This document shows, in pieces, positions 1 to 64,000 of a stretch of 64,000 bases of DNA. The number at the start of each line of letters is the position of its first letter. Positions within the stretch are counted from its first letter, which is position 1. Under the pieces are notes generated by a model. The model was not told the origin of the DNA. It did not search any database and saw only the letters and a list, made by a program, of their open reading frames with translations. The stretch comes from Desulfobacterales bacterium (GTDB lineage: Bacteria; Desulfobacterota; Desulfobacteria; Desulfobacterales; UBA2245), in assembly GCA_040771865.1 (NCBI GenBank), contig JAXGZF010000006.1, positions 1 to 64,000 on the forward strand, written 5' to 3'. The translations under genes and the position numbers were made by a program.

Positions 1-1034
1 TTGTTCAACCTGCCGATTTCATGAAGATGTTTTTCAATCCAAGTTAGCTCCGGATTCTCGTCACCGAGTTTTCTGTTAAGAAAGGTTTTCATTTCGGGCG
101 TCAGCCATTCGGAGCCATTATCACAGAGTCGGTTACGCATCTCCGCGAATCTGGGCGTGCTGATTGAGGGGATAACTCCGAGAGTCATAAATGCATGTGC
201 ATTGTAACAATGCGGCTGCGCACAATGATAACTAATCGGAGCGAAATGTATTGGTCGTTCTATATCTTCAAAAATATTCTGCAACAATTCTCCACGGTAG
301 CATTGTTTTAAATCACCCGTTACCAAATCGAGTACACCAGACCAAAGGCCAGCGTAACAATATTCGTGCCTTTTTTGACCAAATACCTGCATTTTGAACT
401 TAAACAAGTCTGATTGAAATTCTTTCCAGATATCTTCGTACTCTGCCTTTGTGTATTGAGTCAATATGGTCAGATCTGAGTTTCTTTCGTTGCGCGCGAT
501 TGTGACATGACAAATCGCACCAGCCCGCTTCCTACATAATGAAATAGCATCGTCAATATATGGGATCATTTCGTCGGATGGTGTTAATTCTAGCGAAATG
601 GAGCACCCCGCATTTCTTGCTTTTTGTACATTGTCAAAGAAAACATCAAACAACCCCTTCCGCTTTAACTCCAGATAATGAAAGGAGAATTTGATAAGCA
701 ACCTATTGAGACAAACAGCCGGCAACTTTGCAATTTCGTCGAATCTCTTCGTAATTGTCCCATTAGTAACAACCATGACGTAATGGTCATTTTTAAGAAT
801 TTTGTAAATAATTCCCACGACTTCCGGTGGTAGAAGCGTCTCGCCCTCTCCGCAAATGTTCATAAGACATATACCACCAAGGCGTTTAACCGACAACGCA
901 CGCCCGATACGATCAACGTCATAACTAAACTCGGGCAGTTTTTGCCCCCAGCTTTTGGTGTGGGTGATATAGCAGTAGTTGCATCGCAAGTTACAGGTCC
1001 TGAATGGAATAACGCAATCGATGAAACGTTTCAT
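1..1034 (-). CDS. Radical SAM protein (3' end runs off the window)
   Basis: Not in the ORF track. Manual translation gives MKRFIDCVIPFRTCNLRCNYCYITH... with a CxxxCxxC motif, then GEGE and VTNG motifs and a Cys-rich C-terminal part (CYAG...CY...CAQPHCYN). No stop seen before base 1. Confidence 0.88.
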   Translation of the reverse strand, partial: MKRFIDCVIPFRTCNLRCNYCYITHTKSWGQKLPEFSYDVDRIGRALSVKRLGGICLMNICGEGETLLPPEVVGIIYKILKNDHYVMVVTNGTITKRFDEIAKLPAVCLNRLLIKFSFHYLELKRKGLFDVFFDNVQKARNAGCSISLELTPSDEMIPYIDDAISLCRKRAGAICHVTIARNERNSDLTILTQYTKAEYEDIWKEFQSDLFKFKMQVFGQKRHEYCYAGLWSGVLDLVTGDLKQCYRGELLQNIFEDIERPIHFAPISYHCAQPHCYNAHAFMTLGVIPSISTPRFAEMRNRLCDNGSEWLTPEMKTFLNRKLGDENPELTWIEKHLHEIGRLN

Positions 1035-1097
1035 GGTGTATGACCGGTAGTCAGAGGATTGAATGAACAGCGAGCTGCCAAGGGATAAATCGTTTTC

Positions 1098-2526
1098 GGG
1101 AGTATTCAAAATTCTGTGTCACGGTTTTTGATTGTCAATCCACCGCCCCATCGAGCGGAAGCGGAAGACAGCTCCGAGAATGGGCCAATTAAAAAGCTCG
1201 TCGGAGGAGCTGTCTTCCGCTGGAGCGGTTTGTAAGAACAAATCTATCAAAGTTTCAAGTCCTTATCCAGTCTTCCCTCAAAAAATATCGCCAACTGAGA
1301 AATGGTCAGTGACCAGTTTTGGATCGGCATCGTCCATTTCTTGCTGGCATTCTGAATCCCCATATACAGCAGTTTCAACAGACTGTCCTGATTTGGAAAA
1401 GCGCCTTTGGTCTTGGTCAGTTTCCGAAACTGACGGTGTACCGCCTCAATGGTGTTGGTTGTATAGATAATCCTTCGAATATCTTCAGGATATTTGAAAT
1501 ACTGACTGAGTCGCTCCCAATTATTCCGCCAGGATGCGATGACAATGGGATACTTCTCATTCCACTTTCCTGCCAGAATATCGAGTTCGGATGCGGCTAA
1601 ATCTTTAGTGCCGGCCTTGTATACGCGTTTCAGGTCGGCCATGAATTCTTTCTGGTTCTTTGAGCCAACGTACTTCAGGGAATTACGGATCTGGTGGACA
1701 ACGCAGAGCTGAATCTCGGTATTCGGAAAAATGGCCTCAATGGCCTCGGGAAAACCTTTAAGGCCGTCAACACAGGCGATCAGGACATCCTTCACGCCCC
1801 GATTCGAAAGATCTGTCAGCACCTGAAGCCAGAAATTGGCCCCTTCATGCTCGGAAATATACAGACCCAGAACTTCCTTCCGCCCCTCAAGGTTGACGCC
1901 GAGGATTGTGTACACCGCCTTGCCGACAACCTTGCCGTTTTCACGGATCTTGTAATGAATGGCATCGAGCCAGACAATCGGATAAATCGATGCCAGGGGC
2001 CGAGCTTGCCATTCTTTGACCGCATGGATAATTTTATCGGTAATGACGCTCAAGGTGCCGGCAGACACCTCAAGACCGTATATCTCCTGAAGATGGGCCG
2101 AGATATCCTGGTAGCTCATACCCAGGCCATAGAGGGCAATTATTTTCTGCTCAATCTCGTCATTCAGGGTAGTCTGATGCTTCTTGACCAACTGGGGAGA
2201 AAAGGTCCCGCCACGGTCCCGGGGGGTACGCAACTCAAAATTGCCATTCAAGGATTTGATGGTCTTCCGGCTTTTCCCATTCCGGCGATTGGCGGTGATT
2301 TCCTGGCCCAGATGCGAATCCAGTTCGCCTTCAAGGGCTGCTTCGGTGAGATTTTTGATTAACGGCGTGAGAATGCCTTCCCTGCCCAGAAGCGGCTTGC
2401 CTTCCTGGATGGCCTTCAGGGCGGTTGAAAAATCAAATTCATGGCCTTCCTGATTCATGTCAGTCCTCCTTGTTTCGCTGACTATATCAGCTTTTGGTTA
2501 ACTGACACAGAATTCTGAACACCCTC
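1098..2526 (-). mobile_element. IS256-family insertion sequence
   Basis: Terminal inverted repeats GGGAGTATTCAAAATTCTGTGTCA (1098-) and revcomp GAGGGTGTTCAGAATTCTGTGTCA (-2526) match 20/24 and enclose a Mutator-type transposase. No target-site duplication visible. Confidence 0.9.
1247..2458 (-). CDS. IS256-family transposase
   Basis: Motifs RNG..., PRDR.G.F.P, WLDA, CVDGLKGF, QLCVVHQIRNS, IYTTNTIE. Confidence 0.96.
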   Translation of the reverse strand: MNQEGHEFDFSTALKAIQEGKPLLGREGILTPLIKNLTEAALEGELDSHLGQEITANRRNGKSRKTIKSLNGNFELRTPRDRGGTFSPQLVKKHQTTLNDEIEQKIIALYGLGMSYQDISAHLQEIYGLEVSAGTLSVITDKIIHAVKEWQARPLASIYPIVWLDAIHYKIRENGKVVGKAVYTILGVNLEGRKEVLGLYISEHEGANFWLQVLTDLSNRGVKDVLIACVDGLKGFPEAIEAIFPNTEIQLCVVHQIRNSLKYVGSKNQKEFMADLKRVYKAGTKDLAASELDILAGKWNEKYPIVIASWRNNWERLSQYFKYPEDIRRIIYTTNTIEAVHRQFRKLTKTKGAFPNQDSLLKLLYMGIQNASKKWTMPIQNWSLTISQLAIFFEGRLDKDLKL

Positions 2527-2607
2527 GAACTGGTCGTCATTCAGGCGGGTCAGGCGATTTCTGGCATCATAGCCGTAGGCATGAACGCCGTCCGAAAGAA
2601 TGTTGAC
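2527..2607 (-). pseudogene. Rhs core remnant truncated by IS256
   Basis: Translates [26 protein letters not shown]. This is 19/26 identical to [26 protein letters not shown] of the main Rhs (6241-6318) and ends exactly at the IS boundary. Confidence 0.85.
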
Positions 2608-2635
2608 GCCCCAAGGCACATGGCCTAGGGGCGTC
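2605..2635. terminator. GC-rich hairpin downstream of the 353-aa gene
   Basis: GACGCCCCAAGGC-acatg-GCCTAGGGGCGTC inverted repeat; no clear U-tract on the minus strand. Confidence 0.4.
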
Positions 2636-2657
2636 TTGTTAACTTTTACACGTCACC

Positions 2658-3719
2658 TTATTGTTCATAATAGCTGTAACGGTTTACCTTCCCTGCTCCA
2701 TTACCTACCAGCAGGACTTCTTCCTTGTGCGGGGGTACTTCAATATTGCAAATTCCGGATGAATACCTCAACATTTCTCGGTAAATGATTTTCTTTTCAG
2801 GTGAAAAAATAAATAGCATTGACTTGCCTGTGTAAGATGCATATTTGACAAGAACCGCTAGACAATTATAATTTTCCGCAAATGCCACTTGGCATCCCTT
2901 GATACCATATATAGCCGTCGGGCTTTCTAAAATTTCATACCGCAATAACTCTTCTCCGTTTAAATCCATCAGAATAATGCTATCAGGGCTAAATGTTAAA
3001 ATATTGATTTGATTCATCCAGATAACAAAATGAATTTCAAGGAGCTTTGTTTTCGATTGCCATTGCCTAATTATTTTTCCGTCCCGATCCCAGAATTTCA
3101 CCATAGAACCATGATTTGCAGTGACTATGTATGAACCGGCATCTGATATTAAAAATTCTACACAACTATAATAATCATCGGCTTTTTTCCAGATTACCTG
3201 GCCATTGTTATCAAGGCACACCAACTCGTTTGCAGCAAGGCAATACTCATTCCTTCCGTCCTTATCTAAATCCCCAAATGCCATACCATTGGCCGAAAGA
3301 TCTTGGCGATAGGTCCATAAAGGCTTACCGAATTTATCCAAAACCCCGTAAGTTGATCCACTGCATACCGCTATTTCAAAATCTCCTGGTTTTTTTATTG
3401 AGATTCTTGGATCCATTATGCCTTCGTGCCATTCATACTCAATCTTTGATTTAACTCTTCCATCTGAGTCTGCGATACATAAGCTCGTTGGCCATAAAAT
3501 CCCTATGTCTTCACCTGGAGAGTCGTCCAATTCTCCCTTTATAATATGAACCGCATAACCGGACTCAGACCTATCGATTAAAAACTGACTTTTTACTATC
3601 GTTTTTCCAGCGTCATATTGCTTTGGAATATCTGAAGAACTTACACCGCCAGAAGACATGAGCAGCAGCATAAAGATTAAAAACCCTATTGTATTTTTCT
3701 TGACAGTTATTCTTATCAT
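2658..3719 (-). CDS. Exported beta-propeller / FG-GAP-like protein (possible orphan immunity protein)
   Basis: N-terminal hydrophobic signal; repeats GELDDSPGED, GDLDKDGRNE, LDKFGKPLW, LDNNGQVIW, WDRDGKIIRQW; AT-rich relative to neighbours. Confidence 0.6.
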   Translation of the reverse strand: MIRITVKKNTIGFLIFMLLLMSSGGVSSSDIPKQYDAGKTIVKSQFLIDRSESGYAVHIIKGELDDSPGEDIGILWPTSLCIADSDGRVKSKIEYEWHEGIMDPRISIKKPGDFEIAVCSGSTYGVLDKFGKPLWTYRQDLSANGMAFGDLDKDGRNEYCLAANELVCLDNNGQVIWKKADDYYSCVEFLISDAGSYIVTANHGSMVKFWDRDGKIIRQWQSKTKLLEIHFVIWMNQINILTFSPDSIILMDLNGEELLRYEILESPTAIYGIKGCQVAFAENYNCLAVLVKYASYTGKSMLFIFSPEKKIIYREMLRYSSGICNIEVPPHKEEVLLVGNGAGKVNRYSYYEQ

Positions 3720-3811
3720 TTCATGGTTTTTTATTCTCCATGTGTTTTGGTTCAGCGTGAATTGGACTTTCGGGTCGTTTGTGATACACCATCACGAACG
3801 GAGGAAAGTCT

Positions 3812-4120
3812 ATGCGAAAAAAGCGTTACAATTACACCCCCGAAGAAAAGGTATTGATTCTCAAGCGTCATCTGGTCGAGCATATGGCGGTATCAGATTT
3901 ATGCGACGAATATCAGCTTCAGCCGAAGGTTTTTTATGAGTGGCAGAAGCGGTTTTTCGAGAACGGCGCTGCTGCGTTCGGCTTTGATAAGCGCAGCCGG
4001 GAACGCGCCGAAGAAGTCCGCATTCAGCAGTTGGAAGACAAGCTGCGCCGCAAGCATGAGGTGCTCTCCGAGCTGATGGAGGAGCACGTAAAGCTAAAAA
4101 AAGAACTTGGGGAGCTTTGA
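3812..4120 (+). CDS. IS3 transposase OrfA (HTH)
   Basis: RYNYTPEEK...FYEW HTH plus leucine-zipper-like tail; A7 run at 4096-4102 phased as an A_AAA_AAA -1 frameshift site. Confidence 0.92.
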   Translation: MRKKRYNYTPEEKVLILKRHLVEHMAVSDLCDEYQLQPKVFYEWQKRFFENGAAAFGFDKRSRERAEEVRIQQLEDKLRRKHEVLSELMEEHVKLKKELGEL

Positions 4121-5127
4121 CCGGCAGCTGGGTTCCCCATGAAATACGCGATGCCGTCGTTGACTTTGTCCGGCAGTGGAGCGAGAAGGCGCATATTGCG
4201 CTCAAATGTTTCATCCGCTGGCTTTCAGTGTCAAAGAGCAAGTTTTACGCCTGGGTCGGACGATACGGGAAAGCCAATGAGCACAACGCTTTGATTCCGC
4301 GGGACTTTTGGCTGGAGCCGTGGGAGCGCGAGGCGATCATCAGGTTCTGCATCGACAATCCTCTTGAAGGGTATCGTCGGTTGACTTTCATGATGCTGGA
4401 CGCCGACATCGTCGCGGTCAGTCCTGCAACCGTCTGGCGGGTGCTTTCAAAAGCAGGGCTTCTGTCCAGGTGGAGCAGGAAGAAAAGTTTGAAAGGAACG
4501 GGTTTCGTCCAGCCGCTGAGGCCGCATGAGCATTGGCACGTGGACATTTCCTATCTCAACATTCACGGAACGTTTTATTATCTGTGCAGCCTTCTGGACG
4601 GATGCAGCCGCTACATCGTTCACTGGGAGATCAGAGAGCAGATGACGGAATCAGACGTGGAAATCATTCTTCAGCGGGCCAGGGAGAAGTTCTCCGAAGC
4701 CCGGCCATCGATCATTTCGGACAACGGGCCGCAGTTTATCGCCAGGGATTTCAAAGAGTTCATCCGCATTTCCGGGATGACGCATGTGAGAACGTCGCCG
4801 TATTATCCGCAGTCCAACGGCAAGATAGAGCGGTTTCACCAGACGATCAAGAATGAATGCATTCGCCCCGGGGTTCCGCTTTCCCTTGACGACGCGAGAA
4901 GAATTGTAGGAAAGTACATCGATCATTACAACGACGTAAGGCTGCACAGCGCCATCGGCTACGTTTCTCCGGCCGACAAACTGAACGGCCGGGACCAGGA
5001 GATTTTCAAAGAGCGAGACAGAAAACTCGAAGAAGCGCGAAAACTCAGAAAACAAAACCGACGAAAAGCTTTCCCTGGATTCCATATTCCAGGGAAAGAG
5101 GATATTCCACTAACTCAAACAGCATGA
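4117..5127 (+). CDS. IS3 transposase OrfB (DDE integrase core), -1 frame to OrfA
   Basis: GYRR, WHVDISY, SDNGPQF, PQSNGKIERF, YNDVRLHSAIGY. Confidence 0.95.
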   Translation: MTGSWVPHEIRDAVVDFVRQWSEKAHIALKCFIRWLSVSKSKFYAWVGRYGKANEHNALIPRDFWLEPWEREAIIRFCIDNPLEGYRRLTFMMLDADIVAVSPATVWRVLSKAGLLSRWSRKKSLKGTGFVQPLRPHEHWHVDISYLNIHGTFYYLCSLLDGCSRYIVHWEIREQMTESDVEIILQRAREKFSEARPSIISDNGPQFIARDFKEFIRISGMTHVRTSPYYPQSNGKIERFHQTIKNECIRPGVPLSLDDARRIVGKYIDHYNDVRLHSAIGYVSPADKLNGRDQEIFKERDRKLEEARKLRKQNRRKAFPGFHIPGKEDIPLTQTA

Positions 5128-5203
5128 AAGTCCATTTCCGACTGAGGCGGAACACATGTACACAGGTGGTCCCATCGGAGCCAACAGAGCAACGCCTCTT
5201 TAT

Positions 5204-5380
5204 TTACTTTTCCTGTTTCTCCTGCCCTATATCCTGATATTCACAGATGCCTTTCTCGTAGTTCCAACGGCCGCCGTTATCTAAACATTTATCGATATCT
5301 AAACATCCCTTCATCCAAAATGCAAAAGCGATCACTAATAGCACCGCTACAGACAGGAGAAATTTTTTCTTCTTATTCAT
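5204..5380 (-). CDS. 58-aa membrane-anchored protein, candidate Rhs immunity protein
   Basis: Not in the ORF track. MNKKKKFLLSVAVLLVIAFAFWMKGCLDIDKCLDNGGRWNYEKGICEYQDIGQEKQEK*; its ATG is 2 nt after the Rhs stop. Confidence 0.8.
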   Translation of the reverse strand: MNKKKKFLLSVAVLLVIAFAFWMKGCLDIDKCLDNGGRWNYEKGICEYQDIGQEKQEK

Positions 5381-5382
5381 GA

Positions 5383-8300
5383 TTAATACCTCGGATTAAG
5401 ACTATTAGGTCGTAATGATCTACACACTTGGCTGCAAGGTGCGTTGGGATCACCATTTCTTCCTTGTTTATTAGCTTCCCTGTCTTTATCACATTCAGAT
5501 CGCGAATCTCTTTTGACATGCTCATCAAATTGCTCACGAACTTCTCCAATTAATTCTGATGCATCCCTACCGCCAACCCCCCGTCTTGATGCTTCACAAT
5601 GTCCCATGCAGTGGAAATACTTGTCTGCACCGATTGTATTGGCATCACGCATATTGCGGTAATTGCGATACAAGTCGTCAGCTCCAATAAAGAAATCGCG
5701 CCAGTAAGTATACGGGTTTACCCATTCGAACAATCCATAAGGATCTATCCGGTTAACTGAATCATTGAGGACATATGCGTAGTGGTTTATTCCTCCTGGC
5801 ATTTCTATTGGATCCGGCCTCAGGTATCTTCCGATATTCGGGTCATAATACCGATGCCAGTTGTAATGCAGTCCGCTCTCCTGATCGAAGTACTGTCCGG
5901 GAAACCTCAGGTTATATTCAAAGCTCACCCCGTCGCCGTCCGGGTCTTCATCGGGAGGCAGGGTTCCAAAGGGATCAAGGTTCCATTTCCAGACCGTGGT
6001 TCCATTGGCATTCTCGATGAGCCGGGGCGTGTTGAGATGATCGGCGTAGATGTAATGGACGCTGCCGGAAGCGACAACCGCGACGGGAATATTGCCCAGC
6101 CAGACGGTTTCACGAATCGCGTTTCCGGATGCATCGTACTCGCCGATCAACTGACCGCCTTCATCGTATGTAAAATATACGGCCGGTTCAGACAAGGATT
6201 CTTTGCATGCGCGCAAACCCTGGGCATTGATCCGGTACGTGAACTGGCCGTTGTCCAGACTGGTCAGACGGTTTCTGGCGTCGTAGCCGTAGACGTTAAC
6301 GCCGTCTGAAATGATGTTGCCCACCGCGTCGTAAGCGTAATTCTTCGCTGCCGGTCCGTCAACGGACAACAGCCGGTTGGTTCCCTCGACATAGGCGTAA
6401 GGGTAACTGACACCGGATTCAGTAAAACTCGTCCGGTTGCCGTTTTTATCATACGCAAAGCCCTGGTCCAGATTGGTTCCGTAAGCGCGGGTCAGGCTGC
6501 TTGAAGCGTCGTACTCAAAGCTGTAAGACGCCTGGGCGTCGCCGAGGCCGGAAATCCGGTTGGCCGGATCGTATTCAATGCTCCGGGTCAAACCGCCAAG
6601 GCTGTGCTGGGACATCCGGGCGTCCAGGTCGTATGCTCTCGAATAGACTCCTCCGTTTCCAAAGGTCCAGCCGCTCACCGGGCCAAAGGCAACATGCCTG
6701 ACGTCGCTGGCCAGCGGCTGGCCGTTGAGCGTCAGACCAGCGATCCGGCCGTTGACATAGGACAGATTGACAACAGCGCCGGAAGGATAGGTCATGCTTG
6801 AAAGCCGACCGAATGCGTCGTATCCGTACCCGGTGATCAAAACAAGACCGCCGGTTTCCTGACGCTTTTCCACGATTCTGCCGTGAAGGTCATAAGACCA
6901 GCGGACCATTCCGCTTGCATCCGCAATCGAACTCAGGCGGCCTAAGGCGTTTTGCCCATCGTCGTAGACGTACGTCTCGACGGTTCCGTCGGCGTAGGTT
7001 GCCCTGGTTAAACGGTTCAGCGCATCATAGGCGTATGTGGTCGCATGATTGTTGGCGTCGGTTGCCGTGTGCAGATTGCCGGCTTCGTCATACTCGTAGT
7101 ATGTAATTCCAGTATCCGGACTTGACTGCTGAATCAAATCGCCCAGTCCGTTGTACAGGAAAGTTGTGGCAAGCCCCTTGGGGTCTTCTACGCGGGTGAT
7201 GTTGTCCTGAGCGTCATACCCGTATCGGGTGACGCCCGACATCGGATCCGTGGTCTGAGCCAAGCGGTTCAAGGCGTCAAAACCGTGAACGACGGTATGG
7301 GTCAGCCCGTCGGTTGCGCTGGTCCGGTTGCCGTTGGCGTCGTAGCCGTAAACAGCGATCGTCTGGCCCTGAGCGCCAAGCGCATCGGTCATCCGGCCCA
7401 ATTCGTTGAACACCCAGTCTCGGGCGCGAACCAGAACGCCGTTCGGATCAAAGATATTCTGACCGGTGATATTGCCGACGCTGTCCAGCGCGTATGAGAT
7501 GCGATTGCCCGATGCGTCTGAAATCCCGGTAAGCCTGTGGGCGTCATCGTATTGATAGTCCAGAAAAGACCCATCCGGCATGGTGATTCGCGTCAGGTTC
7601 CCCGCGCCGTCATAAACAAAGCCGGTGGTTTCTCCGCCGATGTTCCGGGAAATCAGGCGGCCTATCTCATCGTAGGTCAGATCGCTGACCAGACCGTTGG
7701 GATCCACGATTTGAAGCGGACGGCCGTGATCGTCGTAAACCGGCATTTCAGAAACATGGCCCAGGGCGTTTTCCACGGAAATCAGGTTTCCTGAATTGTC
7801 GTCATATTCATAAGTCGTAATGTCCGCAACGTCGGTCCGCGGCCCGTCCGCCGAGATGCGCAAGCCCAGATCGTTGTAAGCGTAGGTCCATGTGCGCGAT
7901 TTGCCGTTCGCCGCGTCGGTTACAGAGTGCTGCGTCAAAAGTCCTCTATCGTCGTATGTAAAGCTTGTTGTCCTGCCGGGCTCTGTAATCAACACCGGCA
8001 ACCTGAAATCCGGATGCCATTCAGTGGCGATGGTGCGCTCTTCCGGGGCGTCCACCGCCTCGGTGCGAGAGGTCTGAAGCCCGCGGTCGTTGTACTCGAA
8101 AACGCTCTTGTTTCCGCTAAAGTCCGTGCGGCTGATCAAAAATCCCCGATCATCATAAGCCGATTCGCTGAACTGACTGCCGCAGTTCGAACATCCGGCC
8201 ACATCCATCGAGGTGGTCTTGGCAACCCCCTGAACCACCGTATAGGCGAAATTTTTTTCGGATCCCAGGGAATCCAAAATCGTGCTGAGGCCCTTGTATT

Positions 8301-9897
8301 TGTAATCGATCGTTACTTTTTCCGCACCGCCGGCGTGTTCGCTCGAAACGGCTCGGCCCTGATCATCGTAGGTCCAGGTGGCAAAACGGATGCTGTTTTC
8401 ATCGATAATCCCGGTCAGGGCGTTGGGATAAGCGGGGTTTTCGTAGAGATAGGTCCGGGTTTTCAAATCCGGTTTTGTCACTCCGGTCAGGCGGTTGTTT
8501 GCATCATAGGCGTAAGTGTAAAGGCCGCCGGCGGGGTCTCTCATGGTTTGAATGCGTCCGTCGGCGCTCCAGGCAAACACGAGGTTTCGGCCGAACGGGT
8601 CGGTTACGGAAACAAGCCTTCCCGAATCATCATAGCTTAGCGTCTGCAAGAGACCGGCCCGGTTGGAAATGGACGCAAGCCGCCCATTCGCATCGTAGAT
8701 TTCAACAAAATCTTCGGATGTTGTATATCGCCAGCCGTTCGCGGTCTGTTCCAGGCGGTCGGCGACGTCCGGATCGCCAACCCACTTCTTGCGGCTGAGT
8801 TTGAACCTGTATTCCTTTCCGTCCGGACGGTAGGCGACCGTTTCCTTGCTGTTCACCTTGGAAATCGATCGGTCGTAACTGCCGCGCCAGTTCGCCCCCA
8901 GAGCGCCTGAATACGTCGAAACGCTGTTGTAGTGGCGTTTGAACTCCAGGGGAAACACCCCGGCGCCAGAGTAATCGGTTTCGACCTGATATTTGTTGCC
9001 GATTGCGGCGTGAATCGGATTGCCAGATCGAGGCGCTTCGCAGTCGGGATCTCCGGTATTCTTTCCGATCTGGATCTCTTCACCGCCGACCGTTATGGCA
9101 AAATCGACCTGATCGCCGGGCGCGGCGATCGAGGTTGCGGAAATCAAGTAGGCCCCGGCTTTGCTCCCCCCTGTAAAATACGCCGAAGCCACCCCGTTCG
9201 CATCGGTTGCGGCTGTAATCGATGGTGATCCTGGGGCATCAACAACTGCGGCAAGCCCGGCCTTTGCGCCGTCCGGCTTCTGGGTAAGGGTGAAAACCAC
9301 CGGTTCGCCTGCAAACGGCGTGACCCCGTCCGGATACAGCAGCTGGGCCTGCAAAGGCTGAGTCGAGGAAGTCTTGAGCGCGATGATCTGGTTGTCCCCG
9401 GAATATTTCTTGAATATCAGGGGAACCAGCTCAAATGGCTCAACAATCACGCCGTTTCTATTGAGACATTCAACAAGCCAGGAGCCAGGCGTCTCGTAGT
9501 TAAAGGAAGCAGCCACCTCCCAGATTACATCGTCGAGAAAAGGATGGTCCGCATCGCCGCAGGTCAGCGATCCATTTGTAGAAACCCAGCAATCCGTGTC
9601 GTAATCATATGTTAGAGAACTTGCACCCTTGATGGTGCCATCGGGTCGAATCCAGCGCCAGGTTAATTTTTCGCCGTCCTGCGCATCGTAAATTTCAACC
9701 TCCAGACCCACCATGCCATCTGTTATGTAGACCTGCCCGCCAGTCTGAAAGACGGATTGTCCGTTGTCGGGAAAATCCGCTCGGGTTTCATAACGGTACA
9801 GCCCCCGGGAGAACGCCGAAAAGGCGAAAACCCAGGAACCAGTAAAAATGACAATACACACGATCGCAACAGCCGAAAGCAGGCGTCTCCAACTCAT
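5383..9897 (-). CDS. Rhs/YD-repeat polymorphic toxin with signal peptide, Ig-like domain, DUF6531 and SAA-like C-terminal domain
   Basis: Start MSWRR after an AAGGAGAGG RBS; Sec-type signal; SGDNQ...TDANGVA Ig-like segment; GNPI...FKRHYNS; many YD repeats; core [25 protein letters not shown]...DPYGL; 115-aa tip. Confidence 0.95.
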   Translation of the reverse strand: [1504 protein letters not shown]

Positions 9898-10528
9898 GGA
9901 ATCCTCTCCTTTTTCAGATTGTTTTTCTGATCGTTCTGGATTCAAGTATTTTTATACGGGCGGTTCTTTCAATCTTCTCCCAATTCAGCTCTGGTCGAGT
10001 CATATCTTCAGGCGCTTCAGTACGCGGCGCCCTTCCCTCGCATGGACTTTGTTTCAACAGCCGATCGCAAAACCGGCATTTTCGAAACAATTATTGCATT
10101 CGAACGAGACATGCGACGGTGAACGCCGCTGTTTTGTTTGAGCAAGTCACTCGAATCGTGCAGAGCATCAGGTGCAAGAACGTGAGCCTGAATTCACCCT
10201 CGATTTCCGGAAATCCTCACGATTATTCCGAAGAGAGTTGAATTCTTGATTTTTTCACGCCGCGGAAGGAACTGGCAGGCGCATGGTCGAACAATTCAAG
10301 AGCGGGAATTTCTGTGGTGCGAATTAAAAAATACTTTTAGCGAAATTGTTGGGGTTCGTAAAGAAAAAATTTCGCCGAGATTCATTTTTTGCGAATTTTG
10401 TTGCAACGACTCCGATCTTCGGCTTGATCTGTTTTCAAGATGGTTCGAGGTCGAACCTGGTTAACCAATTGATATTGATCGATAAGTATTGAGAACACCG
10501 CCCGGAATCGGGTTCGACAAAGCGGAAA

Positions 10529-13192
10529 TCACCCGGATTCCCGGTAGCGCGAATCCAGAATGATAACCTTTCCCGAGTCGGTGTCGCTTCGAATCAGCCG
10601 GCCGATGCCCTGCCTGAGCTTGATTCTCGTTTCGTACGCGTACTGACGCCAGTATTCCCGGGGGGTCATGCGGTTTTTCCGGGCCATCTGAATCGGGTCC
10701 CGGGGCGAGGGGTAGGGGATGCGGGTGATGATCACCTGGGTGAGGGTGTCGCCTTTGAAATCCACGCCGTACCAGAAGGTGTCCACCCCAAAGAGCACGC
10801 TTTCCTTGACCGACCTGAACTCGTCGCAGAGATTGACCGTGGGCAGCCCTTTCTGCTGAATGAGCAGGGGGTACCGGCTGTCGGCCATCTTTTCGCGGAC
10901 GATCTCGGCCACGCGGTTCAGGTCCTCGTAGCTTGCAAAAAGCACCAGGGTTCTTCCCCGGTTTTGTTCGATGAGCTCGGGCAGGGCCGTAGTCACGGAT
11001 TCGAGCCAGAGGGCCTTGTTTTCGTATTTCCCGTTCACCGCCGCTGCGGGCACGATGATTTCCACGGCCCTGGGGTCGAACGGCGAGGCGATCCGCTCAA
11101 ACCGAAAGGGCCTGTCTTCCGGAAGGGGCAGCATGCCGGCGATTTTCTGAAAACTGTAAAAGCCGCCCCTGTCGGACAGGGTGGCGGCGGTAAAGATGAC
11201 GCAGTCCTTTTCCTTATAAATATGATCCTGAATCAGTTCGGCCACCTCCACATGGCGGGCCGAGAGGACAAAGTGACGCTGAAAGCGCTGAAAGGCGGCG
11301 ACCATGTCCGGCGCATCCAGCGCAGTCTGAATGAATCCGAGGGCATCGGCAAACTCCCGCAGGCGGCCAAGGGCGGTTTTGACTCTTTCGGCGTTCCGGT
11401 GCTGAATCTTGAACAGGCGGTGGAAAATCGGGTCGGATATCCACTCCATATGGACGCCGATCTGGGCCAGGGAGGTGCGAAGGCCCTGAAGGTGCGGCAG
11501 AATGCCGGAATTTGCCGCAGACGGAATATCCGAAACCTGGGTTGGCTCGCTGCTGATCCGGTGCAGGGCGTCGCTGAGTTGCGTCAGAGCCGAACCGGCG
11601 TTTTCCAGGGCGCTCAGGGCATTGACGATGTTTTCTCCGGGCTGCCCGGCCGCCCTGGGTGCCAGCCGGCGGGCGATGGTTTGCAGGTAGCGCAGAACCG
11701 CCTGAAGCTCGCCGGAATAGATCTCCTGGCCGAAGGCGTTTCGCACAGCGGTTTCAAAATGGTTGGCCTCGTCGATCACGCAGTTGCCGAACACGCCGGC
11801 CAGGGCCGCATCCTGATCCAGCAGCGCCAGCTTGTAGTGGTTGGTTACAATCAGGCGGGCGCTCTGGGCCTCGGTTGTCACGACCTGGGCCGGGCACCGG
11901 ACATGGCGGGGGGTGCAGTTGTTTTTGGCCGAAACCTCTTCGAGCCATTCCCGGAAATCCACCTCGGGCTTCAGGTATTCCGCAAGGGTCTGCCCGATGG
12001 CGTCGGCATCGGTCTGCCGGAAACGGTACACCTTGTTGACCAGATAGAGCCAGCCCAGCAGGCGCTTCCCCGTCCAGTCGTCCTCCAGCAGATGGTCGAG
12101 TTTTTCCGCGCAGATGTAGCTGGATTTTCCCTTGAGAAGCGCGACCGGAACGTCCCGGTACATCGGAAAGACCTGCATGATGTCGGCCAGTTCCCGGTGA
12201 AAGATCTGCTCCTGAAGGCTTTTGGTGTAGGTGGAGATCGCCGCGCGGGCCGAAGGGTTCCGGGTGAGAAATTCAAGCACCGGAATCAGGTAGCCCCGGG
12301 TTTTTCCGGCGCCGGTTCCGGCCTCGAGGGTGAGAACCGCCCCGTCGTTGAGGGCCCCGGCCACATGCCGGGCATAAGCGATCTGTTCGCTTCGAATCCT
12401 GTGGTCGATGCCCGAATCGGCCATGTCCCGGAACAGGGTTTCCAGATATTCCATGGAAACCGGCCGACGGTCTTCGGCAGGTTTCCTTTCCCGGTTCCGG
12501 GAAGCGGATTTTTCCAGACAGGCCTTCCAAGCCCCGTTATCCGGGACGCTGCATGAGGCGAACAGCTCCTCGAAGTAGCGTTGATGATTCCGGGCCGCAT
12601 GGACAAAAGCCGTTCCGAAAAGCGTGTTGCTTTTGCCCAGATAATGGCGCAGGGCTGCTGCTTCCGAATGCCGGGAATCGTTCAGGCATACGCCGCTGAT
12701 TTCACGGACCAGCTTCATGGCCAGTTCGACGATCTCCGGAGCGCTGAAACTGATGGTTTCCCGCGGGCTTTGATGCAGGTGTTCCCAGATGCGCTTGGGG
12801 CTGCTGGATTCCAGGTGCGGAAGAAAAAATTCGGCGGCGAATTCCAGGTCGATAAACCGGGAAACGCCGCAGAAATTCAGAACCTGATCCCTGCAACCCG
12901 GTGCGAACAGGAACACGAAATCCGGTTTTTGTAAAAATTCCCGAAGCCGGCCTCGAACCTGATCCGGGGCCGGCGCCTCGGCCAGCGAACGGCGGGACAG
13001 ATTGGAATGATAGCGCTCGCGCTGTCCGAAGCAGCCGTATCGAACCAGGGAGTCGAAAAAAGCGGTTTTTTGCGGGCTTTCCAGAATCGCTGCGGCGATG
13101 CCGTAAACGCGGTTGCCGTTGTCCTCCCTTAATCCGGCATGGGCGGCGACAAAGGCCAAAGGTCCGATGGTTCCGTCAAAGGCGTCGAGCAT
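10529..13192 (-). CDS. DinG/YoaA-family SF2 helicase with long N-terminal extension
   Basis: EAGTGAGKT, KGKSSYIC, VTNH, IDEAN, FTAATL, FWYGVD, RQGIGRLIR...ILDSR. Confidence 0.9.
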   Translation of the reverse strand: MLDAFDGTIGPLAFVAAHAGLREDNGNRVYGIAAAILESPQKTAFFDSLVRYGCFGQRERYHSNLSRRSLAEAPAPDQVRGRLREFLQKPDFVFLFAPGCRDQVLNFCGVSRFIDLEFAAEFFLPHLESSSPKRIWEHLHQSPRETISFSAPEIVELAMKLVREISGVCLNDSRHSEAAALRHYLGKSNTLFGTAFVHAARNHQRYFEELFASCSVPDNGAWKACLEKSASRNRERKPAEDRRPVSMEYLETLFRDMADSGIDHRIRSEQIAYARHVAGALNDGAVLTLEAGTGAGKTRGYLIPVLEFLTRNPSARAAISTYTKSLQEQIFHRELADIMQVFPMYRDVPVALLKGKSSYICAEKLDHLLEDDWTGKRLLGWLYLVNKVYRFRQTDADAIGQTLAEYLKPEVDFREWLEEVSAKNNCTPRHVRCPAQVVTTEAQSARLIVTNHYKLALLDQDAALAGVFGNCVIDEANHFETAVRNAFGQEIYSGELQAVLRYLQTIARRLAPRAAGQPGENIVNALSALENAGSALTQLSDALHRISSEPTQVSDIPSAANSGILPHLQGLRTSLAQIGVHMEWISDPIFHRLFKIQHRNAERVKTALGRLREFADALGFIQTALDAPDMVAAFQRFQRHFVLSARHVEVAELIQDHIYKEKDCVIFTAATLSDRGGFYSFQKIAGMLPLPEDRPFRFERIASPFDPRAVEIIVPAAAVNGKYENKALWLESVTTALPELIEQNRGRTLVLFASYEDLNRVAEIVREKMADSRYPLLIQQKGLPTVNLCDEFRSVKESVLFGVDTFWYGVDFKGDTLTQVIITRIPYPSPRDPIQMARKNRMTPREYWRQYAYETRIKLRQGIGRLIRSDTDSGKVIILDSRYRESG

Positions 13193-13209
13193 TGCAATTC
13201 TCAGTTACT

Positions 13210-13348
13210 GGGTGTTGAAAAACTGCGCCTGAGGCCGCCATCCAGCGTTACGCGGCTCTCGCCAAGGCTCACATCTGCTTGAATATGCTGCGCTTGTCGC
13301 ATCGCCGCGCGCTTTGTCTGACGGCCTGATTCTTGTTTTTCGTCACCC
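13210..13348. repeat. MITE/REP-like non-coding element with nested inverted repeats
   Basis: Ends GGGTGTTGAAAAAC and GTTTTTCGTCACCC (12/14 inverted match); inner AGGCCGCCA / TGACGGCCT. Confidence 0.55.
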
Positions 13349-13570
13349 CGGCAAGGGTTGGAAAAAAGTACGGTTTGCGCAGAATCCGTCCAATCGGACT
13401 ATAGAGATAAGGCTCCAGCCGTGTCAACAGGGCATTTGCACAAACGCACGTCGGGAAAAATTTTCAAATCCGCTTGAAATGTGCTATTCAGATTTTCATA
13501 TCCTTCATGGCTGCGTCGGCGGTTTTAACAGTTCGGCTGGCTTAAATTTTGAACCGAAACAGGAACGGAC

Positions 13571-13909
13571 ATGAAAGTACCCTGGGCGTATCTTCGCAAG
13601 GGCTGAAAGTCGAGCCAGAAGGCTTCGGAGTTTCTGGAGTCCAACGGAATCGGAATTGAAACGCGAGTTGATGCCCGAAAGGAAAAAATCGGTCCGAAAG
13701 CCGCGATGAGCCTGGTTTCAGGCGCCGGCGAGGTCTGGACCCTCAAAGGAAAAAAGATCCGGATTCTGAATCCGGAAAAAGATGCTCCGGCCGAAATGCT
13801 GGCGGCGATCATCGGGCCCACCGGGAACCTCCGGGTTCCGTCGCTTCGAATCGGTGACCGGCTGGTCGTAGGCTTTCACGATGGCGCTTACTCTCAACTT
13901 CTGCTTTGA
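13571..13909 (+). CDS. ArsC/Spx-like thioredoxin-fold selenoprotein (in-frame TGA at 13604-13606)
   Basis: AGGA RBS, then MKVPWAYLRKG-U-KSSQKASEFL..., in frame with the 67-aa track ORF (...IIGPTGNLRVPSLRIGDRLVVGF); hairpin follows the TGA. Confidence 0.85.
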
Positions 13910-13922
13910 CAAGGAGCGTGGC

Positions 13923-14753
13923 ATGCAGATCGAACACTTCAAATCCGGGCGCATGGTGTTTATCGGCGCCGGAAACATGGCCGAGGCGATCATCAGGGGC
14001 CTTCTGGCGGCCGGCGCGATGCAGCCGGATCAGATGGAGGCTTCGGATGTGAGCGAGAGCCGCCGCCGCCATATTCAGGAAACTTACCGGATCGGCGTCT
14101 GCGCGCAAAGCCGGGACATGGTCCGGCGGGCCGACCGGGTGATTCTGGCCGTCAAACCGCAGGTGGCGCCCGCCGTACTGGCCGAAATCGGCCCGGAGCT
14201 GGAATCAAAATCCCTGATCTCCATCGTGGCGGGCCTGACGATTTCCGCCATCAAGGACCGCGCGGCGCCTTCCTGCCGCATCATTCGAACCATGCCCAAC
14301 ACCCCGCTGACCGTGGGCGAGGGCATGATCTGCCTGGCGCCGGATGCCGCGGCTCTGCCCGGAGACGTTCAGTGCGCCCAGGCCGTTTTTCAGACCGTGG
14401 GACGCACGCTGGTCGTCGATGAAGGCGCCATGGACGCGGTGACCGGCCTTTCCGGATCAGGGCCGGCCTATGCGTTTCTGATCATCGAGGCTCTGGCCGA
14501 CGGCGGGGTGAGAATGGGACTGCCCCGGGAGACCGCTCAGATTCTGGCGGCTCAGACTCTGCTGGGCGCGGCCAGAATGTGCCTGGATCTGCCCATGCAT
14601 CCCGCCCAGCTCAGGGACCAGGTCACCTCGCCGGCCGGCACCACCATCGCCGGCCTGCACCAGCTTGAAACCGCCGGTGTGCGGGCCGCGCTGATCAACG
14701 CGGTCGAAGCCGCAACCCGGCGATCAAAAGAGCTGGGAAAGATTTCCAGGTAA
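13923..14753 (+). CDS. proC: Pyrroline-5-carboxylate reductase
   Basis: FIGAGNMAEA, LAVKPQ, RTMPNTP, LSGSGPAY, VTSPAGTT; start after an AAGGAG RBS. Confidence 0.97.
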   Translation: MQIEHFKSGRMVFIGAGNMAEAIIRGLLAAGAMQPDQMEASDVSESRRRHIQETYRIGVCAQSRDMVRRADRVILAVKPQVAPAVLAEIGPELESKSLISIVAGLTISAIKDRAAPSCRIIRTMPNTPLTVGEGMICLAPDAAALPGDVQCAQAVFQTVGRTLVVDEGAMDAVTGLSGSGPAYAFLIIEALADGGVRMGLPRETAQILAAQTLLGAARMCLDLPMHPAQLRDQVTSPAGTTIAGLHQLETAGVRAALINAVEAATRRSKELGKISR

Positions 14754-14795
14754 TGCGGGTTCCGGCGGCAATGATCGAATTGCCGCCGGAACTTT

Positions 14796-16112
14796 TCAGA
14801 AAGCAATATTCAGCTGAACACTGAGGATGTCCACGGACGCGTCGAATGTTCCCTGCAGCGCGCCGCGAAGCTGATCTTCACCGGTTGCGGACTTGTTGAT
14901 CTCCGGATCATCCAGAAAAAGGTGCGCGTACCCGATATCGATGCCGAAGCGATCGGAAATCTTGTACCCCATGCCGAAAGCCGCCCAGATGCGATCTTCG
15001 CAGGGAATGCGGGGGGTGCGGTGCTGTGCGTCCGGAACCGGTGTTTCATCAAATGCCACGCCGGTTCTAAAGGTCCAGTTTTCGTTGGCATAGTAGGTCA
15101 GACCCAGGGCGTAGCGCCACGTATCCTCCCAGTTCTCGGTGGTAACGCTGTCCGGAGTGTTGTCGTCAAAAGTGGCTTTCAGTTCGTCAAAAAGGCTCCA
15201 CTTGGTCCAGGTGACATCGGCCATAACCGCCCATTTTTCAGCGAACCGGTGATAAAGGCTGATGGAAAAGGTATCGGGCAGATCGATGCTGGCGGAGGCG
15301 CCGCCATCCGAAAACATGTTCAGCGCGGCCAGAGTCGACGTCAATGCCGCCGGAACGTTGTAATCAATTTTCCCGTCGATATCATGCTGAATGCTGGAGC
15401 GGTAGGCAACACCGAAACGTGTGTTTTCGCTCAACTCGATAAGGGCGCCCAGATTGAAGCCGTAAGCCCAGTTGTCGCCGCTCAGCTCCGCCTGCCCGTC
15501 TACCTGCTGGGGGGTGAGCCCGTAGGCGCTGAAAATCGTTCCAAAATCAACGGCATTTGACAGTTCGGCATCCAGATACTGAATGTTGAATCCGCCTCCC
15601 AGGCTGAAATAGGAGTTGAACCGGTAGGCCACGGACGGGTTGATGTTGGCCGAGATCACAGAAGACTTGAGGGCGTGATAACGGCCGACCCAGGTGCGAT
15701 CGTAGTCTGTGGTGAACCCGAAGGGAGCGTTGACGCCCATACCGAATGCCAGTCCGTTATCCAGGTTTGCGACGTAATAAAAATTCGGCGCCACGTTCGG
15801 ATCCGGAGCATTGCCGGAGTTGCCGCCGGTCAGGGGGGCTCCCGAAACATGCGTGGATCCTTCGTTCTTGAACTCCGCCTTGGCGCTGATGTAGTGTCCC
15901 GCAAAAAGCAGCTGCTGCCCCTGAAGCCGGGTCATTCCGGCCGGGTTGAAATATACCGTCGAGGCGTCTTCAGCCGCTGCGGCGCCTCCGGCAAAGGCGT
16001 TCCCCAGGCCGCTGACGCTCTGTTCAATCAAGGCGAACCCCGCTGCAAAAGCCGTTTGAACCGAAAACAGAATAACTGCAACAATTCCAAGAAAAGTCAA
16101 CCCTCGCTTCAT
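14796..16112 (-). CDS. fadL: FadL/TodX-family outer-membrane long-chain fatty acid channel
   Basis: AGFALIEQSVSGLGNAFAG, YFNPAGM, C-terminal Phe. Confidence 0.93.
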   Translation of the reverse strand: MKRGLTFLGIVAVILFSVQTAFAAGFALIEQSVSGLGNAFAGGAAAAEDASTVYFNPAGMTRLQGQQLLFAGHYISAKAEFKNEGSTHVSGAPLTGGNSGNAPDPNVAPNFYYVANLDNGLAFGMGVNAPFGFTTDYDRTWVGRYHALKSSVISANINPSVAYRFNSYFSLGGGFNIQYLDAELSNAVDFGTIFSAYGLTPQQVDGQAELSGDNWAYGFNLGALIELSENTRFGVAYRSSIQHDIDGKIDYNVPAALTSTLAALNMFSDGGASASIDLPDTFSISLYHRFAEKWAVMADVTWTKWSLFDELKATFDDNTPDSVTTENWEDTWRYALGLTYYANENWTFRTGVAFDETPVPDAQHRTPRIPCEDRIWAAFGMGYKISDRFGIDIGYAHLFLDDPEINKSATGEDQLRGALQGTFDASVDILSVQLNIAF

Positions 16113-16419
16113 AACATCCTCCTGAGATTAAAGTAATATTTTCGTCTTATATCTATATTCAAGTTACTATTGCAAGTAAAAACAGATGATTGATGTATAA
16201 AAAACGATGTACTCGCAACTGCTCAATTTTACACATTATTACACACGGTTTTCCGTTTGAGGGCAGAAGAACCGGAGTTGAATGCCGGTGCTTCTTGAAA
16301 ATTACCATGGATTGTGTCTATGGATAGCTGAAGAAATCGGAACAATTCGAGTTTGAGGCGTCGCGGGTCATCAACGCGCCATACGAATCATGCACGCTTG
16401 TTGATGAAAGGAAAAAACC

Positions 16420-17457
16420 ATGCATATGGCGGATGCTCTGATATCTCCTTCCGTGGGCCTGACCATGTGGGGAGTGTCTGCCGGCCTGATGGGATACTGT
16501 TCCAAAAAGATTCAGGACGGCCAGAACGATGAAAAGATTCCGATGATGGGCGTGCTGGGCGCTTTTGTGTTTGCCGCCCAGATGATCAATTTCACCATTC
16601 CCGGAACCGGTTCCAGCGGACACATCGGCGGCGGCATGATACTGGCGGCGCTTCTGGGACCGCACGCGGCCTTTCTCTCCATGGCCGCCATACTGACCGT
16701 TCAGGCGCTGTTTTTCGGCGACGGCGGTCTGCTGGCCCTGGGGTGCAATATTTTCAATCTGGGTTTTTTTCCCTGCTTTATCGGTTATCCGCTTATTTAT
16801 AAATTCATTGTTCGGCGTCCGAACTCAAGAAACATTCTCGCCGGATCGATGCTGTCCGTCGTCACGGCGCTTCAGCTTGGCGCGCTGGCGGTAGTTCTGG
16901 AAACGGTACTTTCCGGCATTTCCCAGCTTCCCTTTCGCACCTTTGTTCTGCTGATGCTGCCCGTTCATCTGGCCATCGGCGCCGTTGAAGGGCTGATGAC
17001 ATCCGGAATCATCGGATTTGTCTGGAAAGCCCGGCCTCGAACGATCGGAGAAACCCTGCATCCGGAGTCAGCGGTTTCCGTGAAAAAGCTGGCGGCCGGT
17101 TTTCTGGCTGCAACGGCGCTGACCGGAGGCTTTCTCGCATGGTTTGCGTCCTCACATCCCGACGGCTTGGAATGGGCGATTGAAAAGGTCGTCGGCGCCG
17201 AAAGCCTTCCGGATTCTGAAACCGCGATTCACCGCGTTTTTTCCGATTTTCAGAACCGTACCACGGTCCTGCCGGACTATTCCTTCCCATCCGGAATCAG
17301 GGAGGCGGAGACAACCCCCGCCTGGCCGGCCGTTGATTCGGGCGCCACGGTATCCGGTCTTGTCGGCGCAATGCTGGTTCTGGCGCTTTGTTTCCTAATC
17401 GGAACGGGCCTCAGGGTACTGAACCGGCGCAGATCCGCGCCGGGCGACAAGGCCTGA
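16420..17457 (+). CDS. cbiM: Ni/Co ECF transporter substrate component (CbiM/NikM fused to a PDGLE domain)
   Basis: MHMAD N-terminus, AFVFAAQMINF, GSSGH, ASSHPDGLEW. Confidence 0.9.
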   Translation: MHMADALISPSVGLTMWGVSAGLMGYCSKKIQDGQNDEKIPMMGVLGAFVFAAQMINFTIPGTGSSGHIGGGMILAALLGPHAAFLSMAAILTVQALFFGDGGLLALGCNIFNLGFFPCFIGYPLIYKFIVRRPNSRNILAGSMLSVVTALQLGALAVVLETVLSGISQLPFRTFVLLMLPVHLAIGAVEGLMTSGIIGFVWKARPRTIGETLHPESAVSVKKLAAGFLAATALTGGFLAWFASSHPDGLEWAIEKVVGAESLPDSETAIHRVFSDFQNRTTVLPDYSFPSGIREAETTPAWPAVDSGATVSGLVGAMLVLALCFLIGTGLRVLNRRRSAPGDKA

Positions 17458-17458
17458 A

Positions 17459-18256
17459 GTGAAGCCCTTTGATATCGGCATGATGGATGCCCTTGCCCGC
17501 CGAAAAGCGCCTGCCCAGAGGCTGGATCCCCGGGCCAAGCTGTTCACGACGCTGGCGTTTGTTCTGACCATCGTTTCATTTGATTCCTATGCCCTGTCCG
17601 CACTGTTTCCCTTTTTGATCTATCCGGCCGCGATGATCGGGCTGGGAGATCTTCCGGTTGGCTATCTGGGCAAAAAAATTCTCTGGGCGTCCCCCTTTGC
17701 GGTGATGCTGGGAATCTTCAATCCTTTTCTGGATCATACCGTTGTCGGACATCTGGGCGAATGGGTAATCTCTGGCGGATGGGTTTCCTTTCTCTCAATT
17801 CTCATCCGGTTTGTCCTGACCGTGGGCGCCGTTCTGGTTCTGATCGCAACAACCGGATTCAATGCCGTGTGCGCGTCTCTGGCCGCTTTCAGCGCCCCGC
17901 GCATTTTTGTCGCCCAGCTTTTGTTTCTACACCGTTACCTGTTTGTAATGGTTCATGAGGCATCCCGCATGGCCCGGGCCCGGTGGATGAGATCCTGCAA
18001 AAACCGGGGGCCGGGCATAAGTACGGCCGCCTCTCTGCTGGGGCATCTCATACTGAGGGCGCTGGACCGGGCTCAGCGGATTCACACGGCCATGAGATGC
18101 CGGGGTTTTACCGGTCAGATCCAGGTTGCGCATCGGATGAGAATCCGCCCGGCCGACGTGGCGTTCATTACCGGGTGGACACTTTTTTTTCTTTTGTTCA
18201 GAATGGTCAACGGCTCCATGATACTGGGAAATCTTATAAAGGGGCTGATATCATGA
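17459..18256 (+). CDS. cbiQ: Ni/Co ECF transporter T component
   Basis: RLDPRAK, AMRCRGF; operon context. Confidence 0.9.
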   Translation: MKPFDIGMMDALARRKAPAQRLDPRAKLFTTLAFVLTIVSFDSYALSALFPFLIYPAAMIGLGDLPVGYLGKKILWASPFAVMLGIFNPFLDHTVVGHLGEWVISGGWVSFLSILIRFVLTVGAVLVLIATTGFNAVCASLAAFSAPRIFVAQLLFLHRYLFVMVHEASRMARARWMRSCKNRGPGISTAASLLGHLILRALDRAQRIHTAMRCRGFTGQIQVAHRMRIRPADVAFITGWTLFFLLFRMVNGSMILGNLIKGLIS

Positions 18257-19017
18257 GCCATCATATTGTCGAAGTCAGAAACCTGTCGTATCAATATCCC
18301 GACGGAACTAGTGCGCTTCGAGGCATCTCTTTTCGAATTACCCACGGTGAATCGGTGGCGGTGGTCGGTTCAAACGGCGCCGGAAAGTCCACGCTGCTGC
18401 TGCATCTGTCCGGAGCGCTCAAGCCCGCTTCCGGAGAAATCAGAATCGGAGATTTTCCTGTGACAGCCAAAACCCTCCCCATGATCCGCCGCTCCGTCGG
18501 CATGGTGTTTCAGGACCCCGACGATCAGCTGTTCATGCCGACGGTCTTCGATGATGTGGCTTTCGGCCCCTTGAACCTGGGCCTTCCTGAAGAAGAGGTT
18601 TGGAACCGGGTTCGGGAAGCGCTTGCCATTGTCGGCGCCGGGCATCTGCAGGACCGGCCTCCATGCCGGCTTTCTCAGGGTGAAAAGCGTGCGGTTTCCA
18701 TTGCCACGGTGCTGGCCATGTCGCCGGATATTCTGGTAATGGACGAGCCGACCTCCAATCTGGACTCAACCACCCGACGGCAGGTGATCGAGCTTCTGAA
18801 AACCTTCGAACATACAAAAATTATTGCCACACACGATCTGGATCTCGCCGTGGATCTCTGCCGACGGACCCTGATCATACATGAAGGCCGGCTGGTTGCA
18901 GACGGCAAAACTCTTGAGATCATGCAGGACGAAGGGCTTTTGGAACAGAACCGCCTTGAAAAACCCCTGCGGATGCAGGGCTGCCCGGTCTGCGGATCAG
19001 GTCGACCGAAAAACTGA
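18253..19017 (+). CDS. cbiO: Ni/Co ECF transporter ATPase
   Basis: ATGA overlap with cbiQ; GSNGAGKST, FQDPDDQLF, MDEPT. Confidence 0.92.
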   Translation: MSHHIVEVRNLSYQYPDGTSALRGISFRITHGESVAVVGSNGAGKSTLLLHLSGALKPASGEIRIGDFPVTAKTLPMIRRSVGMVFQDPDDQLFMPTVFDDVAFGPLNLGLPEEEVWNRVREALAIVGAGHLQDRPPCRLSQGEKRAVSIATVLAMSPDILVMDEPTSNLDSTTRRQVIELLKTFEHTKIIATHDLDLAVDLCRRTLIIHEGRLVADGKTLEIMQDEGLLEQNRLEKPLRMQGCPVCGSGRPKN

Positions 19018-19033
19018 AAGCTCGAGGAAAAGA

Positions 19034-19495
19034 ATGGACCGACAGAACTTTTCGACCATGGCCGTTGCCTGCTTTAAGCAAGGATTTTCCTGTTCTCAGG
19101 CAATTTTATCCGCATTTGGGCCGCAATTGGGACTTGACAAAAACATCGCCCTGAAAATCGCCGACGGATTCGGCGGCGGCATGGGACGAATGGCCCTGAC
19201 TTGCGGAGCCGTCACGGGCGCATTCATGGTCATCGGGTTAAAGCATGGCCGCCAGCGCGCCGATGATCATGCGTCGAAACAAAAAACCCTCCGCCTGATG
19301 AAGGAATTCATCAAGCGGTTCAAGGACCGGAACCAATCGATATCGTGCAAAGAGCTGCTGGGCTGCGACATCAGCACGGATGAAGGCTTTGAATATCTCA
19401 AAAAGAATGGAATCGCCGATACGAGATGTCCCGGGTTCGTCTCGGATGCAGCGCAGATTCTTGAAGAACTCTTTCAGGAATTTGACTCCGAATAA
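19034..19495 (+). CDS. C-GCAxxG-C-C family putative redox protein
   Basis: FSCSQA, GFGGG...TCGAVTG, SCKELLG, RCP. Confidence 0.88.
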   Translation: MDRQNFSTMAVACFKQGFSCSQAILSAFGPQLGLDKNIALKIADGFGGGMGRMALTCGAVTGAFMVIGLKHGRQRADDHASKQKTLRLMKEFIKRFKDRNQSISCKELLGCDISTDEGFEYLKKNGIADTRCPGFVSDAAQILEELFQEFDSE

Positions 19496-19578
19496 TTCAT
19501 TGACAATTCATGCCGGATGCCACCATAGATACCCTTTCGAATCTTACCGGCCATAAACCGTTTTAAAGGGCATTTGAA

Positions 19579-20295
19579 ATGTATACGAAAAAAGAGCAAC
19601 GCATTCTGCAGTCATTTCTCCAGGCCGCCAAAAATCCGGAAAAGGCCATGACCCTCGATGTCTTGAAAGGGTTTCTTTTCGGTCTGGCCGTCGCTCCGGA
19701 AATGATCATGCCCAGCGAATGGATCCCCCTGGCGCTGGGCGGCAGCGCTCCGGCCGTGGACGACAAGGATCAGGCCCGCGAGCTGATGGAGGGCCTGCTT
19801 CAATGCATCGAAAGGCTTTCGAAACTCCAGGAACGGGATAAGCTTCAATACCCTTTCAAGAACGACGTGATCACGGAAAAGAAGATCGAGGAGATCCGGC
19901 AGTGGGCCTCGGGTGTTCATCTGGCCCTCTGCCTTCGTCCGCATACCTGGCTGATGGAGGAATCCGGCCCGTTGCGCAACCAGGAGCAGGACCGGGTTGT
20001 CAACGGTTGCGGGGTGGTCTGCTCGGTGGCAATGCCGGAGCGTGCCCCTGAAATCTTTCCCAGACAGGCCAAAGCCCTTGAAAACGATCCACGAAAACTG
20101 GAAAAGATGCTGGCCGTGCTGCTGATGCTGCTTCCCGGCGCCATTGAGGCAATACAGAACTACAGCCGAAAGAAAATGCGGGAGCGGATTTTGTCCCAGG
20201 GCGCAGAATTGCCGGGCCCGGCGGGCAAAACCGGCCGAAACGACCCCTGTCCCTGCGGCAGCGGCAAGAAATACAAGAAATGCTGCGGAAAATAA
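19579..20295 (+). CDS. YecA-family protein (UPF0149 plus SEC-C motif)
   Basis: GFL..LAVAPEMIMPSEW; GRNDPCPCGSGKKYKKCCG. Confidence 0.88.
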   Translation: MYTKKEQRILQSFLQAAKNPEKAMTLDVLKGFLFGLAVAPEMIMPSEWIPLALGGSAPAVDDKDQARELMEGLLQCIERLSKLQERDKLQYPFKNDVITEKKIEEIRQWASGVHLALCLRPHTWLMEESGPLRNQEQDRVVNGCGVVCSVAMPERAPEIFPRQAKALENDPRKLEKMLAVLLMLLPGAIEAIQNYSRKKMRERILSQGAELPGPAGKTGRNDPCPCGSGKKYKKCCGK

Positions 20296-20372
20296 ACTCC
20301 GATCCGGTCAGAACAAAAGTCCGGCATTTCGAAAACCTTCGCACAAAATTCAAGGCCCTGCGCAGGCAAGGG

Positions 20373-21731
20373 TCAGCGGACAAACGCCATTAAAAACAGA
20401 GCGATCTGAAAATAAATGGTGATTCCCACCGCATCGATGACCGTCGCAATAAACGGTCCGGCGGTCAGGGCCGGATCCAGCCCGATTTTTTTCAGAACTA
20501 GCGGAATTAGCGCTCCGGTCAGATTGGCGGTCAGAAGCGTTGCCAGCAGCGCCGAGGCCACAATCCAGCCGAGCATCAGGTTGTGATCCTGAAACACGAC
20601 CCGGAAATAAGCCATGATTCCCAAGGCGCATCCCAAAGCCAGCCCCATGAGAAGCTCGCGGTAGAAGACTCTGATAAAATCCCGTGGATGGATCTCCCCC
20701 AGAGCCAGCCCGCGCACCACCATGGTGGCCGACTGGGTGCCGGCGTTTCCGCAGGTGCCGGTGACCATGGGGATAAAAAATGCAAGGGCAAACATCTGAT
20801 GGAGCGCATCCGCATGCCATTCCATGACAGACACGGAAAGAATCGAGGTAAAGAGAAGAATGGCCAGCCACAGGAATCGGTTCCAGAACAGTTTTCCCAG
20901 TGGACGTTTGAAATACTGTTCTTCAAAGGGCACTACAGCGGAAATCAGCTGAAAGTCTTCGGTGCTTTCCGCACGAATGATGTCGATCACGTCATCGACC
21001 GTAATGATTCCCAGAAGACGGTTTTCAGGATCCACCACGGGAAGGGCCAGAAAGTCGTATTTTGAGATATTGCGGGCCACGGTTTCCACGTCCATATCAT
21101 GCGGCACGCTGATCAGGCTGGTCTGCATGATTTCGGACAATACCGCCTGGGGACGGGACATGATCAGATCGCGCAGAGATATCATGCCGAGAAGCTGACG
21201 CTGGGCGTCGGTAATATAGACGTAGTAGATGGTCTCCTTGTTCGGCGCCTGAAGGCGAAGGCGCTCCAATGCAGTCCGGACCGTGATGTCCTCGGGAAGA
21301 TAGGCGTATTCGGTGGTCATAACCGATCCGGCGGTGCCCTCCCTGTATTTCCAGAGCCGGCAGATCCGGTTTCGCTCCGCCTGCGCGATCAGCGGCATCA
21401 TGGCCTCCCAGATGTCCTCGTCTATCTTTTTCAGAAGGTCCACCCGGTCGTCAGGCTCCATGTTTTCGATGAACTGAAGCATGATTTTGGTATTGGCCGT
21501 TTCCAGGCAGGACCGCTGGGTTCCCATGGTCAGCTGCTGGAAGGTTTCAATGCCGATTCGGTTGCCGAGCTGCAATAAAATTTCGACGATTCGCTGAGCG
21601 GGAAAACTTTCGTTTTCAAGCCGTTCCGCGATATCCGAGGGATGCAGCTGACGAAGTTCTTCGATATAGGTGAAAGCATCTCTGTCCGCAGACGGAGAAT
21701 ACGGCAAATGTTCTTGTAATGCAGTGCTCAT
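20373..21731 (-). CDS. mgtE: Magnesium transporter MgtE
   Basis: HPSDIA, TAGSVMT CBS pair, GIITVDD, GNAGTQ, DPALTAGPF. Confidence 0.96.
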   Translation of the reverse strand: MSTALQEHLPYSPSADRDAFTYIEELRQLHPSDIAERLENESFPAQRIVEILLQLGNRIGIETFQQLTMGTQRSCLETANTKIMLQFIENMEPDDRVDLLKKIDEDIWEAMMPLIAQAERNRICRLWKYREGTAGSVMTTEYAYLPEDITVRTALERLRLQAPNKETIYYVYITDAQRQLLGMISLRDLIMSRPQAVLSEIMQTSLISVPHDMDVETVARNISKYDFLALPVVDPENRLLGIITVDDVIDIIRAESTEDFQLISAVVPFEEQYFKRPLGKLFWNRFLWLAILLFTSILSVSVMEWHADALHQMFALAFFIPMVTGTCGNAGTQSATMVVRGLALGEIHPRDFIRVFYRELLMGLALGCALGIMAYFRVVFQDHNLMLGWIVASALLATLLTANLTGALIPLVLKKIGLDPALTAGPFIATVIDAVGITIYFQIALFLMAFVR

Positions 21732-22224
21732 GGAGCATCTCCTTTCCGTCCTGTTTCCATTGTACGGGAAACCGGGCGGTCAGGTCATGCTCACACCTTG
21801 AAAATCAGAAGGCGGCGGGGCAGGAATGTGACGCTCGTTTCCCTGAAAACGGGAACAACGATTTTATAAAATCGCATCCGGATTTATTGCATGGGTGATA
21901 AGGACTGGTACTGTCTGAGTCCCCTTCTTTCATTTTTTGTGGTCCTCTTTCATAAGATGTTGTTAACAAAGAGATTACGCCAAATAATTGAGCCTATATA
22001 CTCCTTTTTTGAAATTAAACCAAGAGAAAATATAAACGCCCTGTTTTCCGGCATGCGGATTTGGCGTGCTTGACGGGAGGGCGATCACGTTCCGTTCCAT
22101 GTTGGATTGAAGAAATCCGATTCCCCGTTAAAAAAGGCGTTATCCTTGACACGTTTAAACAAACCCAGTAAGAAAACGGATGACTTTGCCATGGTTCTTC
22201 AAATTTTAACAGCAAGAGGTAAAT

Positions 22225-22554
22225 ATGTTCGGTATCGGCATGCCTGAACTAATCCTGATTTTGGCGGTTGCCCTGATTGTTATCGGGCCGAAAAAACTTC
22301 CGGATATGGCCCGTTCTCTCGGGCGTGCGCTGGGAGAATTCAAAAAAGCCACCCGTGAACTGAAAGAAACCATCGACATCGAAAGCAGTGTTCCGAATAT
22401 CAAAACCAGCGTTGACGAGGTCTCAAAAACCGACTCCGCCGGCTCCACTGATCCGGCTCCGCTGCCGGCTCCCCAATCCCCTTTGCCGGCTCAGGAAAAA
22501 ACGGATGATAAATCCGAAAAAAAGGCGACCGTCGATCCTGAAGTGGAACTATAG
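22225..22554 (+). CDS. tatB: Twin-arginine translocase TatA/TatB subunit
   Basis: MFGIGMPEL...[11 protein letters not shown]. Confidence 0.85.
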
Positions 22555-22557
22555 CCC

Positions 22558-23319
22558 ATGGAACCCGAAGACAAAATTCCGTTTACCGGACACATGGAAG
22601 AGCTGAGAAAACGACTGATCGTCTGTTTCATCGCCGTCGGCGTCGGCTTTTTAGTTTCCTACGGATTCAAGGAACAACTCTTTGAAATTCTGGTCCGTCC
22701 CCTGGTACTGGTGATGGACGAGGGCGACAAGCTGATTTTTACCGGACTTCCCGAGGCGTTCTTCACCTACCTGAAGGTTTCATTTCTGGCCGGCCTGATG
22801 CTGGCCGCACCGGTTATTCTTTACGAATTCTGGATGTTTGTCGCCCCCGGGCTTTACGATAAGGAACGGCGTCTGCTGGTTCCCATCATCATTCTGAGTT
22901 CATTTTTCTTTATCGGCGGAGCGCTTTTCGGTTATTTTTTTGTATTCCCTTACGGCTTTCAGTTCTTTCTGGGCTTTGCCACCGAACACATTCGGCCCCT
23001 TCCTTCCATGAAGGAATATCTGGGGTTTTCCTCAAAGCTGCTGCTGGCTTTCGGCCTTGCTTTTGAGCTCCCCCTCGTCATCACCTTTCTAGCCAAGCTG
23101 GGGATTGTCAGCGTGCCTTTTCTGAAGAAAAACAGAAAATACGCAATTTTGATTTTTTTTATCTTCGCCGCAATCATCACCCCGCCGGATGTGGTCACCC
23201 AGATCATGATGGCCGTTCCCATGATGATACTTTATGAAATCAGCATTCTCGGCGCCCGCATGTTCGGCAAAAAAAAGGAAAAGGAAGCGGCGCCTGAACC
23301 TGAGAAAACAGAGACCTGA
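22558..23319 (+). CDS. tatC: Twin-arginine translocase TatC
   Basis: HMEELRKRL, FVAPGLY, FELP, ITPPD. Confidence 0.96.
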   Translation: MEPEDKIPFTGHMEELRKRLIVCFIAVGVGFLVSYGFKEQLFEILVRPLVLVMDEGDKLIFTGLPEAFFTYLKVSFLAGLMLAAPVILYEFWMFVAPGLYDKERRLLVPIIILSSFFFIGGALFGYFFVFPYGFQFFLGFATEHIRPLPSMKEYLGFSSKLLLAFGLAFELPLVITFLAKLGIVSVPFLKKNRKYAILIFFIFAAIITPPDVVTQIMMAVPMMILYEISILGARMFGKKKEKEAAPEPEKTET

Positions 23320-23434
23320 TGCGCTGAATGGTTTTTGATTGACACGGACTTGCTTGCTTGATAAAAGTATTGATCCGGGAAGATTGTTTTTTACACGGGT
23401 TTCAAATAACCTTTGGAAGGAGGTGAAACAAGTC

Positions 23435-23884
23435 ATGAAAAAGAATCTGTTAATCATCGCTATCGTAGCCATGGCAAGCCTTTTTCTGGCTGCCGGTATT
23501 TACGCTGGAACCGCTTTCGTCGATAACATCAAGATGGAAAACAAGATCTACAGCGCTCATACCAAAGGCATCGTGGACTTCAGCCACAAGAAGCACACCG
23601 AGGATTACAAAGCTGCCTGCGGCGAATGTCACCACGATGCATCCAACAAACCGCTGGCTCTGAAAGCGGGCGACAACGTTCAGGGTTGCGCCGAATGCCA
23701 CCCGAAACCGGGCCTGGCGCCGAAAGGCAAAGACGCTCCTCAACTGTCCGCTGCTGAAAAAATGCAGTATCACGCTGAGGCGCTGCACGGCAACTGCATT
23801 GACTGCCACAAAAAGTACAATACGGAAAAAGGCGTGAAAAACGCTCCGACAGCTTGCACCAAGTGTCATCCTAGCGCCAAGTAG
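23435..23884 (+). CDS. Tetraheme cytochrome c3
   Basis: Signal peptide, FSHKKH, four CxxCH motifs (CGECH, CAECH, CIDCH, CTKCH); AGGAGG RBS. Confidence 0.93.
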   Translation: MKKNLLIIAIVAMASLFLAAGIYAGTAFVDNIKMENKIYSAHTKGIVDFSHKKHTEDYKAACGECHHDASNKPLALKAGDNVQGCAECHPKPGLAPKGKDAPQLSAAEKMQYHAEALHGNCIDCHKKYNTEKGVKNAPTACTKCHPSAK

Positions 23885-23902
23885 TTAGTATTTATGTTTA
23901 TC

Positions 23903-23942
23903 AAGCAGGGCGCCATCAATTGATGGCGCCCTGCTTTTTTTT
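23903..23942 (+). terminator. Rho-independent terminator
   Basis: Palindrome AAGCAGGGCGCCATCAATTGATGGCGCCCTGCTT followed by a T-run. Confidence 0.9.
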
Positions 23943-23985
23943 AAAAGCATTTCCCCTGCACCAGATCCCAACCCGCGGTTTTCCC

Positions 23986-24014
23986 TTGACATATTCCCGC
24001 ACCTCCTTTAACTT
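23986..24014 (+). promoter_or_regulatory. Sigma70-like promoter of dapA
   Basis: TTGACA-17 nt-TAACTT. Confidence 0.6.
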
Positions 24015-24047
24015 TTCAGATTCAAATTCGGAAAGAAAGGGAACGCC

Positions 24048-25091
24048 ATGCTTGCGGGATGTTTTACCGCGCTGATCACGCCGTTTAAGAACGAGTCCGT
24101 GGATTACGACGGTCTTGAGCAGATCGTTGAATTTCAGATTCAAAACCGGATTTCCGGTATTCTGGCTGCTGGCACCACCGGGGAAAGCCCGTCGCTGACC
24201 TGGGATGAGCATAATACCTTAATAAAAACCATATCGCGCCTCTCCCGGAACCGGTGCGTCTGCATTGCAGGAACCGGAAGCAACAACACCGCTGAAGCCC
24301 TCAGCGCCACACGGCACGCCGTTGATTCCGGCGTTCAGGCCGTACTCATGGTGGATCCTTATTACAACGGTCCGAGTTCTCTTGAGATTCGAAGGGAATA
24401 CATTGAACCGGTGGCCGGCGCATTTCCGAATGTGGAAATCATCCCCTACATCATTCCCGGCAGAACCGGCACCCAGTTGCTTCCGGAAGACCTGGCCCTG
24501 TTGCACCGCCGTTTTGGCAACATCAAAACCGTCAAGGAGGCGACCGGAAACCTCGACAACATGAAACGCACCCGTTTTTGCTGCGGTCCCGGTCTTTCAA
24601 TTCTCTCCGGAGACGACGCATTGACCGGCGAGATGATGCTGAATCCCGATATTGCCGCTTCCGGCGTGATTTCCGTCGTCAGCAACATCGCTCCCGGACC
24701 GGTCGGCAGACTGGTCGCGCTGGCGGCTGAAAAAAAAATCGATGAGACCAACGGTCTGATCGAGGCCCTTCAGCCCCTGTTCGACCTGGTTACCGTCAAA
24801 ACCACCGAATCTACACCAATGGGACCGGTCATGTGCCGGGCCAGAAACCCGCTGCCCATCAAAACCCTGATGGCGCTTCTGGGAATGCCTGTTGGAAAAT
24901 GCCGCCCGCCCCTGGGAAGAATGACCCTGAACGGTTTGAACAGAGTTGTGCAGGCGGCCCGACGCGTTCAGGACAGAAATCCTGAAATCCTCGGGCCGGT
25001 CGCCGAATTTTTTGGGGTCGACATCGAGGCGCGCCTGACGGATCCGGGCTTCCGGCATGGACTATGTTATGAAAACCCCTATGCGGAATAA
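24048..25091 (+). CDS. dapA: 4-hydroxy-tetrahydrodipicolinate synthase
   Basis: ALITPF, GTTGES, PYYN, Y..PGRTG, VKEATG, LSGDD. Confidence 0.93.
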   Translation: MLAGCFTALITPFKNESVDYDGLEQIVEFQIQNRISGILAAGTTGESPSLTWDEHNTLIKTISRLSRNRCVCIAGTGSNNTAEALSATRHAVDSGVQAVLMVDPYYNGPSSLEIRREYIEPVAGAFPNVEIIPYIIPGRTGTQLLPEDLALLHRRFGNIKTVKEATGNLDNMKRTRFCCGPGLSILSGDDALTGEMMLNPDIAASGVISVVSNIAPGPVGRLVALAAEKKIDETNGLIEALQPLFDLVTVKTTESTPMGPVMCRARNPLPIKTLMALLGMPVGKCRPPLGRMTLNGLNRVVQAARRVQDRNPEILGPVAEFFGVDIEARLTDPGFRHGLCYENPYAE

Positions 25092-25209
25092 TTCCGACCG
25101 GAATTCCTTTTAGGGCTTGATTTAATAGCACAAGGTGATATACGGTTCGATGATTCTGATTCAGTTATTCCATGGAATTCAAGGTGCCTGCAAACATCGG
25201 TTTTTTTGA

Positions 25210-25650
25210 ATGAAACAGTGGGTTCCATATACAAATGGACGCCGATTTCTCGTCAGACTTTCCCATAACCGGGATCTGATTCAATCCATTGAGGAATTAT
25301 GCCGGGCCGCCTCGGTTCAAACAGCGACTTTTTCCATTATCGGCGCGGTCTCCTCGATAACCATCGGCGCATATGACCAGCGACAGCAGGTTTATGTGAC
25401 ATTCAGCAAGACCGAGCCCTTTGAAATTGCATCCTGTACGGGCAATGTCTCCTTAAAAGACGGAAATCCCGTCGTACATGCCCATGCGGTTCTGAGTGAT
25501 GAACAAGGAAAAACCCTTGGGGGTCATTTGTTTTCAGAATCCCTGATTTATGCCGCTGAAATAGACATTCAGGAATTAACGGGCCCCCCGCTCCAAAGAA
25601 CCTATGACGAAATTACAGGACTCTATCTCTGGAAACCGCGGGAAGACTGA
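25210..25650 (+). CDS. PPC/DUF296 domain protein
   Basis: IGAV, FEIASCTGN, HAH, GGHL. Confidence 0.88.
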   Translation: MKQWVPYTNGRRFLVRLSHNRDLIQSIEELCRAASVQTATFSIIGAVSSITIGAYDQRQQVYVTFSKTEPFEIASCTGNVSLKDGNPVVHAHAVLSDEQGKTLGGHLFSESLIYAAEIDIQELTGPPLQRTYDEITGLYLWKPRED

Positions 25651-25712
25651 AACCGCCGTCTGAATGAACACGTAAGCATCCGGGACCCAGTTGCATGCCA
25701 GAGGAGGTATGA

Positions 25713-26774
25713 ATGCAAATTACCGTCAAGAAAGCACAAAACCTGAAAACCAAACCAGAGGATTCCAAACTCGGCTTTGGGACGATCTTCACGGATCACA
25801 TGCTCAACGTCGACTACAACCTCCAAAAAGGATGGCACAACGCCCGCATCGAACCCTACGGCCCCATTTTCATGGAACCGTCCACCATGGTTCTGCACTA
25901 CGGGCAGGCGATTTTTGAGGGGATGAAGGCTTTTCGAACCGAATCCGGAGAAGCCCGTCTCTTCCGCGCAAAAGACAACTTCAAACGACTGAATCAATCC
26001 GCCCATTCGCTCTGTATTCCCAGTCTGAATGAGGACTTCCTGCTGGATTCCCTGAGAGCCCTGCTGGAAGTGGAAAAAGACTGGATTCCGAGATCTTCCG
26101 GCACGGCCCTGTACATTCGCCCCACCGTGATCGCCATGGATCCTTTTCTCGGGGTTCGGGCCTCTCACACCTACCGGTATTTCGTGATTCTTTCCCCGGT
26201 TGGCGCCTACTACGCCGAAGGATTCAATCCGGTCAAAATATGGGTTACCAAAGACCATGTTCGTGCCGTACGCGGCGGCCTCGGCGAGGCCAAAACTCCG
26301 GCAAACTATGCGGCCAGTCTTTATGCCGGCGAGGAGGCCCACCGAAACAGCTATACGCAGGTGCTGTGGCTTGACGGGGTTGAACAAAGATACATCGAAG
26401 AAGTGGGATCAATGAACATCTTTTTTGTCATTGACGATGAAATCGTCACCCCCGCGCTGAACGGCAGCATTCTTCCCGGCATTACCCGGGACTCGGTCAT
26501 CGCCCTTGGCAAGGCCTGGAACATGAACGTATCGGAAAGAAAGATAGCGATTGACGAGGTCATGGCCGCGCATGAGAACGGAAAACTTCAGGAAATCTTC
26601 GGCTCCGGAACCGCAGCGGTCATCTCGCCGGTGGGAGAACTCAAATACGGCGACAAGGTCATCAGGATCGGCAACGGCGGGGTCGGGCCCGTTGCCAACA
26701 AACTCTTTAAGGCGATCACCGACATTCAATACGGCAGGTCCGAAGATTTGTTCGGCTGGATAGAAAAAATTTAA
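25713..26774 (+). CDS. ilvE: Branched-chain amino acid aminotransferase
   Basis: FTDHM, LHYGQAIFEGMKA, YIRP, EEVGSMN, ILPGITR, GSGTAA. Confidence 0.96.
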   Translation: MQITVKKAQNLKTKPEDSKLGFGTIFTDHMLNVDYNLQKGWHNARIEPYGPIFMEPSTMVLHYGQAIFEGMKAFRTESGEARLFRAKDNFKRLNQSAHSLCIPSLNEDFLLDSLRALLEVEKDWIPRSSGTALYIRPTVIAMDPFLGVRASHTYRYFVILSPVGAYYAEGFNPVKIWVTKDHVRAVRGGLGEAKTPANYAASLYAGEEAHRNSYTQVLWLDGVEQRYIEEVGSMNIFFVIDDEIVTPALNGSILPGITRDSVIALGKAWNMNVSERKIAIDEVMAAHENGKLQEIFGSGTAAVISPVGELKYGDKVIRIGNGGVGPVANKLFKAITDIQYGRSEDLFGWIEKI

Positions 26775-26800
26775 CCCTTTCCACGTGAACATGAAACCCC

Positions 26801-26851
26801 GGGTTTCCAAATGTTTCAGGAAAACCCCTGAACACTTTGGAAACCCTTTTT
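26801..26851 (+). terminator. Terminator after ilvE
   Basis: GGGTTTCCAAA...TTTGGAAACCC stem followed by TTTTT. Confidence 0.75.
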
Positions 26852-27010
26852 AATTTAATGCGCTTGCGGGCAACGCGACACTCGAAAACCTGCGGCCCGT
26901 CCCATACACTTCCGTCGATGCGGAAGTTCCTTATTTCGAACAGTTTGCATTTCTCTCCGAGTTTCAGTATTTTCAATTTATTATGCCATCCAATAAACAG
27001 GAGGTTCTCC

Positions 27011-28402
27011 GTGGTGTACTCGAAAACGGGTCATCTGCCGCTTTTTATCGAGAAGATGAAATCCGCTGGCCTGCAGCCGGTCGTGATAGAAACTTTTTCC
27101 CATTATTATCAAACCCTTTTGGGTGGTGAAGACGGACTGATCGCGGAAAACAAAATCGTTGCGGCTCAAGCCGATGAGTTCGAAGATGCCGAAAATCTGA
27201 CCGGTTTTGTAGCAGCCGGTCGACGCGCTCTCGACAAGGCCGTCATGATCGTTTTAAACGGTGGTCTGGGCACCAGCATGGGTTTGACCAGGGCCAAATC
27301 CCTGATTCAAGTCCGGGAGGGCAAAACCTTTCTCGACATCATCCTGAAACAGGCGGCCGAAAGCGGCGTCCGGCTTGCATTGATGAACAGCTTCAGCACC
27401 CACGAGGACACCGTTTCAGCGCTTTCGACAATCAGACCCGACCCTTTTCCCTGGCTGTTTCAGCAGCACCGGTTCCCCAAAATACTGCAGCAGACCCTTG
27501 AACCCGCATCCTGGCCCCGGAATCCCGGCCTGGAATGGAACCCGCCCGGACACGGCGATGTATACATTGCCCTGATCACTTCGGGCATTCTGGACGAGCT
27601 TCTGGCATCGGGAATATCGTATGCGTTTATCTGCAATTCCGACAATCTGGGCGCCAGCCTGGATCCGGGGCTGTTGGGATATTTTTCTGAAAAAAACCTC
27701 CCCTTTATGATGGAAGTGACCCGGCGAACGGCATCCGATAAAAAGGGCGGGCACCTGGCACGCTTGCGATCCGGCCGCCTCATTCTGCGGGAAGCGGCCC
27801 AGTGTCCGAAAGAGGATCGAGGTGTTTTTGAGGACATCGATACCCATTGCTTTTTCAACACCAACAATCTCTGGATTCATCTGGGCCATCTCAAGGAACT
27901 GGTGGCGCGCGGGCAAACCATTCATCTTCCCATAATCGTCAATCCCAAAAACCTGGATCCCAGAGACGAAAACAGCCCACTGGTTTACCAGATCGAAACC
28001 GCCATGGGATCGGCCATATCCCTTTTCGAAGGCGCCACGGCCGTTCGTGTTCCACGTTCCCGGTTTTTCCCGGTCAAAACCTGCAGCGAGCTGCTGGCCG
28101 TACAGTCGGATTGTTTTGAATTTTGCGGCAACGGAAGGCTGGCAATCAATCCGAGAAGAACGCTCGATATGATAACGATTCATCTGGACCCGCGGGTTTA
28201 CAGGAAAATAGACGAATACGAAAAGCGGTTTTCACAAGGAGTGCCTTCCCTGATCGACTGCAGAAGCCTGACAATCGAAGGCGATGTGGCTTTTGAAAAA
28301 GACGTGGTTCTTAAAGGCGAAGTGGCGATTCGAAACCGTACACGGTCTCAGGCGGTGATTTCCAGCGGAAGCATCATCGAGGGGGAAAGCGTTTTTTCCT
28401 GA
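27011..28402 (+). CDS. UTP--glucose-1-phosphate uridylyltransferase, eukaryote-like (UGP1) type
   Basis: LNGGLGTSMG, WNPPGHGD, NSDNLGA, KGGHL, FNTNNLW, ETAMG, RFFPVK; GTG start after AGGAGG. Confidence 0.92.
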   Translation: MVYSKTGHLPLFIEKMKSAGLQPVVIETFSHYYQTLLGGEDGLIAENKIVAAQADEFEDAENLTGFVAAGRRALDKAVMIVLNGGLGTSMGLTRAKSLIQVREGKTFLDIILKQAAESGVRLALMNSFSTHEDTVSALSTIRPDPFPWLFQQHRFPKILQQTLEPASWPRNPGLEWNPPGHGDVYIALITSGILDELLASGISYAFICNSDNLGASLDPGLLGYFSEKNLPFMMEVTRRTASDKKGGHLARLRSGRLILREAAQCPKEDRGVFEDIDTHCFFNTNNLWIHLGHLKELVARGQTIHLPIIVNPKNLDPRDENSPLVYQIETAMGSAISLFEGATAVRVPRSRFFPVKTCSELLAVQSDCFEFCGNGRLAINPRRTLDMITIHLDPRVYRKIDEYEKRFSQGVPSLIDCRSLTIEGDVAFEKDVVLKGEVAIRNRTRSQAVISSGSIIEGESVFS

Positions 28403-28407
28403 CCCTC

Positions 28408-29004
28408 TCACTGCCGATAGGCATCATAATAGCGCATCACCCTTTCGACATAATTTTCGGTTTCCGGAATGGGGGGAATCCTCTGATAACGCTCTACCGC
28501 CTTGGGTCCGGCATTGTAGGCGGCCAGGGCCAGGTGGAGCTCTCCGCCGAAACGTTCAATCATCTGCTTGAGGTAACGCGCACCCCCCATGATGTTTTCC
28601 GATGGGTCAAAAGGGTCTTGAATTTGAAGGATTCTGGCCGTTTCCGGCATGATCTGGGTCAAGCCCATCGCACCCTTGGGTGATACCGCATCGGGATTGA
28701 AATCCGATTCCACCTTGATCAGTGCCTTTAAAAGGGAAAATTTCACACCATGCGTTTCGGCCGCCTCATTGATCAAATCATCATACAGGCTGATGACCCG
28801 CTTTTCATGGCCGGAGACTTTTGCTGTATTTTCTCTTAAATACAGACGCCATTGATATCCATTGGTCGGTGCATTGGTAAAGTGAACCACGCCCTGGCTG
28901 TCGATATATTTATATATGTCGGCCCGAGCGGTTCCGTGAAAGGCCATCAAGGGAAAGAAAATGATCCAGACAAAAATTCCAATTCTGAATATGAAGCTAT
29001 TCAT
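28408..29004 (-). CDS. Lytic transglycosylase (SLT domain) with small N-terminal domain
   Basis: ADIYKYIDSQGVVHFTN, VESDFNPDAVSPKGAMGL, ALAAYNAG. Confidence 0.92.
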   Translation of the reverse strand: MNSFIFRIGIFVWIIFFPLMAFHGTARADIYKYIDSQGVVHFTNAPTNGYQWRLYLRENTAKVSGHEKRVISLYDDLINEAAETHGVKFSLLKALIKVESDFNPDAVSPKGAMGLTQIMPETARILQIQDPFDPSENIMGGARYLKQMIERFGGELHLALAAYNAGPKAVERYQRIPPIPETENYVERVMRYYDAYRQ

Positions 29005-29440
29005 AAGATACCCTGGAATTTCGAATGGCGGCTTTTTCGTACTCCCGGTAGGCTTTTAAAACATACCGCGACCCGAACCGGGGGTGGGCATAATAGGAAT
29101 GCCCGTATGTTTTGATCGCCTCGCATATTGACTTAACAATATCATCCTTTTGATTTTCATCAACAAAATTTCGAACCTCTTTTTTTTCAAAAACAGCGGA
29201 TTCACCCAAAGCTTTCCTGATTATTTCGGCATCTTGTCCAAGCAGACCGTCCGAAACGGGTATTCGAATTCGCGTTTTGATCAAAATTTGCCAGCGATCC
29301 GCCGCTATTTTACGCGATTCGTCAAAAATTTCAAGAACAAGGCCATTGGAAAGATTGTGGGACTCCATCAGCGTTTCGGTCATATCGCCATCCTTTTGTT
29401 CGCTATCGTGAAGGTGTTTTGAGTTGATCTCGGTCTTCAA
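28997..29440 (-). CDS. Hypothetical protein
   Basis: Overlaps both neighbours as in an operon; plausible composition. Confidence 0.65.
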   Translation of the reverse strand: MKTEINSKHLHDSEQKDGDMTETLMESHNLSNGLVLEIFDESRKIAADRWQILIKTRIRIPVSDGLLGQDAEIIRKALGESAVFEKKEVRNFVDENQKDDIVKSICEAIKTYGHSYYAHPRFGSRYVLKAYREYEKAAIRNSRVSYE

Positions 29441-32400
29441 AACAGATTGAGCTGCGTAGGGCCGACATCTGCCTTTTTGCTTCCAGCCAAAGACGTCACC
29501 TGTTTTAATTGCGTTTCTATCCGGCAGAGAAAAGGGGAGGGCTCTCTGGAAACCACCGCTCCATTCACCCGGCGCCTGCGGGCGCAGGAGAGGTAAAGCC
29601 GCTCCCGGGCCCGGGTCATGGATACATAAAACAAACGGCGCTCCTCATCGGCATCCGATCGCTCAAAGGGAATCAGGCCGGATTCACAACCTGTCACAAC
29701 AACGACCGGAAATTCAAGCCCCTTTGCCGAATGCATGGTCATCAGTGCCACCTTCTGCGCCCGTTTGTCAAAGGTGTCCGGATCCATCTGAAGACCCAGG
29801 TGAATCAAAAAACCAGGTACATCATGGGCATGGAAGCGCGAGATTTCCAAAACTCTTTTGAAAATCTCCGGAAATTTGTCTGAATCCGTTTGAGTGCCTT
29901 GAAGATGCCGGGCCAGAATGTTCAGTTTTTCCTCCAGAACCTTTCCGGACATATCCTTTTGCATCCTTTCCAGAACCCCAAACCCTTCACTGAGTCCCAT
30001 CTGATCTTTCCGTGGCATATCGGGAATGGGAAACCGTTTTGCTTTAGTCAGGGCCTCGCTCAATTGCAGCTGGCGGCTATGGGCCCAGTGTTTAAAAAAA
30101 CCGTATATTCTGGGCCTCAAGAAAACCAGCTTTTGTGAAATCAGCCGATCTAAATCCGTATATGCCGCACATCCTTCGATAATTTTTAATAAAGAAACCA
30201 GATTGCGAACCCGACTGTCGTCAAACAGTTTTTCCCGGCTGACCACCTGACAGGGAATTCCGCGCTGAACAAAAATTTCCTCCAGAATCCGGCTTTGCCG
30301 CCCGGTCCGATACAGCACGGCAAAATCGGAAAAACCCATGTGCATATTGTTTTCATTCGGATTTATTTTTCCGAAATCAACCGCATCATAACCCGTGCCT
30401 CCCACCAGTTTTTCGATGATCCCGGCCACCTGCACTGCTTCGGATTTCTCGGAGGAAGATTCCAGAATGCCGATCGCCGGATATCCCTTGATTCCGGAGT
30501 AAAGACGAAAATCCGCGCCCTTTCCGTTCGGATGAACCACCTGCCTGGAGGCGTCGAGAATAACCTGGGTGGACCGGTAATTTCGTTCCAGGCGCACGAT
30601 GCGGGCCGAGGGATAATCCTCGACAAACCGCTCGAAATAACGCACATCCGACCCTCTGAAACCATAAATGGCCTGATCCGGATCACCGATAACACTGATG
30701 TTGGCATTTCCCGGACAAAGCGTTTTAATAAAACGGTACTGCGCATAATTAACATCCTGATATTCGTCCACAAATACATATGAAAATCTTTCCCGGCAAG
30801 CCTGTAAAAATTCCGGGGCTCGTTCAAAGCGCCTGACCGCTCTGAACACCAGATCTTCATAATCCAGAAGACGGTTCAGGCATAAAAGATTTTCATAATT
30901 CCGGTACACGGCGGAAATGAACGAACATGCTTGTTCCGGAAAAAGATCCGACAGCGTGTCCTCCGGCCCCTGAAGGCTCTGTTTGGCCAGAATCAGGGCT
31001 TCTAGCATCTGGTCCGCGGATTCAAAACCCTTTACGGCAGCTTCGTTTTCAACCCGCGCCATCGCCTCCCGAACCAGGGTTTTTCGATCCACCTCTTCCA
31101 CCAGAGCAAATGAGGGACAGTCATCCTGAATCATCTGATAAGCGATCGAATGAAACGTGCCGGTCAGCGGCAGTTCCAAATCATTCGGAAGCAGTCGCCG
31201 AAGCCTGTCTTTCATTTCTCCGGCCGCCTGATTGGTAAAAGTGACGGACAGAATTTTATTTGCGGGAACCCCTTTTTGCTGAATCATATAGGCGATCTTG
31301 CGGGTCAGGGTATGGGTTTTTCCCGTACCGGGCCCCGCAATGATAATCATGGGCCCGTCAGTGCACATGACGGCCGCTCTTTGTTCTTCATTCAGATCTT
31401 CGACTGTAAATTCGCGGGGCTGTCCTGACTGTCCGGCTTTCGGGTCACGTTTTTTTGACGCCGGTTTTATGATTTCACGTGAAACATTTGCTTCTTTTTG
31501 AACAGGCATACCGGCCATTAAGAATAAGACACGCTGGCCCATCAGTTTTTCGCGTTCTCCCGGTCCAAATATACATATTTTTCCATAATCCCCGTCATAA
31601 CCGGGCATAATCGACAGTTCCTTTTCCCGAACCCTTCTGATCGCTTCTCCCAGAAGCGGAATGCCGCTTCTGTTCAGCTCGTCTATGGGAATTTTGAGCA
31701 AAACATCCAACTCCGAGCCTGTGTCTGAAATGATCTTACGATAGGCGTTCCGCACCTTGTTGGATACGGAACCCACCTTGAATACTTCCGATAGTATATC
31801 GCAAAGCGGCGCCAGAGAATAATAGGGATGATATTTTTCGGGTCTGCGGCCCTCCTCGTGATCCGCCAGTTCCTCCACGCGGTGCAGCACACCGAGGGTC
31901 AGGGGCTTGCCGCATACCGGGCAGATTCCATGAAGCGCCGCCGTCTGTTTCGGCCAAAGCCGAACATCGCAATTTCTGTGTCCGTCCAGATGATATTTGC
32001 CCTCTTCCGGATAAAATTCCAGGGTTCCGCAAAAATCTTTGCCGGTTTTTAAGGCCTCAAATATGCCTGAATAAGAAAGATCGATATCAAAAAGATTGGC
32101 TTCACGACCCAGTTTGGAAGGGGAATGTGCGTCCGAATTCGAAACCAGGGTAAGCCTGTCCAGATCCGATACACGCCAGTTCATGGCCGGATCCGACGAA
32201 AGCCCGGTTTCGACCGCAAAAATAAAGGAAGTCAGATCTTCGAAACATTCCTTTACCGAATCAAATCCGGACTTGGATCCTAGCAGCGAAAACCACGGCG
32301 TCCAGATATGGGCCGGAATCAGAAATCCCTGATCGCTGGTCTCAATTACCATTTCAAGGAGATCTCTGGCGTCCAACCCCAGAATCGGCCTCCCGTCGGA

Positions 32401-32799
32401 TACGATGTTGCCGATTCTGGAAAGCTTTTGTGAAAAGTGTCTAGCGGATTCCAAATCCGGCACAAAAACAAGGTTATGGTTTTTTCGGGTTTTTTCGTTT
32501 TTTTTATAAATATTTGATATTTCGGTTGATAACAGAAATCGTACGGCTCTTCTGCACCTTTCCGGCACACGCTGATCACAGGAACGAGCGATTTCTTCTT
32601 TTATCTTGAACAACCCTTCTTCAGCCGGCTCAAGTTTGTTCTCTATTTCGCAAAACCAGGCCGGATGGGTAAAATCTCCGGTGCCGACAACGGAAATTCC
32701 CTTGATCTGAGCGGCGATATAAAGGTTTTCCAAGTTCAGATCTTTTGCTGTAGCCCGGGAGTGGCAGGAATGAACATGAAAATCCGCAACAATCTCCAT
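29437..32799 (-). CDS. PHP/Endonuclease Q-like domain fused to a UvrD/PcrA-type helicase
   Basis: ADFHVHS, GTGDFTHP, PAHIWTPW, NSDAHS, GKYHLDGH..C..CPVC; then AGPGTGKT, DEYQD, GDPDQAIY, NYRS, HSAKGLEF, MTRAR. Confidence 0.93.
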   Translation of the reverse strand: MEIVADFHVHSCHSRATAKDLNLENLYIAAQIKGISVVGTGDFTHPAWFCEIENKLEPAEEGLFKIKEEIARSCDQRVPERCRRAVRFLLSTEISNIYKKNEKTRKNHNLVFVPDLESARHFSQKLSRIGNIVSDGRPILGLDARDLLEMVIETSDQGFLIPAHIWTPWFSLLGSKSGFDSVKECFEDLTSFIFAVETGLSSDPAMNWRVSDLDRLTLVSNSDAHSPSKLGREANLFDIDLSYSGIFEALKTGKDFCGTLEFYPEEGKYHLDGHRNCDVRLWPKQTAALHGICPVCGKPLTLGVLHRVEELADHEEGRRPEKYHPYYSLAPLCDILSEVFKVGSVSNKVRNAYRKIISDTGSELDVLLKIPIDELNRSGIPLLGEAIRRVREKELSIMPGYDGDYGKICIFGPGEREKLMGQRVLFLMAGMPVQKEANVSREIIKPASKKRDPKAGQSGQPREFTVEDLNEEQRAAVMCTDGPMIIIAGPGTGKTHTLTRKIAYMIQQKGVPANKILSVTFTNQAAGEMKDRLRRLLPNDLELPLTGTFHSIAYQMIQDDCPSFALVEEVDRKTLVREAMARVENEAAVKGFESADQMLEALILAKQSLQGPEDTLSDLFPEQACSFISAVYRNYENLLCLNRLLDYEDLVFRAVRRFERAPEFLQACRERFSYVFVDEYQDVNYAQYRFIKTLCPGNANISVIGDPDQAIYGFRGSDVRYFERFVEDYPSARIVRLERNYRSTQVILDASRQVVHPNGKGADFRLYSGIKGYPAIGILESSSEKSEAVQVAGIIEKLVGGTGYDAVDFGKINPNENNMHMGFSDFAVLYRTGRQSRILEEIFVQRGIPCQVVSREKLFDDSRVRNLVSLLKIIEGCAAYTDLDRLISQKLVFLRPRIYGFFKHWAHSRQLQLSEALTKAKRFPIPDMPRKDQMGLSEGFGVLERMQKDMSGKVLEEKLNILARHLQGTQTDSDKFPEIFKRVLEISRFHAHDVPGFLIHLGLQMDPDTFDKRAQKVALMTMHSAKGLEFPVVVVTGCESGLIPFERSDADEERRLFYVSMTRARERLYLSCARRRRVNGAVVSREPSPFLCRIETQLKQVTSLAGSKKADVGPTQLNLF

Positions 32800-33159
32800 A
32801 TCGATAAACTCGTCAAAATTGAGTTGAAAAACTGTTCATAAGCAAGGACTTATCGACAAGTTCAAACGGTCCTTGTCTTATATAATCAGCTTCACACAAT
32901 TTGCAAACAGGATTATAAACATAATTCATTGGTTTTTTTTGTTAAAATTTCAATGCGTTGTTTAGTTGTTGGATTTATGGATAACGTTAATTAATATGAT
33001 TCTTTTTCAGATTATTAGAATAAATAAAAGACTTCTTTTATCAGCCCATCGAAAAGGATTAAAGGAAATTTTTCTTGTAATCCACAACCAAAGAGACTAT
33101 ATATATTTAACTTTTTTCTTATTATATACAATATTTTGCGAATTGGAACCTTTTCGGAA
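32800..33159. other. Candidate replication origin (oriC)
   Basis: Very AT-rich intergenic region with six one-mismatch DnaA-box-like 9-mers, upstream of dnaN-gyrB. Confidence 0.55.
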
Positions 33160-33774
33160 ATGGGACTTCTTTCATCCAGCGTTTCTGTATCCCGCTACAA
33201 AGTCAACGGACGGATTGAGAATTCGGTCATTGAAAAAATCATCTTCGGTTTGAAAAAAAACGTCATTCAGGATATTGACGGAGAAGATGCAAACACGGTG
33301 GTCGGGTGGACAGACTTTGATGATCCGTTTCAGCCAAAATTCGAATCATCCTCTCTGATTGTAGGGCCGTACCTCATTTTCTCCATGAGGATGGACAAAA
33401 AAATCATTCCAGCCAAGGTGGTTCAAAAAAACTTCGCAATAGAATGCGCCAAAAGGCTTGTTCATAATGCAAAGGCCTTTCTGAGCCGCAATGAAAAAAA
33501 AGAAATAAAAGAACAGGTTGTCCGCAAGCTTACCTTGCGCATTCCCGCAACGCCGAATGTTTATGACGCAGTCTGGAGCCATGAACAGGAATCACTCTGG
33601 TTGTTCACCCATCTGAAGAGCGCCTGCGAAGCTTTTGAAACCCTGTTTCTTAAAACGTTTGATCTGAGTTTAATTCGTTTATTTCCTTTCACCATGGCGG
33701 ATCTGGTGTCCGGTCTTGAAACCGTCCAGCGCGACACACTTTGCCGGCTGACGCCGACCCGGTTTGTGGGATAG
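33160..33774 (+). CDS. RdgC-like protein
   Basis: GW...F, MRMDKKIIPAKVVQK, EKKEIKEQV...L resemble the RdgC N-terminal region. Confidence 0.65.
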   Translation: MGLLSSSVSVSRYKVNGRIENSVIEKIIFGLKKNVIQDIDGEDANTVVGWTDFDDPFQPKFESSSLIVGPYLIFSMRMDKKIIPAKVVQKNFAIECAKRLVHNAKAFLSRNEKKEIKEQVVRKLTLRIPATPNVYDAVWSHEQESLWLFTHLKSACEAFETLFLKTFDLSLIRLFPFTMADLVSGLETVQRDTLCRLTPTRFVG

Positions 33775-33779
33775 TAACA

Positions 33780-34316
33780 ATGCTTGATGTTTCGGTCTCC
33801 TACAACCGTTATAAATTCATTGGATATGAATTTCTTACGTGGTTATGGTATGTTATCGAAAACGAGAACGATATTTTAAAAGATTCGAAGAACCCCGGCG
33901 CGCAGGTTGAAATCGGAAACCGCATGGTTCTGCAGAACCACCTGACACATACCGTAGAAACCATCACCATCAAAGGAGACGATGCTGGACTTGAAGAAGG
34001 ATACATGGCGCTTCAAAAAGGAGCCGTCGTTACGGAAATCAATCTGACTTACAAATCCGAAGATCTGACCTGGCGTTTCTGTTTAAAAGGAGAAAGCTTG
34101 GGAATTTCCAATCTTAAAACGCCGGATACGTCCCCGATCGAAAAAAAGGAGGATATTGAGGGCGCCATCCTGGAAAAAGGGTATCTTTATGAAAAACTGT
34201 TCTCATTTTTAGACAATACCTTTAATCTTTTCATCGCTCTGAGAATTTCAGAAACCTGGAACACGAAAACGGTATCCAAAATTCAGAATTGGATACGTTC
34301 CAGCGAGCGAAAATAA
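33780..34316 (+). CDS. Conserved hypothetical protein resembling the RdgC C-terminal half
   Basis: FIGYEFLTWLWY, ALQKGAVV; 5 nt after the previous gene. Confidence 0.55.
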   Translation: MLDVSVSYNRYKFIGYEFLTWLWYVIENENDILKDSKNPGAQVEIGNRMVLQNHLTHTVETITIKGDDAGLEEGYMALQKGAVVTEINLTYKSEDLTWRFCLKGESLGISNLKTPDTSPIEKKEDIEGAILEKGYLYEKLFSFLDNTFNLFIALRISETWNTKTVSKIQNWIRSSERK

Positions 34317-34349
34317 ACTGATATTTCAAATTTATAAAGAGATTGACAC

Positions 34350-37864
<3,515 letters not shown>

Positions 37865-37892
37865 TCTGCATTCCGTTTTTTCTGAATGAGTA

Positions 37893-37926
37893 AAAAATCC
37901 CGACATACCATGCGTCGGGATTTTTA
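37893..37926. terminator. Bidirectional terminator after gyrB
   Basis: AAAAATCCCGAC-loop-GTCGGGATTTTT. Confidence 0.85.
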
Positions 37927-38221
37927 TTTGGATTCTGACGGCCTGGAAACAAGTCGCGTTATTAATACACTGTGTTCGTGGTTTTGACAGGGTAGCCGCA
38001 TTTGTCTGGTTTTATTGGAATTTGAATCCGACGGGCCGTGGGAAACAGTTTGCATTGGGTGCCGGACGTATCTTTCCGTGCCGGATGGGATAACAGGTAC
38101 TTGATGAAAATTTTGGGCGGCTGATTTCCAAATACGGTTACCCTCGATGTTTTGACCTGACTGGTTGACAATTTGATGGTTTCGAATTATTTCATAAAAG
38201 TTTTAGCAACGGGAAATAAAC

Positions 38222-38899
38222 ATGAAACAGCTTCACCAGCAGGAAAAAGAACAGTTCAAAAAACTGTTTCAGCAGGAAGATCTGGATAATTTTGAAGACC
38301 GGTTCAAAATTCTCGATATATTTCTGCAAATAGAAAATCATGTAACTCTGGAAGAGTTCATCGATGCCCTTAAAGCGAGGGGGTTCGATTTTCAATACGA
38401 TTTCGTCAAGCAAACCCTTGATATCATGTGCCATTTCGGATTCGCACAGCAAAACCGATTTAATAATGGTACTCTTCGATATGAACACCGGCATCTGGGG
38501 CAGCATCACGATCACATGATTTGCACCCGGTGCGGCCGAATTCTGGAATTCGAGGATTCCGATATGGAGGCGCTTCAGGTACGCATTTCCCGGAGGTACG
38601 ATTTTCATATTCTTCAGCACAAGATGGAGTTTTACGGGCTTTGTTCTCAATGTTTACCCAAACAGACGATATCCATCCCCCTGGTGATGTGCAAACAGGG
38701 CCAGCGTCTGATTATCAGGGAGTTTACCGGGGGAACGGCGACGCGACTTCGAATGAGTACCATGGGATTGCGGGTGGGGGATGAAATAGAGGTGATTACC
38801 AATTCGAGCAAGGGTCAGGTGGTAATCGCCGCAGACCGAACGCGGCTTGCGCTTGGAAGAGGGCTCGCAGAGAAAATACAGGTCGAAGCGGTTCAATAA
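38222..38899 (+). CDS. Fur-family regulator fused to a C-terminal FeoA domain
   Basis: HHDHMICTRCG and YGLCSQC (Fur), followed by RLRMSTMGLRVG...RLALGRGLAEKI (FeoA). Confidence 0.9.
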   Translation: MKQLHQQEKEQFKKLFQQEDLDNFEDRFKILDIFLQIENHVTLEEFIDALKARGFDFQYDFVKQTLDIMCHFGFAQQNRFNNGTLRYEHRHLGQHHDHMICTRCGRILEFEDSDMEALQVRISRRYDFHILQHKMEFYGLCSQCLPKQTISIPLVMCKQGQRLIIREFTGGTATRLRMSTMGLRVGDEIEVITNSSKGQVVIAADRTRLALGRGLAEKIQVEAVQ

Positions 38900-38918
38900 A
38901 CAGGAACGAGCGGAAAAC

Positions 38919-39152
38919 ATGGAATTGACTTTAAGCGGAATGAAAGAGGGCAGCAAAGCAAGAATCGTTCACGTAGGTTCCACCGGTGCTCTGAGAAGAA
39001 GGCTTCTGGAGATGGGTCTTCAGAAAGGAACGGAAATTTATGTGGAAAAATACGCTCCGCTGAAAGACCCCCTCGAGCTGATCGTCAAGGGATATCATAT
39101 TTCCCTGCGCGTAGAAGAAGCCCATCATATTCATGTTGAGCTGATCGAATAG
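38919..39152 (+). CDS. feoA: Ferrous iron transport protein A
   Basis: RRRLLEMG, APLKDP, ISLRVEEA. Confidence 0.94.
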   Translation: MELTLSGMKEGSKARIVHVGSTGALRRRLLEMGLQKGTEIYVEKYAPLKDPLELIVKGYHISLRVEEAHHIHVELIE

Positions 39153-39253
39153 GTTCCGGATTCTTTCATCCAACTGGCGCCAAGACGGGCGTCGGCATCC
39201 TCATTGCTTTAAAGAGCTCGGCAAACCCTTCGGAAAGTTTTTTGAGTCATTTA

Positions 39254-41443
39254 ATGAGCGTTGTAACTGAAAAACCCATTACCATCGCACTGGCTGGAAA
39301 TCCGAATTCCGGCAAGACGACCGTATTCAACAATCTCACCGGAACCCGGCAGAAAGTGGGTAACTGGCCGGGGGTTACGGTTGAAAAAAAAGAGGGGGTT
39401 ATCCGCTGGTCCGGCCGCGAGATAGTGATTGTGGATTTGCCGGGAACCTACAGCCTGACCCCTTACTCCATTGAAGAAATCGTGGCACGGGATTTCGTGC
39501 TGAATGAATCTCCCGATGTGATCGTGGACATCATTGATACATCCAACCTTGAGCGCAGTCTTTATCTGGCTGTCCAGCTGAGAGAAATCAACCGCAAGGT
39601 TGTGTTTGCCTTGAACATGGCCGATCTGGCGCGCAGCCGGGGAATCAAAATCGATGCCGAGAAACTTTCCGAACTCTTGGATGTTCCGGTGGTATTTACG
39701 GTCGGCAACAAGAACGAAGGTATGGAAAAGCTGATGAAAACCGCCGTAGAACTGGCGGAGTCAAAGACCCCGATAGCAGAAAACCGCAGAGTCCGATACA
39801 GCGCCGACATTGAGGAAGCCATAGGGGAACTTCAGGCGGAAATCCAAAAGCATGCAACCGCGGCATTTCCGTATCATTCCCGCTGGACGGCGATCAAGCT
39901 TCTGGAAAATGACGAGGTGATAAGTGAGCGGGTTCTAGAAAAACTGGAAACATTCGGCGAGGAGATTCTCCATACAGCCGGAAAGTTGAGAAAACAGCTG
40001 GCGGACCAGTTCAATGATGAGCCCGAGATTCTGCTGACCGACGAACGCTTCGGTTTTATCGCCGGCATCGTCAAGGAGGTGCTGACTACGACCACCCGGC
40101 AGCGAGTGGATATTTCCCGGAACATTGATCTGGTGCTGACCAATCGATTTTTCGGTTTTCCGATTTTCATCCTTTTTATATGGGCCATGTTCCAGCTGAC
40201 CTTTACCGTGGGAGACTACCCCAAGGCGTGGATCGAAAGCGGCGTGGAGTTATTGTCGGCATCTTTGAACGCAGTTCTTCCCGACGGTTTGTTCAAGGAG
40301 ATGCTGCTCGACGGAGTGATCGCAGGGGTGGGAAGCGTGGTTGTTTTTTTGCCCAACATCCTGCTACTTTTCTTTTGCATCTCGCTTTTTGAGGATACGG
40401 GATACATGGCCAGAGCCGCGTTTCTGATGGACAAGGTCATGCACCTGATCGGTCTGCACGGAAAATCCTTTATTCCCATGCTGATGGGATTCGGATGCAG
40501 CGTGCCGGCCATTATGGCCACCCGCACCCTGGAAAGCGAAAAGGACCGGATTCTGACTATTTTGATTACGCCATTCATGTCCTGTTCGGCCCGCCTCCCC
40601 ATTTACATCGTGCTGGCAGGAACATTTTTTGCCGCCAAGGCCGGAACTGTGATTTTTTCCATTTATATGCTGGGAATCATTATGGCTGTTGTGTCCGGCC
40701 GACTTTTTCGATCCATCCTATTAAAGGGGCAGGACGCTCCCTTTGTGATGGAGCTTCCTCCTTATCGAATTCCCATGCTCAAAAGCCTTATGATTCACAT
40801 GTGGGACCGTGGCAAGATGTTTTTGAAAAAGATGGGCGGGGTGATTCTGATCGGCTCCATCGTGGTGTGGTTCCTTTCCGCCTTTCCCAGAAACATCGAA
40901 TACTCAAGGGACTATGAGGGCGAGATTCATCGGATTTCGGAATATTTCGAGCGCGAAATTTCAACGGCGGATTCCCGGCGGCAAAAGGAGCTTTCAGAGA
41001 ACCTGGAGGTTGAGCTTAGCGTTTTGCTGGCAGAAAAGAATGCCGAAAAAGCCGAAAAATCCTTTATGGGGCGGATCGGCAAAATAATTGAACCGGCTTT
41101 TTCTCCGATCGGAATCGACTGGCGGGGAAGCATTGCGCTGATGACCGGTTTTGTGGCCAAGGAAATCGTTGTCAGCACTCTGGGAATTTTGTATGCGGTG
41201 GAAAGCAGATCTGCCGAGGCCTTGCAGCAGGCGTTAAAAAATTCAGGAATGACCGTTCTGTCCGCGTTTTCCATGATGGTTTTTGTGCTGTTTTATCTGC
41301 CGTGCCTGGCCACTGTGACCACCATTCGAAAGGAAACCAACTCATTCAAATGGATGGCGTTCAGCATTGCCTACAGCACCGGAATTGCGTGGCTGGCTGC
41401 TTTTGGGGTCTATCAGGGAGGTCTGCTTTTGGGGTTGAAATAG
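39254..41443 (+). CDS. feoB: Ferrous iron transport protein B
   Basis: GNPNSGKT, NWPGVTVE, DLPG, GFGCSVP, MSCSAR, PC.A. Confidence 0.97.
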   Translation: MSVVTEKPITIALAGNPNSGKTTVFNNLTGTRQKVGNWPGVTVEKKEGVIRWSGREIVIVDLPGTYSLTPYSIEEIVARDFVLNESPDVIVDIIDTSNLERSLYLAVQLREINRKVVFALNMADLARSRGIKIDAEKLSELLDVPVVFTVGNKNEGMEKLMKTAVELAESKTPIAENRRVRYSADIEEAIGELQAEIQKHATAAFPYHSRWTAIKLLENDEVISERVLEKLETFGEEILHTAGKLRKQLADQFNDEPEILLTDERFGFIAGIVKEVLTTTTRQRVDISRNIDLVLTNRFFGFPIFILFIWAMFQLTFTVGDYPKAWIESGVELLSASLNAVLPDGLFKEMLLDGVIAGVGSVVVFLPNILLLFFCISLFEDTGYMARAAFLMDKVMHLIGLHGKSFIPMLMGFGCSVPAIMATRTLESEKDRILTILITPFMSCSARLPIYIVLAGTFFAAKAGTVIFSIYMLGIIMAVVSGRLFRSILLKGQDAPFVMELPPYRIPMLKSLMIHMWDRGKMFLKKMGGVILIGSIVVWFLSAFPRNIEYSRDYEGEIHRISEYFEREISTADSRRQKELSENLEVELSVLLAEKNAEKAEKSFMGRIGKIIEPAFSPIGIDWRGSIALMTGFVAKEIVVSTLGILYAVESRSAEALQQALKNSGMTVLSAFSMMVFVLFYLPCLATVTTIRKETNSFKWMAFSIAYSTGIAWLAAFGVYQGGLLLGLK

Positions 41444-41458
41444 GCGCATGAGACCATT

Positions 41459-42400
41459 ATGAATCAACGGCAACAATTCAGGAAACCCGCAGAGGAACCG
41501 GCTTACCTGAAAAGTCATCGATCGGGTTTGCTTCGGGAAAAGATCAGATCCGCATATAAAATGCTTGCATACTGCACCCTCTGCCCGCGCCGGTGCGGCG
41601 CGAACCGGCTTGCCGGGGAAAAAGGGGTCTGCCGGACGGGAAAACGGGCCGAGGTATCCAGTTATCAGCCGCATTTTGGCGAAGAAGCCCCTCTGGTCGG
41701 CGTTCACGGTTCCGGAACGATTTTTTTTACACACTGCAACCTGTTCTGCATTTTTTGCCAGAACTATGAGATCAGCCATCAGGGAATCGGAGAACCGGTA
41801 TCCGGACGACAACTGGCTGAAATGATGATTCGGCTTCAGGAAAGAGGGTGTCACAACATCAATCTGGTCACTCCCTCTCACGTGGTGCCGCAGATTCTTT
41901 TGGCGGTAGAAATTGCTTCAAAAAACGGACTTTGCGTGCCCCTGATATACAACTCGAGCGGATATGATTCGATAGAGACCTTAAGGCTTCTGAATGGCAT
42001 TATCGATATTTACATGCCGGACTTTAAGTTCTGGGATTCGAAGGTTTCCGAAGAAGCCTGCAAAGCAGGAGATTACCCTCAAGTCGCGCGCCGGGCGTTG
42101 ATCGAAATGCACCGGCAGGTCGGGGATCTGGTTGTGGATGCTTCCGGAATAGCTGTTCGGGGGCTTCTGATCCGGCATCTGGTGCTTCCCGGCGGGCTCG
42201 CAGGAACACGTTCCGTGATGAATTTTATTGCTGAAAACATTTCACCGAACACCTATGTGAATATTATGGCTCAGTATCGCCCCTGCTGGCGGGCGGATGA
42301 AATCGAAGCGCTTTCCGGACCTGTTTCCCGAAAGGATTACGCGGAAGCGCTGAAGGCGGCCCGTGAGGAAGGCATTGTCCGGCTCGACATTCAAAGATGA
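41459..42400 (+). CDS. PflX-like radical SAM protein
   Basis: CTLCPRRC, HFGEE, CNLFCIFCQN, YMPDFK, IRHLVLP. Confidence 0.9.
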   Translation: MNQRQQFRKPAEEPAYLKSHRSGLLREKIRSAYKMLAYCTLCPRRCGANRLAGEKGVCRTGKRAEVSSYQPHFGEEAPLVGVHGSGTIFFTHCNLFCIFCQNYEISHQGIGEPVSGRQLAEMMIRLQERGCHNINLVTPSHVVPQILLAVEIASKNGLCVPLIYNSSGYDSIETLRLLNGIIDIYMPDFKFWDSKVSEEACKAGDYPQVARRALIEMHRQVGDLVVDASGIAVRGLLIRHLVLPGGLAGTRSVMNFIAENISPNTYVNIMAQYRPCWRADEIEALSGPVSRKDYAEALKAAREEGIVRLDIQR

Positions 42401-42411
42401 CGGGTGAAGGA

Positions 42412-42837
42412 ATGAAACATGTAATGATAATCTTGGCTGTTTTGTTGCTTGCTCAATCGGCCATGGCAGAGCGATTGGCGGTAAAAGCGAAGGTTGGAAA
42501 TGTTCGATCAGGTCCTGGACAGCAATACGAGGTTCTGTGGAATGTAGAACAGAACCATCCAGTTGAGATAATTGAAAAAAAGGGGGAATGGCGCCGTTTT
42601 CGAGACTTTGAGGGGGATCAGGGCTGGATTCATCGTGATGTTGTCGGGAAACTCGACGCGGTTATCACCGTACAAGACAAATGCAACATTCGGTCAGGTC
42701 CCGGGACAGACTTCGAGGTGGTTTTTTCCGTTGAAAAGGGAATTCCTTTCAAGGTTTCGGATCGAAAGGGTGACTGGCTGAGAGTGGAACATGCCGACGG
42801 CGATAAGGGGTGGATTCACCGGTCGTTGGTTTGGTAG
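42412..42837 (+). CDS. Exported tandem bacterial SH3 domain protein
   Basis: Signal peptide; two NxRSGPG...GWIHR repeats. Confidence 0.88.
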   Translation: MKHVMIILAVLLLAQSAMAERLAVKAKVGNVRSGPGQQYEVLWNVEQNHPVEIIEKKGEWRRFRDFEGDQGWIHRDVVGKLDAVITVQDKCNIRSGPGTDFEVVFSVEKGIPFKVSDRKGDWLRVEHADGDKGWIHRSLVW

Positions 42838-42886
42838 GATTCAGCTGTGCAGGGCTGATTTCAATTTATCTATCCAGAAAGAAAGA

Positions 42887-43570
42887 ATGGAAAGAAAGCA
42901 TATGGGACAAAAGGATTTTCTCAAAGAACCCGATAAAATCGTAACATTTTCAAACACCATGCTGCAGGTTATTTTGCGGTATAAAAAGCATATTATCGGG
43001 GGCATATGCGTTGTGATCGCCGCAGTATCGCTGTGGGCGGCAAATTCTTATTTTTCGGGCAAGGCTGAAGCCAGGGCGCTTGATGCAATATACGGAGTGT
43101 TTTCAAGATATCAGGTTGTTGCCCGCGAGGCCGGACCTGCGGCCGCATACAATGCGGTGAAAAAGGATTTTGAACAGGTATTGGATCAATATTCGGGCAG
43201 AAAGGCGGTCCGGATAGCACGGGTTATTTATGCGGGCATCTGTTATGATTCCAGTCAGCTTGATCAGGCGCTTGAATTGTATCAAAAGGCTTTGAACGAT
43301 TTCGAACAGGAGCCTTATAAAAGCATGATTTTGAGCGGAATCGCCTACAGCTTCGAGGCGAAAAAGGATTATAAAAACGCGGCGGCCCATTTTGAAAGGA
43401 TCGTCTCCGAAGGCGGCGCTCTGATGAAATCCGAAGCCCTGTTCGGCCTTGGACGGCTTTACGAACTGGCTGGAGATATGGAAAAAAGCCGAAGCGCCTA
43501 TCAGAGACTGGTTTCGGATGATCCGGAATCCATATATGTTGAAGCGGCCAGGGAAAAAATATCCGGGTAG
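42887..43570 (+). CDS. Membrane-anchored TPR protein (YfgM-like)
   Basis: One TM helix followed by TPR-like repeats. Confidence 0.75.
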   Translation: MERKHMGQKDFLKEPDKIVTFSNTMLQVILRYKKHIIGGICVVIAAVSLWAANSYFSGKAEARALDAIYGVFSRYQVVAREAGPAAAYNAVKKDFEQVLDQYSGRKAVRIARVIYAGICYDSSQLDQALELYQKALNDFEQEPYKSMILSGIAYSFEAKKDYKNAAAHFERIVSEGGALMKSEALFGLGRLYELAGDMEKSRSAYQRLVSDDPESIYVEAAREKISG

Positions 43571-43611
43571 GCCCGGATCGATCCGGCGTGAGCCATAATG
43601 AGGGTATTCGG

Positions 43612-44982
43612 TTATTCGTCCAGCTTATATTTTTTGAGTTTCTGGTTCAGGCCGCTCTTCCCGATTCCCAAAAGCGCCGCAGCATGAGCCTGAACATTGT
43701 CTGAAATTTTCAGGGCTCTTTCGATCATCTTTTTTTCCACCATGGCCAGGGTGTCATAGAGATTGGCATCGGCTGGTATGCCCTCTATGTGCAGGGAGTT
43801 GTAAGCATTGTCTTTAAACTCTTTCGGAAGATCCGAAACCTGAATCGTATTTCCCGGACACATGATCATGGCCCGCTCGATCACGTTTTCCAGCTCACGG
43901 ACATTGCCGGGCCACTGGTAATCAAAAAACAGCCGTTCAACTTCCTCGCTGACGCCGGTCACTGGAACCGAGGCTCTGCGTTCGTGGTCGTATTTACGGA
44001 TAAAGTGATCCATCAGAGGCCGGATGTCTTCCGGACGTTCCCTGAGACTGGGCAATACGATATGAATCACGTTTAAACGGTAAAAAAGATCTTCACGGAA
44101 ATGACCCCTGGCCACCTCTTCTTTGAGCACCTTATTGGTGGCGGCGATAATGCGGATGTCAACGGAAATCGGCTTTTCGCCGCCCACTCTTTCAAATCTT
44201 CTTTCCTGAAGCACGCGTAACAGTTTTACCTGAAGGCTGGCGGAGAGTTCGCCGATTTCGTCCAGAAAGAGCGTTCCCTGATCGGCGAGCTCGAAGCGGC
44301 CTTTTTTGAGGGCCGTTGCCCCGGTAAAGGCCCCTTTTTCGTGTCCGAACAGTTCGCTTTCCAGAAGTGTTTCCGCAAATGCAGCGCAGTTGGCCGCGAT
44401 AAAGGGCTTTTCTCTCCTGGCACTGTTGTAATGTATGGATTGAGCCACCAGTTCCTTGCCGGTGCCATTGGCGCCCTCGATGAGAACGGTCGCCGCGCTG
44501 GGTGCCACCTTCCGAATGATTTGAAACACATCCTGCATGGCTTTGCTTTTTCCGATGATGTTGTCAAAACGGAACCGTGCCTCCGCCTCGCTGCGAAGCC
44601 GAGTGTTCTCCTGGGCCATGTGGTGCATTTCCAGCGCTTTATTCACGTAAATTACCAGCCTTGCGTTGTCAAAGGGCTTGGTAATATAATTAAAAGCGCC
44701 AAGCTGCATTGCTTCGACCGCCTTTTCCACGGTACCGTATGCGGTCATCATGATTACCGGAACCGTCGGGTATTTTTCCTTGATATGCCGCAGCAATTCA
44801 ATACCGTCCATCACCGGCATTTTCATGTCTGTAATCACCAGATTCACGTCGAATTCAGCCAGCGTCTCAAGAGCCTCCTGCCCGGTGTTGGCCGTAAGCG
44901 TTTCAAAGCCTTCGTCCTGCAATACGGCGCTGAGAATCAGCGTGTAATTTTTTTCGTCATCAACGATCAGAATGGTGTCCAT
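43612..44982 (-). CDS. Sigma54-dependent response regulator (NtrC family)
   Basis: ILIVDDE, DMKMP, GTGKE, ESELFGHEKGAFTGA, WPGNVREL, Fis-type HTH. Confidence 0.96.
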   Translation of the reverse strand: MDTILIVDDEKNYTLILSAVLQDEGFETLTANTGQEALETLAEFDVNLVITDMKMPVMDGIELLRHIKEKYPTVPVIMMTAYGTVEKAVEAMQLGAFNYITKPFDNARLVIYVNKALEMHHMAQENTRLRSEAEARFRFDNIIGKSKAMQDVFQIIRKVAPSAATVLIEGANGTGKELVAQSIHYNSARREKPFIAANCAAFAETLLESELFGHEKGAFTGATALKKGRFELADQGTLFLDEIGELSASLQVKLLRVLQERRFERVGGEKPISVDIRIIAATNKVLKEEVARGHFREDLFYRLNVIHIVLPSLRERPEDIRPLMDHFIRKYDHERRASVPVTGVSEEVERLFFDYQWPGNVRELENVIERAMIMCPGNTIQVSDLPKEFKDNAYNSLHIEGIPADANLYDTLAMVEKKMIERALKISDNVQAHAAALLGIGKSGLNQKLKKYKLDE

Positions 44983-46423
44983 GATCAGAACTTTCCTGTG
45001 TGACGGGCAATTCAATGGCGACCCTGGCGCCCCCGTCCGGGAGGTTTTTGATGCAGACTTTTCCGCAATGCGATTCGATGATTTTTTTTACGATACTCAA
45101 ACCCAGCCCCGTTCCTTTTTCCTTGGTGGTAACAAAAGGATCCCAGATTTTTTCGGCGAAATCTTCAGGAACGCCATGGCCCTGGTCGTCAAAACATATC
45201 GTAACCCGGTCCGAAACGCTGTTCAGGGCGATTCGTATTTCTCCGCCGCCAGGCATTGCCTGAACCGCATTGATCAGTATATTCAAAAAAGCCTGATAAA
45301 GCATGTCGGGGTCAGCGCTGACTTCCGGCAGATTTTCAGGCGCTTCCTTCCGAAGTGTAAATTTGTCCAGCCGGCTGTCGGTTAGCAGAAAGTTTATATT
45401 TTTGTCGATGATGTCCCGGATATTGCAGGGAACAAAATGCGGCGTTCTCGGTCTGGCATAATTTAAAAAATCCGTAATAATATTGTCCAGTCGCCGGGCC
45501 TCTTCCACGATAACATCGGGTATGGGGCTTGACGGATCCAGCAGGGTCATTTTCTTTTTCAACAGTTCTGCGGAACTTTTGATGATGCCCAGAGGATTGC
45601 GTATCTCATGCGAGACACCCGCCATCATCTCCCCGATGGAAGACAGATGAAGGGCGCGGTTCAGGTCTTCTTTCAGTCTCAGCCGTTCCTGCGCGCGTCT
45701 TTCAATGATTCCCTCTCCCCTCTTGACGACAAAAATCAGCGCGATGAAGACGATTCCCATAACCGCCGCACAGGTGATGATGACGCGTATTTGAAAGAAA
45801 AATATGGTTTCAAAATCTTCGGAAATATCCTGAACGATTTCGACGATGCCAAGAACGGGGCCGGAAATGATGGCCATCGGTTTTTCAGCACGAAGCGGGG
45901 CAAGGGCGATCAGCTTGCTTTCCTTGGGAAATCCAATCAGAATATTCCACCAGCTTCCCCGCTGAAACAGCTTGAAGTTGGAACGTCCTTCCAGCGCCTC
46001 CCGATATCCGGATCCTCCGAGGTCTTTCTGGCCAACCAGTTCCGGATCAAAGCTATAGGAAACCGTGTTGTTGGTGTCGTAAATCGTAACCAGATCCACC
46101 TGAAAACTGTGCAGCGTGCTGCGAATGACCTTGTCCATCCGTTCAGCCTGCTCTTCCTGTCTCAACTGAATTTTACCGTATTTTAAAGCGACCGGAATGA
46201 CAAACTGAAGAAAAATCTGGTGATTCAGGTTTTCCACCAGCGCCAGCGCGTAAGCCTCGCGTTTCTGTAAAAGCAGGGTCCTCGCGCCATAGGTGTTGAT
46301 CATGGACAGTAAGAGCGTACCCAAAAAGATCAACGCCATGCTGGTGAAGGTAAAATACTTGACAAGTCGAAAGGGTTTTATTTTTTCTTCAGCGAGCTTT
46401 TGATTTGTGGTCGAAGCGGACAT
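44960..46423 (-). CDS. Membrane sensor histidine kinase
   Basis: Two TM helices, SHEIRNPL, NAVQA, DQGHG, GTGLGL. Confidence 0.94.
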   Translation of the reverse strand: MSASTTNQKLAEEKIKPFRLVKYFTFTSMALIFLGTLLLSMINTYGARTLLLQKREAYALALVENLNHQIFLQFVIPVALKYGKIQLRQEEQAERMDKVIRSTLHSFQVDLVTIYDTNNTVSYSFDPELVGQKDLGGSGYREALEGRSNFKLFQRGSWWNILIGFPKESKLIALAPLRAEKPMAIISGPVLGIVEIVQDISEDFETIFFFQIRVIITCAAVMGIVFIALIFVVKRGEGIIERRAQERLRLKEDLNRALHLSSIGEMMAGVSHEIRNPLGIIKSSAELLKKKMTLLDPSSPIPDVIVEEARRLDNIITDFLNYARPRTPHFVPCNIRDIIDKNINFLLTDSRLDKFTLRKEAPENLPEVSADPDMLYQAFLNILINAVQAMPGGGEIRIALNSVSDRVTICFDDQGHGVPEDFAEKIWDPFVTTKEKGTGLGLSIVKKIIESHCGKVCIKNLPDGGARVAIELPVTQESSDHGHHSDR

Positions 46424-46475
46424 ATGCTCCCGGTGTTCATCAAAACCGACTTTTTCAACAGATCAAACGCCTCAA

Positions 46476-47969
46476 TTATTTAGGAATGGGAACGTTGAAC
46501 AAAAGAGTTTTTATATCTTCATCGGAAAAGCTGATGCCTGCGCCGATGAAAAAGGATTCATCTCCTTCTTCGCTGATGAAATCGTCGAATCCGGCCGTCA
46601 GGTAAATATGCTGAAACGGTATATAGTCGGCCTTGAATTTTAAGTGAGGATTCGTGTCTGCGTCAAAATCAAACGCCTCGAAGGAAAACATCAATCGGTC
46701 ATTGTACATATAGTAATCAACGCCCACTCCGCCGGTGGATTCAAAAAGACCCCCGCGGAATGCAATATCGTAGTAGCGCTTGGCGATTTGGGCGGAAAAT
46801 TTCAGCTCGTCCTTTTCAACCTCGATGATCTGCTCATGATGAACGTCGCCGTCAAGAGTGCGGGTATACTCGGTTGTGGATTTTTTTCCGCGGGGATCAT
46901 CCACGACCTGCAGAAGATAGTACTTGTCCTCACGGGGTTGAATTCGCAAGGAAAGATAGGATTTGGCTTCTTCGCTTTCGAACAGATATTCTCCGCGGTA
47001 GTCGAGAAAGGTTCGATAGGCATCCTGTTTTTTGATGTAGTCGTTGATTCCTGTCAGTGCGTCGTTCAGATTGTCGACCGTTTGATCATCGTTGACGAGT
47101 TTGCCGATGGAGCCTTCGCCCTTGTTGATTTTTTCCGTGACGCCTTTCAAGGACGCAAGCGCGTCATTCAGATTTCTGACGGTTTGATCGTCATTGATCA
47201 ACTGGCCGATGCTTCCCTTGCCCTCATTGACTTTGACCGTAATTTCGTGAAGACCGGTGATCAGGGTTTCGAGATTTTCGGAGGCTCTTCGAACGTTATC
47301 AACGATGCTTCGAATGTCGTCCGTGTTCGCGTTCCCGATTTCTTTGAGCCGTTCGGAGAATATGGTGAAATTGCCGACGATGGTGGATATGTCCTCGTTG
47401 TTTTTCTGAACGATGTCGTTGAGGGTCTGCGCCATTTCCTGGACGTTGTCAAGAATCTGTTTGATGGAACGCTCACCCTCCTCCCCGCCGAGCACATTGG
47501 AGAGCGACTGGCTCAGACTTTTGATGTCTTGAGCCACGGAACCCAGCACATTCAGCAGGCTGTCAATGTCGGTGGTCGGGATGGTCTGGGTAATGTGTCC
47601 GCCGGGCTCGATCAACGGCGCTGCATCGGAACCCGGAATCAGCTCGATATATTTGTCTCCCAGAATTCCCTTGGTTCGTATGATCGCTTTGGCATCCTTG
47701 GTCAGCTGGATTTCGGGGCGCATCTTCAGGGTCACCATGGCACGGTTTGCTTCCAATGCAATATTTCGGACGCGTCCGACTTCCACGCCCGCGATCTCCA
47801 CCGGCACATCCAGCGCAAGACCGGCAACGGAATCGAAATAGACAACAAGGTTGTAACCGGCTTCTTTGGTGAAGCTGAACTTGCCAACCCGCATCGCCAT
47901 GTATCCCAAGATAATGATGCTTATAACGACAAGGATGCCGACCTTTGCCTCATTGCTGAATTTTTCCAT
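46476..47969 (-). CDS. mlaD: MlaD/MCE-domain protein with coiled-coil extension
   Basis: VAGL...V.IAGVEVGRV, GILGDKYIEL.PG. Confidence 0.88.
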   Translation of the reverse strand: MEKFSNEAKVGILVVISIIILGYMAMRVGKFSFTKEAGYNLVVYFDSVAGLALDVPVEIAGVEVGRVRNIALEANRAMVTLKMRPEIQLTKDAKAIIRTKGILGDKYIELIPGSDAAPLIEPGGHITQTIPTTDIDSLLNVLGSVAQDIKSLSQSLSNVLGGEEGERSIKQILDNVQEMAQTLNDIVQKNNEDISTIVGNFTIFSERLKEIGNANTDDIRSIVDNVRRASENLETLITGLHEITVKVNEGKGSIGQLINDDQTVRNLNDALASLKGVTEKINKGEGSIGKLVNDDQTVDNLNDALTGINDYIKKQDAYRTFLDYRGEYLFESEEAKSYLSLRIQPREDKYYLLQVVDDPRGKKSTTEYTRTLDGDVHHEQIIEVEKDELKFSAQIAKRYYDIAFRGGLFESTGGVGVDYYMYNDRLMFSFEAFDFDADTNPHLKFKADYIPFQHIYLTAGFDDFISEEGDESFFIGAGISFSDEDIKTLLFNVPIPK

Positions 47970-48022
47970 AATTAAACTTCGCTGCGTTTTGTGACTTTCG
48001 CCGGGTGACGGGCGCCGGCTTT

Positions 48023-48751
48023 CTATATGGATTTTCCCTCAATAAAATTTTGAACCACCGGGTTTGTTGAAGACCTTACTTCATCCGGGGTCCCCATTTC
48101 AATGATTTTTCCCTGGTACAGCATGGCTATTTTGTTCGCGATCTTGAACGTGGAGGGAATGTCATGGCTGATAATGACGCAGGTTGCCTCCGTTTGCTTC
48201 TGGGTTTCAACGATCAGCCGGTCAATTGCGTCGCACATAACCGGATCGAGACCGGTGGTCGGTTCATCAAAGAGAATGATTTCAGGATCCAGCGCAATGG
48301 CGCGCGCCAAACCCACCCGTTTGCGCATTCCGCCGGAAAGTTCGGACGGCATTTTGTGCGATACGTTTTTCAGGCCCACGCGAAGAAGTTTTTCTTCGGC
48401 AATTTTCATGATTTCCTTGCGAGGCAGCCTCGTGTGCTCGATCAGAGGAAAGGCGACATTTTCGCCGACGTTCATCGAATCAAACAGCGCCGCAGCCTGA
48501 AACAGCATGCCGAATTTTTTTCGAATATCATTGAGCTTTTTGTCGTCCAGAGAAACGATGTCTATGCCGTTTACATAGATATGTCCCGAATCCGGTCTGA
48601 TCAGACCGATCATATGTTTTAAGAGAACGCTTTTGCCGCCGCCGCTCTGGCCGATGATAACGGTAATTTTGCCTTTTTCGATTTCAAGGTCCAGATGATC
48701 GAGGACAACCTGTCCTTTGAATGCTTTTGAAACCTGTTCGAGTCGGATCAT
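48023..48751 (-). CDS. mlaF: MlaF-type ABC ATPase
   Basis: GQSGGGKS, LSGGMRKRVGLARA, DEPTTGLDP. Confidence 0.92.
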   Translation of the reverse strand: MIRLEQVSKAFKGQVVLDHLDLEIEKGKITVIIGQSGGGKSVLLKHMIGLIRPDSGHIYVNGIDIVSLDDKKLNDIRKKFGMLFQAAALFDSMNVGENVAFPLIEHTRLPRKEIMKIAEEKLLRVGLKNVSHKMPSELSGGMRKRVGLARAIALDPEIILFDEPTTGLDPVMCDAIDRLIVETQKQTEATCVIISHDIPSTFKIANKIAMLYQGKIIEMGTPDEVRSSTNPVVQNFIEGKSI

Positions 48752-49521
48752 CAGAACATCAACGCGGTGAGAATGTAATCGCTGATTAAAATGGAAACCG
48801 AAGCGTAAACAACCGCTTCGGTGGTGGCTTTTCCGACTCCCTCCGCACCGCCGGTGGTATAAAACCCTTTGTAAGTGCCGATCAGAGAAAGGATCAGCCC
48901 AAAGAACGCCGATTTGATAAGCCCGTTCGTTATATCGTCCATATCCACGAATTCGACGATTCTGGCCATGAAAATTCCGGAATTGATTCCCAGAAGATGG
49001 ACGCCTACAAAATATCCTCCCACAACGCCGATAAAATCGGCAAGAATGGTTAATATCGGAACCATTAAAACCGCTGCCATTATTCTTGGCACGATCAGGT
49101 ACTGGACGGGATTGACGGACATGGTATAAAGTGCGTCCACCTGCTCCGTCACTTTCATAGTTCCAAGTTCTGCGGCCATGGCCGATCCGGCCCTGCCCGT
49201 CACCATCAGCGCTGTAAATACCGGGCCGAGTTCGCGCGTCAGAGACAGGGCGACCGTTGCGCCCACGAGGCTCTCTCCGCCGAACATTCTGAAACCGTAA
49301 TAGGTTTGAAGCGCAAGGACCATTCCGGCAAAGGCGGCGGTAATCATCACGACCGAAAGCGATTGAACGCCGACAAACTCCATCTGCTTGGCTATCAGGC
49401 GCAGGCGCAGGGGGGGGCGCACCAGCCAGGTCAGGGCGGAAAGGAAAAGCAGCATAATTTTACCGGATTCCTCAATGAAGAGCTTGATGGGTCGTCCGGC
49501 GAGTTCAAGAAAGTATATCAT
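48751..49521 (-). CDS. mlaE: MlaE-type ABC permease
   Basis: RELGPV, GSAMAAELGTMKVTEQVDA, GAEGVG.ATT. Confidence 0.94.
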   Translation of the reverse strand: MIYFLELAGRPIKLFIEESGKIMLLFLSALTWLVRPPLRLRLIAKQMEFVGVQSLSVVMITAAFAGMVLALQTYYGFRMFGGESLVGATVALSLTRELGPVFTALMVTGRAGSAMAAELGTMKVTEQVDALYTMSVNPVQYLIVPRIMAAVLMVPILTILADFIGVVGGYFVGVHLLGINSGIFMARIVEFVDMDDITNGLIKSAFFGLILSLIGTYKGFYTTGGAEGVGKATTEAVVYASVSILISDYILTALMF

Positions 49522-49835
49522 TCGATGTTAACAAAAACGGTAATTTAGATTTTGGTTTTCGAATCTCAATATATTTTAATTCAAATTTGCTATAGGAAAT
49601 GTTTCCGGCAAAGTCAAGGACAAGCGCTTTCCAGACAGCGCGATTGCGTATCCTGAATGGCGGGGCTTTGATTTCGCCTTGCGGCGGGTCCGAAAATATA
49701 ATAAAGATGATCGATCATTTCAACAGCCTGTTAAAGCGGTTGAAAACAGCGTTGCGGGTTTACCCGTGGATGGATAATTGTTTTACCTGAAACTAAGAGG
49801 ATAAAAATTCCGGAGTTGCTCCAGAATATCATTTC

Positions 49836-51020
49836 ATGGACCTGAAAAATAAAATGGAAAACAGCGGAAAAGATCCGGTTCTTCGTCTGCTCAGTGAGGA
49901 CAAGGAAATTCTAGTCGTGGGCACCGCGCATGTTTCAAAGCAAAGCGCCGAACTCGTGGCCCGCGTCATCGAATCGGAAAAACCGGACACCGTATGCGTG
50001 GAGCTGTGTGATTCCCGTTACCAGGCCATCAGCCAGAAAGACCGATGGCGAAATATGGACATCATCAAGGTGATCAAGGAGAAAAAGACATTTTTGCTTC
50101 TGGCCAACCTTCTGCTGGCTTCCTTTCAAAAGCGCATCGCCCGGCAACTGGATATAAAGCCCGGACAGGAAATGATTCAGGCCATTTACAGCGCGAAGTC
50201 CGCTAACGCCGCCGTCTGTCCGGTGGATCGGGATATCCGGATTACCCTGTCCCGGACCTGGCGCCTGATGCGCTTCCGCGATAAGATTAAACTGTTTGTC
50301 GAGCTCATCGGGTCGGCGGCTGAGACCCCGAATATCCGGCAGGAGGATGTCGAAAGAATGAAGCAGGAGGATGCGCTGGAGTCCATTCTGGCCGAGGTGG
50401 AAAAAGAACTTCCCGCGCTTCGAAATATTCTCATCGATGAGCGGGATCAGTATCTTGCCCAGAAAATACGCACCGCTCCGGGGAAAAAAATCGTTGCGGT
50501 TGTCGGAGCCGGCCATGTTCCGGGCATACAGAGATACTGGCATCAGGATATTGACACCGCCAGTCTGGAAGTGCTTCCTCCCAAAGGAAAACTAGGAAAA
50601 ACGCTGAAATGGATTATTCCTGCGGCAATCCTGATGTTCATCGCCGGCGGCTTTTATGCCGGCGGTTTCCGTACAGGGGCCGATATGGTCAAGTGGTGGT
50701 TTCTCGCGAACGGAATTCTGGCGGGCGCCGGAGCCATGGCTGCTTTCGCGCATCCATTGACCGTCATTTCGTCGGTGCTGGCGGCCCCTCTGACCTCCTT
50801 GAATCCGATGATCGCGGCCGGATGGGTATCGGGCCTGGTGGAGGCGTTCTCCCGCAAACCCAGGGTCAGGGATCTGGAAAGCCTGTCCGAAGACATTCTT
50901 TCCATCAAGGGTTTCTGGCGCAACAAGGTCACCCGGATTCTGCTGGTGGTGGTATTTACCAACCTCGGCAGTTCCCTGGGCACGTTCGTTGCCATTCCTC
51001 TAATGGTTAAAGCTTTTTGA
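49836..51020 (+). CDS. TraB/PrgY/GumN-family protein
   Basis: VGTAHVS, VCVELC, PGQEM, ERD, VVGAGH; C-terminal TM helices. Confidence 0.9.
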   Translation: MDLKNKMENSGKDPVLRLLSEDKEILVVGTAHVSKQSAELVARVIESEKPDTVCVELCDSRYQAISQKDRWRNMDIIKVIKEKKTFLLLANLLLASFQKRIARQLDIKPGQEMIQAIYSAKSANAAVCPVDRDIRITLSRTWRLMRFRDKIKLFVELIGSAAETPNIRQEDVERMKQEDALESILAEVEKELPALRNILIDERDQYLAQKIRTAPGKKIVAVVGAGHVPGIQRYWHQDIDTASLEVLPPKGKLGKTLKWIIPAAILMFIAGGFYAGGFRTGADMVKWWFLANGILAGAGAMAAFAHPLTVISSVLAAPLTSLNPMIAAGWVSGLVEAFSRKPRVRDLESLSEDILSIKGFWRNKVTRILLVVVFTNLGSSLGTFVAIPLMVKAF

Positions 51021-51030
51021 TTCCCGGCTT

Positions 51031-51843
51031 CTATTGAACTGATATCGGAGTTGACAATATTTTTACGACCCATCGCTCGCCGGAGGCGCCGCTATCGCAA
51101 GTATGAGGTTGTCTGACCAGCTTTAAGCGGTTTTCCGCAAAAAGCTGAATGCATTCCGGATAAAGCTGCCATTCAAGGTTCAGTCCTTTTTTTCGAACCT
51201 CGTCCAAGGTGTCTTCCGGAAGGATCTCAAAGGATTTCTGACCGATGATGGGTCCGGAATCCTCACCATAATCTATGAAATGCACCGTGCATCCGCCCAC
51301 CTTGCACCCGTACCGGAAGGTGTCTCCGTAGCCGTCCACGCCGGGAAAGGCCGGAAGCAGCGCCGGGTGAATGTTCATAATTCTGGGATGTTGCGGTTTC
51401 GTGTTCACCCGGTCGATAAAATACGGGGTCAGAGTTCTCATGAAACCCGCCAGCACAAGCAGGTCAAAGGGATGCGTACTCATAGCCTCAATGAGCTTCG
51501 CCTCCGCTACAGCCCGGGTCAGCATGAAGGTTTCAACCTTGGCCGGGTCGGCATCCGGACCAAACAGCCGGGTTTTGGAAACTGCTTCCGCAAGATCGAA
51601 ATCCGCTGGAATCAGTTCAGGGGATGCTTGGTTTTTGACATCCCGGAAGATCTCTCGGTAATCGACCACAAAGCTTGGAATCGAATGTCGCTGCGCCCGC
51701 GCAAGACCCCCCGCCTTCGGATTGTCCGATCCCACAAAAACCATTTCCGCATCAATTGCGCCCGCCTCGCAGGCATCGATGATGGCCTGCAGGTTGGTGC
51801 CGCCGCCTGAAATCAATGCGCCGATTCGAATCTTTTTGTCCAT
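51031..51843 (-). CDS. purN: Phosphoribosylglycinamide formyltransferase
   Basis: LISGGGTNLQA, LAGFMR, NIHPALLP, GCTVHF...DSGPII. Confidence 0.94.
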   Translation of the reverse strand: MDKKIRIGALISGGGTNLQAIIDACEAGAIDAEMVFVGSDNPKAGGLARAQRHSIPSFVVDYREIFRDVKNQASPELIPADFDLAEAVSKTRLFGPDADPAKVETFMLTRAVAEAKLIEAMSTHPFDLLVLAGFMRTLTPYFIDRVNTKPQHPRIMNIHPALLPAFPGVDGYGDTFRYGCKVGGCTVHFIDYGEDSGPIIGQKSFEILPEDTLDEVRKKGLNLEWQLYPECIQLFAENRLKLVRQPHTCDSGASGERWVVKILSTPISVQ

Positions 51844-52135
51844 GGCATTTTCCTTTTCGCCGTCCGTGCCCGAAATATCGTTTGGTATTTTTTCTCCGCA
51901 ACCGTTAACAAAAGCGGGAACGGGTGTCAATTGCCAAGGTGAAAGCGCTGTTCGACAGCTTTTGCATGTTCACCCGGCAGAACATCTTATTTCAGGGCAG
52001 AGCTGTGATCCGATGAATTTTTTATCGCCAGATGGTCGCTTCGCTGCTAAAATGCAAATCTATTCGAATCGAAGACAGCCGACGCACCCAAAATAATGAT
52101 TTTTCAATTTTTTTGATTTTCTGAAGGAAAATTTA

Positions 52136-52798
52136 TTGAAAATAGTTGATTTAAGTCACACGATTTATCCGGCCATGCCGGTATACCCCGGTACGCCTTC
52201 TCCTGTGATGAAGACGGTTTTTGGCATCGATGCACACGGTTTTTTAGAAAAGCAGATCACCCTCTGTTCCCATACCGGCACGCACATCGACGCGTCCGCG
52301 CACATGCTTGAGGGTGGGAAAACCCTGGATCAGCTGCCGATCGACAGATTTTCGGGCAGGGCCTTTGTATTCGATGCAACCCGGATCAGTAACCCCTTCA
52401 TCGATGTGCGTGACCTTGAGCCCTTTCAGGATGCGCTGGAAATCTGCGACTTTATGTTGCTGTATACCGGATGGAGCAGATTCTGGGGAACCCAAAAATA
52501 TTTTCTGGAATATCCGGCGCTCGCCGAAGACGCCGCAGCCTGGCTCGGCCGCTTTGATCTGAAGGGAATCGGCATGGATACGATTTCGGCAGACCGGCAC
52601 GATTCCGTTGATTATCCGGTTCATAAGCTTCTGTTCGGCTGCGGAATGATCGTGATTGAAAACCTGACCGGTCTTGACTGGCTGTTGCATCGGTATTTTA
52701 TTTTTTTGTGTTTTCCGCTGAAAATCGAACATGCCGAAGGATCTCCGGTTCGAGCGGTGGCGATGATTGACGATTCAATTGAAAGACGGAAGGATTAA
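52136..52798 (+). CDS. Cyclase / kynurenine formamidase-like metal hydrolase
   Basis: VDLSH, HTGTHIDA, IENL, GSPVRA. Confidence 0.9.
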   Translation: MKIVDLSHTIYPAMPVYPGTPSPVMKTVFGIDAHGFLEKQITLCSHTGTHIDASAHMLEGGKTLDQLPIDRFSGRAFVFDATRISNPFIDVRDLEPFQDALEICDFMLLYTGWSRFWGTQKYFLEYPALAEDAAAWLGRFDLKGIGMDTISADRHDSVDYPVHKLLFGCGMIVIENLTGLDWLLHRYFIFLCFPLKIEHAEGSPVRAVAMIDDSIERRKD

Positions 52799-52802
52799 AA
52801 AC

Positions 52803-53564
52803 ATGCCGAACAACCATGTAGAAAACCATTCCGAAGGCGTGAAATCCGACGAAGTTCCTGCCGCGACACAGCAGGAGGACACCGGAGCTGATTTTGCTTC
52901 AAAGCCGGAACCCGGAGGCCGTTGGCGCTGGGCAGTTATTCTTGGGCTTGCCCTGGTCGTTCTTGCAGGCTTGTCCGCCTGGTGGATCCATCGTTACATC
53001 TATGCGCCCCGGTTTACCCCCACGCAGCTGGATCAGCGGGAACGGGAAATTCTGAATAAAAAGCTTCAAAAATTTGAAAAAGCGGTTCAAGGTACGACGC
53101 CTCGCTCAGATGCAGCAAAAAAGGATGATTCCCTTCGCTCAGAGCCCGAGGCTTACACCGAGGCCGGAGCGGATCGCACCATTCATTTTACGGAAAAAGA
53201 GATCAACGCCCTGATCGCGAACCAGCCGGAAATAGCGCAGCGCCTGGCCATTGATTTATCGGACGATCTGATCAGCATCAAGGTGCTGATGCCCATGGAC
53301 AAGGATATCCTGTTTCTCGGCGGAAAAACCCTGCGGCTTCACGCGGGTCTATCGGTACGCTTTGAAAACGGAAAACCGGAGGTGGCGCTTCAGGGAATCA
53401 GCCTCGGAGGCATTCCGCTTCCCAATGCCTGGCTGGGAAATCTGAAATATAAAAACCTGGTTAAGGAGTTTGGTTCTCAGGAAGGATTCTGGAAACTCTT
53501 TGATGAAGGCGTCGCCGATATCAAGATTTCCCAGGGCGAAATACAGATCCGTCTGAAAGAGTGA
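52803..53564 (+). CDS. Single-TM hypothetical protein
   Basis: TM helix; FTEKEINALI, ISLGGIPLPNAW. Confidence 0.7.
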   Translation: MPNNHVENHSEGVKSDEVPAATQQEDTGADFASKPEPGGRWRWAVILGLALVVLAGLSAWWIHRYIYAPRFTPTQLDQREREILNKKLQKFEKAVQGTTPRSDAAKKDDSLRSEPEAYTEAGADRTIHFTEKEINALIANQPEIAQRLAIDLSDDLISIKVLMPMDKDILFLGGKTLRLHAGLSVRFENGKPEVALQGISLGGIPLPNAWLGNLKYKNLVKEFGSQEGFWKLFDEGVADIKISQGEIQIRLKE

Positions 53565-53624
53565 TGATGCGGAGCCGGAGCAATGGACGTTCAAATTCCG
53601 GCCTGAAATCGTTCCGGGAATCCC

Positions 53625-55769
53625 TTAGAAAGCGATTCGCCACGTGGCAATAAAGCTTCGCCCAGGTTCTTTGAGAACGATTCCCCGAGATGTAGAAAGA
53701 TAATCATCATAGGCTGCGTCGGCCATATTCTTGGCTGTCAGAACGATGTCGTGCCATGTATTTTCAATTTTAAAACGGTAGCCGATACTGGCGTTCAGAA
53801 TCGCCCAACCGCTGCTTTCTTCTGTTCCAGGCGGAACCCGATCCTGATCCGCAGCCCACTGAAGTTCCAGCTGGCTCCAAAAATCGTTGCGGTTTTCATA
53901 TCTTATTCCAGTCATTCCGTTTAGCGGCGGTATATCGGCAAGATCCTCATCCCTGGCGGTATCCCTGCCCTGGGCATAGGCCAGGTTGGCATAAAGCATC
54001 CAATCGGGCGAAAAGCGCCACCTCATTTCAAGTTCGGAACCAAAGATTTCAGCCGAACTGACATTTTCGTTCTGGTACAGGACATCGCTTTTCTTTTCCG
54101 CAACGATAAGGTCTTCAAGAAAGTTGGCAAAGACTCCGGCGCTGAGATCAAACGCGGCGGTCTTGCAATGAAGGCCGTATTCGAAAAAAATGGATCGCTC
54201 GGAATCCAAATCGGGGTTTCCCTTCTGAACGATCTGCCCGGCAAGCGTCAGATACTGAAAACGCTCCAGTATATTGGGCGCCCGGTAGCTTGAAGCCGCC
54301 AGAGCGGTCATGGACCAGTGCGGGGCGAATTCCCAAGCCGCACCAACATGAGCGTTCCAGCTTACATCCTCCTCGGCGCCGCTTTGCCAAAGGATCGGGT
54401 TGGAAACAGAGGGCGACGGTTTCACAATCCAAGCATACGACGAATCGTTTTCAACCCTGATGTAATCGATTCGTCCTCCGAAATTCAGGCTTAATCGATC
54501 ATGAATTTTCCAGTTGTCTTCGCAAAAAATTCCTCCGGAAAATTCATCCGCATTCGGCGTGGGCTGATTTTGGCCGAACGCGCCGGAGCGATAAAAATAT
54601 TGACGTATTGATTCCATTTGCCAATTCCAGGCGTCGACGCCGAAAACAAGCTGATGAGAATCGATATCCAGAACATTCCGACATTGAACGCCCCATGTCC
54701 TGTGATCGGCCGAAGGGCGAATCTCCAGCACTGAGGACGAAGGATGATCGATTCGAACATTGCGGTCTATTGAGAGAAAATAAGCGTTGATTCGGGTTTC
54801 AGAAATCGGACCTTCATCGGGATCAATTATGTGAGACAGACGAAACGACTGCTGACGCGTATCCGGATAGGTGACGTCGGCCTGGGACGGCAGAGATGCC
54901 GTGCCGCTGCCGGGAATGCCGATCTCGTTTCCCGTGGATTGCTGCACCTCAATCTCGGTGATGTTGAGATCGTTCCATTTCCGGCTGGCCGCAAGCTTGA
55001 GATAGGCGTCTTCGAACTGACTGTTGCCGACCTCGTTGCCGTCGCCGTCCTCGTAGCTGTCGTGATCCCGACGGCCGGCCGAGCCGTATACCCAGGCATT
55101 CGGAGCATTATAGGAAATATTGCCATAAATATCTGATCCCAAAGGATTGTCGGAGATGCTTCCAATGAATTCGCCGTGCCATTGCGGCGTGGGTTCAAAC
55201 TCGCCTTTTTTGGTGAGGATGTTCACAACGCCGCCGATAGATCCCGAACCATAAAGGGCGCTGACCGGTCCTTTGAGAATTTCGATGCTCTGAATTTCCA
55301 TCGGGTTGACAAAGCCGAATCGCGCATTGATATCCGTGGCGGTGTTGACGCGGCTTCCATCCAAGAGCAGAACGACCGAATCGCGACTCAGGCCGCGGAT
55401 ATTGATATCCGATCCCCAGGGAGAGTCGGAAGTGATCAGAACTCCCGGACTTCTAGCCGCCGCATCGGAAGCGTTGAACGGAAGGTTTTCGAAAATTTCC
55501 TCTGAATCAATCCGGTCCGTTCCTCCCGGAGTTGCGGAAAGCGCGCTTTCCGTTCCGCGGGCGGTGATGATGATTTCATCCATCAGGACGGCCTTGTTCT
55601 CCTGTGTTCGAATGTATGAATCGACATCGGCAGCATGAACCCAGATACATTCAAGCGATCCGAAGAACATAGAGAGGAAAAGAGCAATGTAACTCGGAAT
55701 CAAAATATATCTTCCGAAAAAGAAAGGAACATTAGATAATTTCGTTGAAAGCAGCTTCGAGAAATTCAT
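53625..55769 (-). CDS. TonB-dependent outer-membrane receptor
   Basis: DEIIITA TonB box, NIRGL, IEILKGPVSALYG..GGVVNI, SYRAP, PGR...terminal F; AGGAGG RBS. Confidence 0.93.
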   Translation of the reverse strand: MNFSKLLSTKLSNVPFFFGRYILIPSYIALFLSMFFGSLECIWVHAADVDSYIRTQENKAVLMDEIIITARGTESALSATPGGTDRIDSEEIFENLPFNASDAAARSPGVLITSDSPWGSDINIRGLSRDSVVLLLDGSRVNTATDINARFGFVNPMEIQSIEILKGPVSALYGSGSIGGVVNILTKKGEFEPTPQWHGEFIGSISDNPLGSDIYGNISYNAPNAWVYGSAGRRDHDSYEDGDGNEVGNSQFEDAYLKLAASRKWNDLNITEIEVQQSTGNEIGIPGSGTASLPSQADVTYPDTRQQSFRLSHIIDPDEGPISETRINAYFLSIDRNVRIDHPSSSVLEIRPSADHRTWGVQCRNVLDIDSHQLVFGVDAWNWQMESIRQYFYRSGAFGQNQPTPNADEFSGGIFCEDNWKIHDRLSLNFGGRIDYIRVENDSSYAWIVKPSPSVSNPILWQSGAEEDVSWNAHVGAAWEFAPHWSMTALAASSYRAPNILERFQYLTLAGQIVQKGNPDLDSERSIFFEYGLHCKTAAFDLSAGVFANFLEDLIVAEKKSDVLYQNENVSSAEIFGSELEMRWRFSPDWMLYANLAYAQGRDTARDEDLADIPPLNGMTGIRYENRNDFWSQLELQWAADQDRVPPGTEESSGWAILNASIGYRFKIENTWHDIVLTAKNMADAAYDDYLSTSRGIVLKEPGRSFIATWRIAF

Positions 55770-56409
55770 GCAATCCTCCTTTTTGTCCGGCCTGAATCTC
55801 CTGGTAGCCTGATAGCATTGGCTGCTTGAACAGAAGAACCCGATCACTCGCCAAAGGGATTTCATCCAGATTGTGAGTGACCAGCAGCCATGATGTTTCA
55901 TGGTATTTCTGGCGCATGTATTTGATGATCCGTTGCTTGGAAGCGACGTCAATTGATTTGAACGGCTCGTCCATCATGATAAACTCCGGGCGGGTAATTA
56001 AGGCTCGAACAAGGGAGACCTTCTGTTTCATTCCACCCGAAATTTCATGCGGATAGTATTTTTCAAATCCTTTGAGACCTGAGACCTCCATCCATTCGGA
56101 AAAAAGAGCCTGCGTTCTTGAATTCATCGCAGCGCCGGATATCTTGAATGGATAAAAAATGTTTTCCTCAACCGTTTTGTACCAGAACAGCCCAGGATCC
56201 TGAAAAACCGAGGCAATGGATTGTGTCTGAAAAATAAAATTTCCCTGGAATTGCGTATCCAGCCCCGACAGGATTCTGATGAGCGTTGTTTTACCGGCGC
56301 CGGACGGCGCAAAGATACAGATCTTTTCCCCTTGAGATATTTGGAAAGACAGGCGGTCAATTATGGCCCGGCGATTGAATTGTTTGCGAATATTTTGAAC
56401 GTTCAGCAT
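55732..56409 (-). CDS. ABC ATPase (TauB/SsuB-like)
   Basis: APSGAGKTT, YPHEISGGMKQ, MDEPF, VTH. Confidence 0.9.
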   Translation of the reverse strand: MLNVQNIRKQFNRRAIIDRLSFQISQGEKICIFAPSGAGKTTLIRILSGLDTQFQGNFIFQTQSIASVFQDPGLFWYKTVEENIFYPFKISGAAMNSRTQALFSEWMEVSGLKGFEKYYPHEISGGMKQKVSLVRALITRPEFIMMDEPFKSIDVASKQRIIKYMRQKYHETSWLLVTHNLDEIPLASDRVLLFKQPMLSGYQEIQAGQKGGLHEFLEAAFNEII

Positions 56410-56411
56410 AT

Positions 56412-57164
56412 TTATGCGTCCGGATAAAGGTACTTTCCAAAAAAAACGACAAACGTTGTATGAGCGACGATCTGAAAGCAAACGATCAGAACTACCATCG
56501 CCAACAGATAAAAATAGACGGCCTGCATATTGAAATAGATTCGGGAGGCATTGAGAAGATATCCAAGACCGTTTTCCGCGGCCAGAAATTCCCCCAGAAT
56601 TACGATCTTCAGTGAAAACACCATTCCGGTCGTTGTATTGCTTTTCATGGCAGGGATTAAGGCCGGTATGTAGATGTCCCGTATCACATTCCGCATCGTC
56701 CCTCTGAAAGAGCGAACCATGTCTATGAGAAGATTGTTTTTTTTCAGCAGGCAGTTGGAGGTGTGAATCGCCATCAGCGGGGATACGAGAGAAACCGCGA
56801 GAACGACAGGCACTGTGTTTCCGACGCCGAAAATCAGCAAAAAAATGATTCCCAGAAGTGTGCCGGGAAGGACCTGAAGCAGGGCCAGAAAGGTTTCCAC
56901 GGAGTCATGAATTTTTAAGGCAAAAGCAAACATTCCGACAAGAGTTCCGCAGGCAAAGGCGATGAGAAAGCTGAGGAAGGTGCGCAGTATCGTGAGTTTG
57001 AGGTTGAATAGAAAGCTCCGGTCGGCCAGCGCACTGATGTTTTGAATGATGTGGACCGGCGAAGGCACGACCGTATCCCTGAATGCGATCGAAAGAAACC
57101 ACCATCCCGCCAGAAACAATAATAATGCGGTCAGATTATTGCGGACCGGTATAAAAAAATTCAT
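56412..57164 (-). CDS. ABC permease (TauC/SsuC-like)
   Basis: VPSP, hydrophobic helices, GEFL...GLGY; start uncertain (57164 or 57176). Confidence 0.85.
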   Translation of the reverse strand: MNFFIPVRNNLTALLLFLAGWWFLSIAFRDTVVPSPVHIIQNISALADRSFLFNLKLTILRTFLSFLIAFACGTLVGMFAFALKIHDSVETFLALLQVLPGTLLGIIFLLIFGVGNTVPVVLAVSLVSPLMAIHTSNCLLKKNNLLIDMVRSFRGTMRNVIRDIYIPALIPAMKSNTTTGMVFSLKIVILGEFLAAENGLGYLLNASRIYFNMQAVYFYLLAMVVLIVCFQIVAHTTFVVFFGKYLYPDA

Positions 57165-58116
57165 TAAAATCTTCATCGAGCGGATTCCCAATGGTCTGGT
57201 AATAATTTTTTATTTCGTTTTTAAGCTGATCCGAGTTCAAGCTGCGGAAGGCGACGCCTCTGATAGCAGAGCAAAGGAGATCTTCTGAAAACTGAAAATA
57301 AGGCCCTGCCTTTTCGCAGGCCGCTTCGGGAAAGGAAGAAATCCATTCAACGGCTTTAGCCAGTTCATGATTCAGCCTTTGAATATAGAATGAATTGTTT
57401 TCAGCCCAGTCGCGTTTTGCAAAGAGTCCGATTTGCGGATAGCCGATGCCGACGCCAGTGTGCCTGGCCCACAATTCCTTGTAACTCATTGAAACATGGA
57501 TTCCCGGAACGCCTCCTGCCAGGCTCGCGAATGGTTCCGGAATAGCGGCTGCGTTAATTCGACCGTTTTGAAGCAGACGCAAAGCCGCGTCTGGATCCGT
57601 ATATCCGATTTGAACATCCTCTTTCCATCTGAGCTTTTCCTGTTCGATAAAATACCGGGTCGTTTCTTCCACCGGACATCCTGGAAAGGGGAGGTATATT
57701 TTTTCACCTTTCAAATCGTCGAAACCGGAAATGTTCTTTTTCCGGGCAACCAGATAGGTCAGGCCTGAAACATAGGAATTAAGAATCACGACCGGTATCT
57801 GCTGCCTATAGAATGAAACCCCAACGGACAGCCCCGTGGAGAGAATAGAAATCTCGTCTCTCAAAAAAAGACAGTGGGCCTGCGAGTGGTTGACGAAAAT
57901 GTGAACACGGGTTCCGGGAAGATTTTCCGCGGCAATAATCAGGGGTATGGATGTCGGCGTGGCAGGGGCGTAAATCGTGATTGGGTCGTTTTTTTCGGAT
58001 GCAGCCGAAGCTGATGCAAATAAAATTAAAATGATCAGGCCCGGCAAAATCTTGCCGCATAAATGCCGTCGAGGGCATGCGCAGAACAAGCGGCGGATGA
58101 ATCTTCCGACTTTCAT
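57136..58116 (-). CDS. ABC substrate-binding protein (SsuA/TauA/NMT1-like fold)
   Basis: Signal region, DLKGEKI, AAAIPEPF; operon context. Confidence 0.8.
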   Translation of the reverse strand: MKVGRFIRRLFCACPRRHLCGKILPGLIILILFASASAASEKNDPITIYAPATPTSIPLIIAAENLPGTRVHIFVNHSQAHCLFLRDEISILSTGLSVGVSFYRQQIPVVILNSYVSGLTYLVARKKNISGFDDLKGEKIYLPFPGCPVEETTRYFIEQEKLRWKEDVQIGYTDPDAALRLLQNGRINAAAIPEPFASLAGGVPGIHVSMSYKELWARHTGVGIGYPQIGLFAKRDWAENNSFYIQRLNHELAKAVEWISSFPEAACEKAGPYFQFSEDLLCSAIRGVAFRSLNSDQLKNEIKNYYQTIGNPLDEDFNEFFYTGPQ

Positions 58117-58355
58117 ATCATGTGCGACTTGACTTTGACGTTCTGAAGATTGCCCAGTTTGCCGGTCATCGCGCCGATCTGGTCGGTGGTTGCTTCGACA
58201 ATCAGGGCGATGACGCTGAGTTCTTTTTCCCGGTAAGGGATTCCCATTCTTCCGATGATAATATCTGAATACTGGCCGAGAATGTTGTTGACCGCAGGCG
58301 CGGATATTTTCCGCTGTTCTATGATGATGCTGATGACGCCGATCCGTTTTTCCAT
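58113..58355 (-). CDS. TM1266-family putative iron-only hydrogenase system regulator
   Basis: MEKRIGVISIIIE...VN.IL..Y.D.IIGRMGIPY...MTGKLG...VKVK. Confidence 0.88.
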   Translation of the reverse strand: MEKRIGVISIIIEQRKISAPAVNNILGQYSDIIIGRMGIPYREKELSVIALIVEATTDQIGAMTGKLGNLQNVKVKSHMI

Positions 58356-58490
58356 TTTTATGAATTCCCTTGTCGATGTTTGATTCAGCGGCAAGAGAGG
58401 GGGGTGTTTGGCGAGTATAAGGCGCTGCGATGGGGCAGCCCTCTGGTTCAGATTGCGTCCTCCCCTCAGGCCGGGTTGTGTTATTCGGAA

Positions 58491-58820
58491 TTAGAAGTGA
58501 AGCTTAACACCTTTTTCTCTTAGTGGTTTCAGATACATGGAGCGGTCCGTATACTCCGTATGAAGAAGATGATGGGCGAGATGAGAATTCGGTTCGTGAA
58601 GGTAATTCTTGTAAATCTCAGCCACCGCCTTGCTGTCCTGGGATTTCCGAACCGGCATCTTGGTGTCCTGCAGATATACCGAGTCCTGGCGTTGTTTCAG
58701 GTAGTCTTTCGCCTGGGCAAAGGATTCTTTGGCGAAATTCCAGCTGTAAAGCGTGGCGCCGGCGGCAAATCCGGCCATTTTTATAAACTGACGCCGTGTA
58801 ACCTGTATGATCGAATTCAT
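58491..58820 (-). CDS. hydB: Periplasmic [FeFe] hydrogenase small subunit with Tat signal
   Basis: TRRQFIK twin-arginine motif; RQ..VY..D, RKSQD, AHHLLHT; GGAGG RBS. Confidence 0.92.
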   Translation of the reverse strand: MNSIIQVTRRQFIKMAGFAAGATLYSWNFAKESFAQAKDYLKQRQDSVYLQDTKMPVRKSQDSKAVAEIYKNYLHEPNSHLAHHLLHTEYTDRSMYLKPLREKGVKLHF

Positions 58821-58834
58821 TGCAACCTCCTTTC

Positions 58835-60088
58835 TTAAGCCGTTTTCCGAATGCTGAATCTTCGATTCATTCGGGAAACGATCTGTCTGAAGAGGGATGA
58901 TGTACGTACATCCGGCATCAGGGGCTGTCCTCCGCCGTTGACGCACCCGCCCGGGCAGGTCATCACCTCGATGAAATGATACTTGCATTTGCCTTGCCGG
59001 ATTTGTTCAATGACAGGCGCTGCGTTGGCTACGCCGCTGATGACGCAAACGTTCAGGTCGCCGAATTTGGGGACCGGAATCGTTGCCTCCTTGACCCCCT
59101 TGTATGAACGAACCGCCTTGATATCCGGATCGGACAGTTTTTCCCCGGACACCGCCTCATAGGCGAATCGAAGCGCTGCCTCCATGACGCCGCCGCTGGA
59201 TCCGAAAATGGTTGCCGCTCCCGTAGATTCACCCAATACAAACTCCGGCTTTTCTTCGGGAAGACTGTTATAATCGATGCCGGCCTGCTTGATCATCCAA
59301 GCCAGTTCCCGGGTGTTGATCGTCGCGTCGATGTCGCGGTATCCGCTGTCCGCCAGCTCGGGCCTGAGTCCTTCATATTTCTTGGCGATGCAGGGCATGA
59401 TCGACACCGTGTAAATCTTTTTGGGGTGGGCATGCGTCAGTTCCGCGCCGTAGGTTTTACTTAGGGCGCCCAGCATTCCCACAGGAGATTTGCACGAGGA
59501 CAGATTTGGAATCATATCCGGAAAAAAAGTTTCCACAAATTTGATCCAGCCCGGACAGCAGGAAGTGAATTGCGGAAGGGGTTTTTTGATTTTCCCGGTC
59601 AGGCGGCCGAGAAGTTCGGTGCCTTCTTCCAGTATTGTCAGGTCCGCTGTCATCTGGTTGTCCCAGATGTGGTCAAAACCCAGTCTTTTAAGGGCGGCAA
59701 ACATCTTTCCCTCGGCGCAGGTTCCCACCGGCTGGCCGAATGCCTCCGCCAGACCAAAGCGGACGGCTGGCGCCGGCATTGAAACCACGATTTTATCCGG
59801 GTCTTTTAATGCCGCAAAAATTTCATCGACAAAGGAAACGCCTTCGTAGATCGCGCCGTACGGGCAGTTGATCAGGCACTGGCCGCAATTCACACATGCG
59901 GCGGGCGAAACAACGGCGCGAGGCCCATCATCGGCTCCGACCGGCTGAATTACGCCGGTCGGACAGACGTCCTGGCACGCTCCGCATGCCTGACATTTGT
60001 CCGCGTCCACCTGAACAAAGTAAACGTTATCGCTATCCATGCACCAAGGTGCTCCGACCTTTGTGCCCACATTTTCTACAATCCTCAT
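58835..60088 (-). CDS. hydA: [FeFe] hydrogenase large subunit (2x[4Fe-4S] plus H-domain)
   Basis: CxxCxxCxxxCP twice; FTSCCPGW, MPCIAKK, EVMTCPGGCVNGGGQP. Confidence 0.97.
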   Translation of the reverse strand: MRIVENVGTKVGAPWCMDSDNVYFVQVDADKCQACGACQDVCPTGVIQPVGADDGPRAVVSPAACVNCGQCLINCPYGAIYEGVSFVDEIFAALKDPDKIVVSMPAPAVRFGLAEAFGQPVGTCAEGKMFAALKRLGFDHIWDNQMTADLTILEEGTELLGRLTGKIKKPLPQFTSCCPGWIKFVETFFPDMIPNLSSCKSPVGMLGALSKTYGAELTHAHPKKIYTVSIMPCIAKKYEGLRPELADSGYRDIDATINTRELAWMIKQAGIDYNSLPEEKPEFVLGESTGAATIFGSSGGVMEAALRFAYEAVSGEKLSDPDIKAVRSYKGVKEATIPVPKFGDLNVCVISGVANAAPVIEQIRQGKCKYHFIEVMTCPGGCVNGGGQPLMPDVRTSSLFRQIVSRMNRRFSIRKTA

Positions 60089-60396
60089 AATTTCCTCCTG
60101 TTAAGTTAGACATCATTTATCAGCTTGATATCATGAATAATTATAATCGCATTTATCACCCCCTTTGCGAATTGCCCGCCGAAAAATCGACGAGGCATAT
60201 CTTTTTCGAACGAATGCTGATTTGAATGGAAATGGGTCGAAAATGGATGGATGAAGCCCGCCAGAACAACTGAAGAGTTGACGAAAGGCAGCAGATATTA
60301 TAAAAAGAGTTGGAGCTTCTGTTCAAGGAGCTTCATCCACCAGGAGAGGCGGCATTCAACTCTGGCCGGAGGAAACCGCCTCTCCGTTTTTGTTAT

Positions 60397-60422
60397 TTAT
60401 GTCTTTTATGACATAATGTCAA
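60397..60422 (-). promoter_or_regulatory. Palindromic operator-like site next to a -35 box upstream of hydA
   Basis: TTATGTC-N6-GACATAA (60397-60416) immediately after minus-strand TTGACA (60422-60417); -10 box weak. Confidence 0.5.
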
Positions 60423-61005
60423 CTGTATCCCTTTTCAAGCAAACGTTTTTCAAATACAGCGAATGCGTGTAAAGCAGCTGAAAAAATTTTGTATCTGGAG
60501 AATTGATGGGGGGTACGTCGAAAGGTGAAGATTGGCGGAACAGCCTCAAACGATGTAATGGGAAGTCGGGGGGGCTATGTTCGATCCCCCATAAATACTT
60601 GCGCAATATAAATGTGAACTTTCCCATGAATGCAAGACAAGAACGACGCGTTCCCATCAAATCACCATAGAAGGACAACCTTTGCATAAGCTGTTACCCA
60701 TCTGGAAAAGGAAAAGATGAAATTTGAGCGAAGACCTTCGCAATCAAAATTCTACCTAAATAGAAATTGTTTATCTAATTGATTAATAAATGGCTGTCAA
60801 GAGGGATTTTTTGAATGTTGGTTGGGTCTCTGGAATGAAATGCACATGAATTCGTTGATATTTGGAAATAAAGATCTATTGGGGTCGTCCTTTATTAAGG
60901 CGCTGATATTATTATAAACATTCCTTTATAACCGATAAAGGTATCTTGCCAACAGCGCAAGGCTGTGGTACTTTTTCAGAAAAGGTTCTTGAAGGGCTTT
61001 TTGTT

Positions 61006-61320
61006 ATGCAAAAGGAGTTCTGGACAATTCGCGAAGTGATCGAATCTTTCAGCGTGGAAGAGACTTTTCTCGACGATCTCGAAAAAGAGGATATTCTATG
61101 TCCCGTTTTCCGGGCGGAATCGCCGGAAAAATTGTTTTCAGCCGATGATCTCGAGAAGCTGCGCCTGTGCAAAATTCTGGTCGAGGACATGCAGGTCAAT
61201 CTGCCGGGCGTGGAAATCATTCTTCGCCTTCGTCAGAACATGTTTGAAATGCGAAGGCAGTTTGACGACATTCTGGAGGATATGAGCCGCCGCATTCAGG
61301 AAATGCTCAAGAACGAGTAG
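61006..61320 (+). CDS. cbpM: CbpM/MerR-like chaperone modulator
   Basis: F...DLEKLR....L.EDM.VNLPGVEIIL.LR. Confidence 0.8.
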   Translation: MQKEFWTIREVIESFSVEETFLDDLEKEDILCPVFRAESPEKLFSADDLEKLRLCKILVEDMQVNLPGVEIILRLRQNMFEMRRQFDDILEDMSRRIQEMLKNE

Positions 61321-61324
61321 CGCA

Positions 61325-62446
61325 TCACAGTTTAAGACCCGCTCGAGGGCCCTCTCCGTACAAATGATCCATTTCTTTTACAGCTTGAAGTGTTTTTTCA
61401 TCCTGGGTTTTCGGCACCCGCACCTGAAGCCTGACCAGAAAATCTCCCCGTTTTTGGGTTTTGGGGTTGACTGCGCCCTTGCCCTTCAGCCGCAAAGTCT
61501 GACCATTCTGGCTCTGAGGCGGAATCTTGAGGGTGACCGGACCGTCAATGGTCGGGATCAGGATCCTGGCCCCGGCCATGATTTCGGAAAGCGTCACCGG
61601 AACCTCCATGAGCAGATCGTCGTCTTCCCGTTTCAAAAAAGGATGCGGTTTGAGGTGAATGATCAGATAGAGATCTCCGGGCGTTTGAATGCCGGGTCCG
61701 GATTCCCCCTTTCCGGCCACCCGAACCCGCGACCCTTCACGGACTCCCGCCGGTATCTCCACGCGGATTTTTTCGGTTTTTGATCGCTGTCCGCTGCCGC
61801 CGCACCCGGAGCAGACCGTGATGTTTTTTCCCGTTCCGCGGCACTGCGGACAGGTCCGGGTGAATTCCATGGGGCCGTCGGCTACGCTGATTTTTCCCGT
61901 TCCGCGGCAGGCAGAACAAAAAGCCGCGCCCGCCGTGGTGCGAATGCCGGTGCCGTTGCAGTCGATGCAAACATAGGGTTTTTCAATGGCGATCTGGGTG
62001 GAAACTCCCTTCAGAGAACTGATCAAATCGATGGTCATTCCGGTTTCGATATCGCTTCCCTTCCGGGAGCGGCGTGACGAAAAGTCGGCGCCCTGAGAGA
62101 AATCAAATATATTTCCGAAGATATCCTCGTAGCTTCGATAGCGCCCGAAGCCGGGCTCGGCATCGGGACCCTGGTCTTGCGACCATTGCCGGTATTCCCT
62201 GGCTTTTTCCGCGTCAAATCCGGCTCTGAGCCCGTCTTCACCGAACTCATCGTAAATTTTACGTTTTTCAGAATTGCTCAGGCATTCGTAGGCTGCCGAT
62301 GCATCCTTGAACTTCTGTTCAGCCTCCCGGTTTCCGGGGTTCAAATCCGGGTGCCACTTGCGTGCGAGCCGCCGATAGGCCTTTTTAACATCATCGGGTT
62401 TCGCATCCTTTGAAACGCCCAGAATTTCGTAATAGTCCTTTGCCAT
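61325..62446 (-). CDS. dnaJ: DnaJ-family co-chaperone with zinc finger
   Basis: [11 protein letters not shown], four CxxCxGxG repeats, DnaJ C-terminal domain. Confidence 0.88.
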
Positions 62447-62575
62447 AATTGTCTCCGCCCACAGGATATCATTTTGTGCAGATTATATTGAAAGGTATAT
62501 TGAGCGCCCTTAAAATGTCAAATAATTACGGGAACAATTCTGCTTCAGGATTTAACCTGAACGGTCTTGCCCCGG

Positions 62576-62604
62576 TTGACTTCCTTCCGGCTTTCCTCTA
62601 TGAT
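62576..62604 (+). promoter_or_regulatory. Sigma70-like promoter of thyX
   Basis: TTGACT-17 nt-TATGAT. Confidence 0.7.
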
Positions 62605-62653
62605 GTCCGTAATTTGATTTATTATAACCGGCTGGATTCTTGAGGAATTTATC

Positions 62654-63268
62654 ATGAAAATAATCGAGCAGAGCTGGAGCTGGCTGCAAAAGCCGCCCCG
62701 GCCTCTGGAGCTGATCGAACGGGCGGGCCGAACCTGTTATCAGTCCGAAGAACGCATCGGTCCGGGCACTTCGGAAAAATTCGCCCGCATGCTGGTCAGC
62801 CGCGGCCACGAGTCGGTCATTGAGCATTGTTCTGCATCGATTCGCTTTATCACTAACCGGGGTGTTACCCATGAACTGGTTCGACACCGTCTGGCGTCTT
62901 ATTCCCAGGAATCCACCCGATATGTTCGCTACGATCGGATGGAATTTATTCAACCTGTCTGGTGGAACACCTGGAGCCCGGAAGAGCAGCAGACCTGGCT
63001 GAAAGCCATGGAAACCGCCGAGTCTTGCTATCGGCATCTGCTGGAAAGCGGAAGTTCTCCGGAACAGGCACGCGAGGTACTGCCGCAATCCCTCAAAACC
63101 GAAATCGTCATGACCGCCAATCTTCGGGAATGGCGTTCCGTATTTCATCTGAGATGCAGCCAGGCGGCTCATCCCCAGATCCGCGTCCTGATGCGGGATT
63201 GTCTTCGAGGATTTTCCCGGGAAATTCCGGTTCTGTTTGAAGACCTTGCGGAAAAATTTTCCGATTAA
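62654..63268 (+). CDS. thyX: Flavin-dependent thymidylate synthase
   Basis: GHESVIEH, HELVRHR..SYSQESTRY, AREVLP, NLREW. Confidence 0.96.
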   Translation: MKIIEQSWSWLQKPPRPLELIERAGRTCYQSEERIGPGTSEKFARMLVSRGHESVIEHCSASIRFITNRGVTHELVRHRLASYSQESTRYVRYDRMEFIQPVWWNTWSPEEQQTWLKAMETAESCYRHLLESGSSPEQAREVLPQSLKTEIVMTANLREWRSVFHLRCSQAAHPQIRVLMRDCLRGFSREIPVLFEDLAEKFSD

Positions 63269-63317
63269 TCGCAACCCCCCTTTTTCCGGCCGGGAAAGTC
63301 CGGAATTCAGAATATTC

Positions 63318-64000
63318 ATGATTGCCATTGAAAATCTCAGCAAAAGCTACGGCGGCCAGAGCCTTTTTGAAGACGTCTCCGTAAAGATCAATTCCCGGGA
63401 GCGCATCGGCCTGGTCGGCCGAAACGGCGACGGCAAAACCACACTTTTTCGAATGATCATCGGCGAGGAAGCACCGGATTCAGGAGTCATTTCGGTTCCG
63501 AAAAACTATTGTCTGGGTTATGTGCGGCAGGAAATCGCGTTTGCCGAGGATACGGTACTGAAAGAGGCTATGCGGGGCCTGCCCGTTTCCGAAAATGACC
63601 AGACATGGAAGGCGGAAAAGGTTCTCTTCGGGCTGGGCTTCAGCGAAAAGGATTTGAATCGCAGACCGGATGAATTTTCCGGCGGATTCCAGGTCCGCCT
63701 CAACCTGGCCAGGGTGCTTGTTTCCGAGCCGGATCTGATTCTTCTCGATGAGCCCACCAATTATCTGGACATTACCGCCATTCGATGGATGGAGCGCTTT
63801 CTGGTTTCCTGGCCCAGAGAACTGCTTCTCATCACGCATGACCGAAGTTTTATGGACCGAGTGATTACCCATACCCTGGGTATCCATCGGAAAAAAATGC
63901 GCAAGATCGAGGGCCCGACTGAAAAATACTATGCCCAGATCGCCCAGGAAGAAGAAATTCATGAAAAGACCCGAATCAATGATGAGCGGCGGAAAAAAGA
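63318..64000 (+). CDS. ABC-F family ATPase (partial, runs off the window)
   Basis: Manual translation: MIAIENLSKSYG...GRNGDGKTT...FSGGFQVRL...LDEPTNYLD...THDR. Confidence 0.92.
   Translation, partial: MIAIENLSKSYGGQSLFEDVSVKINSRERIGLVGRNGDGKTTLFRMIIGEEAPDSGVISVPKNYCLGYVRQEIAFAEDTVLKEAMRGLPVSENDQTWKAEKVLFGLGFSEKDLNRRPDEFSGGFQVRLNLARVLVSEPDLILLDEPTNYLDITAIRWMERFLVSWPRELLLITHDRSFMDRVITHTLGIHRKKMRKIEGPTEKYYAQIAQEEEIHEKTRINDERRKK

Follow-up and report, generated by a model that had tools for sequence, protein, structure and literature searches.

A 58-residue membrane-anchored mini-protein is the probable immunity partner of an SAA-type Rhs toxin tip in a Desulfobacterales bacterium

The window analyzed in this work, 64,000 nucleotides of contig JAXGZF010000006.1 from a Desulfobacterales bacterium, carries an Rhs protein gene ending in a toxin tip that resembles serum amyloid A (SAA); directly behind it lies a 58-aa open reading frame (ORF). 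The question raised by this locus was whether this ORF encodes the immunity protein of the tip, as the initial annotation had proposed from the letters of the sequence. Based on the analysis of homologues, genome context and predicted structure, the 58-aa product, a bitopic inner-membrane mini-protein, is probably the cognate immunity protein of the upstream SAA-type tip.

The Rhs gene (5383..9945, minus strand) encodes a protein of 1520 aa, in which an N-terminal hydrophobic segment was followed by DUF6531 (1.5e-18), RHS repeats (RHS_repeat, 5.9e-91) and the SAA-type tip (3.9e-26) in the Pfam search. The tip, a prok-SAA or Lipocone toxin domain (Rhs residues 1414-1520; 5386..5706, minus strand), matched PF00277 at 91.9 bits (cut-off 30.8; E 3.9e-26), and the genome search gave the same place, which confirmed the SAA-like tip named in the initial annotation. 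In the translation, the Rhs core ends just ahead of the tip with DPYGL (residues 1401-1405; 5731..5745, minus strand), which we take to mark the usual Rhs self-cleavage site. In a comparison of nine tips, the His of DKYFHC, the Glu of RE, an Asp, A-N-x-x-G and four Cys were all invariant, and the window tip carried DKYFHC, RE, D83 and A-N-K-Q-G-R. The alignment covered nearly the whole model of vertebrate serum amyloid A (model positions 3-102 of 102), but the bacterial tips differ in their four invariant Cys and in their terminal placement on an Rhs carrier; to our knowledge, vertebrate SAA does not have these four cysteines. The window tip also agreed with the prok-SAA Lipocone feature set, namely a His in H2, a Glu in H3, an Asp in H4 and the motif sNxxGR, as given in the portion of Burroughs, Nicastro and Aravind (eLife 2025, PMC12419801) used here. 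In the part of a 2020 paper (PMC7216683) available to us, PF00277 was reported in 7 PAAR-Rhs proteins of E. coli O157:H7 at e<=0.01. In our searches, PF00277 was not found in the E. coli O157:H7 Sakai chromosome at E<=0.001, and tblastn of the tip against 72,556 plasmid records gave no match.

The candidate immunity gene (P0001, 58 aa; 5204..5380 including the stop codon, minus strand) was recognized from the ORF list, its translation and its homologues. The Rhs stop codon is TAA at 5385-5383 and the ATG of the ORF is 5380-5378, with bases 5382-5381 alone as spacer, and the ORF (minus strand, 5380..5204) therefore starts 2 nt past the Rhs stop exactly as had been stated. Inspection of the sequence revealed a Shine-Dalgarno-like GAGG (5389..5392, minus strand; putative function) within the last Rhs codons, 8 nt from the ATG. 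The 58-aa gene may be translationally coupled to the Rhs gene. Four RNA-labelled runs (X17, X18, X19 and X20) were checked over 5100-6400, and the sole contig touching the ORF came from the X19 metatranscriptome; it was 193 nt long with a depth of 2.3, covered 5204-5255 (the last 52 nt) and continued past the ORF into the end of an IS element. The contigs of X17, X18 and X20 contained Rhs core or IS sequence without coverage of the ORF in this interval. Such contigs show neither strand nor level and may derive from DNA carry-over, thus they were unusable as evidence of expression. A 353-aa protein with a signal peptide (2658..3719) was also weighed as an immunity gene, either the true one or an additional one, and was rejected as part of the conserved module: no homologue was present at any other locus, its Pfam beta-propeller matches were all below threshold, and an IS element stands between its gene and the cassette of tip and mini-gene.

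A word-indexed search with the 58-aa protein returned 5 homologues of 64-76% identity, pattern scans extended the family to 30 loci, and an exhaustive search with the family profile collected 2221 sequence clusters at E<=0.001, 97 of them at E<=1e-10. Because of these homologues, loci and clusters the ORF is beyond chance, and on sequence grounds it is a real gene. In the alignment of 27 sequences, A2, D30, C32, L33, D34 and G36 were invariant, and K31, G37, W39 and C46 were kept at >=90%. The core D-x-C-[LIVMF]-[DENS]-x-G was found in 149 of the 150 best profile matches, and 112 of these 149 contained exactly two Cys. Known families were hardly touched by the searches. Pfam gave 0 families for P0001 and three single-member matches at chance level among 27 family members; NCBIfam gave a single sub-threshold match, to MgrB (NF007635). 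The PDB sequence search returned 0 matches at E<=1, Foldseek of the model against the PDB none at E<=0.001, and the best ESM Atlas score was 0.84, under the lead level of 0.9. As a side observation, the multi-transmembrane protein encoded 3' of an SAA protein at one locus (L034) shows the same visible C-L-x-x-G…C spacing as the family, and the hhalign probability between the two was 1.6%.

The linkage between mini-gene and tip was evaluated across genomes. An SAA tip stood immediately 5' of the mini-gene at 9 of the 30 loci, seven of the tips being near-complete and two fragments. In the 8 intact cassettes (L002, L004, L005, L006, L011, L019, L021 and L033) 1-11 nt separated the stop codon of the tip from the start of the mini-gene, which supported the tight coupling to the toxin gene assumed in the initial annotation. 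PF00277 was rare: it occurred in 3 of 401 sampled genomes of the window's phylum, and in a second class 2 of the 400 genomes scored had it. When tips were located by PF00277 alone, the mini-gene lay directly 3' of four of the five (G000, G045, G152 and G437); the exception (G778, L038) was an SAA tip followed by a different membrane-anchored protein of ~200 aa. The family profile matched 5 of 401 genomes of the window's phylum, where the three intact copies were those adjoining the three SAA tips; of the other two matches, one copy was broken by stops and one was a weak match lacking the second Cys. The mini-gene was the sole gene between the SAA tip and a downstream neighbour that varied by locus, often the next orphan Rhs fragment, and across genomes it followed the type of tip and not the carrier. 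Pairwise identities of tips and mini-proteins were correlated (r=0.68, 36 non-independent pairs).

The composition of the locus pointed in the same direction. Tip and mini-gene formed a low-GC cassette (5204..5850, minus strand) with a GC content of 38-47% vs 53-65% in intervals centred above ~5900; the values were 39% for the mini-gene, 43.7% for the tip and 55.5% for the Rhs core. Contigs from related populations matched the Rhs core down to 5810 and diverged beyond. These results supported that tip and mini-gene travel together as a low-GC cassette.

The proposal that homologues would be linked to SAA tips held for the close relatives but not for most of the distant ones, as 21 of the 30 loci had no SAA tip. 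Fifteen of these 21 were in unrelated settings, such as after metH in three Acidobacteriota, after fliP and after miaA; in both L008 and L012 the start of the mini-gene overlapped the stop codon of metH, and a copy lay just past metH in L015. The SAA domain was absent at E<=0.001 from 14 of the 15 searched genomes of tip-less loci. In the sample of the second class, the family was present in 13 of 401 genomes and SAA in only 2, and 10 of the carriers (12 places) had no toxin-related Pfam family within ~1.5 kb. Together with the size of the family, the weak architectural match to MgrB (16.9 bits, E 0.0054) and the prevalence of copies alone in housekeeping settings among the sampled members beyond the window's phylum, these observations favor a general small envelope protein, a regulator or protector in the manner of MgrB and PhoQ, which would have reached its position behind SAA tips by secondary recruitment or hitch-hiking. 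The cross-phylum conservation of the core motif, which is unusually high for an immunity protein, likewise counts against an immunity role. However, the MgrB score was far under the curated cut-off of 40 bits, and the gene followed four of five SAA tips though each feature occurred in about 1-3% or less of the sampled genomes. Orphan copies were also found in Rhs loci that lack an SAA tip (L018, L024 and L050), with L013 counted among the copies in Rhs arrays or immunity islands, and in plasmid islands (L047 and L048). The island of an Alteromonas plasmid carried the annotations 'polymorphic toxin type 10' and 'Imm27 family immunity protein', and that of a Thiodictyon plasmid the annotation 'MafI family immunity protein'. 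Rheinheimera and Alteromonas are among the carriers of orphan copies that can be cultivated. In addition, two orphan copies had decayed (G093 and G658). The origin as a general envelope protein is thus considered unlikely, though it is the alternative that survives best.

The architecture of the mini-protein agreed with that foreseen in the initial annotation, a basic N-terminus, one hydrophobic helix and a short Cys-bearing stretch. The N-terminus MNKKKK has a net charge of +4 and is followed by a hydrophobic membrane anchor at codons 7-23 (5312..5362, minus strand), identified by hydropathy, as the Kyte-Doolittle value of a 15-mer peaked at 3.02 (residues 7-21), and by the helix of the AlphaFold2 model. 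This model (mean pLDDT 84.4) comprised a helix at residues 3-34 and strands at 38-40 and 45-47. A conserved extracytoplasmic module, made up of the helix end and a beta-hairpin with Cys32 and Cys46, occupied codons 24-47 (5240..5311, minus strand) in alignment and model. The variable acidic or polar tail at codons 48-58 (5207..5239, minus strand) was unconserved in both alignments and had a pLDDT of ~50 in its last block. Among the three Cys of the window protein, C32 and C46 alone are conserved in the family, and their conservation and position in the model suggested that they probably form a disulfide.

A hydrophobic segment was located just N-terminal to the motif in all of the 150 best profile matches. 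It took the form of a lipobox instead of a plain anchor in 4 of the 150 (P0031, P0070, P0140 and P0149), and a canonical lipobox also replaces the membrane helix in the relatives L011 and L031. Since some relatives carry a lipoprotein signal, the conserved module faces the periplasm, and this outward topology, which had been proposed earlier, also fits the positive-inside N-terminus. The same relatives allow the window protein itself to be read as a secreted lipoprotein, cleaved before Cys26 in W-M-K-G|C to leave a lipid-anchored peptide of 33 residues whose immunity role would be unchanged; Cys26 indeed comes after the hydrophobic segment, and the closest relatives retain KGC. Nevertheless, judged by the lipobox consensus, M-K-G-C with its Lys at -2 makes a poor lipobox. 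It lacks the canonical form with a conserved +1 Cys, and Cys26 is unconserved, being replaced by Y, W or Q in the SAA-linked L003, L004, L005 and L006. The helix of the model is also unbroken through residues 3-34. Lipid anchoring of the window protein is therefore regarded as improbable.

Tight coupling and co-inheritance with the tip would suit equally a toxin accessory that might help the tip to fold, form disulfides, be exported or become active rather than inhibit it. Orphans in toxin-free genomes and copies within immunity-gene islands would be unexpected for such a factor, and the searches of Pfam and NCBIfam detected no resemblance to known families of Rhs chaperones, which makes an accessory role very improbable. 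Finally, the ORF is short and its GC content low, as in a chance ORF of an AT-rich spacer, but the likelihood of this is negligible because the protein sequence is conserved over many phyla despite divergent DNA and its Cys, Asp, Gly and Trp positions are invariant.

The assignment as immunity protein of the SAA-type tip therefore draws on the tight linkage, the shared cassette and the outward topology, and is tempered by the most distant relatives, which are unlinked to SAA tips. Under this assignment, the mini-protein would sit in the inner membrane with its N-terminus inside and its C-terminus outside. The periplasmic part would comprise about 25 residues, in which the final turns of the anchor helix are followed by a single beta-hairpin that a Cys32-Cys46 disulfide probably clamps. 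Since the tip keeps the His, Glu and Asp predicted to be catalytic, together with the four invariant Cys, it would most likely be an enzyme acting outside the cytoplasm, with membrane lipids or lipid carriers as its predicted substrates, attacked at their head groups. Action of Lipocone prok-SAA domains on lipid head groups has been proposed in print in the portion of PMC12419801 used here. The immunity module would then be located at the same membrane surface as the proposed target of the tip, and the mini-protein would probably block the toxin through a predicted binding to its conserved pocket and so protect the cell.

A wider reading can be offered tentatively, although we consider it unlikely: the D-K-C-L-D-x-G-G-x-W hairpin might be a near-universal, cross-protective plug of ~25 disulfide-clamped residues that binds the invariant catalytic pocket of SAA-type Lipocone enzymes. 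If so, the strong conservation of both partners would be explained, and the more than 2000 clusters, mostly stand-alone in toxin-free genomes, could be understood as defence against the SAA toxins of neighbours. The hairpin would then rank with the smallest known immunity domains in nature and be a ready-made probe or inhibitor of the SAA fold, possibly including animal SAA. Whatever the breadth of its action, the pair is compact (a tip of 115 residues and a partner of 58 with a soluble part of ~35), which makes it a convenient system for studying how SAA-fold enzymes may act on the bacterial envelope, a question with relevance also to animal serum amyloid A, whose function has long been unclear. 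Mini-genes of this size can also escape listing, such as the Alteromonas plasmid copy, for which the admittedly incomplete gene table of the plasmid collection has no feature; neighbourhood surveys of annotated proteins may therefore undercount them.

The pairing of an immunity protein with a prok-SAA tip is not a new idea. It was predicted in print by Burroughs et al. (PMC12419801), where, in the portion used here, prok-SAA tips are described with membrane- or lipid-anchored, cysteine-stabilised periplasmic immunity proteins, and the immunity proteins of Lipocone toxins are all transmembrane proteins or lipoproteins with predicted periplasmic action. The 'Imm-SAA' node of that paper contains 53 loci, and its immunity domain '(iii)' is described as an alpha-helix and a run of four beta-strands with four absolutely conserved cysteines. 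Like Imm-SAA as described there, the window protein is coupled to prok-SAA, membrane-anchored (lipid-anchored in some relatives) and built of a helix followed by beta-strands, with probable stabilisation by cysteines and a predicted site of action in the periplasm. Unlike it, the window protein was modelled with two strands and its family keeps two Cys, whereas the paper specifies four of each. A relative of the window protein, P0157, was matched to the family profile with an hhalign probability of 97%. In G415 its gene lies ~320 nt 3' of that for a stand-alone SAA protein, a single small ORF separating the two, and its model shows a helix and a run of 4 strands, as the text of PMC12419801 gives for domain (iii). 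Going by the description in the same text, the mini-protein probably represents the prok-SAA immunity domain published there in a minimal version with two cysteines. The literature found on prok-SAA toxins and their immunity proteins consisted of computational work, with no bench tests.

In size and plan, with a basic N-terminus, one helix and a short two-Cys segment in the periplasm, the window protein is also similar to MgrB. MgrB is a small enterobacterial peptide with two functionally important Cys that binds a periplasmic protein domain and has PhoQ as its partner. Unlike the window protein, it has no D-K-C-L-D-x-G-G motif, addresses another partner and shows no toxin linkage. A third comparison is with TelC-TipC of Streptococcus intermedius, which, in the portion of PMC12419801 used here, is the only experimentally studied toxin/immunity pair of the Lipocone superfamily; the substrate of TelC is lipid II, which it cleaves on the extracytoplasmic side, and TipC opposes the toxin at the membrane's outer face. 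The window pair differs from TelC-TipC in Lipocone family, secretion route and carrier protein. TipC is much larger than the mini-protein and has a fold that is not known to be related to it. Despite these differences, the same logic, in which an extracytoplasmic toxin is countered at the outer face of the membrane, is proposed for the SAA-type tip and its 58-aa partner.

The mini-gene, a 58-residue ORF, was located on the reverse strand with its ATG at 5380-5378 and its stop codon at 5206-5204, and the ORF list and translation placed it behind the 1520-aa Rhs ORF (9945..5383, reverse strand, TAA at 5385-5383) with a two-base spacer. A GAGG was found 8 nt 5' of the ATG, within the final Rhs codons. 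The translation bore out the initial description of this ORF, with a basic N-terminus (MNKKKK; N-side charge of +4), a hydrophobic helix (residues about 7-23, Kyte-Doolittle maximum 3.02) and a Cys-containing segment C-terminal to it. Five metagenomic homologues with 64-76% identity were detected by word-indexed protein search, and 30 mini-gene loci were obtained by pattern scan, 27 of them from contigs of a set with one genome per species and 3 from metagenome contigs. According to the record titles, the carriers were Desulfobulbus, Geobacterales, Syntrophorhabdaceae, Nitrospirota, Acidobacteriota, Bacteroidota, Alpha- and Gammaproteobacteria and others. D30, C32, L33, D34 and G36 were invariant in the family alignment (27 sequences), while K31, G37, W39 and C46 were conserved in at least 90%. 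In an exhaustive search of 1.84 billion representatives, the family profile matched 2221 proteins at E<=0.001, of which 97 reached E<=1e-10. Among the best 150 of these 2221 matches, most were 46-90 aa long, the core D-x-C-[LIVMF]-[DENS]-x-G-[GNRSAK] was present in 149, and both the core minus its last position and a hydrophobic 15-mer just 5' of it were present in all 150. From the motif to the end, the 149 motif-bearing best matches contained two cysteines in 112 cases, three in 14 and four in 18, and the four-cysteine group took in tandem module duplications, such as proteins P0007 and P0030. Hairpin duplication or C-terminal extension was observed in the variant proteins P0007, P0013, P0014, P0030, P0020, P0043, P0048, P0095 and P0107 and at loci L010 and L029, and the C-terminally extended variants had total lengths of 124-282 aa; among the best 150 matches, the long extensions were in the range of 184-282 aa. 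Judged by its sequence and relatives, the mini-gene is a real gene.

The SAA-like tip proposed for the Rhs protein was confirmed, as residues 1414-1520 matched Pfam SAA (PF00277) with an E-value of 3.9e-26 and 91.9 bits, against a cut-off of 30.8 bits; this was the sole PF00277 match in the window's genome. The elements D-K-Y-F-H-C, R-E, a further D (D83) and A-N-x-x-G were invariant in the alignment of nine tips, and so were four cysteines arranged as C-x3-C twice. The bacterial SAA toxins (prok-SAA) have been placed in the Lipocone superfamily and among the tips of polymorphic toxins (Burroughs, Nicastro and Aravind, eLife 2025, PMC12419801). In the available text of that article, an ancestral active site of His (H2), Glu (H3) and Asp (H4) together with an sNxxGR motif was inferred for the SAA-Wnt clade, and prok-SAA was predicted to remove the head groups of lipids or lipid carriers in an extracytoplasmic reaction, on the model of TelC and its action on lipid II. 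Because the published active-site residues and the sNxxGR-type motif (here A-N-K-Q-G-R) were kept, the window's tip looks, from its sequence, like an active prok-SAA member, and the four invariant cysteines would suit folding in an oxidising compartment. The N-terminal part of the Rhs protein comprised a hydrophobic segment and DUF6531, and no PAAR match was found in the protein by Pfam. Upstream of the Rhs gene (9945 to about 13200), the next gene encoded a DinG-like helicase (Helicase_C_2) and no type VI secretion genes adjoined.

The expected linkage of the homologues to SAA tips stood in part. By tblastn with the window's tip, an SAA tip was found directly 5' of the mini-gene in 9 of the 30 loci, near-complete at L002, L004, L005, L006, L011, L019 and L021 and as C-terminal fragments at L003 and L013, and the distance from tip stop to mini-gene start was 1-11 nt in intact cassettes (tip plus mini-gene), the later find L033 included, but the other 21 loci showed no such tip. 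Fifteen of these 21 lay in unrelated settings, L018, L023 and L024 were Rhs loci without an SAA tip (by Pfam, L023 by likeness to L024), and three loci were uninformative (L028, a 15-residue match; L029 and L030, 1.2-kb contigs). PF00277 at E<=0.001 was absent from 14 of 15 whole genomes of tip-less loci, in a search that left out the genomes of L026, L027, L028 and L031, and the small alphaproteobacterial MAG G415 encoded three stand-alone SAA proteins away from its mini-gene locus. In three Acidobacteriota (L008, L012 and L015, in each at about 4001-4147) a copy lay directly behind metH, the gene of the B12-dependent methionine synthase. In L008 and L012 the family-member start and the metH stop overlapped by 1 nt; the L015 copy was just past the metH stop and had a hydrophobic segment without an in-frame start codon ahead. 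No SAA domain was found in these metH-linked genomes by PF00277 search, and the association is hard to account for if the family is solely an immunity protein. Other copies were located, for example, behind fliP (L009) and miaA (L007). Such housekeeping neighbourhoods, the conserved position behind metH and a weak likeness to MgrB (16.9 bits against a cut-off of 40) speak for the main rival reading, in which the family consists basically of small envelope proteins with a general role, and certain members were co-opted or are merely adjacent.

The view from the toxin side and the state of the orphan copies weighed against that explanation. PF00277 was rare, being found in 3 of 401 genomes of the window's phylum sample, its own included, and in 2 of 400 scored genomes of the class of the Rheinheimera genome G413, and the family profile matched 5 of 401 and 13 of 401 genomes of the same samples, respectively, all of these figures being lower bounds, given a scoring cap for each genome, that include kin and do not represent independent trials. 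A family member was directly 3' of all three phylum-sample tips (G000, G045 and G152), and these were exactly the intact family copies in that sample. In the class sample, the tip of genome G437 (the L011 locus) was also followed directly by a family member, in lipoprotein form, while that of genome G778 (L038, contig G778:C1, reverse strand, about 993-2118) was followed by a membrane-anchored protein of roughly 200 aa without the D-K-C-L-D motif, possibly a second immunity family for prok-SAA tips. The 13 class-sample genomes with the family comprised the SAA-linked G437, G658 with copies in an Rhs locus, the seed G413 and 10 others; no toxin-related Pfam family was detected within about 1.5 kb at 12 places in these 10, the neighbourhood scan covering 55 of 63 ORFs and omitting those of L051 (already known) and L063 (a duplicate of L050). 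Signs of decay were evident: the phylum-sample copy in G093 (L044) contained three in-frame stops, one replacing the Cys32 codon, and the two neighbouring copies in the Rhs locus of G658 (L050/L063) each had an in-frame stop, one of them preceded by a weakly matched 17-residue remnant of an SAA tip tail (E-value 0.22). The remaining phylum-sample match, in G200, was weak and missed the second Cys. In polymorphic toxin systems, orphan immunity genes cluster in immunity islands. Family members occurred in five annotated plasmid records (tblastn). The Alteromonas mediterranea plasmid copy, which had no feature in the collection's self-described incomplete gene table, lay in an island annotated with a 'polymorphic toxin type 10 domain-containing protein', an 'Imm27 family immunity protein' and a HEPN protein. 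On a Thiodictyon plasmid (L048 4007-4528) the module was N-terminal to and in frame with an annotated ankyrin-repeat gene, either a fusion or a mis-called start, with a 'MafI family immunity protein' and DUF1493 as neighbours. A general envelope protein is made unlikely by the almost exclusive pairing in places with an SAA tip, by orphans in immunity islands and by the existence of decaying orphans.

The AlphaFold2 model built on the family alignment consisted of a helix (3-34) and two strands (38-40, 45-47) with a mean pLDDT of 84.4, thus the conserved motif reaches from the last part of the anchor helix through a single hairpin. C32 was placed at the helix end and C46 in the second strand, and from this modelled placement a C32-C46 disulfide is plausible. 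A canonical lipobox replaced the plain anchor in loci L011 and L031 and in proteins P0031, P0070, P0140 and P0149, and both forms put the module outside the cytoplasm. An uncleaved membrane anchor is favoured for the window's mini-protein, because its K-G-C26 is a poor lipobox and further SAA-linked family proteins have Y, W or Q in place of Cys26; a lipoprotein variant with the same immunity role is given a low probability.

The GC content was 39% in the mini-gene, 43.7% in the tip, 55.5% in the Rhs core and 50.8% in the window, the fall starting near 5850. Contigs from two sequencing runs of other metagenomes (X17, X18) matched the Rhs core from 6400 to 5810 and then ran into unrelated sequence, a divergence that tip replacement would give. 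This point, at about 5810, coincides with the drop in GC and precedes DPYGL by about 22 codons; it would be a natural boundary at which recombination could exchange tips. The gene 3' of the mini-gene varied over all SAA loci, being a transposase in L011 and a further orphan Rhs fragment, the next in line, at five loci (L002, L004, L005, L019 and L021), therefore only the mini-gene accompanied the tip throughout. The pairwise identities among tips correlated with those among mini-proteins (r=0.68, 36 pairs from 9 cassettes), which shows co-inheritance rather than co-evolution. Just 3' of the window's cassette, an IS3-family element (3739-5158; 48-nt imperfect inverted repeats at 3739-3786 and 5111-5158; orfA HTH_Tnp_1 and orfB rve by Pfam) ended 45 nt beyond the mini-gene stop and about 20 nt from the start of a 353-aa ORF, so that the mini-gene ORF was intact and the region 3' of the cassette was split. 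The mini-protein tail resembled those of its closest relatives. The 353-aa protein (2658-3719, reverse strand) had a signal-like N-terminus, only sub-threshold beta-propeller Pfam matches and no homologue at the other loci fetched; it may be an immunity or accessory gene from a displaced cassette. Beyond it, a 45-aa Rhs-repeat fragment similar to a stretch close to the end of the Rhs core (2482-2619, reverse strand) is probably an orphan Rhs remnant truncated by the adjoining IS256/Mutator-family transposase gene (1247-2458, reverse strand; PF00872, E 4e-102). An accessory role for the mini-protein seems very improbable, and a chance ORF is scarcely conceivable for a family of such conservation.

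These results suggested that the mini-protein is probably the cognate immunity protein, which would be positioned on the outer side of the inner membrane and block the SAA-type enzyme at that site, probably through contact with the conserved pocket of the enzyme. As tip and mini-protein are both strongly conserved, cross-protection would be feasible, which would account for the many stand-alone copies in toxin-free genomes. No experimental work on the tip or mini-protein was found in the literature, and no further paper on prok-SAA immunity in a full-text search. Published predictions from 2025 already cover the toxin family, its action in the periplasm and an immunity partner that is membrane-anchored and stabilised by cysteines. 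Our work added a candidate immunity module of very small and probably minimal form, numbers for the two-way linkage of tip and mini-gene, evidence for wide orphan carriage, and a compact pair of toxin and candidate immunity protein fit for a first bench test.

In the available text of PMC12419801, every immunity protein of a Lipocone toxin is described as a TM protein or a lipoprotein with a predicted site of action in the periplasm, and the immunity domain coupled to prok-SAA is given as a helix and a run of four beta-strands with four absolutely conserved cysteines. The network node 'Imm-SAA' includes 53 loci, with 2 fragments and 1 variant label in addition; the C-L-D-N-G-G motif was not found in the text-searchable supplements. 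The 124-aa protein P0157 of G415 was encoded about 320 nt 3' of the gene for a stand-alone SAA protein, from which a single small ORF separated it, and matched the family profile with 97% hhalign probability (E 3.9e-11). It contained four cysteines within the first 60 residues and was modelled as a helix (2-32) with four strands (36-38, 43-45, 48-50, 57-59; pLDDT 75.4), in agreement with the available description of the prok-SAA immunity domain (PMC12419801), and is likely a bridge between the mini-gene family and that domain. Compared by description, the mini-protein would in that case represent the published domain in a minimal form with two cysteines and one hairpin, a form commoner than the four-cysteine one among the best 150 of the 2221 matches.

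Follow-up and report, generated by a model that had tools for sequence, protein, structure and literature searches.

Salvage of a costly metallocofactor that a cell cannot make is well known for B12 (BtuB/BtuFCD) and heme (PhuR and its ABC importer), where a TonB-dependent receptor (TBDR) works with a periplasmic binding protein and an ABC importer. These systems use a FecCD-type permease and a class III substrate-binding protein (SBP), and PQQ is scavenged through PqqU and PqqT. For [FeFe] hydrogenases, delivery of the [2Fe] subcluster to apo-HydA is the role of HydE, HydF and HydG. Excerpts of three reports describe that a synthetic [2Fe] cofactor added to living Escherichia coli or Synechocystis activates apo-HydA without maturases (PMC6282530, PMC6243476, PMC8159234). 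In the literature searched, no description was found of a TonB/ABC system of the kind considered here for an [FeFe] hydrogenase.

The locus lies in a 64,000-nucleotide stretch of Desulfobacterales DNA (the window). As the original prediction held, seven genes occur on one strand in the order hydA-hydB-TM1266-SBP-permease-ATPase-TBDR, and HydE, HydF and HydG were not found in the window. By their open reading frame (ORF) coordinates they lie on the minus strand, overlapping or abutting. The large subunit gene hydA (58835..60088) has AGGAGG upstream of its ATG and encodes a 417-aa protein that combines an H-domain with two ferredoxin-type clusters (Fe_hyd_lg_C, PF02906, 292 bits; TIGR02512, 455.5 bits, cut-off 405.95). 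Each of its H-cluster motifs (FTSCCPGW, MPCIAKKYE and EVMTCPGGCVNGGGQP) is unbroken. A promoter-like site about 210 nt upstream (60297..60326, minus strand; TTGAAC-18-TATAAT, 10/12 matches) is weak given that the scan returned 10 sites in total versus 8.0 ± 2.6 in shuffled sequence. The small subunit gene hydB (58491..58820; PF02256, Fe_hyd_SSU, 74.9 bits) lies within an ORF at 58491-58988, with M57 at 58820 as its likely start. Read from M57, the protein is MNSIIQVTRRQFIKMAGFAAGA, and this start gives MNSIIQVTRRQFIK, a twin-arginine (Tat) signal of the kind that marks a Desulfovibrio-type periplasmic HydAB. The TM1266-family gene (58113..58355 within the ORF 58113-58394) follows hydB after a gap of 135 nt, as originally noted, when the ATG at 58355 is used; at its other end, 4 nt are shared between its stop and the start of the SBP gene. 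Its 80-aa product from that ATG has no signal peptide, scores 111.9 bits with TIGR03959 (cut-off 60.8) and 112 bits with PF21699, and matches PDB 2nzc (E 1.2e-14).

The predicted periplasmic SBP (57136..58116), with a weak NMT1_2 match, belongs to a distinct family of NMT1/SsuA fold; read by eye, its N-terminus appears to be a Sec-type signal peptide, with a hydrophobic core followed by ASA-AS. Foldseek searches with its AF2 model (pLDDT 89.7) place 3un6 and 3hn0, two uncharacterised ABC-type import binding proteins, first and SsuA, TauA, ThiY, Thi5 and PqqT next, with 12-18% identity over all of these matches. Invariant residues of the family include Asp167 and no Lys, Arg or Cys, and Glu194 is near-invariant. 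The permease (56412..57191) is of type I (BPD_transp_1, PF00528, 42.3 bits) and the ATPase (55732..56481) is an ABC_tran protein (PF00005, 84.7 bits). The TBDR, an outer-membrane protein, has 714 aa from its likely start, M62 at 55769 (53625..55769; the ORF extends to 55952), with a plug (77.5 bits), a barrel (148 bits) and a terminal F; its DEIIITA resembles a TonB box. PDB sequence searches relate its plug to CirA, FepA and BtuB and its barrel region to PhuR. The original prediction would have been undercut had these proteins grouped with known importers of B12, heme or sulfonates; they stand apart, and every such NCBIfam model stays under its cut-off: SsuA_fam (TIGR01728) gives 34.2 bits against 163.5 on the SBP, SsuC 25.1 against 347 on the permease and the taurine ATPase model 110.6 against 357. 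On the TBDR, the nearest models describe receptor subfamilies for heme (220.9 bits) and siderophores (143.8 bits), both below cut-off, the best being TonB-hemin (220.9 against 316.85), and the PqqU model reaches 53.3 bits against 1200.

Absence of the maturases extends from the window to the whole genome (2,984,333 bases in 13 contigs, no N). Profile searches found no HydE, HydG or HydF in this 98.29%-complete assembly; tblastn with same-order HydE and HydG queries returned nothing at E<=0.01, and same-order HydF returned a generic GTPase domain alone (<=60 bits). The seven genes, together with about 850 bp upstream, form a 7.4-kb island (53572..60937). In a genome of the same genus (G029, 99% complete), window positions 45001-53571 and 60938-64000 match one contig at 89-91% identity, with the two matches separated by just 85 bp, and HydA, TM1266, HydG and the SBP were not found in that genome. 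The seven genes have therefore been gained or lost as a single 7.4-kb unit relative to this congener, in which the block is missing and its flanks are contiguous. The block is not an assembly chimera, since two independent studies yielded contigs that span both junctions at the same genomic place. Quite plausibly, the island forms a self-contained and transferable hydrogenase module, carrying a cofactor supply route that stands in for maturases.

Comparison across the order reveals a near mutual exclusion between receptor and maturases. Among 200 Desulfobacterales genomes (5-9 candidates scored per genome), 11 contain HydA. Two of these (G157, G198) have HydE, HydF and HydG, and a third (G160) has HydE and HydF with HydG not found; all three lack the receptor. 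The other eight (G010, G125, G126, G150, G205, G244, G252, G292) lack all three maturases, and in each a receptor homologue with 40-50% identity adjoins hydA (8/8 versus 0/3, p = 0.006). Around the same pair of GltD-like and HydA genes, maturase genes in G157 and G198 hold the slot beside hydA that the transporter holds in G010. Among HydA-negative genomes the receptor occurs in 1 of 189; in G162, receptor and importer are present and HydA was not found. The transporter parts present at each locus fit the compartment of the hydrogenase: where HydA is cytoplasmic, Chloroflexi loci contain the ABC importer and no receptor and Desulfobacterales have both, and several periplasmic HydAB loci have the receptor alone. 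Metagenome contigs supplied 36 receptor loci with 3.5 kb or more of upstream sequence; HydA occurs in 21 of them, and TM1266 stands directly before the receptor in 18. Of the metagenomic receptor loci with both flanks available (n=29), 13 lack hydA, nine of which consist of the receptor and a second-type SBP only.

The importer is linked to hydA in other phyla as well. In a survey of 28 genome loci, HydA lies within 10 kb of the SBP gene in 17, and the linked hydrogenases have three architectures (periplasmic HydAB, GltD-like with M3 HydA, and NuoF(E) with M3 HydA); in three long loci (L009, L017, L035), hydA is missing from the surrounding 10 kb or so. A permease homologue follows the SBP gene in 27/28 related loci and an ATPase homologue is present in 24/28, the remaining four being cut by contig ends. 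Source annotations name the SBP homologues 'NitT/TauT family transport system substrate-binding protein'. No maturase exceeds its cut-off in 20 of the 28 SBP-bearing genomes. HydEFG also occurs in the other eight (Exilispira, Brachyspira, UASB14 and Moduliflexus; complete in seven, partial in one), so the ABC importer is not confined to maturase-less cells; the exceptions carrying both systems are Spirochaetes and Moduliflexus. In one Chloroflexi order (that of G012; 37 genomes), HydG is absent throughout, HydA occurs in 13 genomes, the SBP in 12 and both in 11. The SBP is thus present in 11/13 HydA-positive versus 1/24 HydA-negative genomes (Fisher p = 1e-6, uncorrected for kinship). Linkage of SBP and receptor homologues to hydA, which the original prediction proposed as a test across genomes, is borne out in Desulfobacterales, Chloroflexi, Spirochaetes and Moduliflexus and is strongest among maturase-less genomes.

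These associations argue strongly for a role of the transporter in maturing the hydrogenase where a genome has no maturases. They also support the dedicated uptake route for a hydrogenase-related small molecule that had been proposed for this locus, given the hydA linkage and the genome-wide absence of hydEFG; the cargo is what we infer. Because the three known cluster-building enzymes are absent, the cell probably takes up the cluster or a late precursor from its surroundings. With moderate confidence, we suggest that what enters by the TonB/ABC route is a late precursor of the [2Fe] subcluster or the ready-made subcluster itself, and that this import replaces HydEFG. Apo-HydAB would be made with its ordinary Fe-S clusters in place, while the receptor, energised by the host TonB, would capture a scarce organometallic iron compound from anoxic surroundings, putatively the free [2Fe] subcluster or late precursor produced by HydEFG-bearing neighbours. 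The SBP/permease/ATPase importer would move this compound into the cytoplasm, where it could insert into apo-HydA before Tat export via the HydB signal; the TM1266 protein may hand over or sense it. Retention of all H-cluster motifs in HydA despite a HydEFG-less genome favours [2Fe] import, as does a solved SBP of the same fold that binds a cofactor (9b1u). Two features count against this cargo: SBP invariants lacking Lys, Arg and Cys, with acidic Asp167 and near-invariant Glu194 instead, would not be the first expectation for a dianionic cyanide/carbonyl complex, and the permease is type I, unlike the type II of known metal-chelate uptake. If the cargo were a plain iron chelate, or a compound of the lipoyl or sulfur kind, H-cluster building without HydG, HydE and HydF would be left unexplained. 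Maturase-less [FeFe] hydrogenases become testable through this system.

It is unlikely that what passes through receptor and importer is an ordinary nutrient (such as an iron chelate, heme, sulfonate or other sulfur source), with an unrecognised HydEFG-independent pathway encoded elsewhere making the H-cluster and the linkage reflecting co-regulation of supply and demand. The nearest receptor models do describe heme and siderophore subfamilies, and the SBP has SsuA-type nearest models and SsuA, TauA and ThiY among its fold matches, yet all of the heme, siderophore and SsuA-type scores are sub-threshold. Excerpts of one report propose an alternative maturation pathway for maturase-less archaea (PMC11216029), but the maturase-less loci show no other conserved hydA neighbour able to encode a new pathway. 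Bulk iron and sulfur should be needed equally by maturase-bearing cells, yet the receptor follows maturase absence in HydA-positive Desulfobacterales. Certain receptor loci without nearby hydA are consistent with nutrient uptake, whereas the hydA link spans at least three phyla as well as all three hydrogenase architectures. Less probable still is import of an earlier or simpler block (for instance a dithiomethylamine moiety, a mononuclear Fe(CO)x(CN) species, or a donor of CO or cyanide) that unrecognised enzymes would finish, or that would be completed spontaneously on HydA/TM1266. It draws on the same linkage and exclusion data as [2Fe] import, and the naming of NitT/TauT-type importers for small anions speaks for it; against it, small anions do not usually call for a TBDR. 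With HydE and HydF missing along with HydG, a mononuclear synthon would lack a known dimerising or bridging route. Excerpts of a further report (PMC11736057) implicate the lipoyl-H-protein in making dithiomethylamine, and genes for the glycine-cleavage P-protein and lipoate ligase (gcvP/lplA-type) adjoin the importer in L059 by annotation and in L061 by matching ORF lengths only; these neighbours are annotated in one locus of one small clade, in which L060 and L061 share the hydrogenase-receptor-ATPase order of L059. It is very improbable that maturase genes are simply unassembled or unbinned, or that the hydrogenase genes are inactive relics beside an unrelated transporter: the comparison genomes are mostly MAGs of unstated completeness and G160, where HydE and HydF turned up, illustrates how a single maturase (HydG) can be missed, but the window genome is nearly complete, G010 has its hydA on a 6,061,752-bp record with the title 'chromosome: 1' and G126 on a 2,133,799-bp contig of a 2.1-Mb genome, HydG is missing from an entire order sample, all 27 transporter-linked HydAs examined keep the L2 and L3 motifs with an L1 of TSCCP or TSCSP type, and the linkage recurs in many independent contexts.

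Among known systems, the hydrogenase resembles Desulfovibrio-type HydAB in its large subunit with two ferredoxin clusters and an H-domain and its separate Tat-bearing small subunit; it differs in that hydB is followed by TM1266 and an importer and that the genome encodes no HydEFG. The transporter shares its overall plan and its receptor resemblances with B12 and heme salvage, but combines a type I permease with an NMT1/SsuA-fold SBP, has a receptor that B12, heme and siderophore models do not claim, and has a hydrogenase [2Fe] unit as its putative cargo. PqqT is among the best structural matches of the SBP (9b1u, 'PqqT with PQQ bound', E 4.5e-15, TM 0.66-0.71), although identity is 14-15%, the PqqU score is far under its cut-off, and the genes are linked to hydA and not to PQQ enzymes. 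SsuABC, TauABC and NitT/TauT importers have the same importer type and SBP fold; here a dedicated TBDR is attached, the family models are under cut-off, and the linkage is to hydA rather than to sulfonate monooxygenase genes. The transporter occupies the same position beside hydA as HydE, HydF and HydG, would share their role in [2Fe] delivery and is mutually exclusive with them in the sampled Desulfobacterales; it has no homology to them and would replace synthesis by transport, leaving the cell reliant on an outside source. A further parallel, in the excerpts cited above, is semi-synthetic maturation with [2Fe] mimics, in which an external [2Fe] complex reaches and activates apo-HydA in maturase-free cells; that is a laboratory procedure with high concentrations of a synthetic complex and no dedicated transporter, whereas a natural, genetically encoded route would apply here.

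Seven genes are arranged in tandem on the minus strand of the window, from hydA to a TonB-dependent receptor gene. The hydA gene (58835-60088, minus strand) scores 455.5 bits against TIGR02512 (group A [FeFe] hydrogenase; cut-off 405.95), and its product has two ferredoxin-type cluster motifs and, intact in the H-domain, all three H-cluster binding motifs with their cysteines (FTSCCPGW, MPCIAKKYE and EVMTCPGGCVNGGGQP). The product of hydB (most likely 58491-58820, minus strand; PF02256, Fe_hyd_SSU, 74.9 bits) begins with MNSIIQVTRRQFIK, in which RRQFIK after M57 is a twin-arginine export signal; a separate small subunit with such a signal makes the enzyme a Desulfovibrio-type periplasmic HydAB. 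A TM1266-family gene follows 135 nt after hydB on the same strand (TIGR03959, 111.9 bits, cut-off 60.8; match to PDB 2nzc, E 1.2e-14). Genes of this family usually reside beside hydE or hydG; here those neighbours are missing, the genome has no maturases (HydE, HydF and HydG), and TM1266 precedes a receptor or substrate-binding protein (SBP) gene, as it does in 18 of 36 metagenomic loci. The original prediction thus described the genes of this block correctly, including the 135-nt spacer between hydB and TM1266. The spacer has no notable fold (z = -1.76), and no minus-strand terminator-like site among those listed by the scan falls within it. Counts of promoter-like and terminator-like sites resemble those in shuffles (10 versus 8.0 +/- 2.6 and 14 versus 10.1 +/- 3.2, respectively), and Rfam returned nothing at E<=1 across 53000-61500, which leaves no riboswitch hint at the ligand. 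Upstream of hydA, about 850 bp (60089-60937) contain ORFs of 73 and 93 aa only and a promoter-like site; this interval may be a regulatory region of the hydrogenase-importer module.

Cofactor scavenging would be weakened by hydEFG elsewhere in the genome, and a search for these genes found none in the 98.29%-complete assembly (2,984,333 bases, 13 contigs, no N, 0.78% contamination). The HydE model gave nothing at E<=0.001, the HydG model no candidate whatever, and the HydF model only GTPase domains of other proteins (at most 102 bits against a cut-off of 325.55). Likewise, tblastn with same-order HydE and HydG from two source genomes produced no match at E<=0.01, and same-order HydF produced GTPase-domain matches only (at most 60 bits). 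The HydE and HydG models have sub-threshold matches in 12 and 7 of 14 control genomes, respectively, compared with none at E<=0.001 and no candidate in the window genome. The relatives matched in the controls are, we assume, BioB-like and ThiH-like radical SAM enzymes; the window genome may lack these as well, which hints at further cofactor dependence. According to PMC6212873, no makers of the [2Fe] subcluster of the H-cluster are known besides HydE, HydF and HydG, and HydA without [2Fe] is inactive. Other papers report that a synthetic [2Fe] complex enters apo-HydA even in living maturase-less cells (PMC6282530, PMC6243476, PMC8159234). We consider it likely that, where maturases are missing, the transporter works in hydrogenase maturation; the reading that its cargo is the completed [2Fe] unit, or else a late precursor, has roughly even chances of being right.

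The start of the SBP gene (57136-58116, minus strand) overlaps the TM1266 stop by 4 nt; permease and ABC ATPase genes follow on the same strand, ahead of the receptor. The SBP N-terminus, inspected by eye, reads as a Sec-type signal peptide, and the predicted structure (pLDDT 89.7; Foldseek probability 1.00 to 3un6, 3hn0, 2x26, 6ssy and 9b1u) has the two-lobed type II NMT1/SsuA fold. In structure the SBP comes closest to two-lobed proteins of the NMT1/SsuA/TauA/ThiY/Thi5 group, both binding proteins and enzymes, and to PQQ-bound PqqT, at 12-18% identity and TM-scores of 0.6-0.8. No curated family cut-off is reached by its sequence (SsuA_fam, TIGR01728, aliphatic sulfonate/taurine: 34.2 versus 163.5 bits), a profile search of the PDB reached SsuA (E 6.4e-5) and TauA (E 0.0038), and a protein-atlas search gave generic NitT/TauT-type clusters only. 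Invariant SBP residues include Asp167, Gln228 and several aromatics, with Glu194 near-invariant; Lys, Arg and Cys are missing from this set. Nothing in it speaks positively for a carbonyl-cyanide anion as ligand, and we count this against [2Fe] as cargo. The permease matches BPD_transp_1 only, with no FecCD-family match, so the importer is not a type II metal-chelate system (FecCD/BtuC type); that it is of type I also counts against [2Fe] import. The SaoA/SaoP ABC system (NF040729, NF040733) was not reached either (139.8 versus 360 and 40.5 versus 295 bits).

The receptor has a plug (PF07715, 77.5 bits) and a 22-strand barrel (PF00593, 148.2 bits), a TonB-box-like DEIIITA and a C-terminus ending in RIAF with its terminal phenylalanine, and the window genome has three TonB_C matches over cut-off; it is therefore a TonB-dependent receptor. 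A FecA-type signalling receptor was considered and rejected, because the TonB box lies only about 20 residues beyond the point at which the signal is predicted to be cleaved, too few to accommodate an N-terminal signalling domain. PDB sequence searches relate the plug to CirA, FepA and BtuB and one barrel stretch to PhuR. The nearest subfamilies are those for heme and siderophores, yet the receptor falls under every cut-off (heme/hemoglobin TIGR01785, 220.9 versus 316.85 bits; TonB-siderophore, 143.8 versus 223.5; TonB-B12, 101.1 versus 599.7; PqqU, 53.3 versus 1200). Clustering with B12, heme or sulfonate importers, which would have spoken against a dedicated route, was thus not seen, and neither SBP nor receptor fits a characterised transporter. 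These kinships are what an ordinary iron or sulfur supply, combined with an unrecognised biosynthetic pathway for the H-cluster, can draw on; with every score under its cut-off and the transporter tied to hydrogenases lacking maturases, we regard that explanation as unlikely.

The SBP family is small (63 of 3867 candidate proteins at E<=0.001); a close homologue of the SBP is annotated in Desulfonema ishimotonii. A locus scan with a 10-row alignment and one genome per species gave 28 loci from Desulfobacterales, Exilispira, Brachyspira, Anaerolineae and other Chloroflexi, Moduliflexus and bacterium UASB14. A permease gene comes after that of the SBP in 27 of these loci and an ATPase gene is present in 24, the remainder being cut by contig ends. 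HydA occurs within 17/28 loci, so that the linkage to hydA across genomes on which the proposed uptake route depended is borne out; eight of the 11 loci without HydA are short-flanked, and three (L009, L017, L035) have about 10 kb on either side. The linked hydrogenases differ: a GltD-like subunit with M3 HydA in Desulfobacterales, a NuoF-like subunit with M3 HydA in Chloroflexi, HydA with NuoE/NuoF in Spirochaetes, and periplasmic HydAB in the window. Since the linkage persists whichever architecture, electron partners or phylum is involved, it points to what all [FeFe] hydrogenases share, namely the H-cluster. By tblastn (E<=1e-3), the 28 SBP loci yielded no TM1266 homologue; TM1266 accompanies periplasmic HydAB/receptor loci instead. 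In eight loci (L010, L015, L029, L036, L055, L058, L063, L069) the first H-cluster motif of HydA is TSCSPGW rather than TSCCPxW, a variant present in maturase-bearing and maturase-less genomes alike.

Distribution of the transporter relative to the maturases was cross-tabulated over 265 genomes, many of them MAGs, which we count against [2Fe] import. Among the 28 SBP-bearing genomes, HydG, HydF and HydE exceed their cut-offs in 7, 8 and 7, respectively. Full HydEFG is present in seven (two Exilispira, three Brachyspira, UASB14 and one Moduliflexus), HydF plus a fragment of HydG is seen in a second Moduliflexus, and 20 have no maturase, including all six Desulfobacterales and all 13 Chloroflexi. 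Passages of a 2011 profiling study report HydF in 191 of 218 genomes with a hydrogenase large subunit and remark that a few bacterial species are without all three maturases (PMC3226654). In the Chloroflexi order of G012 (37 genomes searched), HydG is found in none, HydA in 13, the SBP in 12 and both HydA and SBP in 11 (Fisher p = 1e-6, ignoring kinship); two genomes have HydA without SBP, one HydA being a fragment with a stop codon, and one has SBP without HydA at a locus cut by a contig end. Co-occurrence of HydEFG with the importer in Spirochaetes and Moduliflexus counts against [2Fe] import. As an alternative cargo, an early building block seems to us distinctly improbable.

The second lineage-wide comparison used an even sample of 200 Desulfobacterales genomes (the order of G010 and, by the indications available, of the window too). 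HydA occurs in 11; HydG is present in G157 and G198, and HydF and HydE in these two and G160. Window-receptor homologues of at least 550 bits occur in nine genomes, eight of which are exactly the eight HydA-positive, maturase-less ones, with the receptor beside hydA in all eight. The co-occurrence in maturase-less genomes that the original prediction proposed to check therefore holds in this order: the receptor is present in 8/8 maturase-less and 0/3 maturase-bearing HydA-positive genomes (p = 0.006, ignoring kinship), and in 8/11 HydA-positive versus 1/189 HydA-negative genomes (p = 3e-11, ignoring kinship). With three hydrogenase architectures and receptors only 40-50% identical to that of the window, these eight genomes do not represent a single event. 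Maturase genes directly adjoin hydA in G157 and G198; in G010, where HydE, HydF and HydG are all negative, the same GltD-like and HydA pair is followed by SBP, permease, ATPase and receptor instead of maturases. The ninth genome (G162) has receptor and importer, and HydA was not found in it; at its locus (L067:2805-5735), ExbB-like and TonB genes of its own precede the receptor/importer set, with no hydA nearby.

The composition of the transport set varies. In four of the eight Desulfobacterales (G125, G205, G252, G292), the receptor lies beside an importer with a 333-340-aa binding protein that has no Pfam match and is a remote homologue of the window SBP family (hhalign probability 98.3%, E 1.9e-14). 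Two others (G244, G126) have periplasmic HydAB and receptor with no importer nearby; the G126 locus is on a 2,133,799-bp contig of a 2.1-Mb genome, and in G244 TM1266 sits between hydB and receptor. G150 repeats the window architecture over two contigs, and Chloroflexi loci have an importer without a receptor. Each locus has the parts suited to the barriers that separate the exterior from the site of hydrogenase assembly; where HydAB is periplasmic, passage through the outer membrane may be all that is needed. Downstream of the G244 hydAB-TM1266-receptor set (L057:14494-19166) are a second receptor, split over two ORFs, a DUF4198 gene and a pair of tetrapyrrole methylase genes, together resembling a distinct uptake cluster for a metal or a tetrapyrrole. 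At L059:749-4327, genes for glycine-cleavage P-protein subunits and a lipoate-protein ligase adjoin the hydA-linked importer on the opposite strand, and L061 has ORFs of equal length at the corresponding place (a comparison of lengths only). PMC11736057 reports lipoyl-H-protein as supplier of the dithiomethylamine bridge of the H-cluster.

As an independent replicate, a metagenome receptor scan with an 11-row alignment kept 80 loci, 60 of them with a receptor of at least 400 bits; some contigs are those of MAGs already counted (e.g., G292 and G162). For 36 loci the upstream sequence extends to 3.5 kb or more; HydA is present in 21 of these and TM1266 directly precedes the receptor in 18, and the commonest layout is HydA-HydB-(ORF of 184-220 aa)-TM1266-receptor. 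In this layout HydB and TM1266 are about 700-900 bp apart, and in the two loci annotated (L100:8965-9519 and L104:8777-9439) the gap is occupied by the extra ORF, which has no Pfam match, whereas the window has the 135-nt spacer only; this ORF could be an additional component of maturation or electron transfer. Both flanks are available for 29 loci: HydA is present in 16, nine have receptor and second-type SBP only, two have TM1266 only and two have neither; that some receptor loci are without hydA counts against [2Fe] import. In a quick receptor tree, hydA-linked rows fall in nearly all subclades and unlinked rows form two. Only one of the 80 loci has a maturase-like gene; there the receptor is followed by a HydE-like radical SAM gene (L133:10511-11611; 43% identity to Desulfobacterales HydE, 222 bits), on a contig that also has two hydA genes and TM1266.

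Comparison with the one same-genus genome examined (G029, 99% complete) indicates how the window acquired or retained this set. HydA, TM1266, HydG and SBP are all missing from that genome, in which a single contig matches window positions 45001-53571 and 60938-64000 at 89-91% identity with 85 bp between them. Contiguous flanks imply the gain or loss of 53572-60937 in one piece, the seven genes together with some 850 bp upstream of them; this 7.4-kb island contains no maturase gene. No SBP match was found in 40 relatives sampled (one same-genus, 39 same-order). Contigs from anaerobic-digester and wastewater runs in two studies bridge both island junctions, so the placement is real; the same contigs offer no credible island-less joint, one joint with 21-letter sides in a single contig being disregarded. 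An artefact or relic, which the abundance of MAGs in the comparison might suggest, is highly improbable given the completeness of the window genome and the intact H-cluster motifs.

Since an intact hydrogenase is inherited together with an import route, and that route stands in the maturases' place, supply of [2Fe] by the route is the simplest account. We suggest more tentatively that the [2Fe] subcluster is a shared good of anoxic communities. In these, H-cluster auxotrophs of at least three phyla would take up a putative free organometallic unit made by neighbours, through the dedicated TonB-dependent receptor and/or the ABC importer, and hydrogenase and importer would travel jointly as a single mobile module. 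Such auxotrophs would be Desulfobacterales, Anaerolineae-type Chloroflexi and the window's own lineage, in which HydEFG would have been lost or never acquired. If so, an organometallic cofactor would join the list of cross-fed cofactors, HydA in a genome without maturases would no longer mean an inactive enzyme, with consequences for how hydrogen metabolism is inferred, and the dependence may help to explain why such organisms are difficult to cultivate on their own. The uptake system could also offer biotechnology a means to load synthetic [2Fe] complexes into cells.

Active [FeFe] hydrogenase without HydEFG is a stated open problem, involving most hydrogenase-bearing archaea, Giardia and Entamoeba; passages of PMC11216029 propose an 'alternative pathway' for maturase-less archaea and protists, and the word 'transporter' occurs nowhere in that paper. 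For bacteria, a candidate answer now exists in named genes whose distribution excludes maturases, and the puzzle becomes testable at the bench through ligand binding by the SBP and transporter-dependent activation of apo-hydrogenase. The Pelobacter carbinolicus genome paper proved unrelated, as that organism has the maturases. Full-text searches, with few subscription journals covered, yielded no report of natural uptake or cross-feeding of the H-cluster and no hydA-linked TonB/ABC system, in keeping with the view that such cofactor scavenging was undescribed. TonB/ABC machinery for cofactor salvage is already known; the proposed cargo and role are new.
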